A stretch of 64,000 nt of DNA, from assembly GCA_030390025.1 (NCBI GenBank), contig JASTWF010000324.1:124001-188000 (forward strand), in the 5' to 3' direction. Below are positions 1 to 64,000 of this stretch, in pieces (the first letter of the stretch is position 1; each line of letters begins with the position of its first letter). Source of the DNA: Squalus acanthias. Taxonomy: Eukaryota. Position numbers and translations under genes: made by a program. The notes beneath the pieces are model-generated. The model was given only the letters and a program-made list of their open reading frames with translations, was not told where the DNA came from and searched no databases.

Positions 1-3000
1 ACAGACCCACGTCCCAGCACTGTGTGGGGGAATCGTAGGTACAGACCCACATCCCATCGCTGTGTGGGGGAATCGCAGGAACAGACCCACATCCCATCGC
101 TGTGTGGGGGAATCGCAGGTACAGACCCACATCCCATCGCTGTGTGGGGGAATCGTAGGTACAGACCCACATCCCATCGCTGTGTGGGGGAATCGCAGGA
201 ACAGACCCACGTCCCAGCACTGTGTGGGGGAATCGCAGGTACAGACCCACGTCCCAGCACTGTGTGGGGGAATCGCAGGAACAGACCCACGTCCCAGCAC
301 TGTGTGGGGGAATCGCAGGAACAGACTCACGTCCCAGCACTGTGTGGGGGAATCGCAGGTACAGACCCACGTCCCAGCACTGTGTGGGGGAATCGCAGGA
401 ACAGACTCACGTCCCAGCACTGTGTGGGGGAATCACAGGTACAGACCCACGTCCCATCGCTGTGGGGGAATCGCAGGTACAGACCCACGTCCCATCACTA
501 TGTGGGGGAATCGCAGGAACAGACTCACGTCCCAGCACTGTGTGGGGGAATCGCAGGAACAGACTCACGTCCCAGCACTGTGTGGGGGAATCGCAGGTAC
601 AGACCCACGTCCCAGCACTGTGTGGGGGAATCGCAGGAACAGACTCACGTCCCAGCACTGTGTGGGGGAATCACAGGTACAGACCCACGTCCCATCGCTG
701 TGGGGGAATCGCAGGTACAGACCCACGTCCCATCACTATGTGGGGGAATCGCAGGAACAGACTCACGTCCCAGCACTGTGTGGGGGAATCACAGGTACAG
801 ACCCACGTCCCATCACTATGTGGGGGAATCGCAGGTACAGACCCACGTCCCATCACTATGTGGGGGAATCGCAGGAACAGACTCACGTCCCAGCACTGTG
901 TGGGGGAATCGCAGGTACAGACCCACGTCCCATCACTATGTGGGGGAATCGCAGGTACAGACCAACGTCCCATCACTGTGTGGGGGAATCGCAGGTACAG
1001 ACCCACGTCCCATCACTATGTGGGGGAATTGCAGGTACAGACCCACGTCCCAGCACTGTGTGGGGGAATCGCAGGTACAGACCAACCTCCCAGCACTGTG
1101 TGGGGGAATCACAGGAACAGACCCACGTCCCATCACTGTGTGGGGGAATCGCAGGAACAGACTCACGTCCCAGCACTGTGTAGGGGAATCGCAGGTACAG
1201 ACCAACCTCCCAGCACTGTGTGGGGGAATCGCAGGTACAGACCCACGTCCCATCACTATGTGGGGGAATCGCAGGAACAGACCCACGTCCCATCACTGTG
1301 TGGGGGAATCGCAGGTACAGACCCACGTCCCAGCACTGTGTAGGGGAATCGCAGGTACAGACCCACGTCCCATCACTATGTGGGGGAATCGCAGGTACAG
1401 ACCCACGTCCCATCACTATGTGGGGGAATCGCAGGAACAGACCCACGTCCCAGCACTGTGTGGGGGAATCGCAGGTACAGACCCACGTCCCAGCACTGTG
1501 TGGGGGAATCGCAGGAACAGACCCACGTCCCAGCACTGTGTGGGGGAATCGCAGGAACAGACCCACGTCCCAGCACTGTGTGGGGGAATCGCAGGTACAG
1601 ACCCACGTCCCAGCACTGTGTGGGGGAATCGCAGGTACAGACCCACGTCCCATCACTATGTGGGGGAATCGCAGGTACAGACCCACGTCCCAGCACTGTG
1701 TGGGGGAATCGCAGGAACAGACCCACGTCCCAGCACTGTGTGGGGGAATCGCAGGAACAGACCCACGTCCCAGCACTGTGTGGGGGAATCGCAGGTACAG
1801 ACCCACGTCCCATCACTATGTGGGGGAATCGCAGGTACAGACCCACGTCCCAGCACTGTGTGGGGGAATCGCAGGTACAGACCAACCTCCCAGCACTGTG
1901 TGGGGGAATCACAGGAACAGACCCACGTCCCATCACTGTGTGGGGGAATCGCAGGAACAGACTCACGTCCCAGCACTGTGTAGGGGAATCGCAGGTACAG
2001 ACCAACCTCCCAGCACTGTGTGGGGGAATCGCAGGTACAGACCCACGTCCCATCACTATGTGGGGGAATCGCAGGAACAGACCCACGTCCCATCACTGTG
2101 TGGGGGAATCGCAGGTACAGACCCACGTCCCAGCACTGTGTAGGGGAATCGCAGGTACAGACCCACGTCCCATCACTATGTGGGGGAATCGCAGGTACAG
2201 ACCCACGTCCCATCGCTGTGTAGGGGAATCGCAGGAACAGACCCACGTCCCATCACTATGTGGGGGAATCGCAGGTACAGACCCACGTCCCATCACTATG
2301 TGGGGGAATCGCAGGAACAGACCCACGTCCCAGCACTGTGTGGGGGAATCGCAGGTACAGACCCACGTCCCATCACTATGTGGGGGAATCGCAGGTACAG
2401 ACCCACGTCCCAGCACTGTGTAGGGGAATCGCAGGAACAGACCCACGTCCCATCGCTGTGTGGGAATCGCAGGAACAGACCCACGTCCCATCGCTGTGTA
2501 GGGGAATCGCAGGTACAGACCCACGTCCCAGCACTGTGTAGGGGAATCGCAGGTACAGACCCACGTCCCAGCACTGTGTAGGGGAATCGCAGGAACAGAC
2601 CCACGTCCCATCGCTGTGTGGGAATCGCAGGAACAGACCCACGTCCCATCGCTGTGTAGGGGAATCGCAGGTACAGACCCACGTCCCAGCACTGTGTAGG
2701 GGAATCGCAGGAACAGACCCACGTCCCAGCACTGTGTGGGGGAATCGCAGGTACAGACCCACGTCCCATCACTATGTGGGGGAATCGCAGGTACAGACCC
2801 ACGTCCCATCGCTGTGTAGGGGAATCGCAGGTACAGACCCACGTCCCAGCACTGTGTAGGGGAATCGCAGGTACAGACCCACGTCCCAGCACTGTGTAGG
2901 GGAATCGCAGGTACAGACCCGTGACACATCACTATGTGGGGGAATCGCAGGTACAGACCCACGTCCCAGCACTGTGTAGGGGAATCGCAGGTACAGACCC

Positions 3001-3425
3001 ACGTCCCAGCACTGTGTAGGGGAATCGCAGGTACAGACCCGTGACACATCACTATGTGGGGGAATCGCAGGTACAGACCCACGTCCCATCGCTGTGTAGG
3101 GGAATCGCAGGTACAGACCCACGTCCCAGCACTGTGTAGGGGAATCGCAGGTACAGACCCGTGACACATCACTATGTGGGGGAATCGCAGGTACAGACCC
3201 ACGTCCCATCACTGTGGGGGAATCGCAGGTACAGACCCACGTCCCAGCACTGTGTGGGGGAATCGCAGGTACAGACCCGTGACACATCACTATGTGGGGG
3301 AATCGCAGGTACAGACCCACGTCCCATCACTGTGGGGGAATCGCAGGTACAGACCCACGTCCCAGCACTGTGTGGGGGAATCGCAGGTACAGACCCACGT
3401 CCCATCACTGTGTCGGGGAATCGCT
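1..3425. repeat. 40-bp minisatellite array (~85 units), truncated by window start
   Basis: Tandem unit ACAGACCCACGTCCCAGCACTGTGTGGGGGAATCGCAGGT with recurrent variants and occasional 38-bp units; decays at ~3425. Confidence 0.98.
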
Positions 3426-4359
3426 GGTGTGAATGTACATCCCATTGCTTTGTGCTGCAGCCTGTTGGAACATTGATGACTGGCCCCTGAAATGGATACT
3501 GATTGGGATTGTAAGCTCAGACATAAAGCTAGTTAAGGTACACTAGAGTGACATATTTTTCCCCAATACATTAAGCAGGCCTGGTGACATTACAAAGGGT
3601 TGTAAAACCACCGTTGCAGTTGATGTAAAAAATTCAACTGTTAGAAATCTCAATGAACTTTCAGCATCTCTGACAAATGTACAATCAAGGTAGCAGTGGG
3701 AAAATCTGTACCAATATAGAGCATCAAATGGTCTTTTGCTGCCTTCTCCTTCCCCGCTCTGGTGTCTAGATGTTTTCTGCTGTCAGTTGATCGCGGACAG
3801 GATCACCCTAGTGTGAAGGATCTGCAGTGTTTTTCCAGCTAATAATTCTGTAATTCTAACCATTCGTCTGAATTTCCAGACTCCATTCACACTTCTCCGC
3901 AGACAGCTGTCTTGAGTCGCTGAGCTACCAGACGTGGGAGAGTGGGTTGTAGTAAAAACCAACCATCCTCCGATGTAATAGAATTTCAACATGCACCTTG
4001 TCCGCACAGACAGGTGTTTGTAGGGAGGGAGGTTTGCAGTAATAGCAAGCGCAGGAAGCTTGCCGCTCATGCAAAACCCCACGCAGGGAGCATGTGTCGA
4101 TGCTGGAATGCATTCATCGGTCCAGTGGAGCAGTCGCACTTCTCACACTGCCTGGTGCGCTGCCAAGTGAGCAGGTCACAGTCGAGCAGAGCGGTGTTCG
4201 TTTAGAGCTCCGCTATATAACGGAGGGTTCCTCAGGAGCAGGAGACACATGTGCATCAGATGTGTAGACAGCTGTCTACAGCGAGGAGTGGAACAGTTTC
4301 TGGTTTAAACTCAGACAAGGGACCAACTATGACAGAATTAGTGAGTAGAGCGGGAATGT

Positions 4360-4708
4360 TGTGATGTTACTGGACTTGTAATCCAGAGAACGCAAGTTCA
4401 AATCCCACCACGGCAGCTTGAGAATTTGAATTCGGTTTTTAAAAATCTGGAAGTAAAAAGTTGCTGTCAGTAAAAGTGACCATGAAGCAGTCGTAAAAAC
4501 CCATCTGGTTCATTAATGTCCCTTCAGGGAAGGAAACCTGCCGTCCTTACCCGGTCTGGGCCTGTATGTGACGCCAGTCCCTCACCAACGTGGTTGACTC
4601 TTAAATGCCCTCTGAAGTGGCCCAGCAGGGCACTCAGTTGTATCAATAGAGATGGGCAATAAATGCCAGCCTCGCCAGCGACACCCACATCCCGAGAATG
4701 AATAAAAC
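4360..4708 (+). mobile_element. tRNA-derived SINE (Meta-domain-like) with CR1-type 3' tail
   Basis: B-box-like GTTCAAATCC head; core GAAGGAAACCTGCCGTCCTTACCCGGTCTGG; tail GATGGGCAATAAATGC...CCCACATCCC shared with the LINE end at ~8820-8870; second copy inverted at 43120-43520. Confidence 0.7.
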
Positions 4709-4949
4709 AATCTCAGTATTGCGACTCGGATTTTAGTAAAAGACGTGAAATTCTCAAGCGAACTCCACCTGAACCGTAAAAAATACGCAGCCATACAATT
4801 ATAGATTTTGTCCTTCAAAACATGGATGGCGTCCAGAGGGAGAGAATTCTGAACTGTGTAACATTGGAGCCAAGTATTGGTAGTTAGTGGTCTGTGAGTG
4901 CATATCACACAACGCTAAAGTGCATATTAAGCATAATAAGTGCGTTGAA

Positions 4950-5140
4950 AAAGAACGACTTGCATTTCTATAGCGTCTTTCACGACCACAAGCGCTTTAC
5001 AGCCAAATGAAGTATTTTTGAAGTGTAGTCACTGTTGAACTGTAGGAAACACGGCAGCCAATTTGCACACAGCAAGCTCACACAAACAGCAATGTTATAT
5101 TGACCAGATCATCTTTTTTAGTGATGTTGGTTGAGGGGAA
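4950..5140 (-). mobile_element. DeuSINE (SacSINE1-like) 3' fragment
   Basis: Reverse complement of the 3' part of the full copy at 33958-34400. Confidence 0.75.
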
Positions 5141-5335
5141 AAGACGTCTTACTGCAATTATATAGGGCCCTGGTGAGACCACACCTGGAGTATTGTGCAC
5201 AGTTTTGGTCTCCTTACCTAAGGAAGGATATACTTGCCACAGAGGGAGTGCAACAAAGGTTCACCAGACTGGTTCCTGGGATGGGGGGATTGTCCGATGA
5301 GGAGAGATTGAGTAGACTAGGCCTATATTCTCTAG

Positions 5336-5937
5336 TAGCCATGATGCGGAGATGTCGGTGTTGGACTGGGGTGGACAAAAGTGAGAAGTCGCACAACACC
5401 AGGTTATAGTCCAACAGCTTTATTTGAAATCACAAGCTTTCGCACTTAAGTTCCGCACCCATGAGGACGGCCTCAACCGGGATCTTGGGTTCATGTCACG
5501 CTACATGTAACCCCACCTGACGTAGAGCCATCCAGACTCGAGTCGTCGTTGGCTTGTTCTCTCTACACAGATGCGGCCGGACCTGCTGTGATTTCCAGCA
5601 AAAAAAAGTAAAAAGTTTTTTGTTTTCCATACAGACCCCAGCATCTGCCACATTTGACCCCCTGTGACCCCACCTCATTGTCTTTGATGTAATGTCTTCC
5701 TGACTGACCTGTCTGGACACCATCCACACCTTTGATTGCCGTGATTGTCTCTCTGCCGAGGTGTGATAAAGGGCAGTTAGAAAGATTAACTGTAGTCATC
5801 TGGCAGTGTTCTCTGACTATATATGCTGTGCCCATATGCATTTCTTCACTTCACCTGACGAAGGAGCAGTGCTCCGAAAGCTTGTGATTTCAAATAAAGC
5901 TGTTGGACTATAACCTGGTGTTGTGCGACTTCTCACT
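5336..5937 (+). mobile_element. Penelope-like element (5'-truncated, inverted pseudo-LTR)
   Basis: 12-bp TSD TATATTCTCTAG at 5324-5335 and 5938-5949; ~62-bp inverted repeat 5381-5442 vs 5876-5937; ORF end KFRTHEDGLNRDLGFMSRYM* resembling Penelope GIY-YIG C-termini. Confidence 0.85.
5851..5887 (+). ncRNA. Minimal type I hammerhead ribozyme motif in Penelope pLTR
   Basis: UCAC-CUGACGA-A-GGAGC-AGU-GCUCC-GAAA-GC-UU-GUGA: stem I UCAC/GUGA, intact core boxes, 5-bp stem II, palindromic loopless stem III (AAGCUU). Confidence 0.75.
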
Positions 5938-6354
5938 TATATTCTCTAGAGTTTAGAAGAATGAGAGGTGATCTCATTGAAACATATAAAATTCTTACAG
6001 GGCTTGACAGGGTAGATGCAGGGAGGATGTTTCCCCTGGCTGGGGAGTCTAGAACCAGGGGTCACAGTCTCAGAATAAGGGGTCGGCCATTTAGGACTGA
6101 GATGAGGAGAAATTTCTTCACTCAGAGGGTGGTGAAATTTTGGAATTCTCTACCCCAGGGGGCTGTGGAGGCTCAGTCATTGAGTATATTCAAGACAGAG
6201 ATCGATAGATTTTTGAATATTAAGGGGATCAAGGGATATGGGGATAGTGCAGGAAAGTGGAGATGAGATAGATGATCAGCCATGATCTTACTGAATGGCG
6301 GAGCAGGCTCAAAGGGCCAAATGGCCGACTCCTGCTCCTATTTCTTATGTTCTT

Positions 6355-6975
6355 AACGTAGTAAAACATCCCAAGGCGTTTCACAGGAGTATTAAAAGAC
6401 AAAAAATGTGATACCGTGCCACATAAGGAGATATTAGATAAGGTGACCAAAAGCTTGGTCAAAGAGGTAGGTTTTAAGGAGCGTCTTAAAGAAGGAAAGA
6501 GAGGTAGCAAGGCGGAGAGGTTTAGGCAGGGAATTCCAGAGCTTAGGGCCCAGGCAACAGAAGGCACGGCCACCGAATGTTGAGCGATTACAATCAGGGA
6601 TGCTCAGGAGGGCAGAATTAGAGGAGCGCAGATATCTCTGGGGGTTGTGGGGCTGGAGGAGATTACAGAGAAAGGGAGGGGTGAGGCCACGGAGGGATTT
6701 GAAAATAAGGATGAGAATTTTGAAATCGAGGTGTTGCTTAAATCGGGAGCCAATGTAGGTCAGTGAGCACAGGGGGTGATGAGCGAACGGGGCTTGGTAC
6801 AAGTTAGGACACGGGCAGCCGAGTTTTAGATGACCTCAAGTTTATGTAGGGTAGAATGTGGGAGGCCAGCCAGGAGTGCGTTGGAATAGTCAAGTCGAGA
6901 GGTAACAAAGGCATGGATGAGGGTTTCAGCAGTGGATGAGCTGAGGCAAGGGCGGAGACGGGCGACGTTACGGAG
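6355..6975 (-). mobile_element. L2/CR1-group LINE 3' fragment
   Basis: FKILILIFKSLRGL...GRAFCCLGPKLWNSLP...FKTLLKTYLF; same family at 11145, 17520, 51355, 52187. Confidence 0.85.
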
Positions 6976-7028
6976 AGGGCAGACAGGGCCTTGGTTTAAT
7001 ATCTCATCAAAAGGACGAGACCTCTAGC

Positions 7029-7715
7029 AGTGCAGCGCTCCGTCAGTGCTGCCCCTCCAACACGCCCTCAATACTGCCCCTCCGACAGTGCAGCACTCCC
7101 TCAGTACTGCCCCTCCGACAGTGCAGCACTCCCTCAGTACTGCCCCTCCGACAGTGCAGCACTCCCTCAGTACTGCCCCTCCGACAGTGCAGCACTCCCT
7201 CAGTACTGCCCCTCCGACAGTGTGGCGCTCCCTCAGTACTGACCCTCCGACAGTGCAGCGCTCCCTCAGTACTGCCCCTCCGACAGTGCAGCACTCCCTC
7301 AGTACTGCCCCTCCGACAGTGCAGCACTCCCTCAGTACTGCCCCTCCGACAGTACGGCACTCCCTCAGTACTGCCCCTCCGACAGTGCGGCGCTCCCTCA
7401 GTACTGCCCCTCCGACAGTGCAGCACTCCCTCAGTACTGCCCCTCCGACAGTACGGCACTCCCTCAGTACTGCCCCTCCGACAGTGCAGCACTCCCTCAG
7501 TACTGCCCCTCCGACAGTGCAGCACTCCCTCAGTACTGCCCCTCCGACAGTACGGCACTCCCTCAGTACTGCCCCTCCGACAGTGCGGCGCTCCCTCAGT
7601 ACTGCCCCTCCGACAGTGCAGCACTCCCTCAGTACTGCCCCTCCGACAGTACGGCACTCCCTCAGTACTGCCCCTCCGACAGTGCAGCACGCCCTCAGTA
7701 CTGCCCCTCCGACAG
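7029..7715. repeat. 33-bp minisatellite, left block (~21 units)
   Basis: Unit CAGTGCAGCRCTCCCTCAGTACTGCCCCTCCGA. Confidence 0.97.
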
Positions 7716-8878
7716 TTTGAGGTGAGGTGAAAGTGACTGCCCTTGACATCAGGCAGCATTTGACCAAGTGTGGCATCAAGGAACCCTAGTAAAACTGAAG
7801 TCAAAGGGAATCGGGTGAAAACTTTCCACTGGTTGGAGACATACCTAGCACAAAGGAAGATGGTTGTGGTGGTTGCAGGTCAATCATCACAGCAGGAGTT
7901 CCTCAGGGCAGTGTCCTAGGCACAACCATCTTCAGCTGCTTCATCAATGACCTTCCCTCCATCAAAAGATCAGAAGTGGGGATGTTCGTTGATGATTGCA
8001 CAGTGTTCAGCGCCATTCACAACCTCTCAGATAATGAAGCAGTCCACGCCCGCTTACAACAAGACCTGGACGACGTTCACGCCTGGGCTGATAAGTAGCA
8101 GGTAACATTCGCGCCACAGAAGTGCCAGGCAATGACCATCTCCAACAAGCAAGCGTCTAACCACCGCCCCTTGACATTCAACGGCATTACCAACACCGAT
8201 TCCCCCACCATCAATATCCTGGAGGTCACCATTGACCAGAAACTTAACTGGATCAGCCACATAAATACTGTGGCAATAAGAGCAGGTCAGAGGCTGGGTA
8301 TTCTGCGGTGAGTGTCTCACCTCCTGACTCCCCAAAGCCTTTCCACCATCTACAAGGCACAAGTCAGGAGTGTGATAGAATACTCTCCACTTGCCTGGAT
8401 GAGTGCAGCTCCAACACTCAAGAAGCTCGACACCATCCAGGACGAAGCAGCCCGCTTGATTGACACCCCATCCACCACCTTAAACATTGACTCCCTCCAC
8501 CACCTGCATACCGTGACTGCAGTGTGTACCATCTACAAGATGCACTGCAGCAACTCGCCAAGGCTTCTTCGGCAACACCTCCCAAACCCGCGACCTCTTT
8601 TCACCTAGAAAAACAAGGGCAGCAGGCGCTTGGGAACACCACCATCTCCAAGTTCCCCAAGTCACACACCATCCTGACATGGAAGGATATCGCCGTTCCT
8701 TCATCGTCGCTGGGTCAAAATCCTGGAACTCCCTACCTAACAGCTCTGTGGGAGCACCTTCACCACACGGAATGCAGCGGTTCAAGACGACGGCTCACCA
8801 CCACCTTCTGAAGGGCAATTAGGGATGGGCAATAAATGCTGGCCTTGCCAGCGATGCCCACATACCATGAACGTAAAT
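7716..8878 (+). mobile_element. CR1-clade LINE, 5'-truncated, inserted into the minisatellite
   Basis: Disrupted RT motifs (ALDI..AFDQVWH, GVPQGSVLG, MFVDD), IYKAQVRSVIEYSPLAW, 3' tail GGGCAATTAGGGATGGGCAATAAATGC. Confidence 0.88.
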
Positions 8879-10997
8879 GTGCAGCGCTCCCTCAGTACTG
8901 CCCCTCCGACAGTGGAGCACTCCTTCAGTACTGCCCCTCCTACAATGCAGCGCTCCCTCAGTACTGCCCCTCCGACAGTGCAGCGCTCTCTCAGTACTGC
9001 CCCTCCGACAGTGCAGCGCTCCCTCAGTACTGCTCCTCCGACAGTGCAGCGCTCCCTCAGTACTGCCCCTGTGACAGTGCAGCACTCTCTCAGTACTGCC
9101 CCTCCGACAGTGCAGTGCTCCCTCAGTACTGCCCCTCCGACAGTGCGGCACTCCCTCAGTACTGCTCCTCCGACAGTGCGGCGCTCCCTCAGTACTGCCC
9201 CTCCGACACTCCCTCAGTACTGCCCCTCCGACAGTGCAGTGCTCCCTCAGTACTGCCCCTCCGACAGTGCAGCACTCCCTCAGTACTGCCCCTCCGACAG
9301 TGCAGCACTCCCTCAGTACTGCCCCTCCGACAGTGCGGTGCTCCCTCAGTACTGCCCCTCCAACAGTGCGGTGCTCCCTCAGTACTGCCCCTCCAACAGT
9401 GCAGCACTCCCTCAGTACTGCCCCTCCGACACTCCCTCAGTACTGCCCCTCCGACAGTGCAGCGCTCCCTCAGTACTGACCCTCCAACAGTGCGGCATTC
9501 CCTCAGTACTGCCCCTCCAACAGTGCGGCATTCCCTCAGTACTGCCCCTCCGACAGTGCGGCGCTCCCTCAGTACTGCCCCTCCGACAGTGCGGCACTCC
9601 CTCAGTACTGCCCCTCCGACAGTGCAGCACTCCCTCAGTACTGACCCTCCAACAGTGCGGCATTCCCTCAGTACTGCCCCTCCGACAGTGCGGCATTCCC
9701 TCAGTACTGCCCCTCCGACAGTGCGGCGCTCCCTCAGTACTGACCCTCCGACAGTGCGGCGCTCCCTCAGTACTGCCCCTCCGACAGTGCGGCACTCCCT
9801 CAGTACTGCCCCTCCGACAGTGCGGCGCTCCCTCAGTACTGACCCTCCGACAGTGCAGCGCTCCCTCAGTACTGCCCCTCCGACAGTACATCACTCCCTC
9901 AGTACTGACCCTCCGACAGTGCGGCGCTCCCTCAGTACTGCCCCTCCGACAGTGCAGCGCTCCCTCAGTACTGCCCCTCCGACAGTGCAGCGCTCCCTCA
10001 GTACTGCCCCTCCGACAGTGCAGCGCTCCCTCAGTACTGCCCCTCCGACAGTGCAGCGCTCCCTCAGTACTGCCCCTCCGACAGTGCAGCGCTCCCTCAG
10101 TACTGCCCCTCCGACAGTGCAGCGCTCCCTCAGTACTGCCCCTCCGACAGTGCAGCACTCCCTCAGTACTGACCCTCCGACAGTGCAGCGCTCCCTCAGT
10201 ACTGCCCCTCCTACAGTGCAGCGCTCCCTCAGTACTGCCCCTCCGACAGTGCAGCGCTCCCTCAGTACTGCCCCTCCGACAGTGCAGCGCTCCCTCAGTA
10301 CTGCCCCTCCGACAGTGCAGCGCTCCCTCAGTACTGCCCCTCCGACAGTGCAGCGCTCCCTCAGTACTGCCCCTCCGACAGTGCAGCGCTCCCTCAGTAC
10401 TGCCCCTCCGACAGTGCAGCGCTCCCTCAGTACTGCCCCTCCGACAGTGCAGCACTCCCTCAGTACTGACCCTCCGACAGTGCAGCACTCCCTCAGTACA
10501 GCCCCTCCGACAGTGCAGCGCTCCCTCAGTACTGCCCCTCTGACAGTGCAGCGCTCCCTCAGTACTGACCCTCCGACAGTGCAGCACTCCCTCAGTACAG
10601 CCCCTCCGACAGTGCAGCGCTCCCTCAGTACTGCCCCTCCGACAGTGCGGCGCTCCCTCAGTACTGACCCTCCGACAGTGCGGCGCTCCCTCAGTACTGC
10701 CCCTCCGACAGTGCGGCGCTCCCTCAGTACTGCCCCTCCAACAGTGCAGCACTCCCTCAGTACTGACCCTCCGACAGTGCAGCACTCCCTCAGTACAGCC
10801 CCTCCGACAGTGCAGCGCTCCCTCAGTACTGCCCCTCTGACAGTGCAGCGCTCCCTCAGTACTGCCCCTCCGACAGTGCAGCGCTCCCTCAGTACTGCCC
10901 CTCTGACGGTGCAGCGCTCCCTCTGTACTGACCCTCCGACAGTGCCGCGCTCCCTCAGTACTGCCCCTCCGACAGTGCGGCACTCCCTCAGTACTGC
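8879..10997. repeat. 33-bp minisatellite, right block (~64 units)
   Basis: Same unit as 7029-7715 with two shortened units. Confidence 0.97.
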
Positions 10998-11144
10998 ACT
11001 GGAGTGTCAGCCTAGATTATGTGCTCAAGTCTCTGGAGCGAGACTCAATTCCACAACCTACTGAAGTGTGAAGCTTCTCAGATATGTGACTCATGAGCCT
11101 ACAGATATCTGTACATTAAAGCTAGGAGCTGACCAGTCTCAGAT

Positions 11145-11408
11145 AGGGAGGAGCGAGGACATGGAGGGATTTGAAAACAAGGATGAGAATTTTTAAATCG
11201 AGGCGTTGCCGGACCGGGAGCCAACGTAAGTCAGCAAGCACAGGGGTGACGGGTGAACGTGACTCGGTGCGAGTTAGGACACAGACAGCAGAGTTTTGGA
11301 TGAGCTCAAGTTCATGTAGGGTGGAAGATGGGAGGCCAGCCAGGAGAGCACTGGAATAGTTGATTCTAAAGGTAACAAAGCATGGATGAGGATTTCAGCA
11401 GCAGATGA
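11145..11408 (-). mobile_element. L2/CR1-group LINE fragment
   Basis: Similar to 6670-6940. Confidence 0.8.
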
Positions 11409-14400
11409 AAAGGAATTCCCCAGTACTGAGCTGCGGAAGACTTTTATTTAAAATGCATTATGTGCTTTAAAAATCAGAGGCTTCACCAGGAGGAAATCCA
11501 CCCAATCCCCAGAGAGAAACCAACAGGCAATGAGAATTTCAAACAATGTATTGACACAGACTGTGTTTAGAATGTGGAATTCCCTACCACAAACCCTCGC
11601 TGAAGCAGAGTCCAGGAATTCCTTTAAAAAGATAGTTGCTTGATTAAACAAAGAGGAATATTAAAAGAGTGCGAGGAGTGAGGAGGATGGGATTAGACTA
11701 TTTGGCTCATGTGGAGAAAAGCACTGGCACACATAGCTGAAGGGCCTGTTCTTAAAACATTATGGCCCTTTTCACCTCCATCGCTCAACCCCCCACTCTG
11801 TACATCAACTTTGACCACACTGGTCCTGGAAGCAGTGGCACGGCAATGAAATCCTTAACCCTCCTATTAATCCAACACGAATCGTTCTGAAACTCAATGT
11901 AATTAAGATAGAGACAACAAAAATAGAATTATATAAATATTTAAGAACATTTTCTAATATTTATATTCTGATCCTGCCAGAAATTAGGTTTACATTTTTA
12001 ATTTTTATTGCTTTGTAAACATATTTAAGAAAATGTTCCAATATTTATGGTTGTAAATGAGCAGCCATAATCAGCCAGCAATTAAATCATTTTACAAATA
12101 CTGAACAGAGCCCAACATATAGAATGACTGCAGTCGTGTATTGATTTACTGATGTTCTGGGAATTGTATTCTGCAATTCCCTCTTTTTCTGTGAAAACAG
12201 AAACCTGATGATCTTTGCTGTAATGTACAAGGCTGCGTTTCCCTATAATCAGGGCCACTGGTTCATACAACGACTGAAGTAGTCAAATTTCAGTCTCGTT
12301 ACATGGCCTTCTGGGATTTTGGGGCCTGTATTCTGTTTTTCAATGATAACCAGAATCTACAACCCTTCCTAATATCACACCGGAAGATGTGTCACAATCT
12401 GTATACATCATAAGCAGTCTAATCCGCGTACACTCCGTACACCTACATACCGAATGCACTTCACATAAGCAACATCAAAATGTGTGCTGTAGATCAGGAG
12501 CACGTCATTTTTGATATTGCTTATAGTCTTTGAGGGCCGTGCAGGTGTGTACCAGGAAATCTGGAGGAGAGCTGGAACGACATACACATTTAAATCCATG
12601 TTCCTCTAGATCACAAGTTACGGATACTGACAGGTCTTGGTGCTCTGATTTAACATTTATTCACCAATAATGCTGCAGCCCTTTTCCAAATCTCCAGACC
12701 CATGAAATTCAAACAGGGCAAACTGATGAGTAAAACAATACACAAACAGGGTTGTATCACGCTCTGTGAGCCGAATGAACAGGACTCAGAGGGCTGCAGT
12801 TTGAACGTCTCGACTATGGATTACACCTGGATATATTCACCAATAGACACAGTTAATGTACAGTGCGCACTTTGCACACATCGACAAACCAATATCGAAG
12901 AACATGCCTTCAGCATTGACACTGGGCTTATTTACTGCATCAGAACAAAGTATTGTAAAATTTGCACTTACACCAATAGGCTTTAATGTTCTAAATACAC
13001 TTGGATAATCTCTAACTCAGAGCCTTTCTATTTGCCTGAGAACCTGCAACATTCTGACTCGGAAGCGAGAGTGCTACCTACTGAGCCAGGGCAGACAGCT
13101 GAAACAAGGAGGTGGGGGGCTTTGATAGCCCTGGGTGTAAGTTTGGGCTTTGGTCGTACTGAGGGGATGATCCTAAAGTTTGACGGAGCTGGGGTGGGGT
13201 CCGAGCGTTTGGCAACATTGTGGTGGAGGTGCTGGGTTTTGGCAGTAGGAGGGTGTCCTGTAGCCTGACACGACTGTGGAGGGGGAACATGGTATTTGGC
13301 AGAACTGGAGGGTGGAATGTGGGATTTAGCTCACTGATGGATTCCTGGGGTCTGCCACTAGTGTGGGATGGGGGAAGGCAGCACTCGAGGGGAAGGTTAG
13401 ATCTGGCAGCAGAGATTTGTGTTTCTACAACATCTCTGGAAACACTGATATCAGTGTTCTGTGATCAGTTCCAGAAGGTGTGCCTTGTTGCATTACTGCC
13501 TTGTAGCAGTTACTGATTAGAATGTTTATGTTTTCTATTAAGAACATACAGGTGATGTTAATCAGAGCCTTTCTATTTGCCAGAGAAGCTTTTAAAATTG
13601 CATTCATTTGTATGGGAATGAAAAAAACTCAAATTAGGATGAGGAGAGACACCGTTTCTCTGTATGACCTCTCTCCCCCAGCTTAACACCTTTGAAAGTA
13701 AAAATGAATAGCTTTTATGTAAAAGGTTAATTGAAAACCTATTTAAATTCATTGTCTACTTTGTACTTAAATCAATTTCAAAAATACACATTCTAAAATT
13801 GTTATTGACAGAAACACAATTTGACTTTTCCACTGAGAAAAATAAATAAGATTATTTATAACTGAACATAGAAAAGCTGCAACAGGTGTGTAATCAGTAC
13901 ACTCTGTCACACTTGAAGGAGAACTGTGTTTTCTCGCTCAGCCTCTTAAAAATACTCAATATAAATCTTACCCGAACAAAGCTTTGGAAATCTGTCCTCC
14001 AGCTTCTATTCAAATCATTTTGAAAAACAACAAACAGAGACTTAAAAGCTGAAGGGAAATGTTCTAGCAACTGGGTGACGGAACGAGACTGCTGCAGCCT
14101 GGGAAATGTGCACACGGTCAGACTGAAGGATCCGCCTTCAGCTCATTGAGGGCAAAAATAGCAAGGCCAAGTGCAGACTTTTGTGAGAGGCCGAGTCCTT
14201 CATGTAAAACATTTGATGAAGGTTTTAAAAGACAAGTCAATGGGTAAATTTTAAATCATGTCATGAAATATCTATGATGTTTTTTATTTTGTTTCAAACC
14301 TTGTTTTTAGATATTAGAAATTTCAGTTACTGAGAAAAAAATGGGTAAAAGATGTTGTGATCCGATTGGTTCATCTTTTTTAATAGGTATCAGACCTCAA

Positions 14401-14748
14401 TGACCAATCAGGAGATATAGCTGACTGGTCATTCAGGATTGGTTGGTTTCACAAATCCTTAGTAGTTTTTCATTGGCAGTTTTTCTGCCACTTTCCTCAC
14501 TTTTGATTTGTGCATTCCGTAACTTTTTAGCTCTAATTTGCTGTTGTATTATTTTGATCCAATTGACAAAGTGAGACGAAGAAAGTGCTACAGGATTTAA
14601 GTACAACACTTACAGAAAACGCAAGGCTTTTAGTTGCTCTGCCATTGGAAAAGGGCTGCAGCATTATTGGTGAAATCAGGACCAAGTGTAGTCTTCATGT
14701 AAAGCGGTGTTAGCAGACTGGTGGGTAAGTGGACATGGGGATGCAGAC

Positions 14749-14903
14749 CAATGTTCCCTGTAATTTTTTTTGGGTGCGCGGCCCATTTAAGTGGCTGCGT
14801 GGCCCATTCAAATGTTTGCCCATGTGCGGTTATTCCAACTGAAAAGCCGGCGAGCGGCCTGCGTGGGAGCTCCAGACCGCCTGGCAGCTTAACAGGAACA
14901 TTG
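14749..14903. mobile_element. MITE (hAT-like non-autonomous element)
   Basis: TIR CAATGTTCC...GGAACATTG; 8-bp flanks ATGCAGAC / GTCCAGAC match at 6 of 8. Confidence 0.7.
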
Positions 14904-14948
14904 GTCCAGACGTAATTCAGTACCCATTTTAAGGTCACGCGTGCGGAC

Positions 14949-16584
14949 TGTAGAATTCGCAAAATTATCGCGATTTTATAAAAATAAGAAGGAGACATAA
15001 AGTTTCGTATAAACAGCTTTATTTCAGCAGAATGCTGTCAGGTTTCAAAACGGACACAAACAGCCTGTAAAATGGCCGCCACGCCTCGTGGCAGAAAGTT
15101 CTAGACTTTCAGTGGGCAGACAAGATGGCGTTCCAATAAACATTTGTGCAAGATCGAAAAGATCCAACATGATGAGATAATGACAAGATGCGATGGGTTT
15201 ACACTTTAAAACATGAATACTGAAATCGGCCTCCCAGGTGCAAACGAGGGCTATTGTACTGAGCGATCAAGGACCCATCCAAAGACATTAATATGCAAAA
15301 TCCCCACGACTCTACGATGAGAGAGCCGTTCGCGGGTACTTACAGCAAGCATTTGGAAGCCCCAAAACCCCTCCAGGGAGACTACTAGCCGGTTCCACAA
15401 TGGGAGAAATATTAACGGGTACTCAGACAGTTACAAGTGTCACCGAAACCCATTAAAGACTGAGATCACCCCATACAAGAAGTTTGAGCGCCAAAACCCT
15501 GACAAAAGATAGACATTAAGATTGGGCGGGAAAAGAGGAATTACAGCACTATAACTGTAAAGTACAACCGTCCATCTTTCTCTTGCTGCTTTGACTCGCT
15601 GGAAGGCTGCTGAACTTTTATTCTCTTGCCTGACGGCTCTGGACTCTGATCCGCTAGGATCAACCTCGTGGCTTGCCGCGAAGATCTGTGGAGAACTGGG
15701 CTGTGAGGCCTGGAAGCGGGCGCACCATCCCAAGAAGTCGGTAAACGGTGTTGGAACCGAAGGCCCGAGAGGAGATGAGATGAGATGAGATGAGATGAGA
15801 AGAGAAGACGACGACAATACGTATCGCCACGGTCAGTAAGCCCCGACCGCGCCTGTAAGTCGAATAAACACTTCTTCGAATTTTATCGGCTACTCCACAA
15901 CTGGCCTAGGAAGACCCTTCTTCGAGTTCTATCGAACCGGTGTAGGGCACAGGAAGACTCTTCTTTGAGTAGTATCAGAACTCCGAGGGCAACACAGATC
16001 TTCATGACAGCAGACAGTCCAGCCTGCTAGCCGGAGCAGAAACGAGTAAACAAGTGGGGTACAGAGACCCCTGATCAACACGTGGATAGTCAGGTGCTGC
16101 GGTAAAACCATCCGAGCAGAGTTTCGGAATTCTCCGAGTTATCACGAGTGGTGAGCATGAGTCTCGATCCTACAAATCTAGATTAGGACAGGTATTAATA
16201 GGGGAGGGTTTAAGTTTTAAGGATAATTATAATGTGTGTCCCCTTTTACGATGTGTCGTGTGCTCCTCGTTTCCCTAAAATTAGTTTCATAACTGTGTGT
16301 AAGATTGTACTGTCGTTAATCTGTGCTTATGACATGTATCTCATAATCTTGAATAATATGCAATAAAGATTTTCCATTTCGCACTATTCAACCGGGTCTA
16401 CCTGAGTCTTCTCTGCATTGTTGCTCTCGCACCTAAGTCCAGTGTCAGAACCGTAAGGGCGAGTGGGTCGAACCACTCACAGGTGTCTAGTGTTACCAGG
16501 CTGGCTGGAGACCAGAACAGGCAACAAGGCCTAACCCCGCACTAGCACCCAGGCTAAGCACAGAGCCGCAGGTCACCCCTTACA
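14949..16584 (+). mobile_element. Solo LTR (1636 bp) of an ERV or LTR retrotransposon
   Basis: Termini TGTA...TACA; perfect 4-bp TSD GGAC (14945-14948, 16585-16588); AATAAA at 16362, ~220 bp from the 3' end; CpG-richer than flanks; no long ORF. Confidence 0.75.
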
Positions 16585-16601
16585 GGACCTTGTTTTTACA
16601 C

Positions 16602-16787
16602 ACCATTATAAATTCCAATGTCTTGTATAATGGAAATTTCCTACGTAAACTTGCCATGCTGTAATTACACCCTCCTGCCAGTGGCGGCACTTCAGCACCT
16701 CTCTATTGGAGAGCAGGTGTAATTGCAGCGTGACATGTTTACATATACAGTTTACATTTTTAATGTAGACATAGCAATTTATAATGG
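16602..16787. repeat. Imperfect palindrome, probable old MITE
   Basis: CCATTATAAATT...AATTTATAATGG outer arms; GTAAACTTGCCATGCTGTAATTACACC vs GGTGTAATTGCAGCGTGACATGTTTAC inner arms. Confidence 0.65.
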
Positions 16788-17521
16788 AAAAAAGGTGACT
16801 GGAAATGCGCAGATGTAGGATTTTCAGTATATTAGAGAGATATATACATCACAGTATGATACAGCACAGAAGGAGGCCCATCGTGCCTGTGCCAGCTCCT
16901 TGGTAGAGATAATATGTATATTGAAAGTATATGATAAATTGCATGAATACATCTGTAGCACTGTAAATAATTATTTGACACTAATTATTAACTATACAAG
17001 AGATATATAGCATATATACACACGTCTAATAATATGCATTCTGCATATTATGCATATCCTTTGACAATGTATCAGATACAATGTGTTATGTATCTGTTTA
17101 ATGCAATGTGCATCATTTCACAGTATATCTAGAAGGCATTTGCTTTTATACATTAATATACTATACAATCTATATTCTCTGGCAATTCTTATGCCTAAAT
17201 GTATAAGCTATTGTACATTAAGTACGTCACCATAAACACATTTTATATAGATATTATACAGTGTATGATTGTGTTAATGCATAACATACTTGCAATATTA
17301 CTAAGTAATGTGATAACACACCTTCTACATTAGTGAGCCATATATTTCTAATGCACAATTCTTGTGTCACAAAACTGTCACACATCTGTCGCGCCTGGAC
17401 AACAGGTAGAAAAGGATTGAGCGTGGGTGGGTAAAGGCACAATTGAAGAGGGATTGGGGTATGTGGGATTGATGATGTGTGAAATTGAGGCGGTGAATGT
17501 GGGTAGGTGGGGATGATTGGA

Positions 17522-17862
17522 CAAAACTAACTAGCATTTATATAGCACCTTTAATGTAGTAAAACATCCCAAGGTGCTTCACAGGTGTATTATCAAACAA
17601 ATCTTGACACCGAGCCAGATAAGGAGATATGAGGACAGCTGACCAAAAGCGTGGTCAAAAAGGTAGGTTTTAAAGAGTGTCTTAAAGGAGGAGCGAGAGG
17701 TAGAGGGGGTTTAGGGAGGGAATTCCAGAGCTTAGGGCCCAGGCAGCTGAAGGCACGACTACCAATGGTGGGGCGATGACAATTGGCGATGTGCAAGAGG
17801 CCAGAATTGGAGGAACACAGAGATCTCGGAGGGTTGTAGGGCTGGATGAGGTTACAGAGATA
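17522..17862 (-). mobile_element. L2/CR1-group LINE 3' end
   Basis: SRAFSCLGPKLWNSLPKP motif and family 3' tail. Confidence 0.8.
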
Positions 17863-18305
17863 AAGTTATTAGACCGTGGGATGCTTTTCCACACGTAGCT
17901 ATTCCGACAGAGACTGGAACATCATTTAAAAGGGAATGGGATAAGTATTGAAAAGAAGGAATATAAAAGAAATAGGGGATTGGGTTACAGGAGAGAGCCG
18001 AATGTCCTCCACCTCTACCGTAATTTCTCTCGTTCTATGAAAACTCTCCTTTATTCAGTCCGAGCCCAGGGAGTGGCTTAGAAATGCTGGCACCGAGTTT
18101 GGGACGATGTGCCCTGTGAGCAGTGCCCCGAACACCGAGCCTGCTGCCCTTTGTGCGATCTCTCGGTTTGGTTCAGATGCTGCTCGGTTTTGACGTCTGA
18201 AGTCCAAGTACAGATCGGCTCTGACTGAGGCTCCTGGTTCAGAGTGATCACCTTCAAACGGAACCAGAGTCCAAGGAGATAGGGAGAGATGTGCAATAAC
18301 ATTTG

Positions 18306-18380
18306 CAGACATCACGTGATCAGATGTGACATAATGAGACGCCATGTGGTCAGACGTCACACGGTGAGACGTCACGTGAT
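18306..18380. repeat. 5 x 15-bp degenerate tandem repeat rich in E-box/CRE-like motifs
   Basis: CAGACATCACGTGAT, CAGATGTGACATAAT, GAGACGCCATGTGGT, CAGACGTCACACGGT, GAGACGTCACGTGAT. Confidence 0.8.
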
Positions 18381-18429
18381 AAAACCTCCAGTAATGACTC
18401 CAACCAGAGTTGACAAACCTACCTGAAGA

Positions 18430-18725
18430 CTGCCCCGTCTGCTCTCTCAGGTGGGCGTAAAGGATCGCAGGACACTATTCGAAGAGCAGGGGATGTTCCT
18501 CCCGGTATCCTGGGCCAATACTTATCCCTCAACCAACATCACTATAAAGAGATGATCTGGTCATTATCACATTGCTGTTTATGGGATCTTGCTGTGCGCA
18601 AATTGTCTGCCGCGTTTCCTACATTACAACAGTGACTAGACTTCAAAAAGTACTTCATCGGCTATAAAACACTTTGGGACTTCCTAAGGTCGTGAAAGGC
18701 GCTATAGAAATGCAAGTTCTTTGGT
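18430..18725 (+). mobile_element. DeuSINE 3' part
   Basis: Matches the 3' two thirds of 33958-34400. Confidence 0.8.
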
Positions 18726-19222
18726 TTTTTTACATTTGACTCCGTGCGCAACGCCGGGGGAATCAATAAAAGTCTGCAGATATATATTGCTGCATAAATA
18801 TAAATAGATAACATGTATGCACCACATTAGCATGCAGTGTTTATACATTTTTTGCTGCATGCATCAAAATGTGAAACAGACAACTTGCACATTAACCAGC
18901 CATGTTAAATATTTCAGTGCTGACAAAAGTGTTGACTTAATGTAGTATAATTATAATTATTATAATAATAATAGCACCTACCTTGCACATGCTGTGCAGT
19001 TTAAGCTCAGTGTGTGACAAGGGTGCCTTTACATTGCTGACTGATGGATGGGTGGCCTGGCCTGGCCCACCCCCTGCACCAACACTGACTCCCAGGCTCC
19101 ACACTGGCCGCTAGGCCCGGCTGACGGGCCAAAATGGCGGCGCGGCCGGGTGACCGGCGCCAGCCCCCGGCCCTCGCCCGCCTGCCCCAGCGGCCTCTCC
19201 CCAGCCCCCGGCCCGCACTCAC

Positions 19223-19267
19223 CATCAACTTCATCGCCTTGTCGTGTAAGATCGAGTCGGGCTCCAT
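19223..19267 (-). CDS. FBXW11: Coding exon 1 of a beta-TrCP family F-box/WD40 gene (FBXW11/BTRC-like); rest of gene presumably left of the window
   Basis: MEPDSILHDKAMKLM followed by phase-0 donor GTGAGT; recalled N-termini: FBXW11 MEPDSVIEDKTIELM, BTRC MDPAEAVLQEKALKFM; located in a CpG island. Paralog assignment uncertain. Confidence 0.8.
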
Positions 19268-19810
19268 AGTGCGGGGGGTGGTGATGTCCCGCGGCGGGGG
19301 GGAGCCCTTGCCTCCTTCTCTCTCTCTCTCCCCCCCCCACGCACAAGGCCTCGGTCTCTTGAGGTAAATAAAAATTTTCGACGACGATGAAGGACGGCCG
19401 GTCGGACAAACAGCGGCACCGCCTCCCGCAGCTAGGCCGCGGCGACCACCGCGCCTGCGCGCGCCCACCGGCCCCCGCCGCGCTGCCCGCCGGGAGTTGT
19501 AGTCCGTGCCGCCCCCGCCGGCCGCGGCCCGCCGCGCATGTGCCCGGCGCCGGGGAACTACGACTCCCAGCAGGCGCCGCGCGCGGGGGGGCTGGCAGGC
19601 GCCCGCTGTGCCCGCCGGGAGCTGTAGTTGGCGGGCGCGCCGTGTGCCCGAGCCGCGCCGCCCGCTGCCGACATTGCTCTTCCGAACGAAAATGTGAGCG
19701 GCTGTTAACGAAATTTTTTTTCCCCCTCCTGACGGAAACTCTCGAGAGGTGGTGGTGGGCTGGGGGGGTGGTTGACCTGCCACCTCCTGGAAGGCGTGGG
19801 GTGGGCGAGG

Positions 19811-20089
19811 ATGAGGAACCAGCTGTGGAGCGGCGCGCCGCCCTTCCGCAAGGTGCCCGACCGGCGGATCCGCAAAGCCCGCTTCAAGGACCGCGACCTG
19901 CGCGTGCTGATCGACTCCGTCATGGAGAGGCGGGGCGACATCTTCGGCGAGGGCGGCCAGCCGCCCACCATGCAGAGCCGCCGCCAGGCCTGGCTCTTCG
20001 TCATGGAGAAAGTCAACGCCGTCTCGGGCACCCGCCGCACCTGGGAGGAGGTGCGCAAGAAGGTTCACGACCTGAAGAAGAGCACCAAG
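19811..20089 (+). CDS. Exon 1 of Harbinger-derived Myb/SANT-like DNA-binding protein gene (MSANTD/NAIF1-like)
   Basis: MRNQLW...RKARFKDRDLRVLIDSVMERRGDIFG...AWLFVMEKVNAVSGTRRTWEEVRKKVHDLK (Myb_DNA-bind_5-like trihelix); donor AAG/GTAAGA, phase 0. Confidence 0.88.
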
Positions 20090-20189
20090 GTAAGACCGCC
20101 CGGCGGCGTCATCTGGGCTCCTCCGCCTCGCCCCCCGCACCACTCGCCCTCAAATCTCGGCCTCCCACATGGTGCCACAGTCTCTGCTT

Positions 20190-20622
20190 CTGCTCCAAGG
20201 GCCCAGTGTTGGGAGGCAGCTCTCTGGTTGGACATATTCCTGGAGCTTTCATCACATGTCCTCCAACTGCCCCGCCCAGTTAAACAGCCTCTTTTTTTAT
20301 CCTCCCCAATATTTTTACAACTAACAAAAATGAGAAATACGCACAATTTTGCATTGCATACCTTTTACAGCACAGAAACGCCATTCGGCCCAACAGGTCC
20401 GTGCCGGTGTTTATTCTCCACACCAGCCTCCTCCCACCCCTCTTCATCTCATCCTATCAGCATATCCTTCTATTCCTTTCTCCCTCATGTGTTTATCCAG
20501 CTTCCCCTTGAATGCTATTCGCCTCAACTACACCCTGTAGTTTAACACGCCTGTGATTTTTTTTCCTGAGCTGCTCGCAGCAGTGTCCTGGAGATTAATC
20601 CTTAATTCCTGGAGACTCCAGC
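20190..20622 (-). mobile_element. MITE remnant (same family as 50156-50395) interrupted by a CR1 3' end, in intron 1
   Basis: TTGGACATATTCCTGGAG... and CCTGGAGATTAATC...GGAGACTCCAG are reverse complements of parts of 50156-50395; CR1 tail at ~20355-20540. Confidence 0.6.
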
Positions 20623-20841
20623 ACAACCCTAAGCATGACTGTTACTTTTATTAAAGGCGCACACACGCACAAAGACTTTACTGACAACACAGAAATGTGA
20701 GCAAGAATGTGCCAAGTGTTCAAAGTGAATACAGCAGCATTATGCAAACGGCATGATGGACAATGTGTGTTGGAACTGCAGGAAGGCATTTGCGTGGTGC
20801 GAATTGCTCTGTTCTAATCTCTGCTGCTTTTATCTTTAAAG

Positions 20842-21004
20842 GAAAAACTCGCTTATAACAGAAGATCGCGCCAGGTATCGGGTGGCGGCCGGCCAGACAT
20901 CAAAACATTGACAGAGTTCGAGAATGACATGATCCTTTTATTCGGCAAAGATAGCTTTGAAGGCCTTGATACTGTGGATCTTGGTGTCATGTCAAGACTC
21001 AGTG
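20842..21004 (+). CDS. Exon 2 of the Myb/SANT-like gene (163 nt)
   Basis: Acceptor TTTTATCTTTAAAG; EKLAYNRRSRQVSGGGRPDIKTLTEFENDMILLFG with the family (T/S)GGG motif; donor G/GTGAGT, phase 1. Confidence 0.85.
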
Positions 21005-21170
21005 GTGAGTGTATAAATAAAATATTTTATGATTTTTGTGAAAGGTAACACAAACGTATCCGTACACACTGATTGTGCACAAGTGCATCCGACTGTTTGT
21101 AATGAAACTGCAGAGCTGAAATGGATGTGAGCCTCCGTACTCATACCTTGCCATCTGTATCTCTTCGCAG

Positions 21171-22009
21171 ACCAAGGAGAAACAAGCGGATCATCAACCA
21201 TAGCTGCCAAACAGCACCATACACCCAAGTACCAAATGTCACCCCCTCGACATGAAGCAGGCACCAGCACAGATACACCCACTGGAGGAGATGGTAGTGT
21301 TGAGGATGAGGAGGAGCTGGGTGAGTCACTGAACATTAGTGAGGAAGGGGGACCAATATTGGTAGATGACGAGAGGTCTTCTTTTGAAGGGTGGAGGCCC
21401 CACGTGCTGGGCCCTCCACTTGAGGCAGATGCAGATACAGATCTCAGTGGGCCTGCTTTCAAACGGAGGCTGTTAGAACACGAGTTCAGTGTTGAACAGT
21501 CGCTTGCCTCCATACACACAACAGTGGAAGATGGTATGGTTATGTTGGACCAACGGTTGTGTGCACTACAGTCTGCCATTGAGCATGTGGCAACACCTGT
21601 GGCGTCTGCAGTGGAGACCTCGCTTACCCAGGCCTTAGACACAGTCGGGTCGTCGCTTATGAATGCTCACACTGCTGCTATAGAAGTTTTGGGGTCAAAA
21701 CTCCAAGAAGCTGTCAAGGCAGGCTTCAACTCACTTGGAGAGCGATTGCAGGCAACCATGGCAGAGGGATTCCAAAGTCTGATAGAAGCCCAGTGCTCTA
21801 TGCTCACACAGATTATTGGTCAGCGTGAGAGGATGGCCTCCACTAGTGGAGTAGCACAGGCTCGTCCAGTTGGCAGTCATTCTAGCGGGGGTTTGGTGCC
21901 ACCAAAAAACCCCGCGCAGGTGAGTGCAGGTGCTGTCTCTGAAAGTCTTGAGTCCAGAGCGACTCAGCACCAGAGACCTCTGGCACTGATGCAGGTCCAT
22001 CAGGGTTAG
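21171..22009 (+). CDS. Exon 3 of the Myb/SANT-like gene (spliced product ~426 aa if it stops here)
   Basis: Acceptor CTCTTCGCAG; phase 1 joins in frame to ORF 21236..22009; acidic region, DADTDLSGPAFKRRL motif, then coiled-coil-like segment. Confidence 0.82.
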
Positions 22010-23354
22010 TTGCAGATACAGGTAGCGGGACTTCTGTATTCTATGCAGCTACAAAGTTGGCTCTAGGTGCTAACTTGTGTAGAAACACTGGGGCATCAGC
22101 ACCGAGTCCTGATGCTTTGCCCCCCCCCCCCAATCCCGATGCTGAGCCTGTCACTGCCAGACCACGCAGGCCGTTAGCAGCTGGTACAGCACGTGCTCTG
22201 CTCAGTGTGGTGTGTTTCAAAACGTGCTTTTATTTAAAATTGGAGTTTGAAATGTTTTGAGACCCAGTGAGAAAAGCACCTGTTGGGTGGCTTGTTCCGC
22301 GGTCAGGTCAGCAGGGACAGGATGTGCAGCAGAACTGGAGCAGGCGGGTGAGGGGGGCGTCTGCAGTATCGGTACTTGGATGGGTGCGGGAAACAAACCA
22401 TTGAGACTCAAGTGAGCAGGCAGAGGATAGAATGGTGCAGGATAACACACCAGTGACTCACCCTTCTGCAGTTCCCTTTATTAATTCAGATTTTTTTTTA
22501 TTATACGCGGAATAATGCTGCTGGGGGGTTTGTCTATTTGAATCTGGCGGTTTGGAAAGGGTAAAACATCCGATCGGTGAAGTTCACCAGCAAACGCTTA
22601 AAGCCTCCGCCTGATACTCTTGTGTGCCATTTCTGCATAAGCATTAACCTATTTAAGTAGCACGCGCAGGAATATATTACGGGCACTTTAAGCCTTTGCG
22701 TTTTGAATTTTGAAGCCCGGAAATGTTACCCTCAGCTGGCGTTGCTCATTGGCACGCCTTCTACATTGTCAGACCGGCCAGCTTCACATAGATTAACATC
22801 CCACTCCCCTCCCCTCCTTCCCAGCATTAAAACACAGATACTAAATTCGAAAATGGATTGTCCCGTCAGTGAGTGTGCTGCTTCTAGAGAGCCCCAGGAA
22901 CTGTACGCTGGGAAGGCTACAAGCCGGCCCAGGCTCGGCACTGGAAATCATTCTTATTTGGGGGGGGTGGGGGGGAGGTGGGGGGAGTTCAATGCACCCC
23001 CAATATTAACACCGGGGAGGCAGTTACGTCCTCCTGCTCCCTGCATCGGCACCGACGCAGTTGGCTACACAGCCATCCGCCAGTGCTAGTCCTTAAATCG
23101 CTTAGTAGTAGGCAATATACACGAGCAACATGGAGAACCCGCATGAGAGACACAAAGGGGTGATGTGGGAGTGGAAGACACTAGGCATGTACAGCACTGC
23201 TCAACTGAATAAATTGAATTTACTTTTACTAGAGCTTGCGGTCTTTCCTTCTTTCATTGCACAGAATCTTCTGAAGGGTCTTGTCCAGAAGCAAACCTCA
23301 TGGGGGTCATATTCACTTCTCTGGAAAAGACAAAATATGACTAATTGAATAGCA

Positions 23355-25410
23355 TAGAATTACATCAGAAGTACAGCACAGAAACAGGCCGTTTGGCCTG
23401 ACTGGCCTATACCGACATTTATACTCCACACGAGACTCCTCCCACCCCTCATCATCTCACCCTGTCACCATGTCCTTCTATTCCTTTCTCCCTCGTGTGT
23501 TTATCTAGTTTCCCCTTAAATGTATCTATTCTATTCGCTTCAACTACTCCCTGTGGTAGCGAGTTCCACATTCTCACCGCTCTCTGGGTAAAGAAGTTTC
23601 ACCTGAATTCCCGATTGGATTTATTAGTGACGATCTTATATTGATGGCCCCTAGTTCTGGTCTCCCCCACAAGTGGAAACATCTTCTCTACGTCTATCCT
23701 ATCAAACCCTTTCATAATTCTAAAGACCTCTATCAGGTCACCCCTCAGCCTTCTCTTTCCTAGAGAAAAGAGCCCAAGTTTGTTCAATTTTTTCTAATAA
23801 GTATAGCCTCTCAGTTCTGGTATCATCCTTGTAAATCTTGTTTTTTGCACCTTCTCCAGTGCCTCTCTATAATATGGAGACTAGAACTCTGCACAGTGCT
23901 CTATGTGTGATCTAACCAAGGTTCTGTACAAGTTTAACAGAACTTCTCTGCTTTTTAATTCTATTCCTCCAGAAATGAACCCAGTGTTTTGTTTACCTTT
24001 TTTATGGCCTTATTAACCTGTATTTCTACTTTTAGTGATTTATGTATCTGGACCCTAGATCCCCTTGCTCCTCTACCCCATTTAGACACTTATTTTCCAA
24101 GGAGTATGTGGCCTCTTTATTCTCCCTACCAAAATGCACCAGTACACATTTATCTATACAGCAGTTTGGTGGTTGTAAATATATCCAAAAATAATTAACA
24201 GTCCCCAATTGAAGAGCTTACTGAAAGAACTGGAACATAGCAACAGGAGGAGGCCATTCAGCCCCTTGGGCCAGTTCTGCCATTCAGTTGGATCATGGCT
24301 GATCTGTATCTTAACTCCATTTACTTGCCTTGGTTCCGTAACCCCTAATACCCGTGTCTAACAGAAAACTTAGCAATCTCAGTTTTGAAATTTTCAATTG
24401 ACCCCCAGCCTCAACAGCTTTTTGGGGGAGAGAGTTCCAGATTTCCACTACCCTTGTGTGAAGAAGTGCTTCCTGACATCACCCTGAACGGCCTGGCTCT
24501 AATTTGAAGGTTCTGCCCCCCTTGTTCTTGACTCCCCCCACCAGAGGAAATAGTTTCTCTCTCTCTACCCTATCAAATCCTTTAATCATCTTAAACACCT
24601 CGATTAGATCACCCCTTCATCTTCTAAACTCAAGGGAACACAAGCCCAGTCTATGCAACTTGTCCTCATAATTCAACCCTTTTAGCCCCGGTATCATTCT
24701 GAACAGGAGAATCATGATCCTAAATCCATCTGTCTTATTTATATATCTATATCTCACATATTAAAAATGATTTATCTGTGCATGTTCTCTGTCAGTCGCA
24801 CTACATGTGCCAGATTCTGGTGCCACACTTTGTAGATGTGACTCAAACTGAAACAGCAGCAAATCAGGGCTGAGAAGGCAGACAAACTACAAATCAAAAC
24901 CAGCCGGGAAACTATCAATGAGAAACTACAAAGGACTTAGGTAAAAACTAATAGAGAATCTCACAGCACAGAAGGAGGCCATTCGACCCATCGTGCCTGT
25001 GCCGGCTCTTTGAAAGAGCTCTCCAATTAGTCCCAGTCCCCAGCTCTTTCCCCAGAGCCCAGCAAATTTTTCTTTTTCTAGTATTTATCCAATTCCCTTT
25101 TGAAAGTTACTATTGAATCTGCTTCCACCGCCCTTTCAGGCAGCACATTCCAGATCACAACAACTCGCTGAGTTAAAAAAAATTCTCCTCATGTCACCTC
25201 TGGTTCTTTTGCCAATCACCTTCAATCTGTGTCCTCTGGTTACCGACCCTCCTGCCAGTGGAAACAGTTTCTCCTTATCTACTCTATCAAAACCCTTCAT
25301 GATTTTGAACACATTCTATCAAATCTCCCCTTAACCTTCTCTGCTCTAAGGAGAACCACCCCAGCTTCCAGTCTGTCCACATCACTGATGTCCCTCATCC
25401 CTGGGACTAT
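23355..25410 (-). mobile_element. Cluster of three CR1 3' fragments (~23355-24160, 24230-24700, 24955-25410)
   Basis: LGLFSL.KRRLRGDLIEVF...TRTRGH motifs and CR1 3' UTRs on the minus strand. Confidence 0.85.
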
Positions 25411-25819
25411 TTTCAAGTGAAGGGTAAAGGGTTGAGTTAGTGGGGATGGAGGAAGGAATGGAGTGCTGGAATCAGTGACTGGGAGGGGGCAGCGTAAGCG
25501 GGGTCAGGGGTTGACTCGATGGGTTTCTGGGGGAGAACGGGCTGAGGTATGTTGGGGTGGATAGGTGCTATATCATGAAAGGGGTTGGGCTGGATGGGTT
25601 TCTGGTCTGTGAATGGCACAGTGCCGGAAGCATGCTGACTCACCCAGTTCTCTCCAGTGTATCTCAGTAAATGGCCTGCAGTCTGATTAATCATTCACTG
25701 CGTGGCACTGAACATCAAACCCACTTAACCTAATCAGCAGAGACCAGAGAATCCCAGCAACCAGAGAGCAGGATCAATCAGTCCTTCAACATACTGAGAA
25801 TTAGATGGGAATTATCAGC

Positions 25820-26330
25820 AATGGGAAGGGGTTTGGTCCATTGGGATTGTGTACAGTGGGAGTAATTGGGAAGGGGTTTGGTCCATTGTGATTGTGTACA
25901 GTGGGAGTGAATGGGAAGGGGTTTGGTCCATTGGGATTGTGTACAGTGGGAGTGAATGGGAAGGGGTTTGGTCCATTGGGATTGTGTACAAGTGGGAGTG
26001 AATGGGAAGGGGTTTGGTGCCTTGGGATTGTGTACAGTGGGAGTGAATGGGAAGGGGTTTGGTATTTGGGATTGTACAGTGGGAGTGATTAGGAAGGGGT
26101 TTGATCCACTGGGATTGTGTACAGTGGGTGTGATTGGGAAGGAGTTTGGTATTTGGGATTGTGTACAGTGGGAGTGATTGAGAAGGGATTTGGTCCACTG
26201 GGATTGTGTACAATGGGAGTGAATGGGAAGGGGTTTGGGTCCACTGGGATTGTGTACAGTGGGAGAGAATGGGAAGGCGTTTGGTCCATTGGGATTGTGT
26301 ACAGTGGGAGTGATTGGGAAGGGGTTTGAT
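25820..26330. repeat. 45-bp minisatellite, short diverged array (~11 units)
   Basis: Same unit as 52896-58738. Confidence 0.93.
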
Positions 26331-26539
26331 CGGTGAAAATGAAACAGCGGAGAGGAGAATAATCCCATTAGAGCAAACCGGAGAGGAATGATGTGTGGGA
26401 TTGGGTCAGAGGTCATTACAGTCAAGTGATACACTGTCTAACATTAGAGAAAATTAGTCCAACACCGGCATCTCCGCATCATAACATTAGAGAAACAGCA
26501 TTTGAAGAGGGGCAGGACCAAGGGACGGGGGAACTTGCG

Positions 26540-26692
26540 GACTCACACTCGCTCACACACCCTCGTTCACACACTTGCTCACACACCCACATCCACACAC
26601 TCACACTCTCTCACACACCCTCGCTCACCCACTCACTCACACACTTGCTCACACACTCACTCACACACCCACACTCACTCACACACTCACAG
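26540..26692. repeat. CA/CT compound microsatellite
   Basis: Degenerate (CACT/CA)n. Confidence 0.9.
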
Positions 26693-26964
26693 TGGAAACA
26701 GTTTCTCCCAATCTACTCTATCAAAACGCCAATATTAAATCTTCCCTTAACCTTCTCTGCTCTAAGGAAAATCCTTATTGTCCGGTCAGGAGAACCTACC
26801 ATTAATAAAAAAGGAGAACGTTAATCAATAAAATCACTCAAAATACTTCATGAAAATGTTTTTTGTGCACTATTTTAGTGCCTTAGCTGACTACGGGTTC
26901 AAAATAAGACGTCTACCATAATATTAAAATATTTAAAATTTCATGACAACATGTTTAAACTAAA

Positions 26965-27198
26965 ATAAAAGCAGAAAATGGTGGCAATACTCAGCAGGTC
27001 AGGCAGCATCTGTGGAGAGTGAAACCGAACTAACGTTTCAGGTCACTGACCCTTCGTCAGGGTTCTGAGTTCTGACCAAAGGTCATTGACCTGAAACGTT
27101 GACTCTGTTTCTCTCTCCACAGATGCTGCCTGACCTGCTGAGTATTGCCAGCATTTTCTGTTGTTATTTCAGATTTCCAGTGTTTTGCTTTTGCATTA
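26965..27198. mobile_element. Palindromic Penelope-like pLTR remnant with two hammerhead motifs
   Basis: 14-bp TSD ATGTTTAAACTAAA (26951-26964, 27199-27212); ~100-bp inverted arms; minus strand CUGACGA-AGGGUCAGUGACCU-GAAACGUU, plus strand CUGACCA...GAAACGUU. Confidence 0.8.
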
Positions 27199-27890
27199 AT
27201 GTTTAAACTAAACTTGTCTTTTGTGTGCCATCGTTCAGGTTTTGACTTTTCGGCCTCAGCTTCTCTTCAAAGCCTCAGCTTGAAGATGATGGGTTACCCA
27301 AAATTCTATTGGCTGATGGCAGTTACCATGACTGCAACTTTTCAGATGCCTTAGTCTGAGTGTGCAGTTTCTAATCATGCCTCAGCATAATTTTCAGTGT
27401 ATAACTTGAAGCTTTTGCCACTTAATGTTTCAGCAAACTTTTTTTCAGTTTCTTTGTTTTTCCAAATGATTTGAAAGCAGGCTGGCGACTGAATCTTATG
27501 ATGCTTTTTGAAGTAAAGTTTCAGATCTGACCATGATCAAATGCTCTATTTCACTTCGCAGAGCAAGCCATGCTCAGAGAGAGAGAGAGGAGTGATTTTT
27601 ACCATCTGTTTATACCAAAAAATTGTAAACAATGATTATTTACTGAAATTGTATTTTTCTCAGTTTCTCAAAGTTGAAGGGTTTTCTTCCAGCTACAGCA
27701 CTGTTTGAGTTTGTTTTTCCAAATAATTTGAAAAGAAGCTGGTGGGTGAATGATTTATTTATTATGAACCAGACTTTGTTCCACACACGATTGTATCTGG
27801 AGTTTGTTCTGAAGAAGTTGAGACCCTGTTAATCCAAGGCTGTACACGTGTGTTTGCATTTGATGCCTGAACTAACATGCCTTTTGTCAG

Positions 27891-28057
27891 TGGAGAGATC
27901 GAGAGCCCAGCAGTTTCCTACCAGCAAGTTGGGTCTGGCCAAGCGCCCTCTCAACCCACAAAGAGGAAATGTGCAGAAAATCGGCTTTTCATCGGAATTA
28001 AGGAGTCACAGAATGAAGGCCATTTTTTCCCCCAAGTACAGACTGCTTTCTGTGTAA
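27891..28057 (+). CDS. Possible terminal exon 4 of the Myb/SANT-like gene
   Basis: Acceptor CTTTTGTCAG; phase-1 compatible with donor G/GTTAGT at 22004/22005; basic peptide ERSRAQQFPTSKLGLAKRPLNPQRG...; AATAAA at ~28186. Speculative. Confidence 0.3.
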
Positions 28058-28639
28058 AAACGATTAAATATCTTCAAACAGATCTTTACACATTTAGTAT
28101 GTGATGTGGAATTTTTCTCTTTAGGAAAAGGTCATATTTCTGGAGTTTATAACATCTTGCTCTATAAAGCAGGAAATTAGTGCTTAATAAAAATATTAAG
28201 CTGTTGCAGTTTAGTGACTGTAAAAGTGAGAGTAGGTTATTCAGGCTTTGTAACATTTAAGGCATGGGGTGTCCAGATCAATCCAGTGTCACCTTCCTAA
28301 TGGGGGTTAGAATTAGCCCCCACTGATTGTTTTTAATCTAAACAAACTATAGTGGGAGTGACTACAGCACTGCACATACCCAGAGCTGAGACTGGATGTT
28401 TCTCTGTAAAGTTCAGACCGCTAGAGATATTTTGGGGCCGATTTTTATTGGGGCCAGGTTTCGTGCGTGTGGGGGCAGAAACAGACAATGAACCATCCAG
28501 CCCCCTCACCCTCATCCCCCCCCAGAGCATGATGTCTGGGAGATTTTAACTCCCGGGCCTCATTAACATATTCCGACGAAAGCCAATGAGTGTGGCATTG
28601 GCTACTTCAAAAAACAGGGATTTTCACAACATCTAAAAA

Positions 28640-28992
28640 CCCCACTCCAAAGACTTGAGCACATAATCTAGGCTGGCACTTCAGTGCAGAACTGAGGGAG
28701 CACTGCACTGTTGGAGGTGCCGTCTTTCAGATGAGACGTTAAACCGAAGCCCCGTCTGCTCTCAGGTTCTCCTGGTGTCCTGGCCAACATTTATCCCTCA
28801 ACCAACATCTAAAAAACAGATAATCTGATTGTTTATCTCATTGCTGTTTGTGAGTGCTTGCTGTGTGCAAAATGGCTGCCACATTTCCTACATTATAATG
28901 GTGAAAACACTTCAGAAGTACTTCATTGACTGTAAAGTGCTTTGGGATGTCCTGAAATCGTCAAGGCTCTATATAAATGCAAGTCTTTTTTT
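28640..28992 (+). mobile_element. DeuSINE, internally deleted
   Basis: Core CTGAGGGAGCACTGCACTGTTGGAGGTGCCGTCTTTCAGATGAGACGTTAAACCG and tail ATAAATGCAAGTC. Confidence 0.8.
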
Positions 28993-29003
28993 TCCACCAA
29001 AGG

Positions 29004-29332
29004 CGGTATGTTGGCTACATCAAGGATTACGATGGGCAATGTTGATGGAAGGTAAACTTAATCCCACAGTTCCTTACACAGAACTCTCACATATTATCAA
29101 GAAGCAAAAAGTGATTCTGAAGAAACTAATTGAGCGAAAGAAAGCATGGATCCAAAAGATTTACCCAATCCTTACCTGTTTTAAGGAGTGAGTTTACCAA
29201 ATCCTGATAGAGTATATAACTGGAATTGAGGAAACTACTGGAAAAGAGAAAGAATTGAAGGGCCCAGATCAGCTATACAACACTTAGAAAATTGTACTGG
29301 CACAAGTCAAGAGCCATGTTAGCACGTGGCCC
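29004..29332 (+). pseudogene. KAT2A: Processed pseudogene fragment of KAT2A/GCN5 (end of HAT domain to start of bromodomain)
   Basis: GYIKDYDG(frameshift)AMLMEGKLNPTVPYTELSHIIKKQKVILKKLIERK...CFKE*V...GKEKELKGPDQLYNT*K..LAQVKSHVSTWP; TELSHII matches recalled KAT2A rather than KAT2B (TEFSVII); stops, frameshift, no introns. Confidence 0.88.
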
Positions 29333-29469
29333 GTCACCGACTCCATCCCTCTCCCTGGCCACTGTCTGAGGCTGAAGCAGACCGTTTGCAACCTTGTCGT
29401 GCTATTTGACCCCGAGCTGAGCTGATTTTCAAAGCGAAATTGGATGGTTTTTTTGAGTTCGGCTTCAGC

Positions 29470-32400
29470 TATTGACTAGTGATAATGGGGGACTTCAACT
29501 ATCCTAATATAGACTGGGATAGTAATAGTGTAAAGGGCAGAGAGGGGGAAGAATTTCTGAAGTGTGTTCAGGAGAACTTTCTTGATTAGTACGTTTCCGA
29601 CCCAATGAGGGAGGAGGCATTGCTGCATCTGGGTCTGGGGAATGGGGTGGGTCAAGTGGAGCAAGTAGGGGATCATTTAGGGAACAGTGATCATAGTATC
29701 ATAAGGTTTAGATTAGCTATGGAAAAAGACGGAGCATTCTAGAGTAAAAATACTTAATTTTGGAGGACGGGCAATTTCAGTGGATTGAGAATGGATCTGG
29801 CCTGGGTAAATTGGAATCAAACATTGGCAGGCAAAACTAATTGAACAATGGGCTGCCTTTAAAGAGGAGATGGTTCGGGTACAGTCGAGGTACATTTCCA
29901 CAACGGGTTAAAGGTAGGGCAAACAAAGTCAGAGCTCCCTGGATGATGAAAGAGATAGAGAGTAAGATGAAGCAGAAAAAGGGGGCGTATGACAGATGTC
30001 GGGTTGAGAATACAAGTGAGAACCAGGCTGAATATAGAAAGTTCAGAGGGGAAGTGAAAAAGGAAATAAGAGTGGCAAAGAGAGTATGAGAATACGTTGG
30101 CAACTAACATAAAAGGGAATCCAAAAGTCTTCTATAGGCATATAAATAATAAACGGGTAGTAAGAGGAGGGGGTGGGGCTGATTAGGGACCAAAATGGAG
30201 ACCTACGCATGGAGGTAGAGGGCATAGCTGAGGTACTAAATGAGTACTTTGCATCTCTCTTCACCAGGGAAGAAGATGCTGCCAAAGTCATAGTGAAAGA
30301 GGAGGTAGTTGAGATACTGGATGGGATAAAAATTGATAAAGAGAAGTACTAGAAAGGCTGGCTGTATTTTAAGTAGATAAGTCACCAGGACCGGATGGGA
30401 TGCATCCTAGGATGCTGAGGGAAGTAAAAATGGAAATTGCGGAGGTACTGGCCATAATCATCCAATCATCCTTAGATACTGGGGTGGTGCCAGAGGACTG
30501 GAGAATTGCAAATGTTACACCCTTGTTCAAAAAAAGGGTGTAAGGATCAACCCAGCAACTACAGGCCAGTCAGTTTAACCTCGGTAGTGGACAAAATTAA
30601 CAGTCACTTGGACAAGTGCGGATTACAAGGAAAGGAAGCACGGATTTGTTAAAGGCCAATCGTGTTTAACTAACTTGATGAGGTAACAGAGAGGGTTGAT
30701 GAGGGCAATGCAGTTGATGAGGTGTGCATGGACTTCCAAAAGGTGTTTGATAAAGTGCCACATAATAACTTTACATATACAGCAAAGTTGAAGCCCATGG
30801 AATAAAAGGGGCAATGGCAGCATGTATACGAAATTGGCTAAGTGACAGGAAACAGAGAGTAGTGGTGAATGGTTGTTTATCGGACTGGAGGAAGGTACAC
30901 AGTGGTGTTGCCCAGGGGTTGGTACCAGGACCACTGCTTTTCTTGATATATATTAATGACTGGGTGAAGGCGATTGAGGAGGATTCTTGCGATGACCAGT
31001 GGCTGAAGAGCTCCTCCCAGAGTCGCAATGCGGATTCCGCCCACTAAGGGGGACAATGGACATGATCTTCACCGCGCGTCAACTACAAGAGAAATGCAGG
31101 GAACAGCACCAACCGCTGTACATGGCCTTCTTTGACCTCACAAAGGCCTTCGACACCGTCAACCGTTAGGGATTATGGAGTGTCCTCCTCAAATTCGGCT
31201 GCCCTCAAAAGTTTGTCACCATCCTCCGCCTCCTTCACGACGACATGCAAGCCGTGATCCTGACCAACGGATCCAGCACAAACCCAATTCACGTACGGAC
31301 CGGGGTCAAGCAAGGCTGTGTCATCGCACCAACGCTCTTCTCGATTTTCCTGGCTGCAATGCTCCATCTCACCCTCAGTAAGCTCCCCGCTGGAGTGGAG
31401 CTAATCTACAGAACAAACGGGAAACTGTTCAACCTCCGTCACCTCCAGTCCAGATCCAAGGTCGTCCCATCCTCTGTCATCGAATTACAGTATGCAGACG
31501 ACGCTTGCGTCTGCGCACACTCTGAGGTCGAACTCCAAACCATTGTCAACACGTTCACCGAAGTGTACGAGAGCATAAACATCCGTAAGACAAAGGTCCT
31601 CTACCACCCTGCCCCCGCCACACAGTACTGCTCCCCGATTATCAAAATCCATGACGAGGCCTTGGACAACGTGGACCACTTTCCATACCTCAGGAGCCTA
31701 CTGCCAACAAGGGCAGACGTCGATGATGAAGTCCAACACCGCCTTCAGTGTGCCAGTGCAGCCTTCGGTCACCTGAGGAAGAGAGTGTTTGAAGACCAGG
31801 ACCTCAAACCGAGCACCAAGCTCTTGGTCTACAGAGCAGTAGTGATACCCGCCCTCCTGTTTGCTTCAGAGACATGGACCATGTACGGCAGGCACCTCAA
31901 AGCACTGGAGAGGTACCACCAACACTGCCTCCGCAAGATCCTGCCAATCCATTGGCAGGATAGGCGCACCAGCGTCAGTATTCTCGCTCAGGCCAACATC
32001 CCCAGCATCGAAGCTTTGACCACGCTCGATCAGCTCCGATGGACGGGCCACATTGTCCACATGCCCGATACGAGACTCCCAAAACAAGCGCTCTACTCGG
32101 AGCTCCGACACAGCAAGAGAGCCCCAGGTGGGCAGAAGAAATGCTTCAAGGACACCCTCAAAGCCTCCTTGAAAAAGTGCAACATCCCCACCGACACCTG
32201 GGAATCCCTGGCCCAAGACCTGCACAAAGTGGAAGAGAAGCATCCGGGAAGGCGCCGAACACCTCAAGTCTCTTCGCCGGGAGCAAGCAGAAGCCAAGCA
32301 CAAACAGCGGAAGGAGCGCACGTCAACCCAAGCACCCTACCACCCGCCCCTTCAATCACCGTCTGCCCCACCTGTGACAGAGACTGTAGGTCCCACATTG

Positions 32401-33445
32401 GACTCACCAGTCACCTGAGAACTAATTTTTAGTGTGGAAGCAAGTCATCCTCGGTTCCGAGGGACTGCCTAAGAAGAAGAAGAAGAAGATATTAATGACT
32501 GGAACTTGGGTGTACAGTGCACAATTTCAAAATTTGCAGATGACACAAAACTTGGAAGTATAGTGAACAGTGAGGAGGATAGTGATAGACTTCAAGAGGA
32601 CATAGGCTAGTGGAATGGGCGGACACGTGGCAGATGAAATTTAACGCAGAAAATTGCGAAGTGATACATTTTGGTAGGAAGAACGAGGAGAGGACATATA
32701 AACTAAAGGGTACAATTCTAAAGGGGGTGCATAAACAGAGAGACCTGGGGCCCCTGGGGGTATATGCACAAATCATTGAAGGTACTAGGGCAGGATGAGA
32801 AACCGGTTAAAAAAGCATACTGGGCTTTATAAATAGAGGTATAGAGTACAAAAGCAAGGAAGTTATGATGAGCCTTTTATAAAATACTGGTTCGGCCTCA
32901 ACTGGAGTATTGTGTCCAATTCTGGGCACTGCACTTTAGAAGGATGTGAAGGCCTCAGAGAGGGTACAGAAAAGATTTACAAGAATGGTTCCAGGGATGA
33001 GGAACTTCCATTACATGGATAGACTGGAGAAGCTGGGGTTCTCCTTGGAGCAGAGACGGTTGAGAGGAGATTTGATAGAGGTGTTCAAAATCATGAGAGG
33101 TCCAGACAAAGTAGATAGAGCGAAACTGTTCCCATTGGCGGAAGGGTCGAAAACCAGAGGACACAGATTTAAGGTGATTGGCAGAAGAACCAAAGGCGAC
33201 ATGAGGAAAAACTTTAACGCAGCGAGTGGTTAGGATCTGGAATGCACTGCCTGAAAGGGTGGTGGAGGCAGATTCAATCATGGCTTTCAAAAGGGAGTTA
33301 GCTAAGTACCTGAAGGAAAAAAAAATGGCAGGTCTACAGGGAAAGGGCGGGGGAGTGGGACTAGCTGAAGTGCTCTTGCAGAGAGCCTGGCACAGGCTCA
33401 ACGGGCTGAATGGCCTCCTGTGCTGTAACCATTCTATGATTAAAA
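29470..33445 (+). mobile_element. Long decayed CR1 LINE (endonuclease to 3' UTR) split by an RTE insertion
   Basis: MGDFNYPNIDW, KSPGPDGMHPRML, NYRPVSLTS, WLSDRKQRVVVNG, then after the insertion ISKFADDTK and RRLRGDLIEVFKIM. Confidence 0.92.
30964..32488 (+). mobile_element. RTE-clade LINE, 5'-truncated with short 5' inversion
   Basis: 14-bp TSD ATATTAATGACTGG (30950-30963, 32489-32502); LPESQCGFR, FDLTKAFDTV, GVKQGCVIAP, LQYADD, C-terminal CPTC..HLRT; (AAG)n tail; stop at ~31167. Confidence 0.93.
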
Positions 33446-33957
33446 TTCCTGAGGACCATGGCATTATAACTCCACAGGAACATTGCACTGTACAGGGATG
33501 AAATTCAAAAAAGTTTAAGTCAATCTACTGTGTTAAATGTTACAATTATTATTAAATAAATTTTGGGAAAAATTTAAATAAATATTGGGGAAAAATTTTG
33601 TTCGCTGCCTGTGACGTTTCCCAGCTCTAACTCTTGTTCTCTGATCTTTGCTGACTTCATGTTGCTTTGTTGATCTTGCCAATCTCCCTGATCTCAGACC
33701 TTTGCTGCAACTCACCATCTTTTCTCTGATCTTCGAGCAAGTGTTTTTGCTGTTCCTACAGATGCTTCTCCTGCCCACTGACCCAAACTCCTTTGATTCC
33801 TGTATAATTCTGCATCCCCCTCATTAACAAAATAGAAAAGATTTCTGAGGCTGTACCCCAGGCCACACTACTGATAGTCTCTCCCTCTAGATCCTATGTA
33901 ACCAGGAGAAGCATGGCCTCCCATGGACCCCTCTGTCTATAGTCCCCGGGCCTCCAA

Positions 33958-34400
33958 GGTGTCAGCCGTGGCTCAGTCGGTCGCTCGCTCTCTCTCGCCT
34001 CTGAGTAAGAAGGTTGTGGGTTGAATTCCCACTCCAGAGACTCGAGCACAAAATCCAGGCCGACACTCCCGGTGCAGTACTGAGTGAGAGCTACTCTGTC
34101 GGAGGTGCCGTCTTTCAGATGAAACGTCCTCTCAGTGGACGTAAAAGATCCCATGGCAACTATTCGAAGAAGAGATGGGAAGTTTTTCCTGTGTCCTGGC
34201 CAATATTTATCGCTCAACCAACATCACTAAAACAGATGATCTGGTCATTATCACATTGCTGTTTGTGGGAGCTTGCTGTGCGCAAACGCTGCCGCACTTC
34301 CTACATTACAACAGTGACTACACTTCAAAATACTTGCCTATAAAGCGCTTTGGATGTCCTGAGGTTGTGAAAGGCGCTATAGAAATGCAAGTCTTTCTTT
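33958..34400 (+). mobile_element. Near full-length tRNA-derived DeuSINE (SacSINE1-like)
   Basis: A-box TGGCTCAGTCGG, B-box GGTTGAATTCC, Deu-like core, tail ATAGAAATGCAAGTCTTTC. Confidence 0.85.
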
Positions 34401-34401
34401 T

Positions 34402-34595
34402 TTCTTGCTCCTCATTCCTTCGAATAGTACCATGGGATCTTTTACCTCCACCTGAGAGGGCAGGCGGGGCTGCGATTGAATATCCCACTCGAAAGGGTGC
34501 ACCTCCGACAATACAGCACTCCCTCATTACTGCACTGAAGCATCAGCTTAGACTATGCGCTCAGTCTATGGAGTGGGGCTTGAACCCACAACCTT
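34402..34595 (-). mobile_element. DeuSINE 5' fragment, inverted next to the previous copy
   Basis: Reverse complement similarity to 34015-34170. Confidence 0.75.
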
Positions 34596-34964
34596 GTGGC
34601 TCCCCTTGTAATTGTTGATGTCTGTCCTTGACCTTCAATCCAATTCACAACCAGGCGTTCACCCCAGCTCCTTTTTATGGGCCGTTATTCAACTCCCCTG
34701 CTACTCTGAGAAAAAATATTTCTTATCTCGGAGCTTGCTCCAGCTTTCCCAATTTTGTGTTCATATCCTGCAGTTTGTGATGACATTCGTAGCCAAGTTA
34801 TCTGCGTACGCCTGTGTTGAAACCGTCGAGCCACATCCTTCTGTAACTCATTCTTTCCCTGGAGCTCCAAACTGTGGGATGCCTCGCCTCGCTCAGGCTT
34901 CCCCTTTTTGCAGGCTATTAAAGCCCAATCTTGGTCCTATTTAATCACTGCTGCCAGATGAAAA

Positions 34965-35432
34965 GGATATCGAGGCACCGGGGAAGCTGCAAAAAAAAAA
35001 GATTTACAAGGATGATACCAGAACTGAGAGGTTATAATTATCAGGAAAGACTGAACAGGCTGAAAAGAGAAGGGTGAGGGGCGACCTGATAGAAGGGGTT
35101 TGACAGGGTAGACATAGAGAAGATGTTTCCACTTGTGGGGGGAGTCCAAAACTAGAGGCCATCAATATAAGAGAGTCACTAATAAATCCAGCCGGGAATT
35201 CAGGAGAAACCTCTTTACTCAGAGAGTGGTGAGAATGTGGAACTCGACCCCACAGGGAGTGGTTGAGGCTAATAGTATCGATGTAATTGAGGGGAGGCTG
35301 GATAAGCAGATGAGGGAGAAGGGGATAGAGGGTTATGCTGATAGGGTGAGATGAAGTAGGGTGGGCGGAGGCTCGTGTGGAGCACAAACACTGACATCGT
35401 TGGGCCGACCGGCCTGTTTCTATGCTGTAAAT
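34965..35432 (+). mobile_element. CR1 3' fragment
   Basis: GESKTRGHQYK...FTQRVVRMWNS and 3' UTR. Confidence 0.85.
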
Positions 35433-36020
35433 TCGATGTCATTTATCTCACCTCCTCTCATATTATTTTCAACGTTGGTGGGTCCTGCATGTGGATCTTT
35501 TCCTTCATTTGGATTTCTTAAAATATGGGGAGAAATTGGGTACCTTTGCGCCTTACGTTATCGCCTCCGCGGGGCACTAACGGGGCGCTACCAGCTTAGC
35601 GACCGGGCGCGGCGATAGTACCGAACGCCTGCGAAATTGAAGTGGAGGTTTGCGGCGGTGGTAACCGCTAGCACCACGCTCTCCTGTGGCCGGAGATCGT
35701 GACGTCATCCGGCTGCGCAGCGCCCCGGTAGCGCCCCGGCTCTGAAATTCACTCTCGCCCCCTGCCTGAGTGCCTGTCGTTAGCAGCGACAGGTCGAGGA
35801 GGCGGTCTGCAGTCGGATGAGCGCTGGAGGTGCGCTATATAAAGGCGTCAACATCCGGTTTATTTTTAATCGGCAAAGAATGCTGCCTTGTCAGTTTGAC
35901 ATAGGCAAACAGGCGTGTTGAGCGATTTCAGCGTTTTTCAGTTGAAGGAGTTGTCTGCCTCAGAAAAATTATTCACTTTCATTTAGGTGAGATTTGAAAG
36001 TGCAACATTTCCATACTTTA

Positions 36021-37160
36021 ATGGGGACTGTACTGGCACTGGACCTCGGCCTCCAGCGTCAATGTCGGAGGCAGCGGAGGCAGAGAGAGAGATTGCAAAA
36101 TGTGGCCAGAGGGAGGAGGGCCAACAGGGCTCTCAACAGGAGGCCTTACCCTCCCAGGGTATTCCGGCAGCATTTCCCCTACATCAATCTCACTGAGGAA
36201 CAGTGTGTTAGAAGGCTCCGCTTCACCAAGGACGTGGTCACAGAGCTCTGCCACCTCCTGCAGCCAGACCTCCAGCTTCACTGCAGGAGCACCACGACAC
36301 TCTCATTGGCAGTCAAGGTCACCGTCGCCCTCAATTTCTACGCCAGTGGATCCTTTCAATGTGCAACAGGAGATATAGCAAACATCTCCCAGTTCGCCGT
36401 CCAGTGCTGCATCCGCGAGGTCACAGATGCTCTCTACAGAAGGAGAAGGGACTACATTTCCTTCCCCATGTCCAGAGAGAAGCAGCGCGAGCGTGCATGT
36501 GGCTTTGCCAGGATAGCGGGCTGCCCCATGGTGCAAGGCGCCATTGACTGCACCCACGTCGCTTTGCGGGCACCTCATAACAATCCTGAGGGATTCCGTA
36601 ACTGCAAAGGCTACCACTCACTTAATGTGCAGTTGGTGTGCGACCACACACAGCGAATCCTCACCATCAATGCCCGCTATCCTGGCAGCAGCCACAATGT
36701 CTTCATCCTGCGCCAGACCGGTGTGCCAGCTCTGTCCCAGCCACCACATCAAGCTCGTGGCTGGCTGGTCGGAGACAAGGGCTATCCGCTCTCCACCTGG
36801 TTCATGACTCCCCTCCACAACCCCAACACTCGTGCCCAGCACTCATACAATGAGAGCCATGCCGCCACCAGGAACATCATTGAGCAGACCATCGGAGTGC
36901 TCAAGCAACGGTTCCGCTGCCTTGACCGCTCGGGAGGAGCCCTCCAGTACTCGGCTGAGCGGGTGTCACGTTTCCTCGCCGTCTGCTGCCTGCTGCACAA
37001 CTTGGCCATCATGAGGGCGCAGCCATTGCCACCAGCCATAGCCGCACCACCTCAGGAGGAGGAAGAGGGAGACGAGGAGGAGGAGGAACAGGAGCACGAA
37101 CAGCAGCGAAGGAGGAGGCCGCCACTCCATCGGCCTTGTAGAAGGGCGGTCTGTGACTGA
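36021..37160 (+). CDS. Harbinger (HARBI1-like, DDE_Tnp_4) transposase, 379 aa, probably inactive
   Basis: ALNFYASGSFQ, GAIDCTHV, N(C)KGYHSLNVQLVCD, ARYPGSSH(N), GDKGY, IEQTIGVLKQRFRCL, CCLLHN; TATA-like TATATAAA at ~35836; the usual HD aspartate reads N. Confidence 0.92.
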   Translation: MGTVLALDLGLQRQCRRQRRQRERLQNVARGRRANRALNRRPYPPRVFRQHFPYINLTEEQCVRRLRFTKDVVTELCHLLQPDLQLHCRSTTTLSLAVKVTVALNFYASGSFQCATGDIANISQFAVQCCIREVTDALYRRRRDYISFPMSREKQRERACGFARIAGCPMVQGAIDCTHVALRAPHNNPEGFRNCKGYHSLNVQLVCDHTQRILTINARYPGSSHNVFILRQTGVPALSQPPHQARGWLVGDKGYPLSTWFMTPLHNPNTRAQHSYNESHAATRNIIEQTIGVLKQRFRCLDRSGGALQYSAERVSRFLAVCCLLHNLAIMRAQPLPPAIAAPPQEEEEGDEEEEEQEHEQQRRRRPPLHRPCRRAVCD

Positions 37161-37364
37161 CTCATCAGACTTCGGTTCCAATAAATTCAAAGCCACGTCC
37201 CGGTTGCTGAGCACGTCCCTATCATTCCATCAATTTCTCATTCCATACCACACCCCATGAAATGAGACACAGCCCATGAAATGAGACACAGCCCCAAATG
37301 TGCAGCATTCCAATAATAAATTTATCCAAATTCACCAACCACATATATACAGCAACAATATTAA

Positions 37365-39244
37365 CTAATCACCCTTGTGCAAACCCTTACTTGCCCTCTT
37401 TACAGTGCCTTTTCCTAATCTACTGCTCCTACGTAGTGTCTCCCCAGTGGCTGCAGCAGGGCTGGTGGAAGGCTGCTGAGTGTCGGTGCCACAGGTTACA
37501 GATGGCCTTGCAGGACGCCCTCAACCAGCTCTGGGCCTGGAAGGCCCGGCTGTACACTGCACCACCTCAGGCTGGGCAGCAGCAGTCTGGCCTGGCTGGA
37601 TAACAGGCAGCGACAAGGGCAATGGCGGAGTGACAATGGTGGGATCAGGAATGCTGTCATCCTGAGAGAGGACAGCAGGTTCCTGCTCCCCTGACACACT
37701 GCCATTCCCCCGGGGCAGCACCTCAGCATCCCTACCAATTTGCTGCAGCACAGATTGCTGGGCTGCTGCGACACCATGAGATCCCCGGTGGACTGTGGTG
37801 GACCCAGCGACGATGGCAACAGTCAGAGCTTTCGTAGCATCAAGCTGAGACTGCATGAGAGCAGTCTGAGACTCGATTGACTGCATTACAGCACTAAGAT
37901 GTTGCGTGGCTTCCGCCTGTGCTGCAATGGAAGCTGCGACATCACCCATGACACGCGTCATGAGGTCTCGATCCGCACGGTCGCACTGGGAGTCCACCAT
38001 CCTCTGCAGAGTGGAAATGATGGGCTCCATGGTGTGCGCAGAGTTCTGTGCAATGTTGGAGGCGGACTCCTCCACGCTCCTTACCATTGCCGAGAGGCTC
38101 TCGGGCACCCTTGCCATTGCACCTATCATCTCGCTGTGCATGCCCATCACCCTTCTTGTGAATGCCTCCCCATCGAGGTCCTCATCTGAGTCGTGTGCAG
38201 CAGAACTCGCGCGTGAACTCGCCCTCCGGGGAGCTGGCTCCTGAGCTACCCTTTCTCCCTGGCCTTGCTGCAGCCCGCTCGTCCCCGGTGCATCACCCAG
38301 TGCAGACCCCTCTACTAAACTTGCCTCTAAAGATCGCGTAGTGCCAGTATCTGAGGTTGTGCCTGAGGGTGAGAGATGCAGTGACGCGGTGCTTTGCTCC
38401 TCCTCCTCTTCTCCTTCCTCACTCTCAGTGGGGGGCTCAGTGACAGGCTGGTCATCTGGTTGCTGATTCTCTGAAAGCATAAAGGCACAAGACTCGTGTT
38501 AAGGTGAGGGCAGGGGGGCAGGAAGGGAGCAAGGAATGCAGACAGTATCAGGAGCTGGAAAGTGGGTAAGGCTAGTGGTGTGAGGGGGAAGAGGGATGAG
38601 AGAAGGAGAGGGGATGAACATACCGTTGTTGCCCCCTAGGGGTCGATGTTGCCGATGGCCATGGCGAACAGCACCTGCTGCCGAATGAGTCGCAGCACTC
38701 GCTCCTCAAGGTCTGAGAGCTGTTGGAGCTGCGCATCACCCCAGCCTGTTCTCTGCTGCTCCCTCCTATTGTGGGCCATCTTGGCCTGCAATGGAAAGGA
38801 ATGTGTGTGAGTCAGAGTCCAGCTGTGTGTTTGGGAGATATGCCTGCTGTAGTTGAATAGCTGTGATTGTCGGCAAGGCGTGAGATGTGATGTGAGTTGA
38901 GTAGGTGGAGATGTTTGGTGGGTGAGTGCTGGGGGTGTGGTGGTTTGTGCAGTGTGTACAGACTGAGGTTCAGATGCTGGTATGTAGGACCTGTTGAAGC
39001 ATGTACTCACCCTGACCAGCCGAGTGAGGTGGTTGAATTTCTTGCGGCACTGTGTCAGGCTGCGTTCCAGCACACTACTGGCCGAGACCTCCTGGGCCAC
39101 TTCCCTCCACATTGCCCTGAACACCTGAGGCGATGGCCTCCTTCCAGTGTCCGGGAGCAGCACTGCCCTCCTTCGCTCCACTCCAGCCTCCAGTGCCACG
39201 TCTGTGAACTGACGAGCTCTCTCCCTGGGAGTGGGAACAGCCAT
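37365..39244 (-). pseudogene. Harbinger Myb/SANT-like gene, exons 39244-39011, 38785-38624, 38470-37365; disabled
   Basis: MAVPTPRERARQFTDVALE...WREVAQEVS...RSLTQCRKKFNHL; GT-AG sites; exon 2 is 162 nt where phases need 3n+1 (frameshift with TAG at 38636-38638); premature TGA at 37521-37523. Confidence 0.87.
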
Positions 39245-41037
39245 CACGATCGGGGATTGAGTTCCTTGCAGGTCGCCCTCACAGCCAGCAATGCTGATAA
39301 TGAGGATCTGCACAATGATACAACCTTCCCTTTATGAGCTGGAAGGGGTCAGTGTGAAGGATCATTCTCGATTGCATAGCACCTGAAATTCATTATTGCT
39401 CTGCTGGTAGCGCCCCTGTAGCGCCCTGCTTACGTCATTAGCGCTCGATTTAGCGCTCCAGTTCTTTCCAGGAGCGCTAACAGCCAATTTAGGGGAAGCT
39501 CAGACTCATTAGCGCCTGGTGCTAATTTTTCACGATTTCAAAAATTAGCACCCCAAACGGGTCGATACCGAATTTCTCCCCCACATACTTTTAAAATCAA
39601 CATTATCCTTCACTCTCAGCATTTTAAAATCCTGGATCATGTCCCCTTTCAAACTTCTTTTCTCCAATGCCAACATGTTGACTCGCTCCTCATAACTTTA
39701 AAATCAATGATATGGATGCTTGAGATTAGAGGTGAAACTGGTACCGACACAGGAATCACAAGCCGAGTGCCTCCATCTATTCCCAAATTCCGACGATTCT
39801 TTGAATTCTCAACTAAGCATCGGTTTCTAATCCCATGCAAAATATATGATTTACATAAGCAATCTGCATGAAAAGGCAATACTTTTTTTATGAGGTATGA
39901 GAAAAGATGAGGATGATTTATGGGACCTGAAAGGACCTGGTGTGCATTGTGAAAAATTTATCAACTGTGTAAAACCTTCTTCTAAGATCAGACGTTGCTG
40001 AGGAACAGGATGGTGATTAATGGCAGTCTCACCTACACTGGGAGATGTGTGAGCTGCAATAACACAATAAGTCAATCGGCAGTTAATCTGCTCCTGTCAG
40101 CATATGTATTGGCAAATTAGACATTTGCTAGCAGAGGTTTATTAATTATGGAATGGAGTTATGAAGGGAACACGTGATTATTTGAAGAGAGGCAGCATAG
40201 CCAGGTTTATTCAACACAGCTCTCTCAACTTATATCTGCACTGTGCTGAAATTAAGTCTCGTTGCACTTTGTCCTCTTCCAATTCATTCTTTCCCAGGTC
40301 CTCCAAACTGTGCAACTCCTCACCTCCCTCAGTCTCCCCTTCCTCCTACAATCTGCAGGCTTTTAAGACCCATGGTTGGTGTCACCTTATCTCAGCTGCT
40401 TCACTTATCCGGCCTTCTCTTTTACTCCTTTCAGTCTTGCTGCTGTCCTGCACTGAGAGGTTTGAACTATCAGGAATGACCGAACAGGCTGGGTCTCTTT
40501 TTCTCCAGGATGGTGAAGGCTGAGGGGTGACCTGATAGAGGTCACTTTGGACTTGGCCCTTCACTTTGAACCCCAACCATGGTCAATGTGTGGGAAGTCT
40601 AGCGGTCACAGTCTGGGAGGTGCGGCCAGAAACTTGTTCATGTGTCCTCGTGCCTTCAAACTCGTTTCTAACAATTCACAAAAAAAATCCATCTAAAAAC
40701 TGGAAGCTACTTTGATGCTTTTTGCCGCATTTGTTTTCGCCAACGTGCGGACTTCCAAAATCGCAAGTTACTTACGACCAGCCTTGTGAAGGGCAGGTTG
40801 ACGACAGATGTCGGGAAGGATTTCTCTGCACGGAGGGCGGTCCACAGCTGGAGCAGGGTTTGCAAGAAGAGTGCCTGAGGCCAGGACACTGGGCTCATTT
40901 AAGAAATAGCTGAACACTAACAGGGAGAGGGCTCCCGGAGTCTGTTGTCTGGAAGAGTGAGACTAAATGGGCCAAAGAGCCTTTTCCTCTGAACTCATCT
41001 TGTGGAAATATTTTTATGTCATATTTCAAAGATGGCA

Positions 41038-41370
41038 GATAGGAACATAGGAGCAGGAGTAGGCCATTTAGCCCCTCGGGCCTGTTCCGCCACTCCATTT
41101 ACCCACTTTAGCTCCACGTCCCTTGATACCCTTACCCAACAAAAATCTATCGCTCTCAGCCTTGAAGGCTCCAACTGAGCCCCAGCATCCACAGCCTGTT
41201 GGGGAGAGAATTCGAGATTTCTACTACCCTTTGTGTGAAAACGTGCCTCCTGATTTCCTTCCTAAATGGTCTCGCTCTAATGTTAAGGTCATATCCCCCC
41301 GTTCTTGATTTCCCCACCAGAGGAAATAGCTACCCTGTATCTATCAAATCCTTTTAACGTTTTAAACATG
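41038..41370 (-). mobile_element. CR1 3' fragment
   Basis: CR1 3' UTR, similar to 24230-24600. Confidence 0.8.
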
Positions 41371-42081
41371 TCAAAAATCCTGCTTATCAGCAAAAAAAAT
41401 ACTTCAGTTTGGAGAATTTCTTTGAGGGTTTCTCTTTTCCATTTTTAAAGGTAATTTCTCCTCTTCATCTTTCTTGCCAGTCATGATCCACAGCTTAGAG
41501 GGCAGTATGTATGCTGACTGCTCCCTGTCCCCCAACACGTTGAATTCAAAATCCTTGCCCTCGTCTTCCTATCCCTCCATGGCGTTATGCTGCCCTGACC
41601 CTGCAAACTCCTGCCCTAAATGCCCTCCTGCTTCCTGCAGTCATCAGACTCCAGCCTTTTGTGCACCCTTTCCTTTACCTCACCATTGGTGGGTAGAGCC
41701 CCTTAGCTATATTCTCTGGCATTCCCTCCTTAAACCCCTCTGCCTCTCTCCACCTTTCAATAGCTTTTCTAAACCAACTTGTTGGCCAAGCTTTCGGTCG
41801 TGCCTCCTAATCTCCCCCTCTATGGCTTGACATCTGGTTCCTCACTCCCTCTAAATCACCGTAGGACTTTTTCTGCATTAAAGGCACTAAAAGAATGTAA
41901 AGTCATTAGTGTTGCATAGAATGCCCTCAAGCATTTTTTAAATCATTCTTCAGGATGTGGGTGTCGCTGGCAAGGCTGGCATTTATTTGTAATAAAGTCA
42001 GTCCTCCTTTGTGAAAACTGATGTGAAGAATCCATTCAATGTGTCTGCTTTATCCTGTACTCATCAGTAAAAGTTTATTTC

Positions 42082-42362
42082 GCAACCTCAGGATGTCCCA
42101 AAGCACTTCACAGCCAATGAAGTACTTTTGAAGTGTAGTCACTGTTGTGGGAAACGCAGCAGCCAATCTACCCACAGCAAGCTCCCACAAACAGCAATGT
42201 GATAATGACCCACTGTTTTTGTGATGTTGGTTGAGGGATAAATGTTGGTCAGGACACCGGGGAGAACTCCCCTGCTCTTCTTCGAAACAGTGCCATGGGA
42301 TCTTTTACATCCAGACAGGGCCTCGGTTTAACATCTCATCCAAAAGACGGCACCTCCGACAA
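42082..42362 (-). mobile_element. DeuSINE fragment
   Basis: Reverse complement similarity to 34095-34370. Confidence 0.8.
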
Positions 42363-43119
42363 TCCTCTCCTGATTGTTTTGCACCTGCTCAGTCACTTAG
42401 TGCCAGCCTGCTCTCGGAGACGGGTGAATGGCCGCAGAGTGTTGGGCAATAACAGGGCACGGTTTTGCCGGAAGGGATCAGTACACACACTGCTAACCCC
42501 ATTCATTTGGATCTAATTAGTTTGTTTTTTCAATATTCGACACAGTGAAGCAAACAGAGGTATGAGGTTCTGTATTGATGGAGGCCAAGAATACCAGAGG
42601 TCATCCTCACATTTCAGTAGTATGTGTTTATTAATTCCGTGCAGCACCATGGTAATCAATGCTAACTGGCTTTGTGCTTATGAAATCCAGCCTTGTTCTG
42701 ACCCAGTTATTTTGATGTAGTTCACCTTATCACAGCAATACCTTGTGCAGATAATGTTCATGGCCATAAACGGCTATTATTCAAAGTCTTGCGAATGTGT
42801 GTCTCGATGATGCAGCAATTTTGGGGAGTCCCTGCAACCAATCACATTCCAGAATGTCAACCAATCCAATCCCAGGGATTGCTGCCCTTTTATCCTGTCC
42901 CTTTAACCAGAAATATGGTCTAAAATAGAGTCGACAACCAGGGTCCAATCAGATCACAGAACCATCTCTTTGGTGTTATTTTTGATTGGTTATTTTTGTG
43001 ACTGAAGCAATGACATTATAACAAAAAAAAAGATGTTGGGCCGTACAGCCACTATGACAGTATCCATGAACAAACGCACTTCATCTTCCAACTCACCCTC
43101 CCTCCTCTCCACAGCTTTT

Positions 43120-43520
43120 TAAAATATTCATTCTTGGGATGTGGGCGTCGCTGGCAAGGCCGGCATTTATGGCCATCCCTAGTTGCCCTGAGGAGGTGGT
43201 GGTGGGCTTTCTTCTTGAACCACAGGGTAATGAGTTTTTGATTCAACTGAGAGGGCAGAGGGCAGTTAAGAGTCAAACATGTTGGTGTGGGACTGGAGTC
43301 ACATATAGGCCAGACCGGGTAAGGACGGCAGGTTTCCTTCCCTAAAGGATATTAGTGAACCAGTTGGGTTTTTACGACAATCCGACAGCTTTTTATTTCC
43401 AGATTTTATTACTTAATTCAAATTCTCATACTGCCATGATGGGATTTGAACTCATGTTCTCTTATTAGTCCAGGCCTCTAGATTAATAGTCCAGTAACAT
43501 AAGCACTACACCACCATACC
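43120..43520 (-). mobile_element. Meta-domain-like SINE with CR1-type tail
   Basis: Reverse complement similarity to 4360-4708. Confidence 0.72.
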
Positions 43521-43609
43521 CAGTTATTCATATAGCACCTTTCACTGATAATCCTGAATTAACATCATCAGATGTAGGAGGGAAGATTGAGGGTTCCATA
43601 GCAACAATT

Positions 43610-45285
43610 GTATAAAGGTAGTGGAAATCTGGAACTCTCTATCTGGGTAGATAGAGAGAAACTATTTCCTCTGGTGGGGGGAGTCCAGAACAAGGGGGCA
43701 TCACCTTAAAATTAGAGCCAGGCCGTTCAGGGGTGATGTCAGGAAGCACTTCTTCACACAAAGGGTGGTGGAAATCTGGAACTCTCTCCCACAAAAAAGC
43801 TGTTGAAGCTGGGGGTCAATTAAAAATGGAGATTGATAGGTTTTTATTAGGTGAGGATATTCAGGGTTATGGAACCAAGGCGGGTAAATGGATTTAAAAT
43901 ACAGATTATTGAATGGTGGAACAGGCTCAAGGGACTGAATGGCCTCCTCCTGTTCCTATATCAGCTGTGCATTCTTTGCCACTTAACCCCATCCTTAAGA
44001 CAACTTCATGGAGTTCCAAGGTTGCTACAAATAGTAATGGGGAGAGCAGATATCCTTGTCCTGTGTCCCACACCAACTCAGATGAAGGAGAGAAGATACT
44101 GTTTGATGTAGCTTTTAAAAGGGGTGCAGGAACAGAGAGACCTGGGGGTGTATGAACACAAATCTTTGAAGGTGGCAGGACAAGTTGAAAAGGCTGTTAA
44201 AAAGGCAGACGGGATCCTTGGCTTTAGAAATAGAGGCAGACAGTGCAAAACATAGAAACTAGGAGCAGGCCATTCGGCCCGTCGAGCCTGCTCCACCATT
44301 CAATACGATCATGGCTGATCATCCAAATCCAGTACCCTGTCCCTGCTTTCTCACACAGAATCCCCATCGAGCCTGCACCGACACATATCCCATCCTATCC
44401 CTGTAACCCCACGTATTTAATTCCCCCTAACATATCCCTTCCTATCCTATCCCCGTAACCCCACATATTTAATCCCCCCCTAACACTAAGGGTCAATTTA
44501 TCATAGCCAAATCAACCTAACCCGCACATTTTTGGACTGTGGGAGGAAACCGGAGCACCCGGAGGAAACCCACGCAGACACAGGGAGAATGTGCAAACTC
44601 CACACAGACAGTCACCCGAGGCCAGATTCGAACCCGGGTCCCTGGTGCTGTGAGGCACCAGTGCTAACCACTATGCCACCGTGTTGCCCGTGTAGCAAGG
44701 AAGTTATGCTAAACCTTTATAAATCACTGGTTAGACCCCAGCTGGAGTATTGTGTTCAATTCTGGCCACCACACTTTAGAAATAATGTCAATTCCTTAGA
44801 GAGGGTACAGAGGAGATTTACTAGAATGGTACCAGGAATGAGGGACTTCAGTTGTGTGGAGAGGCTAGATAAACTGGGATTATTATCCTTAGAGCAGAGA
44901 AGGTTAAAGAGAGATTTAACGGAGGTGTTCAAAATCATGAAGGGTTTTGATAGAGTAGATCGGGAGAAACTGTTTCCAGTGGCAGGAGGGTGGGTAACCA
45001 GAGGACACAGATTGAAGATAATTGGTAAACGAATCAGTGAAGAGATGAGGAGATATTTTTACGCAGCGAGTTGTTGTGATCTGGAATGCGCTGCCTGAAA
45101 GGGCGGTGGAAGCAGATTCAATAGTAACTTTCAAAAGGGAATTGGATAAATACTTGAAAAAGAAAAATTTGCAGGGCTGTGGGGAAAGAGCGGGGGAGTG
45201 GGACTAACTGGAGAGCTCTTTCAAAGAGCCGGCACAGGCACGATGGGCCGAATGGTCTCCTCCTGTGCTGTAGGATTCTTTGATT
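43610..45285 (+). mobile_element. CR1 fragments (~43610-43960 and ~44112-45285), the second interrupted by a V-SINE
   Basis: SKEVMLNLYKSLVRPQLEYCVQFW..., RRLKRDLTEVFKIMKG, 3' UTR. Confidence 0.88.
44248..44689 (-). mobile_element. V-SINE (HE1-like) with CR1-derived tail
   Basis: V-domain TGTGGGAGGAAACCGGAGCACCCGGAGGAAACCCACGCAGACACAGGGAGAATGTGCAAACTCCACACAG; tRNA-like head GGGCAACACGGTGGCATAGTGG on minus strand. Confidence 0.88.
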
Positions 45286-46857
45286 TTACCTAGCAACAAC
45301 CATGAGGAACTCAGCACGGAATAGTTGCTAATTTATGCTATCTGCTGCAAGGATATTTGCAGCCAGCCTGCACCACAGACATGGTGGCACTGTTATTGGG
45401 TGCAGGATACTCACTATCCTTGCGTTGTAATACAGGCACGTGGACTCAAGAGATAGATGTTTGATTGATAATCTTTATTATAAACACACTCATACATCCA
45501 AATGCATGCAATGCTCATGAGAGCAGTACCAAGTTACCTCACGAACGGGGAACTCATCGAGGGTTCACCACTTACGTCCTCCAACCCACTCGCACTCGCC
45601 CTCTGCAAGACCAGGTAGAGCTCCTAAAGTGCGCCGGTGGGCGGTACCTTTTATGGTCAATCACGTAAGATGAGCGTGAAGGTAATGCTGCATGTGATTA
45701 GGAACATTGGTTCATGAACAGGCCATTCCGCCCCTCGAACCTGTTCTGCCATTCAATGAGAAAATGGCTGCTCTGTATTCTCACTCCATCCACCTGCCTT
45801 GGCTCCATATCCTTTTATCTCCTTGTCCAGCAAAAATCTATCGACGTCAGATTTAAAATTATTAATTGAGCTAGCATCTACTGCTTTTTGACCAAGCTTT
45901 TGGTCACCTGCCCTAATTTCTCCTTATGTGGCTCGGTGTCAAAGTTTTTGTCTTAAAATACTCCTGTGCAGCGCCTTGGGACGTTTTACTACGTTAATGG
46001 TGCTGTATAAATACAAGTTGTTGTTGTTGTTATTGGAGAGAGTGCCACACTTCGACCACCCTAACTTCTCTCCTGAATGGCCATTGGTGGAGCAGGCCCG
46101 AGGGGCCGTATGGCCTTCTCCTCCTCCTATTTCTTATGTTCTTGTCCGAGACTCCCCCACTGCTGGGTCTTGTATCTCTCTGTGTCTGGAGAATGATTTG
46201 AGCCCATTTAACCCTTACTATTATTATAACCTGACCATCTACAGAATGCTAGCTGTTGTACCTTGCTTCCCGACTTAGCAAATCTTTCAGGAACAATGGG
46301 CGAGCTTTGCTAGTCGCAAGATATTCTCCCGGGTTGCTCGCTGCAGGGAGATCAATCCGAGGAGGGATGGCAACACTAGGTGGGTGGAGGTCCTGCCCAG
46401 TCAGGACTGAGAGGACAAGCCCGGCCCCAGTGTGCAGCGATTGCGCACAGTGCTTCGCTGTGGAATGTGTACTCACATCGTGCTGTATCCACACACTGCA
46501 CCGCCAAGTGTGGGCCAGATGATATTGTCTTTACCTTTGCAGAACACTGGTCTCCTAAATTGATTAATGGCCCAATTCTCACCTCTGTAAACACTAATCT
46601 GCTAATTGTTTATCTAGATGTGTCAGTCGGACACCTCATTATTCAGTAAGCAGTGAAATCAGACACTGGAGATGTCACACTCCCTGGGCTCACATCGTCC
46701 CTTGTTACTGTTAAGCTGCTTTTTATATTGATCCTCTGCTGTCGTCTCCCGATGGGCACTTTGTGCAGTAAACCCTGTGTCAGCACTCTGTTAAGACCAG
46801 CAATCACGAAGGTGACGATATATGTCTTCCTATCTGACACTAGTCTTGTTTTTTTAT

Positions 46858-47203
46858 TGATTCTCGGGATGTGGGCGTCGCTGGCAAAGCTGGCATTTAT
46901 TGCCCATCCCTAGTTGCCCTTGAGAAGGTGGTGGTGAGCCGCCTTCGTGAACCGCTGCAGTCCGTGTGGTGAAGGTGCTCCCACAGAGCTGTTAGGGAGG
47001 GAGTTCCAGGATTTTGACCCAGCGACGATGAAGGAACGGCTGATATACTTCTAACTCAGGATGGTGTGTGACTTGGAGGGGAACTTGGAGGTGGTGGTGT
47101 TCCCATGCGCCTGCTGCCCTTGTCCTTCTAGGTGGCGGAGGTCGTGGGTTTAGGGGTTGCTGTCGAAGAAGCCTTGGCAAGTTGCGGCAGTGCATCTTGT
47201 AGA
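46858..47203 (-). mobile_element. CR1-clade LINE 3' end
   Basis: Reverse complement similarity to 8530-8870. Confidence 0.85.
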
Positions 47204-47984
47204 TCGGACTATCTGGATGGAAACATAGAAACATAGAAACAGGGCGGGTGGGCAGGTAAAAAGCCCTGCGTTATTTACCTGCCAGGAAGCCACCCGGATC
47301 CCGCTGACCCCGAGTTTTACTCAGGCTTCTGGATGGGCGACTAAGCTGCCCCCTCAAAGCCGGAAGTATGCAGATCAGGGGTCTGACAATGCAATCGGAC
47401 CATGGTCGCGATCGTAACGCAGACCTGAGCGGGGAAATCGCAGCAAAGAGAATTGGGGCCAGCCGGTAAGATGAAGAGGCCGGAGTGATTCTACAGAGTC
47501 TAAGAGGAAAGTCGTGGCCTCCGTCCCCCGGACTCCCCACCCCCCCCCCACCCCACCCCACCCGCTTCACTCCCTCCAGACCCTCTTGGATCCCACACAC
47601 CTACCTTCCAGCTGGCAGTCGTTTCCCCACTCATGTGTTAACAAGGCCTGGGGTCTCAAATGTTCGCCAGAGAGCGCGTTTCACACTCACCCCTTCCTCT
47701 GCCCGCCCGAAACCCAATCGACCACTGTGGTTTTATGCCTCGCCCAGCTCTGTGCACTAATGTCACGATGCTCTTTGCGCCTGCTCACCATCTAAAGAGT
47801 CGCAGCCGGTCTGAGCGTGCACTGAGTGCCGGGAGAAGGTTCGCAGGAGGTTTACACATAGTCCGGCATCAACACGGAAGAGCGAAGCACTCTGATATCT
47901 CTCCTACGACCTGACCCCCCCACCAAATACAAAAAGGGAATACCAGGAATTTAAAACAATATATAACGATATTCAAATTGTGAT

Positions 47985-48830
47985 TGTGGGGGAGTCCAAA
48001 ACTTAGTGTCATAAATATAAGATAATTACAAATAAGGAATTCAGGAGAAACTTCTTTACCCAGAGAGTGGTGAGAATGTGGAACTCGCTACCACAGGGAG
48101 TGGTTGAGGCGAATAGCAGATGCATTTAAGGGGAGGCTGGATAAACACATGAGGGAGAAAGGAATAGAGGGTTATGCAAATGAAGAGGGTGACAGGAGGC
48201 TCGTGTGGAGCATAAACACTGGCATAGACCAGTTGGGCCGAATGACCTGTTTCTGTGCTGTAAATTCTTTGTAAAAGAATGATGGTGATTTGTTATTTTT
48301 TGGACTACTTGTTTGCTAGCTTTCTAAAAATGTTCACATTGTATTTTAAACAGTGAATGTTGGTGATTTATTGGGTAGCTGGTTGTTGAGTCTAACATGA
48401 GGGAGCTATGGTAATTTGTTCAATTAGAAATGGAGAAAGAGAATTGAAAAGCTCCCTGGGGATAATAATTATCTCAGAGTTAGCGATAATTGTCCAATGG
48501 TTAACTTTTAAGAGGGTCCTTATGGGAGAAACCTTTCTTTGAAAAGGGGTCCTCAAGGATTTCACCTCCCAAACCTGCAACAAGGGCAGCAGGCGCATGG
48601 AAACACCACCACCTCCATTCTGACTTGGAAATATATCGCCGATCCTTCATCGTCGCTGGGTCAAAATCCTGGAACTCCCTCCCTAACAGCACTGTGGGAG
48701 CGCCTTCACCACACGGACTGCAGCGGTTCAAGAAGGCGGCTCACCACCACCTTCTCAAGGGCAATTAGGGATGGGCAATAAATGCTGGCCTTCCAACGAT
48801 GCCCACATCCCATGAAATTCTAAAAAAAAT
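47985..48830 (+). mobile_element. Two LINE 3' fragments (~47985-48272, ~48562-48830)
   Basis: Similar to 35135-35430 and 8575-8870. Confidence 0.82.
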
Positions 48831-49014
48831 TAAAATCTAATAGTGGGAAGTGTAAATAGTGAACTGTGAATATTCAGCGGTACAACTCCTTCTTGGGTTG
48901 TGTTTGGAAAGAGTATTTTCAGCTGCATAATATAGTGTGAAATATTGGTGGGTACAGGTCTCAGAGGGGTAGTAGTGCAAGGAAAGTGGGGAGAGAGTGG
49001 CTTTAGTGCACTTC

Positions 49015-49581
49015 CTGGAGAGAGGTATATCCTCCTAGTTACCACCTATCTGTACTATTATTACCAGTAGACCTCCCCTGGCATTGCTCACACCCTGGAT
49101 AGAGAGGTATATCCTCCTAGTTACCACCTATCTGTACTATTATTACTAGTGGACCTCCCCTGGCATTGCTCACACCCTGGATAGAGAGGTATATCCTCCT
49201 AGTTACCACCTATCTGTACTATTATTACTAGTGGACCTCCTCTGGCATTGCTCACACCCTGGATAGAGAGGTATATCCTCCTAGTTACCACCTATCTGTA
49301 CTATTATTACTAGTGGACCTCCCCTGGCATTGCTCACACCCTGGATAGAGAAGTATATCCTCCTAGTTACCACCTATCTGTACTATTATTACTAGTGGAC
49401 CTCCTCTGGCATTGCTCACACCCTGGATAGAGAGGTATATCCTCCTAGTTACCACCTATCTGTACTATTATTACTAGTGGACCTCCCCTGGCATTGCTCA
49501 CACCCTGGATAGAGAGGTATATCCTCCTAGTTACCACCTATCTGTACTATTATTACCAGTAGACCTCCCCTGGCATTGCTC
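49015..49581. repeat. 82-bp tandem repeat (~7 near-identical units)
   Basis: GCATTGCTCA recurs at 49081, 49163, 49245 and onward with period 82. Confidence 0.96.
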
Positions 49582-50155
49582 AAAATGAGTTAAGCAATAT
49601 GTTGCTTTATAACAAAGGGTGATAGAGCAGGTACTAGAGAAACTAATTGTGACACTTACAGGAAGTGCTTACGAGACTTTTAATGTATTACTGATCTCAC
49701 GCATCTCGAGTATGGCTGTCACATTGCAGATGTCACATTCTAGGTGTTACACTCCGATTGTCACACTTTGTTACTAATGCATAAACAATCTTAAATAAAG
49801 AAGAGAAGGACTGGCAGGCATTCAGCACAGGTTCTTCTGAACTGGAGCCTGCAGTTTACAAGCAGTTTACCGGCAGTGAGCAAAGACACTGAGGATCTTT
49901 TAGTCATTCTAATCGCTTTTTACATATTTTCCTGTTTTTGGGCTATCTTCCTCTTGCCTGAAAAAGTTGATTTTAACAACTATCAATTAAAATGGTCAGT
50001 AGGAGCTATTTTCCTGCTGAGCAGTATTTTTTGAATAGAAATGACATAAAATCAGCCAATCACGACACAATTGGACTCATTAATGACCCGGACTTGGTAG
50101 ACAGGGCACCATTTCAAAGTTTGCGGATGACACAAAGCTTGGAAATATAGTTAAC

Positions 50156-50395
50156 AGGGTCGCCAAATCTCCAGGATTGGCCTGGAGTCTCCAGGATTTA
50201 AGATTAATCTCCAGGGCAACCCAGGAGAGAAACCATAGGGCATTGAACAAAATCTTCTTTGAACACTTCTTTATTAGTGATAAAAATATTGGAGGCGGGG
50301 AAAAAAAAGTTAGTTTGACTGAGCGGGGAAGCTGGAACCGGGAGGTCCGATGATGAAACCTCCAGGGAATATGTCCAATCAGAATTGGCAACCCT
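50156..50395. mobile_element. MITE with AGGGT(C/T)GCCAA terminal inverted repeats
   Basis: AGGGTCGCCAA...TTGGCAACCCT interrupts contiguous CR1 sequence (compare 32561-32585). Confidence 0.75.
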
Positions 50396-50434
50396 CAGTG
50401 AGGGGGATAGTAGCAGGCTTCAGGAGGACATCGA

Positions 50435-50821
50435 CAGACTGGTGAAATGGGCAGGCACACGGCAGCTGCAAATTAACCAGACTGGTGAAGTGGGCAGGCA
50501 CATGGCAGCTGCAAATTAACCAGACTGGTAAAATGGGCAGGCACATGGCAGCTGCAAATTAACCAGACTGGTGAAATGGGCAGGCACACGGCAGCTGCAA
50601 ATTAACCAGACTGGTGAAGTGGGCAGGCACATGGCAGCTACAAATTAACCAGACTGGTGAAATGGGCAAGCACATGGCAGCTGCAAATTAACCAGACTGG
50701 TAAAATGGGCAGGCACATGGCAGCTGCAAATTAACCAGACTGGTGAAGTGGGCAGGCACATGGCAGCTACAAATTAACCAGACTGGTGAAATGGGCAAGC
50801 ACATGGCAGCTGCAAATTAAC
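50435..50821. repeat. 43-bp tandem repeat (9 units) derived from CR1 ORF2
   Basis: Unit CAGACTGGTGAAATGGGCAGGCACATGGCAGCTGCAAATTAAC; single-copy equivalent at ~32603-32646. Confidence 0.93.
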
Positions 50822-51351
50822 GCAGAGAAGTGCATTTTGGAAGGAAAACTGAGGAGAGGCAATATGAACTAAATGGTACAATTTTAAAGGGGGTTGAGGA
50901 ACAGAGAGACCTGGGAGTTCACACACACAAATCTCTGAAGGTGGCAGGACAAGTTGAGAAAGCTGTTAAAAAAGCATGCGGGATCCTTGGCTTTAGAAAT
51001 AAAGGCATAGAGTACAAAAGCCAGGATATTATGCTAAACCTTTATAAAACACGACGGTTCAACATTTCTCAGGCATCCAAACAGCTGGCCATCCAGCTGT
51101 GCAGCACACTGGTGTATAATGGGTCGGTGTAGCTGACATTCCTGCTCTTCAGTCCCTGTCACTCTGTGACCACTCGCTGTCACATCAAACGGGAGTGGAA
51201 GCAAGAAATCCCATGCTAGCCTGTTGCTAGCTTTCTGAAAGTGGATGTTTGAGATTAAAGGTTCATTTTAATCGTACAACAAGAAGACAAATACTATAAC
51301 ATGCATTAACATAGAAAATGTCACAAGGCGTTTTATGGGCCGGAGGGGGAA

Positions 51352-51842
51352 AACAACAACAACTTGTATTTATACAGAACCTTTAACGTAGTAAAACGTC
51401 CCAAGGTGCTTCACAGGAGCGATTATCAGACAAAAATTGACACCGAGCCAAATAAGGAGATATTAGGACAGGTGAGCAAAAGCTTGGTCAAAGAGGTCGG
51501 TTTTAAGGAGCGTCTTAAAGGAGGAGAGAGAGGCGGAGAGGTTTAGGGAGGGAATTCCAGAGCTTAGGGCCCAGGCAGCTGAAGGCACGGCCGTCAATGG
51601 TGGAGTGATTAATATCGGGGATGTTCGAGAGGCCAGAATTGGAGGAGCGCAGAGATCTCAGAGGGTTGTGGGGCTGGAGGAGGTTACAGAGATAGGGAGG
51701 GGCGAGACCATGGAGGGATTTGAAAACAAGGATGAGAATTTTAAACTTGAGGCGTTTCTTAACTGGGAGCCAGTGTAGGTCAGTGAGCACAGGGGTGATG
51801 GGTGAACGGGATTTGGTGCGAGCTAGGACACGGGGCAGAGGA
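51352..51842 (-). mobile_element. L2/CR1-group LINE 3' end
   Basis: PITPVLTDLHWLPVKKRLKFKILILVFKSLHGLAPPYL. Confidence 0.88.
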
Positions 51843-52184
51843 TGGACAAGAGGCCAGAGTTGGAGCCCTTTAAAAGCTGCTTGGCCGATATCCCACCCCA
51901 ATCACAATTTCCAGTTTAATTGTTAATGAGCAGATCTCTGTCCACCAGCACAGTGACTCCTTCAATCAGCAACTGAGTCAAAAGAAAGCCAGGAAACATA
52001 CAAGGAAAACATGGTGTTCCAAACCATCAGGTATTTACAGCACACTTATCTCAGAAGTGACAGGCTAAGGTAATTGGGGAATGCTTTGTGCTTGTATGAT
52101 GGTTTGTTGTGCAAATGTTAAACTTTGCATTGGGAGTGAATGAGAATGAATTTATTCCATTAGAATTCTGTACAATGGGAGTGA

Positions 52185-52895
52185 ACCACGCTGCTCGCGA
52201 CCTTGGTGTCATATTTGACCCTGAAATGAGCTTCCGACCACATAACCGCGGCAGAACAAAGACCGCCTATTTCCACCTCCGTAACATCGCCCGTCATCCG
52301 CTGCTGAAACCCTCATCCATGCCTTTGTTACCTCTAGACTTGACTATTCCAACGCACTCCTGGCAGACCTCCCACATTCCACCCTACGTAAATTTGAGGT
52401 CATCCAAAACTCGGCTGCCCATGTCCTAACTCGCACCAAGTCCCGTTTGCCCATCATCCCTGTGCTCGCTGACCTATATTGGCTCCCGGTTAAGCAGCAG
52501 CACGATTTCAAAATTCTCATCCTTGTTTTCAAATCCCTCCATGGCCTCGCCCCTCCATATCTCTGTAATCTCCTCCAGCCCCACAACCCCCCGAGATATC
52601 TGTGCTCCTCTAATTCTGCCCTCTTGAGCATCACTGATTATAATCGCTCAACCATTGGTAGCCGTGCCTTCTGTTACCTAGGCCCTAAACTGTGGAATTC
52701 CCTGCCTAAACCTCTCCGCCTCTCTACCTCTCTCTCCTCCTTAAAACCTACCTCTTTGACGAAGCTTTTCGTCACCTGCCCTAATTTCTCCTTATGTGGC
52801 TTGGTGTCAAAATGTTTTGTCTTATAATACTCCTGTGCAGCGCCTTGGGATGTTTTACTATGTCAAAGGTGCTGTATAAATACATGTTGTTGTTG
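52185..52895 (+). mobile_element. L2/CR1-group LINE 3' end
   Basis: RDLGVIFDPEMSF...AYFHLRNIAR; PVLADLYWLPV; (TTG)n tail. Confidence 0.88.
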
Positions 52896-55800
52896 AGTGA
52901 ATGCGAAGGGGTTTGGTCCATTAGGATTGTGTACAATGGGAGTGAATGGGAAGGGGTTTGGTCCATTGGGATTGCGTACAATGGGAGTGAATGGGAAGGG
53001 CTTTGGGTCCATTGGGATTGTGTACAGTGGGAGTGAATGGGAAGGGGTTTGGTCCATTGGGATTGTGTACAATGGGAGTGAATGGGAAGGGGTTTGGTCC
53101 ATTGGGATTCTGTACAGTGGGAGTGAATGGGAAGGGGTTTGGTCCATTGGGATTGTGTACAGTGGGAGTGAATGGGAAGGGGTTTGGTCCATTGGGATTG
53201 TGTATAATGGGAGTGAATGGGAAGGGGTTTGGGTCCATTGGGATTGTGTACAATGGGAGTGAATGGGAAGGGGTTTGGTCCATTGGGATTGTGTACAATG
53301 GGAGTGAATGGGAAGAGGTTTCGTCCATTGGGATTGTGTACAATGGGAGTGAATGGGAAGGGGTTTGGTCCATTGGGATTATGTACAGTGGCAGTGAATG
53401 GGAAGGGGTTTGGTCCATTGGGATTGTGTACAGTGGCAGTGAATGGGAAGGGGTTTGGTCCATTGGGATTGTGTACAATGGGAGTGAATGGGAAGGGGTT
53501 TGGGTCCATTGGGATTGTGTACAATGGGAGTGAATGGGAAGGGGTTTTGTCCATTGGGATTCTGTACAATGGGAGTGAATGGGAAGTGGTTTGGTCCATT
53601 GGGATTCTGTACAGTGGGAGTGAATGGGAAGAGGTTTGGTCCATTGGGATTCTGTACAATGGGAGTGAATGGGAAGGGGTTTGGTCCATTGTGATTGTGT
53701 ACAATGGGAGTGAATGGGAAGGGGTTTGGTCCATTGCAATTGTGTACAATAGGAGTGAACGGGAAGGGGTTTGGTCCATTGGGATTCTGTACAATGGGAG
53801 TGAATGGGAAGGGGTTTAGTCCATTGGGATTCTGTACAATGGGAGTGAATGGGAAGGGGTTTGGTCCATTTGGATTGTGTACAATGGGAGTGAATGGGAA
53901 GGGGTTTGGTCCATTTGGATTGTGTACAATGGGAGTGAATGGGACGATGTTTGGGTCCATTGGGATTGTGTACAATGGGAGTGAATGGGAAGGGGTTTCG
54001 TCCATTGGGATTCTGTACAATGGGAGTGAATGGGAAGGGGTTTGGTCCATTGGGATTCAGTACAATGGGAGTGAATGGGAAGGGGTTTGGGTCCATTGTG
54101 ATTCTGTACAATGGGAGTGAATGGGAAGGGGTTTGGTCCATTGGGATTCTGTACAATGGGAGTGAATGGGAAGAGGTTTGGTCCATTGGGATTGTGTACA
54201 GTGGGAGTGAATGGGAAGGGGTTTGTCCATTGGGATTGTGAATAATGGGAGTGAATGGTTAGGGGTTTGGTCCATTGGGATTCTGTACAATGGGAGTGAA
54301 TGGGAAGAGGTTTGGTCCATTGGGATTCTGTACAATGGGAGTGAATGGGAAGCGGTTTGGTCCATTGGGATTGTGTACAATGGGAGTGAATGGGAAGGTG
54401 TTTGGTCTATTGGGATTGTGTACAATGGGAGTGAATGGGAAGGGGTTTAGTCCATTGTGATTGTGTACAATGGGAGTGAATGGGAAGAGGTTTGGGTCCA
54501 TTGGGATTGTGTAAAGTGGGAGTGAATGGGAAGGGGTTTGGTCCATTGGGATTGTGTACAATGGGAGTGAATGGGAAGGGGTGTGGTCCATTGGGATTGT
54601 GTACAGTGGGAGTGAATGGGAAGGGGTTTGGTCCATTGGGATTCTGTACAAAGGAATGAATGGGAAGAGGTTTGGTCCATTGGGATTGTGTACAGTGGGA
54701 GTGAATGGGAAGGGTTTTGTCCATTGGGATTGTGTACAATGGGAGTGAATGGGAAGGGGTTTGGTCCATTGGGATTCTGTACAATGGGAGTGAATGGGAA
54801 GGGGTTTGGTCCATTGGGATTCTGTACAATGGGAGTGAATGGGAAGGGGTTTGGTCCATTGGGATTGTGTAAAGTGGGAGTGAATGGGAAGGGGTTTGGT
54901 CCATTGGGATTCTGTACAAAGGAGTGAATGGGAAGAGGTTTGGTCCATTGGGATTGTGTACAGTGGGAGTGAATGGGAAGGGGTTTGGTCCATTGGGATT
55001 CTGTACAATGGGAGTGAATGGGAAGGGGTTTGGTCCATTGGGATTCTGTACAATGGGAGTGAATGGGAAGAGGTTTGGTCCATTGGGATTGTGTACAGTG
55101 GGAGTGAATGGGAAGGGGTTTGGTCCATTGGGATTGTGAACAATGGGAGTGAATGGTTAGGGGTTTGGTCCATTGGGATTCTGTTCAATGGGAGTGAATG
55201 GGAAGAGGTTTGGTCCATTGGGATTCTGTACAATGGGAGTGAATGGGAAGGGGTTTGGACCATTGGGATTGTGTACAATGGGAGTGAATGGGAAGGTGTT
55301 TGGTCTATTGGGATTGTGTACAATGGGAGTGAATGGGAAGGGGTTTGGTCCATTGTGATTGTGTGAAGTGGGATTGAATGGGAAGGGGTTTGGTCCATTG
55401 GGATTGTGTACAATGGGAGTGAATGGGAAGGGGTGTGGTCCATTGGGATTCTGTACAATGGGAGGAGGGATTTCGTCCATTGGCATTCTCTACAATGGAA
55501 GTGAATGGGAAGGGGTTTGGTCCATTGGGATTGTGTACAGTGGGAGTGAATGGGAAGGGGTTTGGTCCATTGGGATTGTGTACAGTGGGAGTGAATGGGA
55601 AGGGGTTTGGTCCATTGGGATTGTGTACAATGGGAGTGAATGGGAAGGGGTTTGGTCCATTGGGATTGTGTAAAGTGGGAGTGAATGGGAAGGGGTTTGG
55701 TCCATTGGGATTGTGTACAATGGGAGTGAATGGGAAGGGGTTTGGTCCATTGGGATTGTGTACAAGTGGGAGTGAATGGGAAGGGGTTTGGTCCATTGGG

Positions 55801-58738
55801 ATTCTGTACAAAGGAATGAATGGGAAGAGGTTTGGTCCATTGGGATTGTGTACAGTGGGAGTGAATGGGAAGGGTTTGGTCCATTGGGATTGTGTACAAT
55901 GGGAGTGAATGGGAAGGGGTTTGGTCCATTGGGATTGTGTACATTGGGAGTGAATGGGAAGGGGTTTGGTCCATTGGGATTGTGTACAATGGGAGTGAAT
56001 GGGAAGGGTTTTGGTCCATTGGGATTCTGTACAATGGGAGTGAATGGGAAGAGGTTTGGTCCATTGGGATTCTGTACAATGGGAGTGAATGGGAAGGGTT
56101 TGGTCCATTGGGATTGTGTACAGTGGGAGTGAATGGGAAGAGGTTTGGTCCATTGGGATTGTGTACAATGGGAGTGAATGGGACGGTATTTGGTCCATTG
56201 GGATTGTGTACAGTGGGAGTGAATGGGAAGAGGTTTGGTCCATTGGGATTGTGTACAATGGGAGTGAATGGGAAGGGGTTTGGGTCCATTGGAATTGTGT
56301 ACAATGGGAGTGAATGGGAAGAGGTGTTGTCCATTGGGATTCTGTACAATGGGAGTGAATGGGAAGGGGTTTGGTCCATTGGGATTCTTTACAGTGGGAG
56401 TGAATGGGAAGAGGTTTGGTCCAGTGGGATTCTGTACAATAGGAGTGAATGGGAAGGGGTTTGGGTCCATTGGAATTGTGTACAATGGGAGTGAATGGGA
56501 AGTGGTTTGGTCCATTGGGATTCTGTACAATGGGAGTGAATGGGAAGGGGTTTTGTCCATTGCGATTCTGTACAATGGGAGTGAATGGGAAGGGGTTTGG
56601 TCCATTGGGATTCTGTACAGTGGGAGTGAAAGGGAAGAGGTTTGGTCCATTGGGATTCTGTACAATAGGAGTGAATGGGAAGGGGTTTGGTCCATTGTGA
56701 TTGTGTACAATGGGAGTGAATGGGAAGGGGTGTGGTCCATTGGGATTGTGTACAATGGGAGTGAATGGGAAGTGGTTTGGTCCATTGGGATTCTGTACAA
56801 TGGGAGTGAATGGGAAGGGGTTTGGTCCATTGGGATTCTGTACAATGGGAGTGAATGGGAAGGGCTTTGGTCCATTGGGATTCTGTACAATGGGAGTGAA
56901 TGGGAAGGGGTTTGGTCCATTGGGATTGTGTACAGTGGGAGTGAATGGGAAGGGGTTTGGTCCATTGGAATTGTGTACAATGGGAGTGAATATGAAGGGG
57001 TTTGGTCCATTGGGATTGCGTACAATGGGAGTGAATGGGAAGGGCTTTGGGTCCATTGGGATTGTGTACAGTGGGAGTGAATGGGAAGGGGTTTGGTCCA
57101 TTGGGATTCTGTACAATGGGAGTGAATGGGAAGGGGTTTTGTCCATTGCGATTCTGTACAATGGGAGTGAATGGGAAGGGGTTTGGTCCATTGGGATTCT
57201 GTACAGTGGGAGTGAATGGGAAGAGGTTTGGTCCATTGGGATTCTGTACAATAGGAGTGAACGGGGAGGGGTTTGGTCCATTGGGATTCAGTACAATGGG
57301 AGTGAATGGGAAGGGGTTTGGTCCATTGGGATTCTGTACAATGGGAGTGAATGGGAAGAGGTTTGGTCCATTGGGATTGTGTACAGTGGGAGTGAATGGG
57401 AAGGGGTTTGTCCATTGGGATTGTGAATAATGGGAGTGAATGGTTAGGGGTTTGGTCCATTGGGATTCTGTTCAATGGGAGTGAATGGGAAGAGGTTTGG
57501 TCCATTGGGATTCTGTACAATGGGAGTGAATGGGAAGGGGTTTGGACCATTGGGATTGTGTACAATGGGAGTGAATGGGAAGGTGTTTGGTCCATTGGGA
57601 TTGTGTACAATGGGAGTGAATGGGAAGGGGTTTGGTCCATTGTGATTGTGTACAGTGGGAGTGAATGGGAATGGGTTTGGGTCCATTGGGATTGTGTGAA
57701 GTGGGATTGAATGGGAAGGGGTTTGGTCCATTGGGATTGTGTACAATGGGAGTGAATGGGAAGGGGTGTGGTCCATTGGGATTCTGTACAATGGGAGGGG
57801 ATTTCGTCCATTGGATTCTCTACAATGGAAGTGAATGGGAAGGGGTTTGGTCCATTGGGATTGTGTACAGTGGGAGTGAATGGGAAGGGGTTTGGTCCAT
57901 TGGGATTGTGTACAGTGGGAGTGAATGGGAAGGGGTTTGGTCCATTGGGATTGTGTACAGTGGGAGTGAATGGGAAGGGGTTTGGTCCATTGGGATTGTG
58001 TACAATGGGAGTGAATGGGAAGGGGTTTGGTCCATTGGGATTGTGTAAAGTGGGAGTGAATGGGAAGGGGTTTGGTCCATTGGGATTGTGTACAATGGGA
58101 GTGAATGGGAAGGGGTGTGGTCCATTGGGATTCTGTACAAAAGGAGTGAATGGGAAGAGGTTTGGTCCATTGGGATTGTGTACAGTGGGAGTGAATGGGA
58201 AGGGGTTTGGTCCATTGGGATTGTGTACAGTGGGAGTGAATGGGAAGGGGTTTGGTCCATTGGGATTCTATACAAAGGAATGAATGGGAAGAGGTTTGGT
58301 CCATTGGGATTGTGTACAGTGGGAGTGAATGGGAAGGGTTTTGTCCATTGGGATTGTGAATAATGGGAGTGAATGGGAAGGGCTTTGGTCCATTGGGATT
58401 CTGTACAATGGGAGTGAATGGGAAGAGGTTTGGTCCATTGGGATTGTGTACAGTGGGAGTGAATGGGAAGGGGTTTGTCCATTGGGATTGTGAATAATGG
58501 GAGTGAATGGTTAGGGGTTTGGTCCATTTGGATTCTGTTCAATGGGAGTGAATGGGAAGAGGTTTGGTCCATTGGGATTCTGTACAATGGGAGTGAATGG
58601 GAAGGGGTTTGGACCATTGGGATTGTGTACAATGGGAGTGAATGGGAAGGGGTTTGGACCATTGGGATTGTGTACAATGGGAGTGAATGGGAAGGGGTTT
58701 AGTCCATTGTGATTGTGTACAGTGGGAGTGAATGGGAA
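52896..58738. repeat. 45-bp G-rich minisatellite (~130 units)
   Basis: Unit GGGAGTGAATGGGAAGGGGTTTGGTCCATTGGGATTGTGTACAAT. Confidence 0.98.
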
Positions 58739-58836
58739 TAGAAACATAGAAACATAGAAACTAGGAGCAGGAGTAGGCCATTCGGCCCGTCGAGCCTGCT
58801 CCACCATTCAATACGATCATGGCTGATCATCCAAAT
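58739..58836 (-). mobile_element. CR1/V-SINE 3' tail running into the gap
   Basis: Near identical to 44248-44328; (CATAGAAA)n end. Confidence 0.8.
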
Positions 58837-59336
58837 NNNNNNNNNNNNNNNNNNNNNNNNNNNNNNNNNNNNNNNNNNNNNNNNNNNNNNNNNNNNNNNN
58901 NNNNNNNNNNNNNNNNNNNNNNNNNNNNNNNNNNNNNNNNNNNNNNNNNNNNNNNNNNNNNNNNNNNNNNNNNNNNNNNNNNNNNNNNNNNNNNNNNNNN
59001 NNNNNNNNNNNNNNNNNNNNNNNNNNNNNNNNNNNNNNNNNNNNNNNNNNNNNNNNNNNNNNNNNNNNNNNNNNNNNNNNNNNNNNNNNNNNNNNNNNNN
59101 NNNNNNNNNNNNNNNNNNNNNNNNNNNNNNNNNNNNNNNNNNNNNNNNNNNNNNNNNNNNNNNNNNNNNNNNNNNNNNNNNNNNNNNNNNNNNNNNNNNN
59201 NNNNNNNNNNNNNNNNNNNNNNNNNNNNNNNNNNNNNNNNNNNNNNNNNNNNNNNNNNNNNNNNNNNNNNNNNNNNNNNNNNNNNNNNNNNNNNNNNNNN
59301 NNNNNNNNNNNNNNNNNNNNNNNNNNNNNNNNNNNN
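58837..59336. other. Assembly gap (500 N)
   Basis: Run of N. Confidence 0.99.
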
Positions 59337-62300
59337 TGTGAGAGAGAGTGAGAGAAAGTGTGTGAGAGAGAGTGTGTATGAGAGAGAGAGTTTGAGAGAA
59401 AGTGTGTGAGAGAGTGTGAGAGAAAGAGTGTGTGTCTGAGAGAGAGTGAGAGAGTGTGTGAGAGAGAGTGTGTTTGAGAGAGTGTGTGAGAGTGTGTGTG
59501 TGAGAGAGAGAGTGTGTGTGAGAGAGTGTGAGAGAGAGAGAGTGAGCGAGAGAGAGAGTGTGTGAGTGTGTGTGAGAGAGAGAGTGTGTGTGAGAGAGAG
59601 AGTGTGAGCGAGAGTGTGTGTGTGTGTGAGAGAGTGTGAGAATGAATGTGAGAGAGAAAGTGTGTGAGAGAGTATGTGAGAGTGGGTGAGAGAAAGTGTG
59701 TGAGAGAGAGTGTGTGAGAGAGAGTGTGTGAGAGAAAGTGTGTGAGAGAGTGTGAGAGAAAGAGTGTGTGTCTGTGAGAGAGTGAGAGAGTATGTGAGAG
59801 AGAGTGTGTTTGAGAGTGTGTGAGAGAGAGAGTGTGTGTGAGAGAGAGAGTGTGTGTGAGAGAGTGAGAGAGAGAGAGTGAGCGAGAGTGTGCGTGAGAG
59901 AGTGTGAGAGAGAGTGTGTGAGAGAGAGAGTGTGAGAGAACGTGTGAGAGAGTGTGTGTGTGAGAGAGTGAGCGAGAGTGTGTGAGTGTGTGTGAGTGAG
60001 TGTGTGAGAGAGAGAGAGTGAGCGAGAGTGTGTGTGAGTGTGTGTGAGAGAGTGTGTGAGAGGGTGTGTCAGAGAAAGTGTGAGTGAGAGAATGTGTGAG
60101 AGAGAGAATGTGAGAGTGTGAGAGTGAGTGTGAGAGAAAGTGTTTGAGAGTGCGAGAGAGAGAGTGAGAGAGAGAGTGTGTGTGAGAGAGTGTGAGAGAG
60201 AGAGAGAGAGTGAGAGAGAGTGTGAGAGAGAGTGTGATAGTGTGTGAGAGAGCGTGTGTGAGAGAGTGTGTGAGAGAGTGTGTGAGAGAGAGAGTGTGTG
60301 AGAGAGAGAGAATGAGAGTGTGTTTGTGAGAGAGTGAGAGAGAGAGTGTGTGAGCGAGAGTGTGAGTGCATATGAGAGAGAGTGTATGAGAGTGTGAGAG
60401 TGTGAGAGAGTGAGAGAGTGAAAGAGAGTGTGAGAGAGTGAGAGAGAGTGTGAGAGTGAGAGAGTGTGAGAGAGTGAGAGAGAGAGTGTGTGAGAGTGAG
60501 TGAGAGAGAGAGAGAGTGGGAGAATATGTAAGAGAGTGTGAGAGTGTGAGAGTGAAAGAGAGAGAGTGAGAGAGAGTGTGTGAGAGAGAGTGTGAGAGTG
60601 AGAGTGTGAGAGTGTGTGAGAGAGAGAGAGTGAGAGTGAGTGAGAGAGATAGAGAGTGTGAGAGTGAGAGTGTGAGAGTGTGTGAGAGAGAGTGTGAGAG
60701 TGAGTGAGAGAGAGTGTGAGAGATAGAGAGTGAGAGAGAGTGTGAGAGAGAGTGAGAGAGTGAGAGTGTGAGAGTGTGTGAGAGAGAGAGTGTGAGAGAG
60801 TGTGTGAGAGAGAGTGTGAGAGAGAGAGTGAGAGAGAGTGTGCGAGAGAATGAGTGTGTGTGTTAGAGAGTGAAAGAGTGCGTGAGAGAGTGTGAGAGAG
60901 AGAGTGTGAGAGAGTGCAAGAGAAAGAGTGTGTAAGAGAGAGTGTGTGTGAGAGAAAATGTTTGAGAGAGTGTGTGAGAGAGTGTGAGAGAAAGTGTGTG
61001 AGAGAGTGCGAGAGAAAGAGTGTGTGTGCGAGAGAGAGTGAGAGAGTGTGTGAGAGTGTGTGAGAGAGAGTGTGTGAGAGAAAGTATGTGAGAGAGAGTG
61101 TGAGAGTGAGTGTGTGAGAGAAAGTGTGTGAGAGAGTGCGAGAGAAAGAGTGTGTGTGTCAGAGTGAGAGAGTGTGTGAGAGAGAGAGTTTGTGAGAGAA
61201 AGTGTGTGAGAGAGTGCGAGAGAAAGAGTGTGTGTCCGAGTGAGAGAGTGTGTGAGAGAGAGTGTGTGAGAGAACGTGTGAGAGAGTGTGTGTGTGAGAG
61301 AGAGTGAGCGAGAGTGTGTGTGAGAGAGTGTGTGAGAGAGTGCGAGAGAAAGAGTGTGTGAGAGAGTGTGTGTGAGTGAGTGTGTGAGAGTGTGTGTGAG
61401 TGAGTGTGTGAGAGAGAGAGAGTGAGCGAGAGTGTGTGTGAGTGTGTGTGAGAGAGTGTGTGAGTGAGAGAGTGTGAGACAGTATGTGAGAGAGAGTGTG
61501 AGAGTGAGAGAAAGTGTGTGAGAGAGAGTGTGTGTGAGAGAGAGAGTTTGAGAGAGAGTGTGAGAGAAAGTGTGTGAGAGAGAGTGTGTGAGAGTGTGTG
61601 AGAGAGAGTGTGTGTGAGAGAGAGAGAGTGAGCGAGAGTGTGTGTGTGTGTGAGAGAGTGTGAGAATGAATGTGAGAGAGAAAGTGCGTGAGAGAGTATG
61701 TGAGAGAGTGGGTGAGAGAAAGTGTGTGAGAGAGAGTGTGTGAGAGAGAGTGTGTGAGAGAAAGTGTGTGAGAGAGTGTGAGAGAAAGAGTGTGTGTCTG
61801 AGAGAGAGTGAGAGAGTGTGTGAGAGAGAGTGTGTTTGAGAGAGTGTGTGAGAGAGTGTGTGTGAGAGAGAGAGTGTGTGTGAGAGAGTGTGAGAGAGAG
61901 AGAGTGAGCGAGAGTGTGCGTGAGAGAGTGTGAGAGAGTGTGTGAGAGAGAGAGTGTGTGTAAGAGAGAGAGTGTGTGTGAGTGTGTGTGAGAGAGAGAG
62001 AGTGAGCGAGAGTGTGTGTGTGTGTGAGAGTGTGAGAATGAATGTGAGAGAGAAAGTGTGTGAGAGAGTATGTGAGAGTGGGTGAGAGAAAGTGTGTGAG
62101 AGAGAGTGTGTGAGAGAGAGTGTGTGAGAGAAAGTGTGTGAGAGAGTGTGAGAGAAAGAGTGTGTGTCTGTGAGAGAGTGAGAGAGTGTGTGAGAGAGAG
62201 TGTGTTTGAGAGTGTGTGAGAGAGTGTGTGTGAGAGAGAGAGTGTGTGTGAGAGAGTGTGAGAGAGAGAGAGTGAGCGAGAGTGTGCGTGAGAGAGTGTG

Positions 62301-63784
62301 AGAGAGAGTGTGTGAGAGAGAGAGTGTGAGAGAACGTGTGAGAGAGTGTGTGTGTGAGAGAGTGAGCGAGAGTGTGTGAGTGTGTGTGAGTGAGTGTGTG
62401 AGAGAGAGAGAGTGAGCGAGAGTGTGTGTGAGTGTGTGTGAGAGAGTGTGTGAGTGAGAGAGTGTGAGAGAGTATGTGAGAGAGAGTGTGAGAGAGAGTG
62501 TGAGAGAAAGTGTGTGAGAGAGAGTGTGTGAGAGTGTGTGAGAGAGAGTGTGTGTGAGAGAGAGAGTGTGAGAGAGAGTGTGAGAGAAAGTGTGTGAGAG
62601 AGAGTGTGTGAGAGTGTGTGAGAGAGAGTGTGTGTGAGAGAGAGAGAGTGAGCGAGAGTGTGTGTGTGTGTGAGAGAGTGTGAGAATGAATGTGAGAGAG
62701 AAAGTGCGTGAGAGAGTATGTGAGAGAGTGGGTGAGAGAAAGTGTGTGAGAGAGAGTGTGTGAGAGAGTGTGAGAGAAAGAGTGTGTGTCTGAGAGAGAG
62801 TGAGAGAGTGTGTGAGAGAGAGTGTGTTTGAGAGAGTGTGTGAGAGAGTGTGTGTGAGAGAGAGAGTGTGTGTGAGAGAGTGTGAGAGAGAGAGAGTGAG
62901 CGAGAGTGTGCGTGAGAGAGTGTGAGAGAGTGTGTGAGAGAGAGTGTGTGTGAGAGAGAGAGTGTGTGTGAGTGTGTGTGAGAGAGAGAGAGTGAGTGAG
63001 AGTGTGTGTGTGTGTGAGAGAGTGTGAGAATGAATGTGAGAGAGAAAGTGTGTGAGAGAGTATGTGAGAGTGGGTGAGAGAAAGTGTGTGAGAGAGAGTG
63101 TGTGAGAGAGAGTGTGTGAGAGAAAGTGTGTGAGAGAGTGTGAGAGAAAGAGTGTGTGTCTGTGAGAGAGTGAGAGAGTGTGTGAGAGAGAGTGTGTTTG
63201 AGAGTGTGTGAGAGAGAGCGTGTGTGTGAGAGAGAGAGTGTGTGTGAGAGAGTGTGAGAGAGAGAGAGTGAGCGAGAGTGTGCGTGAGAGAGTGTGAGAG
63301 AGAGTGTGTGAGAGAGAGAGTGTGTGTGAGAGAGAGAGTGTGTGTGAGAGAGTGTGAGAGAGAGAGTGAGCGAGAGTGTGTGTGTGTGTGAGAGAGTGTG
63401 AGAATGAATGTGAGAGAGAAAGTGTGTGAGAGAGTATGTGAGAGAGTGTGTGAGAGAAAGTGTGTGAGAGAAAGAGTGTGTGTCTGAGAGAGAGTGAGAG
63501 AGTGTGTGAGAGAGAGTGTGTTTGAGAGTGTGTGAGAGAGAGAGTGAGCAAGAGAGAGAGAGAGTGAGCGAGAGTGTGTGTGAGAGAGTGTGAGAGAAAG
63601 AGTGTGTGTCTGAGAGAGAGTGAGAGAGTGTGTGAGAGAGAGTGTGTTTGAGAGAGTGTGAGAGAGAGAGTGTGTGAGAGAGAGTGTGTGTGAGAGAGTG
63701 TGTGAGAGAGAGAGAGAGTGAGTGAGAGTGTGTGTGAGAGTGTGTGAGAGAAAGTGTGCGTGAGAGAGAGAGTGTGAGAGAGAG
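59337..63784. repeat. Compound (GA)n/(GT)n low-complexity array with higher-order duplications
   Basis: Interleaved GA/GT tracts; marker GAGAATGAATGTGAG recurs at ~59638, 61662, 62034, 62682, 63026, 63400. Confidence 0.97.
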
Positions 63785-64000
63785 TCATAACGGCACAGAA
63801 GGAGGCCATTCGGCCCATCGAGTCCGTGCCAGCTCTCTGTAGAGCAATCTAGTCAGTCCCATTCCCCCGCTCTATCCCCGTAGCCCTGTAAGTTTATTTC
63901 CCTCAAGTGCCGATCCAGTCTCCCCTTGAAAACATTGAGTGTCTCCGCTTCCACCACTTCCGTCGGCAGCGAGTTCCAGGTCCTCACCACTCGCTGCGTA
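63785..64000 (-). mobile_element. CR1 3' end
   Basis: GCACAGAAGGAGGCCATTCGGCCCATCG...; similar to 24960-25170. Confidence 0.85.

What the first reader, a model, noticed from the sequence alone, without database searches (positions are those of the whole stretch)
19811..22009. Candidate undescribed domesticated Harbinger Myb/SANT gene
Seen: three exons with canonical splice sites splice into an uninterrupted ~426-aa ORF; exon 1 is embedded in the host CpG island; intron 1 has accumulated old TE insertions while exons stayed open; no transposase ORF or TIRs were found around it. It aligns with the Myb gene of the Harbinger element in this window in all three exons (RKARFKDRDL/RARQFTDVAL; EKLAYNRR/AKMAHNRR; DADTDLSGPAFKRR/DSDEDLDGEAFTRR) with the same intron phases (0, 1). 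Known: Harbinger Myb proteins were domesticated in vertebrates as NAIF1 and MSANTD genes, and NAIF1 partners HARBI1. Inference: an independent, possibly chondrichthyan-specific domestication that could act as a transcription factor or bind Harbinger ends or transposases.
Basis: partly seen in the sequence, partly recalled or inferred. Interest (0 to 1): 0.85.

Follow-up and report, generated by a model that had tools for sequence, protein, structure and literature searches.

The report
Domesticated Harbinger Myb gene in sharks
This is a real, expressed, single-copy shark gene that descends from the DNA-binding (Myb-like) gene of a Harbinger transposon and has been kept intact in sharks and rays, adding a cartilaginous-fish member to a known class of transposon-derived genes.

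Summary
Exons 19811-20089, 20842-21004 and 21171-22009 (+) join through GT-AG introns into a 426-codon ORF. Exon 1 is a Myb_DNA-bind_5 domain. Contigs from 4 runs of 4 organisms join exactly at both junctions.

It is single copy in its 3.7 Gb genome. There is one intact paralogue (B, contig C24) and many decayed relatives, some beside Harbinger transposase remnants. Full-length orthologues at 76-95% identity exist in sharks, an electric ray and skates. RefSeq calls them 'uncharacterized', and one is auto-labelled NAIF1.

In a tree, A and B are sisters and a Callorhinchus protein joins them. The next clade holds elasmobranch Harbinger Myb proteins, including the element in this window. Selection is purifying: 26 of 32 listed orthologue differences are synonymous, and A versus B gives dN/dS 0.27.

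Most likely function, by inference: a sequence-specific DNA-binding regulator with a long C-terminal helix for partners.

Not tested: synteny in other species, a tree with genuine NAIF1/MSANTD proteins, and the beta-TrCP identity of the neighbour.

Verdict: a new member of a known kind, of moderate interest.

The parts
19001..20250 (.). CpG island that holds the 5' end and exon 1 of the gene, and also the first coding exon of a divergent neighbour
   Evidence: GC is 0.67-0.72 and CpG observed/expected 0.76-1.12 in 500-nt windows; composition profile.
19223..19267 (-). Head-to-head neighbour: a 15-codon first coding exon (MEPDSILHDKAMKLM) followed by GTGAGT. Its ATG lies 544 nt from the ATG of gene A.
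   Evidence: Read. Its likeness to the first exon of beta-TrCP2/FBXW11 is recalled, not tested. There was no PDB match. No recalled downstream beta-TrCP motifs occur in the window. The beta-TrCP D domain (PF12125) is on C3, C17 and C3838, not on this contig.
19652..19810 (+). 5' untranslated region (minimum extent)
   Evidence: The spliced contigs begin at 19652 (X9), 19675 (X1) and 19714 (X5) (table 8).
19811..20089 (+). Exon 1 coding part, 93 codons: basic arm RRIRKARF and the Myb/SANT-like trihelix domain
   Evidence: PF13873 at E 9.5e-14, 51.5 bits against a cut-off of 21.7. F24, W60 and W77 are invariant in 7 orthologues and paralogues. Helices 26-38, 53-71 and 77-104 in the model.
20090..20841 (+). 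Intron 1 (phase 0, GT..AG), with a dispersed repeat of about 180 bp at 20364-20541
   Evidence: The joint 20089/20842 is seen in 4 of 4 runs. Repeat copies are 85-96% identical across the genome. Very high multi-copy contig depth over 20204-20739.
20842..21004 (+). Exon 2, 163 nt: conserved motif EKLAYNRR...LTEFENDM..FGKE
   Evidence: The motif is invariant in A and B orthologues. Helix 117-130 in the model. Exon 2 has the same length in paralogue B.
21005..21170 (+). Intron 2 (phase 1, GT..AG)
   Evidence: The joint 21004/21171 is seen in 4 of 4 runs. The intron has no depth in X5, X9 and X10.
21171..22009 (+). Exon 3 coding part with the TAG stop. It encodes an acidic disordered linker, the motif DADTDLSGPAFKRRLLEHE, a helix of about 130 residues, and the A-specific tail QHQRPLALMQVHQG.
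   Evidence: ORF. Helix 241-370 at pLDDT 70-93. Conservation. Unique in the genome at 100%.
21320..21326 (+). Internal donor-like site G|GTGAGT inside exon 3, at the point where annotated short isoforms leave the long form
   Evidence: Five of 5 short A isoforms (P0012, P0013, P0014, P0016, P0017) diverge right after EDEE(E/A)L. Their next residue is D, A or V, as expected after a retained G. The one B short isoform looked at (P0018, against P0007) diverges at the equivalent place. Sequence read. No joint at this site was listed.
22010..23180 (+). 3' untranslated region (approximate end)
   Evidence: Unspliced contigs run on to 22940 (X1), 23168 (X5) and 23184 (X9) (table 8).
35527..39581 (.). 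Comparator, not part of the gene: a Harbinger element. Transposase ORF at 35991-37160 (+). Convergent Myb-like gene on the minus strand: exon 1 39244-39011, exon 2 38785-38624 with an in-frame TAG, exon 3 ORF 38498-37521.
   Evidence: DDE_Tnp_4 at E 7.4e-36 and PF13873 at E 1e-4. Inverted repeats at 35569-35600/39398-39429 and 35527-35542/39566-39581. Exon reading.

Best explanation
Window 19652 to about 23180 (+) is a three-exon, protein-coding host gene, called gene A here. It descends from the Myb-like (second) gene of a PIF/Harbinger DNA transposon. It lost its transposon context and has been kept under purifying selection in cartilaginous fishes.

Shown:
- It is expressed and spliced as predicted.
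- It is single copy.
- It has orthologues in sharks, electric rays, sawfish and skates.
- It has an ancient intact paralogue, gene B.
- A Callorhinchus protein is the sister of A plus B.

Inferred dating: domestication happened before the elasmobranch-chimaera split, and the A/B duplication happened before the shark-ray split.

How it most likely works (inference from architecture and from what is reported for Harbinger Myb-like proteins and NAIF1):
- The N-terminal basic arm and the Myb/SANT-like trihelix bind specific DNA.
- The conserved exon-2 helix, the DLSGPAFKRR motif and the roughly 130-residue C-terminal helix make protein contacts: self-association, paralogue B, or a transposase-derived partner.
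- The protein would therefore act as a nuclear DNA-binding regulator, with an acidic linker between the two modules.
- A conserved internal donor in exon 3 may give a short form that has the DNA-binding part only.
For: Gene model and splicing: one search gives the 1281-nt CDS with GT-AG introns. In one search, contigs of X1, X5, X9 and X10 (4 organisms, 4 studies) join 20089/20842 and 21004/21171. The unique intron sequence is uncovered.

Domain: PF13873 at 9.5e-14.

Copy number: exon 3 matches at 100% only at its own place. The next best is 58% (C24, intact), then 40% (C5). Of 8500 first-look candidates, 139 were scored, and most of those matches carry in-frame stops.

Transposon origin:
- Transposase remnants lie within 1.5 kb of the A-like exon-3 relics in 3 of 6 loci looked at (L004, L005, L007). 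L005 and L007 have the convergent layout of the in-window element.
- No such remnants lie near A or B.
- These relics match the A/B family and not the six other protein queries tried, P0034, P0026, P0022, P0154, P0036, P0213 and P0028 aside from exon 1 of A and B.
- Intron 1 position and phase are shared with the element.

Orthologues, as global identity to the window protein: Heptranchias 404/425, Chiloscyllium 387/424, Narcine 358/423, skate cluster 322/425.

Tree (43 rows, 144 columns; ultrafast bootstrap / SH-aLRT): A 100/94, with batoids and sharks apart; B 96/91; A+B 98/97; plus Callorhinchus LOC103184966 99/89. The sister clade (91/87) has 14 elasmobranch Harbinger-Myb proteins, including the in-window element.

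Selection:
- Of 32 differences listed inside the CDS for the related organisms, 26 are at third codon positions and 0 at second. Twenty-six are synonymous, or 27 if the two changes in codon 76 are read together. The CDS has 301 synonymous and 977 non-synonymous sites.
- A versus B by Nei-Gojobori: dN 0.24, dS 0.90, ratio 0.27. By region: Myb plus exon 2 0.13, C-terminal helix 0.21, linker 0.53.

Architecture: AlphaFold2 gives a trihelix, a disordered stretch at 131-234 and a helix at 241-370.

Background on Harbinger Myb-like proteins and NAIF1 (DNA binding, transposase/HARBI1 binding, nuclear import): passages of PMC9392472.
Against: - The function is untested. There is no DNA motif, partner or phenotype.
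- The structural model is weak overall (mean pLDDT 59, pTM 0.27), and Foldseek matches are not significant (best E 0.58).
- The list of orthologue differences is partial: 40 rows were shown and 190 were not. Only 7 of the listed differences lie in exon 3.
- dS between A and B is near saturation.
- The runs are only guessed to be RNA by the tool. The argument rests on exon-only cover and exact GT..AG joints.
- The Callorhinchus protein aligns only over the N-terminal 112 residues (45% identity) and sits on a long branch (1.22), so its orthology is not secure.
- No genuine NAIF1 or MSANTD sequences were in the tree.
- Synteny in other species was not examined.
Confidence: 0.78

Rival explanations
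1. Gene A (with B and the Callorhinchus protein) is the cartilaginous-fish orthologue of an already named domesticated gene, above all NAIF1. It would then be neither a separate domestication nor new.
For: RefSeq names the Carcharodon short isoforms of this gene 'nuclear apoptosis-inducing factor 1 isoform X2/X3'. PMC9392472 states that NAIF1, MSANTD1, MSANTD2 and MSANTD4 occur from cartilaginous fishes to mammals (passages), and no separate NAIF1 locus was identified in this genome here. NAIF1 has the same general build, a Harbinger Myb-like domain plus a C-terminal part (recalled).
Against: - The same gene is 'uncharacterized protein' in the other species whose records carry a name: Heptranchias, Pristiophorus, Chiloscyllium, Narcine, Leucoraja, Amblyraja, Rhinoraja, Cetorhinus and Mustelus. 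In Pristis it is 'MYPOP-like'.
- 'NAIF1-like' and 'MYPOP-like' are also given to crayfish, nemertean, axolotl and paddlefish proteins, so these labels are generic.
- The profile search of 1.84 billion representatives drops from at least 368 bits (own group) to 131 bits. Of the hits at 83 bits or more outside the group, all the labelled ones are elasmobranch, Callorhinchus or amphibian proteins of other lengths. None is a bony-vertebrate protein of about 327 aa. NAIF1 is reported as very constrained (omega about 0.02; supplement passage), so an orthologue should score high.
- A separate intact locus on C7 looks like MSANTD4 (recalled) and falls far from A/B in the tree.
Confidence: 0.08
2. It is not a domesticated gene but an old Harbinger Myb gene copy. 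Either it still serves a transposon, or it is a relic whose frame has stayed open by chance.
For: The family is abundant in this genome: 8500 first-look candidates for exon 3 and 58164 for PF13873. A Harbinger element with both genes lies 14 kb downstream. The protein keeps the whole architecture of the transposon protein.
Against: - There is no copy above 58% identity.
- No transposase or TIRs lie nearby.
- The first exon sits in a CpG island.
- Orthologues are intact in at least 7 species with full-length models. Their branching follows the shark-batoid split.
- Substitutions are mostly synonymous.
- Most scored relics have stops within 60-250 codons, which shows what neutral decay looks like here.
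Confidence: 0.03
3. Same gene, different mechanism. Its main role is in transposon biology rather than host transcription. It would bind Harbinger ends or the transposase (or HARBI1) as a host-encoded repressor or cofactor of an abundant Harbinger family.
For: - It keeps the C-terminal domain shared with transposon copies, with the motif D.DL.GPAFKRR found in A, B, P0026 and P0027, close variants in P0022, and DSDEDLDGEAFTRR in the in-window element.
- The closest relics are Harbinger copies of a family with thousands of remnants.
- Harbinger Myb-like proteins and NAIF1 are reported to bind the transposase or HARBI1 and to import it into the nucleus (PMC9392472 passages).
Against: No partner or binding site was tested. 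No intact transposase of the matching family was looked for. A gene conserved for hundreds of millions of years while the related transposon copies are decayed argues for a host role beyond one transposon family.
Confidence: 0.2

Closest known systems
NAIF1 (vertebrate gene derived from a Harbinger Myb-like gene; partner of HARBI1)
   Same: Both have an N-terminal Harbinger-type Myb/SANT trihelix (Pfam Myb_DNA-bind_5) followed by a non-globular or helical C-terminal part. Both are host genes under purifying selection. RefSeq labels one orthologue with this name.
   Different: Gene A is found only in cartilaginous fishes. No high-scoring bony-vertebrate counterpart appeared. It has a paralogue. 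Its nearest relatives in the tree are chondrichthyan transposon-type proteins. HARBI1 binding is untested. No direct comparison with genuine NAIF1 was possible.
MSANTD1-4 (Harbinger Myb-like-derived gene family, Etchegaray et al. 2022, PMC9392472)
   Same: Same kind of event: a recurrent domestication of a Harbinger Myb-like gene, single copy, negative selection, and a predicted DNA- and protein-binding role.
   Different: These genes were dated to the base of jawed vertebrates or of sarcopterygians and are syntenic across bony vertebrates. MSANTD1 and MSANTD2 carry a different Myb subtype (recalled: Myb_DNA-bind_4). An MSANTD4-like ORF exists elsewhere in this genome (C7; label recalled) and is distant in the tree.
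Myb-like protein of autonomous Harbinger elements (e.g. Harbinger3_DR; the element at 35.5-39.6 kb of this window)
   Same: Same three-part build and the same intron 1 position and phase. Shared motifs: R.A(R/Q)F, (E/A)K(L/M)A(Y/H)NRR, and D.D(L).G.AF.RR before a long helical region.
   Different: Gene A has no transposase partner or TIRs at the locus. It has a CpG-island promoter, is single copy and is conserved across species. The in-window element's copy has an in-frame stop.
Plant ALP2/HDP2 and insect PIF/Harbinger co-domesticated Myb-like genes
   Same: They are domesticated Harbinger Myb-like proteins that work as DNA- or chromatin-binding adaptors (search listing and abstracts only).
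   Different: They act with a co-domesticated transposase-derived partner. No such partner was sought or found here.
Drosophila Zeste DNA-binding domain (PDB 5cqq)
   Same: It is among the best, but not significant, fold matches of the N-terminal domain (E 0.66). An atlas cluster named 'zeste family' carries PF13873.
   Different: The likeness covers only the DNA-binding fold and the score is weak. The rest of the protein is unrelated.

Membership tests
Harbinger Myb-like protein family (Pfam Myb_DNA-bind_5, PF13873) | N-terminal Myb/SANT-like trihelix domain scoring above the Pfam gathering threshold | tested here: met
   51.5 bits against a cut-off of 21.7, E 9.5e-14, residues 21-93.
Harbinger Myb-like protein family (Pfam Myb_DNA-bind_5, PF13873) | Homology to Myb genes that lie in elements together with a DDE_Tnp_4 (PIF/Harbinger) transposase | tested here: met
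   The in-window element has PF13359 at 7.4e-36 plus a Myb ORF, which the A1 profile hits at E 1.8e-7. A-like exon-3 relics lie beside transposase remnants in 3 of 6 loci. Tree.
Harbinger Myb-like protein family (Pfam Myb_DNA-bind_5, PF13873) | Gene structure shared with the transposon gene | tested here: met
   Intron 1 has the same position and phase 0. Intron 2 phase 1 is only implied in the broken transposon copy.
Domesticated (host) transposon-derived gene | Single copy, without TIRs or a transposase at the locus | tested here: met
Domesticated (host) transposon-derived gene | Intact orthologues in distant species that branch as the species do | tested here: met
   Sharks against batoids inside clade A (100/94), and 76-95% identity.
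Domesticated (host) transposon-derived gene | Same chromosomal position (synteny) in those species | not testable with these tools
   No other elasmobranch genome can be read here. The identity of the neighbour itself is unverified.
Domesticated (host) transposon-derived gene | Purifying selection (dN/dS well below 1) | tested here: met
   Partial orthologue sample: 26 synonymous of 32 listed differences. A versus B gives 0.27, and 0.13 in the Myb part. A full codeml analysis on orthologues was not possible.
Domesticated (host) transposon-derived gene | Transcribed and correctly spliced | tested here: met
   Exact GT..AG joints in contigs of 4 of 4 runs from 4 organisms, with introns uncovered. 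The tool only guesses that the runs are RNA.
NAIF1 orthologue | Groups with genuine vertebrate NAIF1 in a tree, or is its reciprocal best match | not tested
   No genuine NAIF1 sequence was returned by any tool. A recalled NAIF1 motif searched as a degenerate pattern gave 3 hits, none in a Myb gene.
NAIF1 orthologue | High similarity to bony-vertebrate NAIF1, expected from its strong constraint | tested here: not met
   Among profile hits of 83 bits or more outside the own group, no bony-vertebrate protein of NAIF1 size appears. Non-chondrichthyan hits cover only the N-terminal 130 or so positions.
NAIF1 orthologue | Binds HARBI1 and brings it into the nucleus | not testable with these tools
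   This is a bench assay.

The most novel reading that the evidence does not exclude
Genes A and B, possibly with the further conserved elasmobranch Myb_DNA-bind_5 genes seen here (group C: P0026/P0027/P0034; group D: L013/P0213), form a lineage-specific set of transposon-derived regulators. They would keep the transposon protein's C-terminal partner-binding helix and act as host-encoded controllers of the very abundant Harbinger elements of elasmobranch genomes. The mechanism would be binding of element ends or sequestering of transposase, with the conserved short Myb-only isoform acting as a competitor. That would be a transposon-derived defence against its own family, maintained since before the shark-ray split.
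Probability: 0.15. Interest if true: 0.7.

Novelty: new member of a known kind. Interest (0 to 1): 0.45.

Why it matters
Domestication of Harbinger Myb-like genes is known from NAIF1 and MSANTD1-4, which are shared by jawed vertebrates. This gene and its paralogue show the same process giving genes restricted to cartilaginous fishes and kept since before the shark-ray split.

The published survey used only the elephant shark for this lineage and found no Harbinger transposons there (PMC9179366, passages). This elasmobranch genome is full of them and holds several conserved derived genes.

The gene gives a concrete, testable candidate for a lineage-specific DNA-binding regulator. It also corrects a misleading automatic name (NAIF1) in one RefSeq annotation.

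Tried and rejected
- Homodimer prediction of the C-terminal helix (residues 236-375, two copies): no verdict. It is not used as evidence either way.
- The look-up of sequencing runs: no holder is on record as RNA, and all runs are 'RNA?' guesses.
- Foldseek against the PDB: no match at E <= 0.001.
- PDB sequence search with the orthologue profile and with the neighbour's first exon: no matches.
- Getting genuine NAIF1 or MSANTD sequences failed by four routes:
  - Labelling 30 profile hits gave only '-like' or uncharacterized proteins.
  - The best PF13873 locus tried (L013) turned out to be another elasmobranch-only family.
  - A degenerate pattern from a recalled NAIF1 motif gave 3 hits, none in a Myb gene.
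  - The atlas search gave only generic Myb clusters.
- Test of whether paralogue B lies next to the other beta-TrCP gene: PF12125 is on C3, C17 and C3838, not on C24 or C2495. No beta-TrCP-like exon was seen upstream of B.
- Recalled beta-TrCP motifs in the window: none found.
- Earlier notes of this scan: none for this genome.
- Skate CDADC1 exons near B or in the window: none found.
- Apolipoprotein (E 0.19) and Vinculin (E 0.008, below cut-off) Pfam hints for the helical regions were rejected as compositional.
Full report
**Observation**

Exons 19811-20089, 20842-21004 and 21171-22009 on the + strand sum to 1281 nt. They translate to 426 residues and a TAG stop. The donors are AAG|GTAAGA and GTG|GTGAGT, and both acceptors are polypyrimidine-AG. 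Exon 1 alone matches Pfam Myb_DNA-bind_5 (PF13873) at E 9.5e-14, 51.5 bits against a cut-off of 21.7.

From 19001 to 20250 the sequence has GC 0.67-0.72 and CpG observed/expected 0.76-1.12. Intron 1 holds a dispersed repeat of about 180 bp at 20364-20541. Its copies elsewhere in the genome are 85-96% identical (5980 first-look candidates, 40 scored).

**Expression and splicing**

No run is on record as RNA; the tool marks them 'RNA?'. I laid four runs from four organisms and four studies on 19400-23400. In all four, one contig joins 20089 to 20842 and 21004 to 21171, with GT..AG ends.

Exon depth is flat. Intron 2 has no depth in three runs, and the unique parts of intron 1 are uncovered. The contigs run from 19652-19714 to about 22940-23184 without a further joint. 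Two organisms match with 0-1 differences, and two are about 3-7% different. I read this as spliced transcripts of the gene and of its orthologues, with a 5' UTR of at least 160 nt and a 3' UTR of about 1.2 kb.

**Copy number and transposon relatives**

The window lies on contig C2495 of a 3.71 Gb assembly. Exon 3 (278 aa) matches at 100% only at its own place. The next matches are:
- An intact locus on C24 at 58% identity.
- An intact ORF on C5 at 40%.
- Beyond these, 136 further scored matches (139 scored of 8500 candidates) at about 28-58% identity, most with in-frame stops.

I looked at the six best relics, L003-L008. Three have remnants of a Harbinger transposase within 1.5 kb. Two of these (L005, L007) have it downstream on the opposite strand, which is the layout of the element in this window. 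Gene A and the 20 kb around the C24 gene have none. These relics match the A/B type of protein and none of the other elasmobranch Myb proteins used as queries.

No inverted repeat convincingly brackets gene A.

**The in-window Harbinger element**

- ORF 35991-37160 (+) is a DDE_Tnp_4 transposase (E 7.4e-36).
- The convergent minus-strand gene has a weak Myb_DNA-bind_5 match (E 1e-4).
- Inverted repeats at 35569-35600/39398-39429 flank both genes.

Pairwise BLASTP between gene A and this Myb gene is not significant (E 0.2 and 1.1). A profile of the orthologues finds the element's Myb ORF at E 1.8e-7 among 1141 window ORFs, but not its C-terminal ORF. The C-terminal link is transitive:
- The element's C-terminal ORF is 50% identical to Pristiophorus protein P0036 (E 6e-63).
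- The profile aligns to P0036 over positions 16-351 (E 4.9e-15).
- hhalign confirms that alignment only over the first 117 columns.

Intron 1 lies at the same place and in phase 0 in both genes...DLKKSTK|EKLAYNRR against ...HLTRLVR|AKMAHNRR. The element's exon 3 frame implies a phase-1 intron 2, as in gene A. However, its exon 2 is 162 nt with an in-frame TAG, so this copy is broken.

**Orthologues and paralogues**

Searching with exon 3 returned 14 proteins, and searching with the alignment returned 18. Every one that carries a species name is from an elasmobranch, except one guppy protein at E 1.5e-8.

Global identities of the full-length forms to the window protein:

| Species or cluster | Protein | Identical / aligned | % |
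|---|---|---|---|
| Heptranchias perlo | P0002 | 404/425 | 95 |
| Chiloscyllium punctatum | P0003 | 387/424 | 91 |
| Narcine bancroftii | P0004 | 358/423 | 85 |
| Skate cluster (Leucoraja, Amblyraja, Rhinoraja) | P0005 | 322/425 | 76 |

Partial or short forms of A exist in Pristiophorus, Carcharodon, Cetorhinus, Mustelus and Pristis.

A second group, B, is 59-64% identical to A over the full-length forms. It occurs in Heptranchias, Cetorhinus, Mustelus, Scyliorhinus and Chiloscyllium plagiosum. It also occurs in the sawfish Pristis: P0011 is 79% identical to B and 53% to A. The C24 locus of this genome is B. It is an intact 390-codon gene with the same two intron positions and a 163-nt exon 2.

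Because A and B both occur in sharks and in a batoid, the duplication is older than the shark-ray split.

RefSeq names are 'uncharacterized protein' in most species, 'MYPOP-like' for a Pristis isoform, and 'nuclear apoptosis-inducing factor 1 isoform X2/X3' for Carcharodon.

**Wider family**

The profile search of 1.84 billion representatives gave 958 hits at E <= 1e-3. There is a gap from at least 368 bits (A/B forms) to 131 bits. I labelled 30 hits.
- Those matching over most of the length are all elasmobranch proteins.
- Non-chondrichthyan hits (newts, frogs, axolotl, eel, paddlefish, crayfish, a nemertean) cover only the N-terminal 130 or so positions.
- The labels 'NAIF1-like' and 'MYPOP-like' recur on these unrelated taxa, so they are generic.
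- A Callorhinchus protein (LOC103184966, 414 aa) aligns over 112 N-terminal residues at 45% identity (E 9.4e-20).

**Trees**

A quick tree of 73 rows and a careful tree of 43 rows and 144 columns agree. In the careful tree, the supports (ultrafast bootstrap / SH-aLRT) are:

| Clade | Support |
|---|---|
| A (batoids separate from sharks) | 100/94 |
| B | 96/91 |
| A + B | 98/97 |
| A + B + Callorhinchus | 99/89 |
| Sister clade: 14 elasmobranch Harbinger-type Myb proteins, including the in-window element | 91/87 |

Other intact Myb_DNA-bind_5 ORFs of this genome fall elsewhere. These are a C7 ORF whose start looks like MSANTD4 from memory, and a C18 gene conserved in 10 listed elasmobranch proteins.

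Rows left out of the careful tree: all unlabelled hits except P0055; the short isoforms; and P0011 and P0035, which lack the N-terminus.

**Selection**

One search lists only the best-supported differences (40 rows shown, 190 not). Of these, 32 lie in the CDS. Twenty-six are at third codon positions, six at first and none at second. Twenty-six are synonymous, or 27 if the two changes in codon 76 are read together. The CDS has 301 synonymous and 977 non-synonymous sites. This sample is complete mainly for exons 1 and 2 (25 of 35 differences of the most distant organism), and only 7 of the listed differences are in exon 3.

Between A and B of this genome, Nei-Gojobori gives the following:

| Region | dN/dS |
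|---|---|
| Whole CDS (dN 0.24, dS 0.90) | 0.27 |
| Myb plus exon 2 | 0.13 |
| C-terminal helix | 0.21 |
| Linker | 0.53 |
| Tail | 0.67 |

dS is near saturation, so the ratios are rough.

**Architecture and likely mechanism**

The AlphaFold2 model of the Heptranchias orthologue, made with 7 aligned sequences, is weak overall (pLDDT 59). Locally it gives:
- Three helices in the Myb region (26-38, 53-71, 77-104; pLDDT 70-84).
- A helix at 117-130 in the conserved exon-2 motif.
- Disorder over 131-234, which is acidic.
- One long helix at 241-370 (pLDDT 70-93).

Foldseek finds only weak matches. The first ones are Myb-like DNA-binding domains: Sap1, Zeste and NgTRF, at E 0.6-1.4.

Invariant residues include the basic arm R17-R23, the residues F24, W60 and W77, the exon-2 motif, and DLxGPAFKRRLLEH. 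The A-specific tail QHQRPLALMQVHQG is kept in sharks and Narcine, and is nearly kept in the other A rows.

Passages of PMC9392472 report, citing Sinzelle et al. 2008 (which I did not read), that Harbinger Myb-like proteins bind the element's ends through the trihelix and bind and import the transposase. They also report that NAIF1 binds DNA and HARBI1.

By analogy, I infer a nuclear, sequence-specific DNA-binding protein whose C-terminal helix makes protein contacts. Whether its targets are host genes or Harbinger remnants is open.

**Comparison with what is known**

The kind is known. NAIF1 and MSANTD1-4 are Harbinger Myb-like-derived genes, dated to the base of jawed vertebrates or of sarcopterygians (PMC9392472; abstract, passages, section 28, and a term search of its supplement). 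That work used Ensembl and NCBI for cartilaginous fishes and gives no accessions for them.

A companion paper found no Harbinger transposons in the elephant shark and asked for other cartilaginous fishes to be examined (PMC9179366, passages).

Three full-text searches found no paper on elasmobranch-specific Harbinger Myb-derived genes. The library lacks most subscription journals.

I therefore file the gene as a new, unstudied member of a known kind. Orthology to NAIF1 is unlikely on the similarity evidence, but it was not tested by a tree.

**Not settled**

- The head-to-head exon at 19267-19223 (-) has an ATG, 15 codons and then GTGAGT. It recalls the first exon of FBXW11, but this rests on memory. 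The beta-TrCP D domain is on other contigs, and no further beta-TrCP motif is in the window.
- Synteny in other species could not be examined.

**Verdict**

Novelty: a new member of a known kind. Interest: 0.45.

Noticed in passing
P0035/P0179 (skate proteins): RefSeq 'CDADC1 isoform X1' of Leucoraja and Amblyraja (796 and 752 aa) carries two deaminase domains. After these comes a C-terminal stretch of about 180 residues that is homologous to the C-terminal helix domain of this family (hhalign E 5.5e-15, 36% identity, with the motif EPAFKRRLVEH). This is either a gene fusion or exon capture of the transposon-derived module, or a read-through gene model. No CDADC1 exons lie near gene A or B in this genome.
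   Followed up: partly
window 21320-21326; proteins P0012, P0013, P0014, P0016, P0017, P0018: Short annotated isoforms of gene A in 5 of 5 cases leave the long form right after EDEE(E/A)L. That is where exon 3 has G|GTGAGT. The one B short isoform looked at does the same at the equivalent place. The tails differ between species. This may be a conserved alternative donor giving a form with only the Myb domain and part of the linker.
   Followed up: partly
L003 (G000:C5:114950272-114950850); proteins P0026, P0027, P0034, P0161: There is a further conserved elasmobranch group ('C', 409-522 aa; stingrays, whale shark, zebra shark, Heptranchias, a skate). It has the same Myb plus DLSGPAFKR plus helix build and sits inside the transposon-type clade of the tree. 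It may be another domesticated copy. The intact C5 ORF (40% identical to exon 3 of gene A) was not assigned to any group.
   Followed up: partly
L013 (G000:C18:40470056-40470286, minus strand): Another intact Myb_DNA-bind_5 gene ('D') was found. It has 65-90% identical proteins in 10 elasmobranch records, named 'MYPOP-like', 'NAIF1-like' or uncharacterized, and is unrelated to A/B in the tree. Elasmobranchs seem to hold several lineage-specific genes of this kind.
   Followed up: partly
L011 (G000:C7:45182803-45183030): This is the best PF13873 match in the genome (76.5 bits), in an intact ORF beginning MKQFKRKRKSNFTMKETETLLKEV. From memory it looks like MSANTD4. The label was not tested.
   Followed up: no
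window 35527-39581 and the genome at large: The window holds a nearly complete Harbinger element. Genome-wide there are 58164 first-look candidates for the Myb domain. So Harbinger elements are abundant in this elasmobranch, whereas PMC9179366 found none in the elephant shark.
   Followed up: partly
G000:C3:119737686, C17:77464714, C3838:111020: The genome has three loci with a beta-TrCP D domain (PF12125). Vertebrates are recalled to have two such genes, BTRC and FBXW11. C3838 is an unplaced contig and might carry the rest of the gene whose first exon lies in this window.
   Followed up: no
window 1-3500, 6950-11060, 25780-26440, 52780-58700, 59340-63850; N run about 58830-59340: The window has long tandem satellite arrays with open frames in several phases and strong GC skew. 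An assembly gap lies next to one of them. They were not analysed.
   Followed up: no
window 31170-32432 (+): A 420-aa ORF carries a partial reverse-transcriptase domain (RVT_1, E 7.8e-10). It is a LINE-type retroelement fragment.
   Followed up: partly
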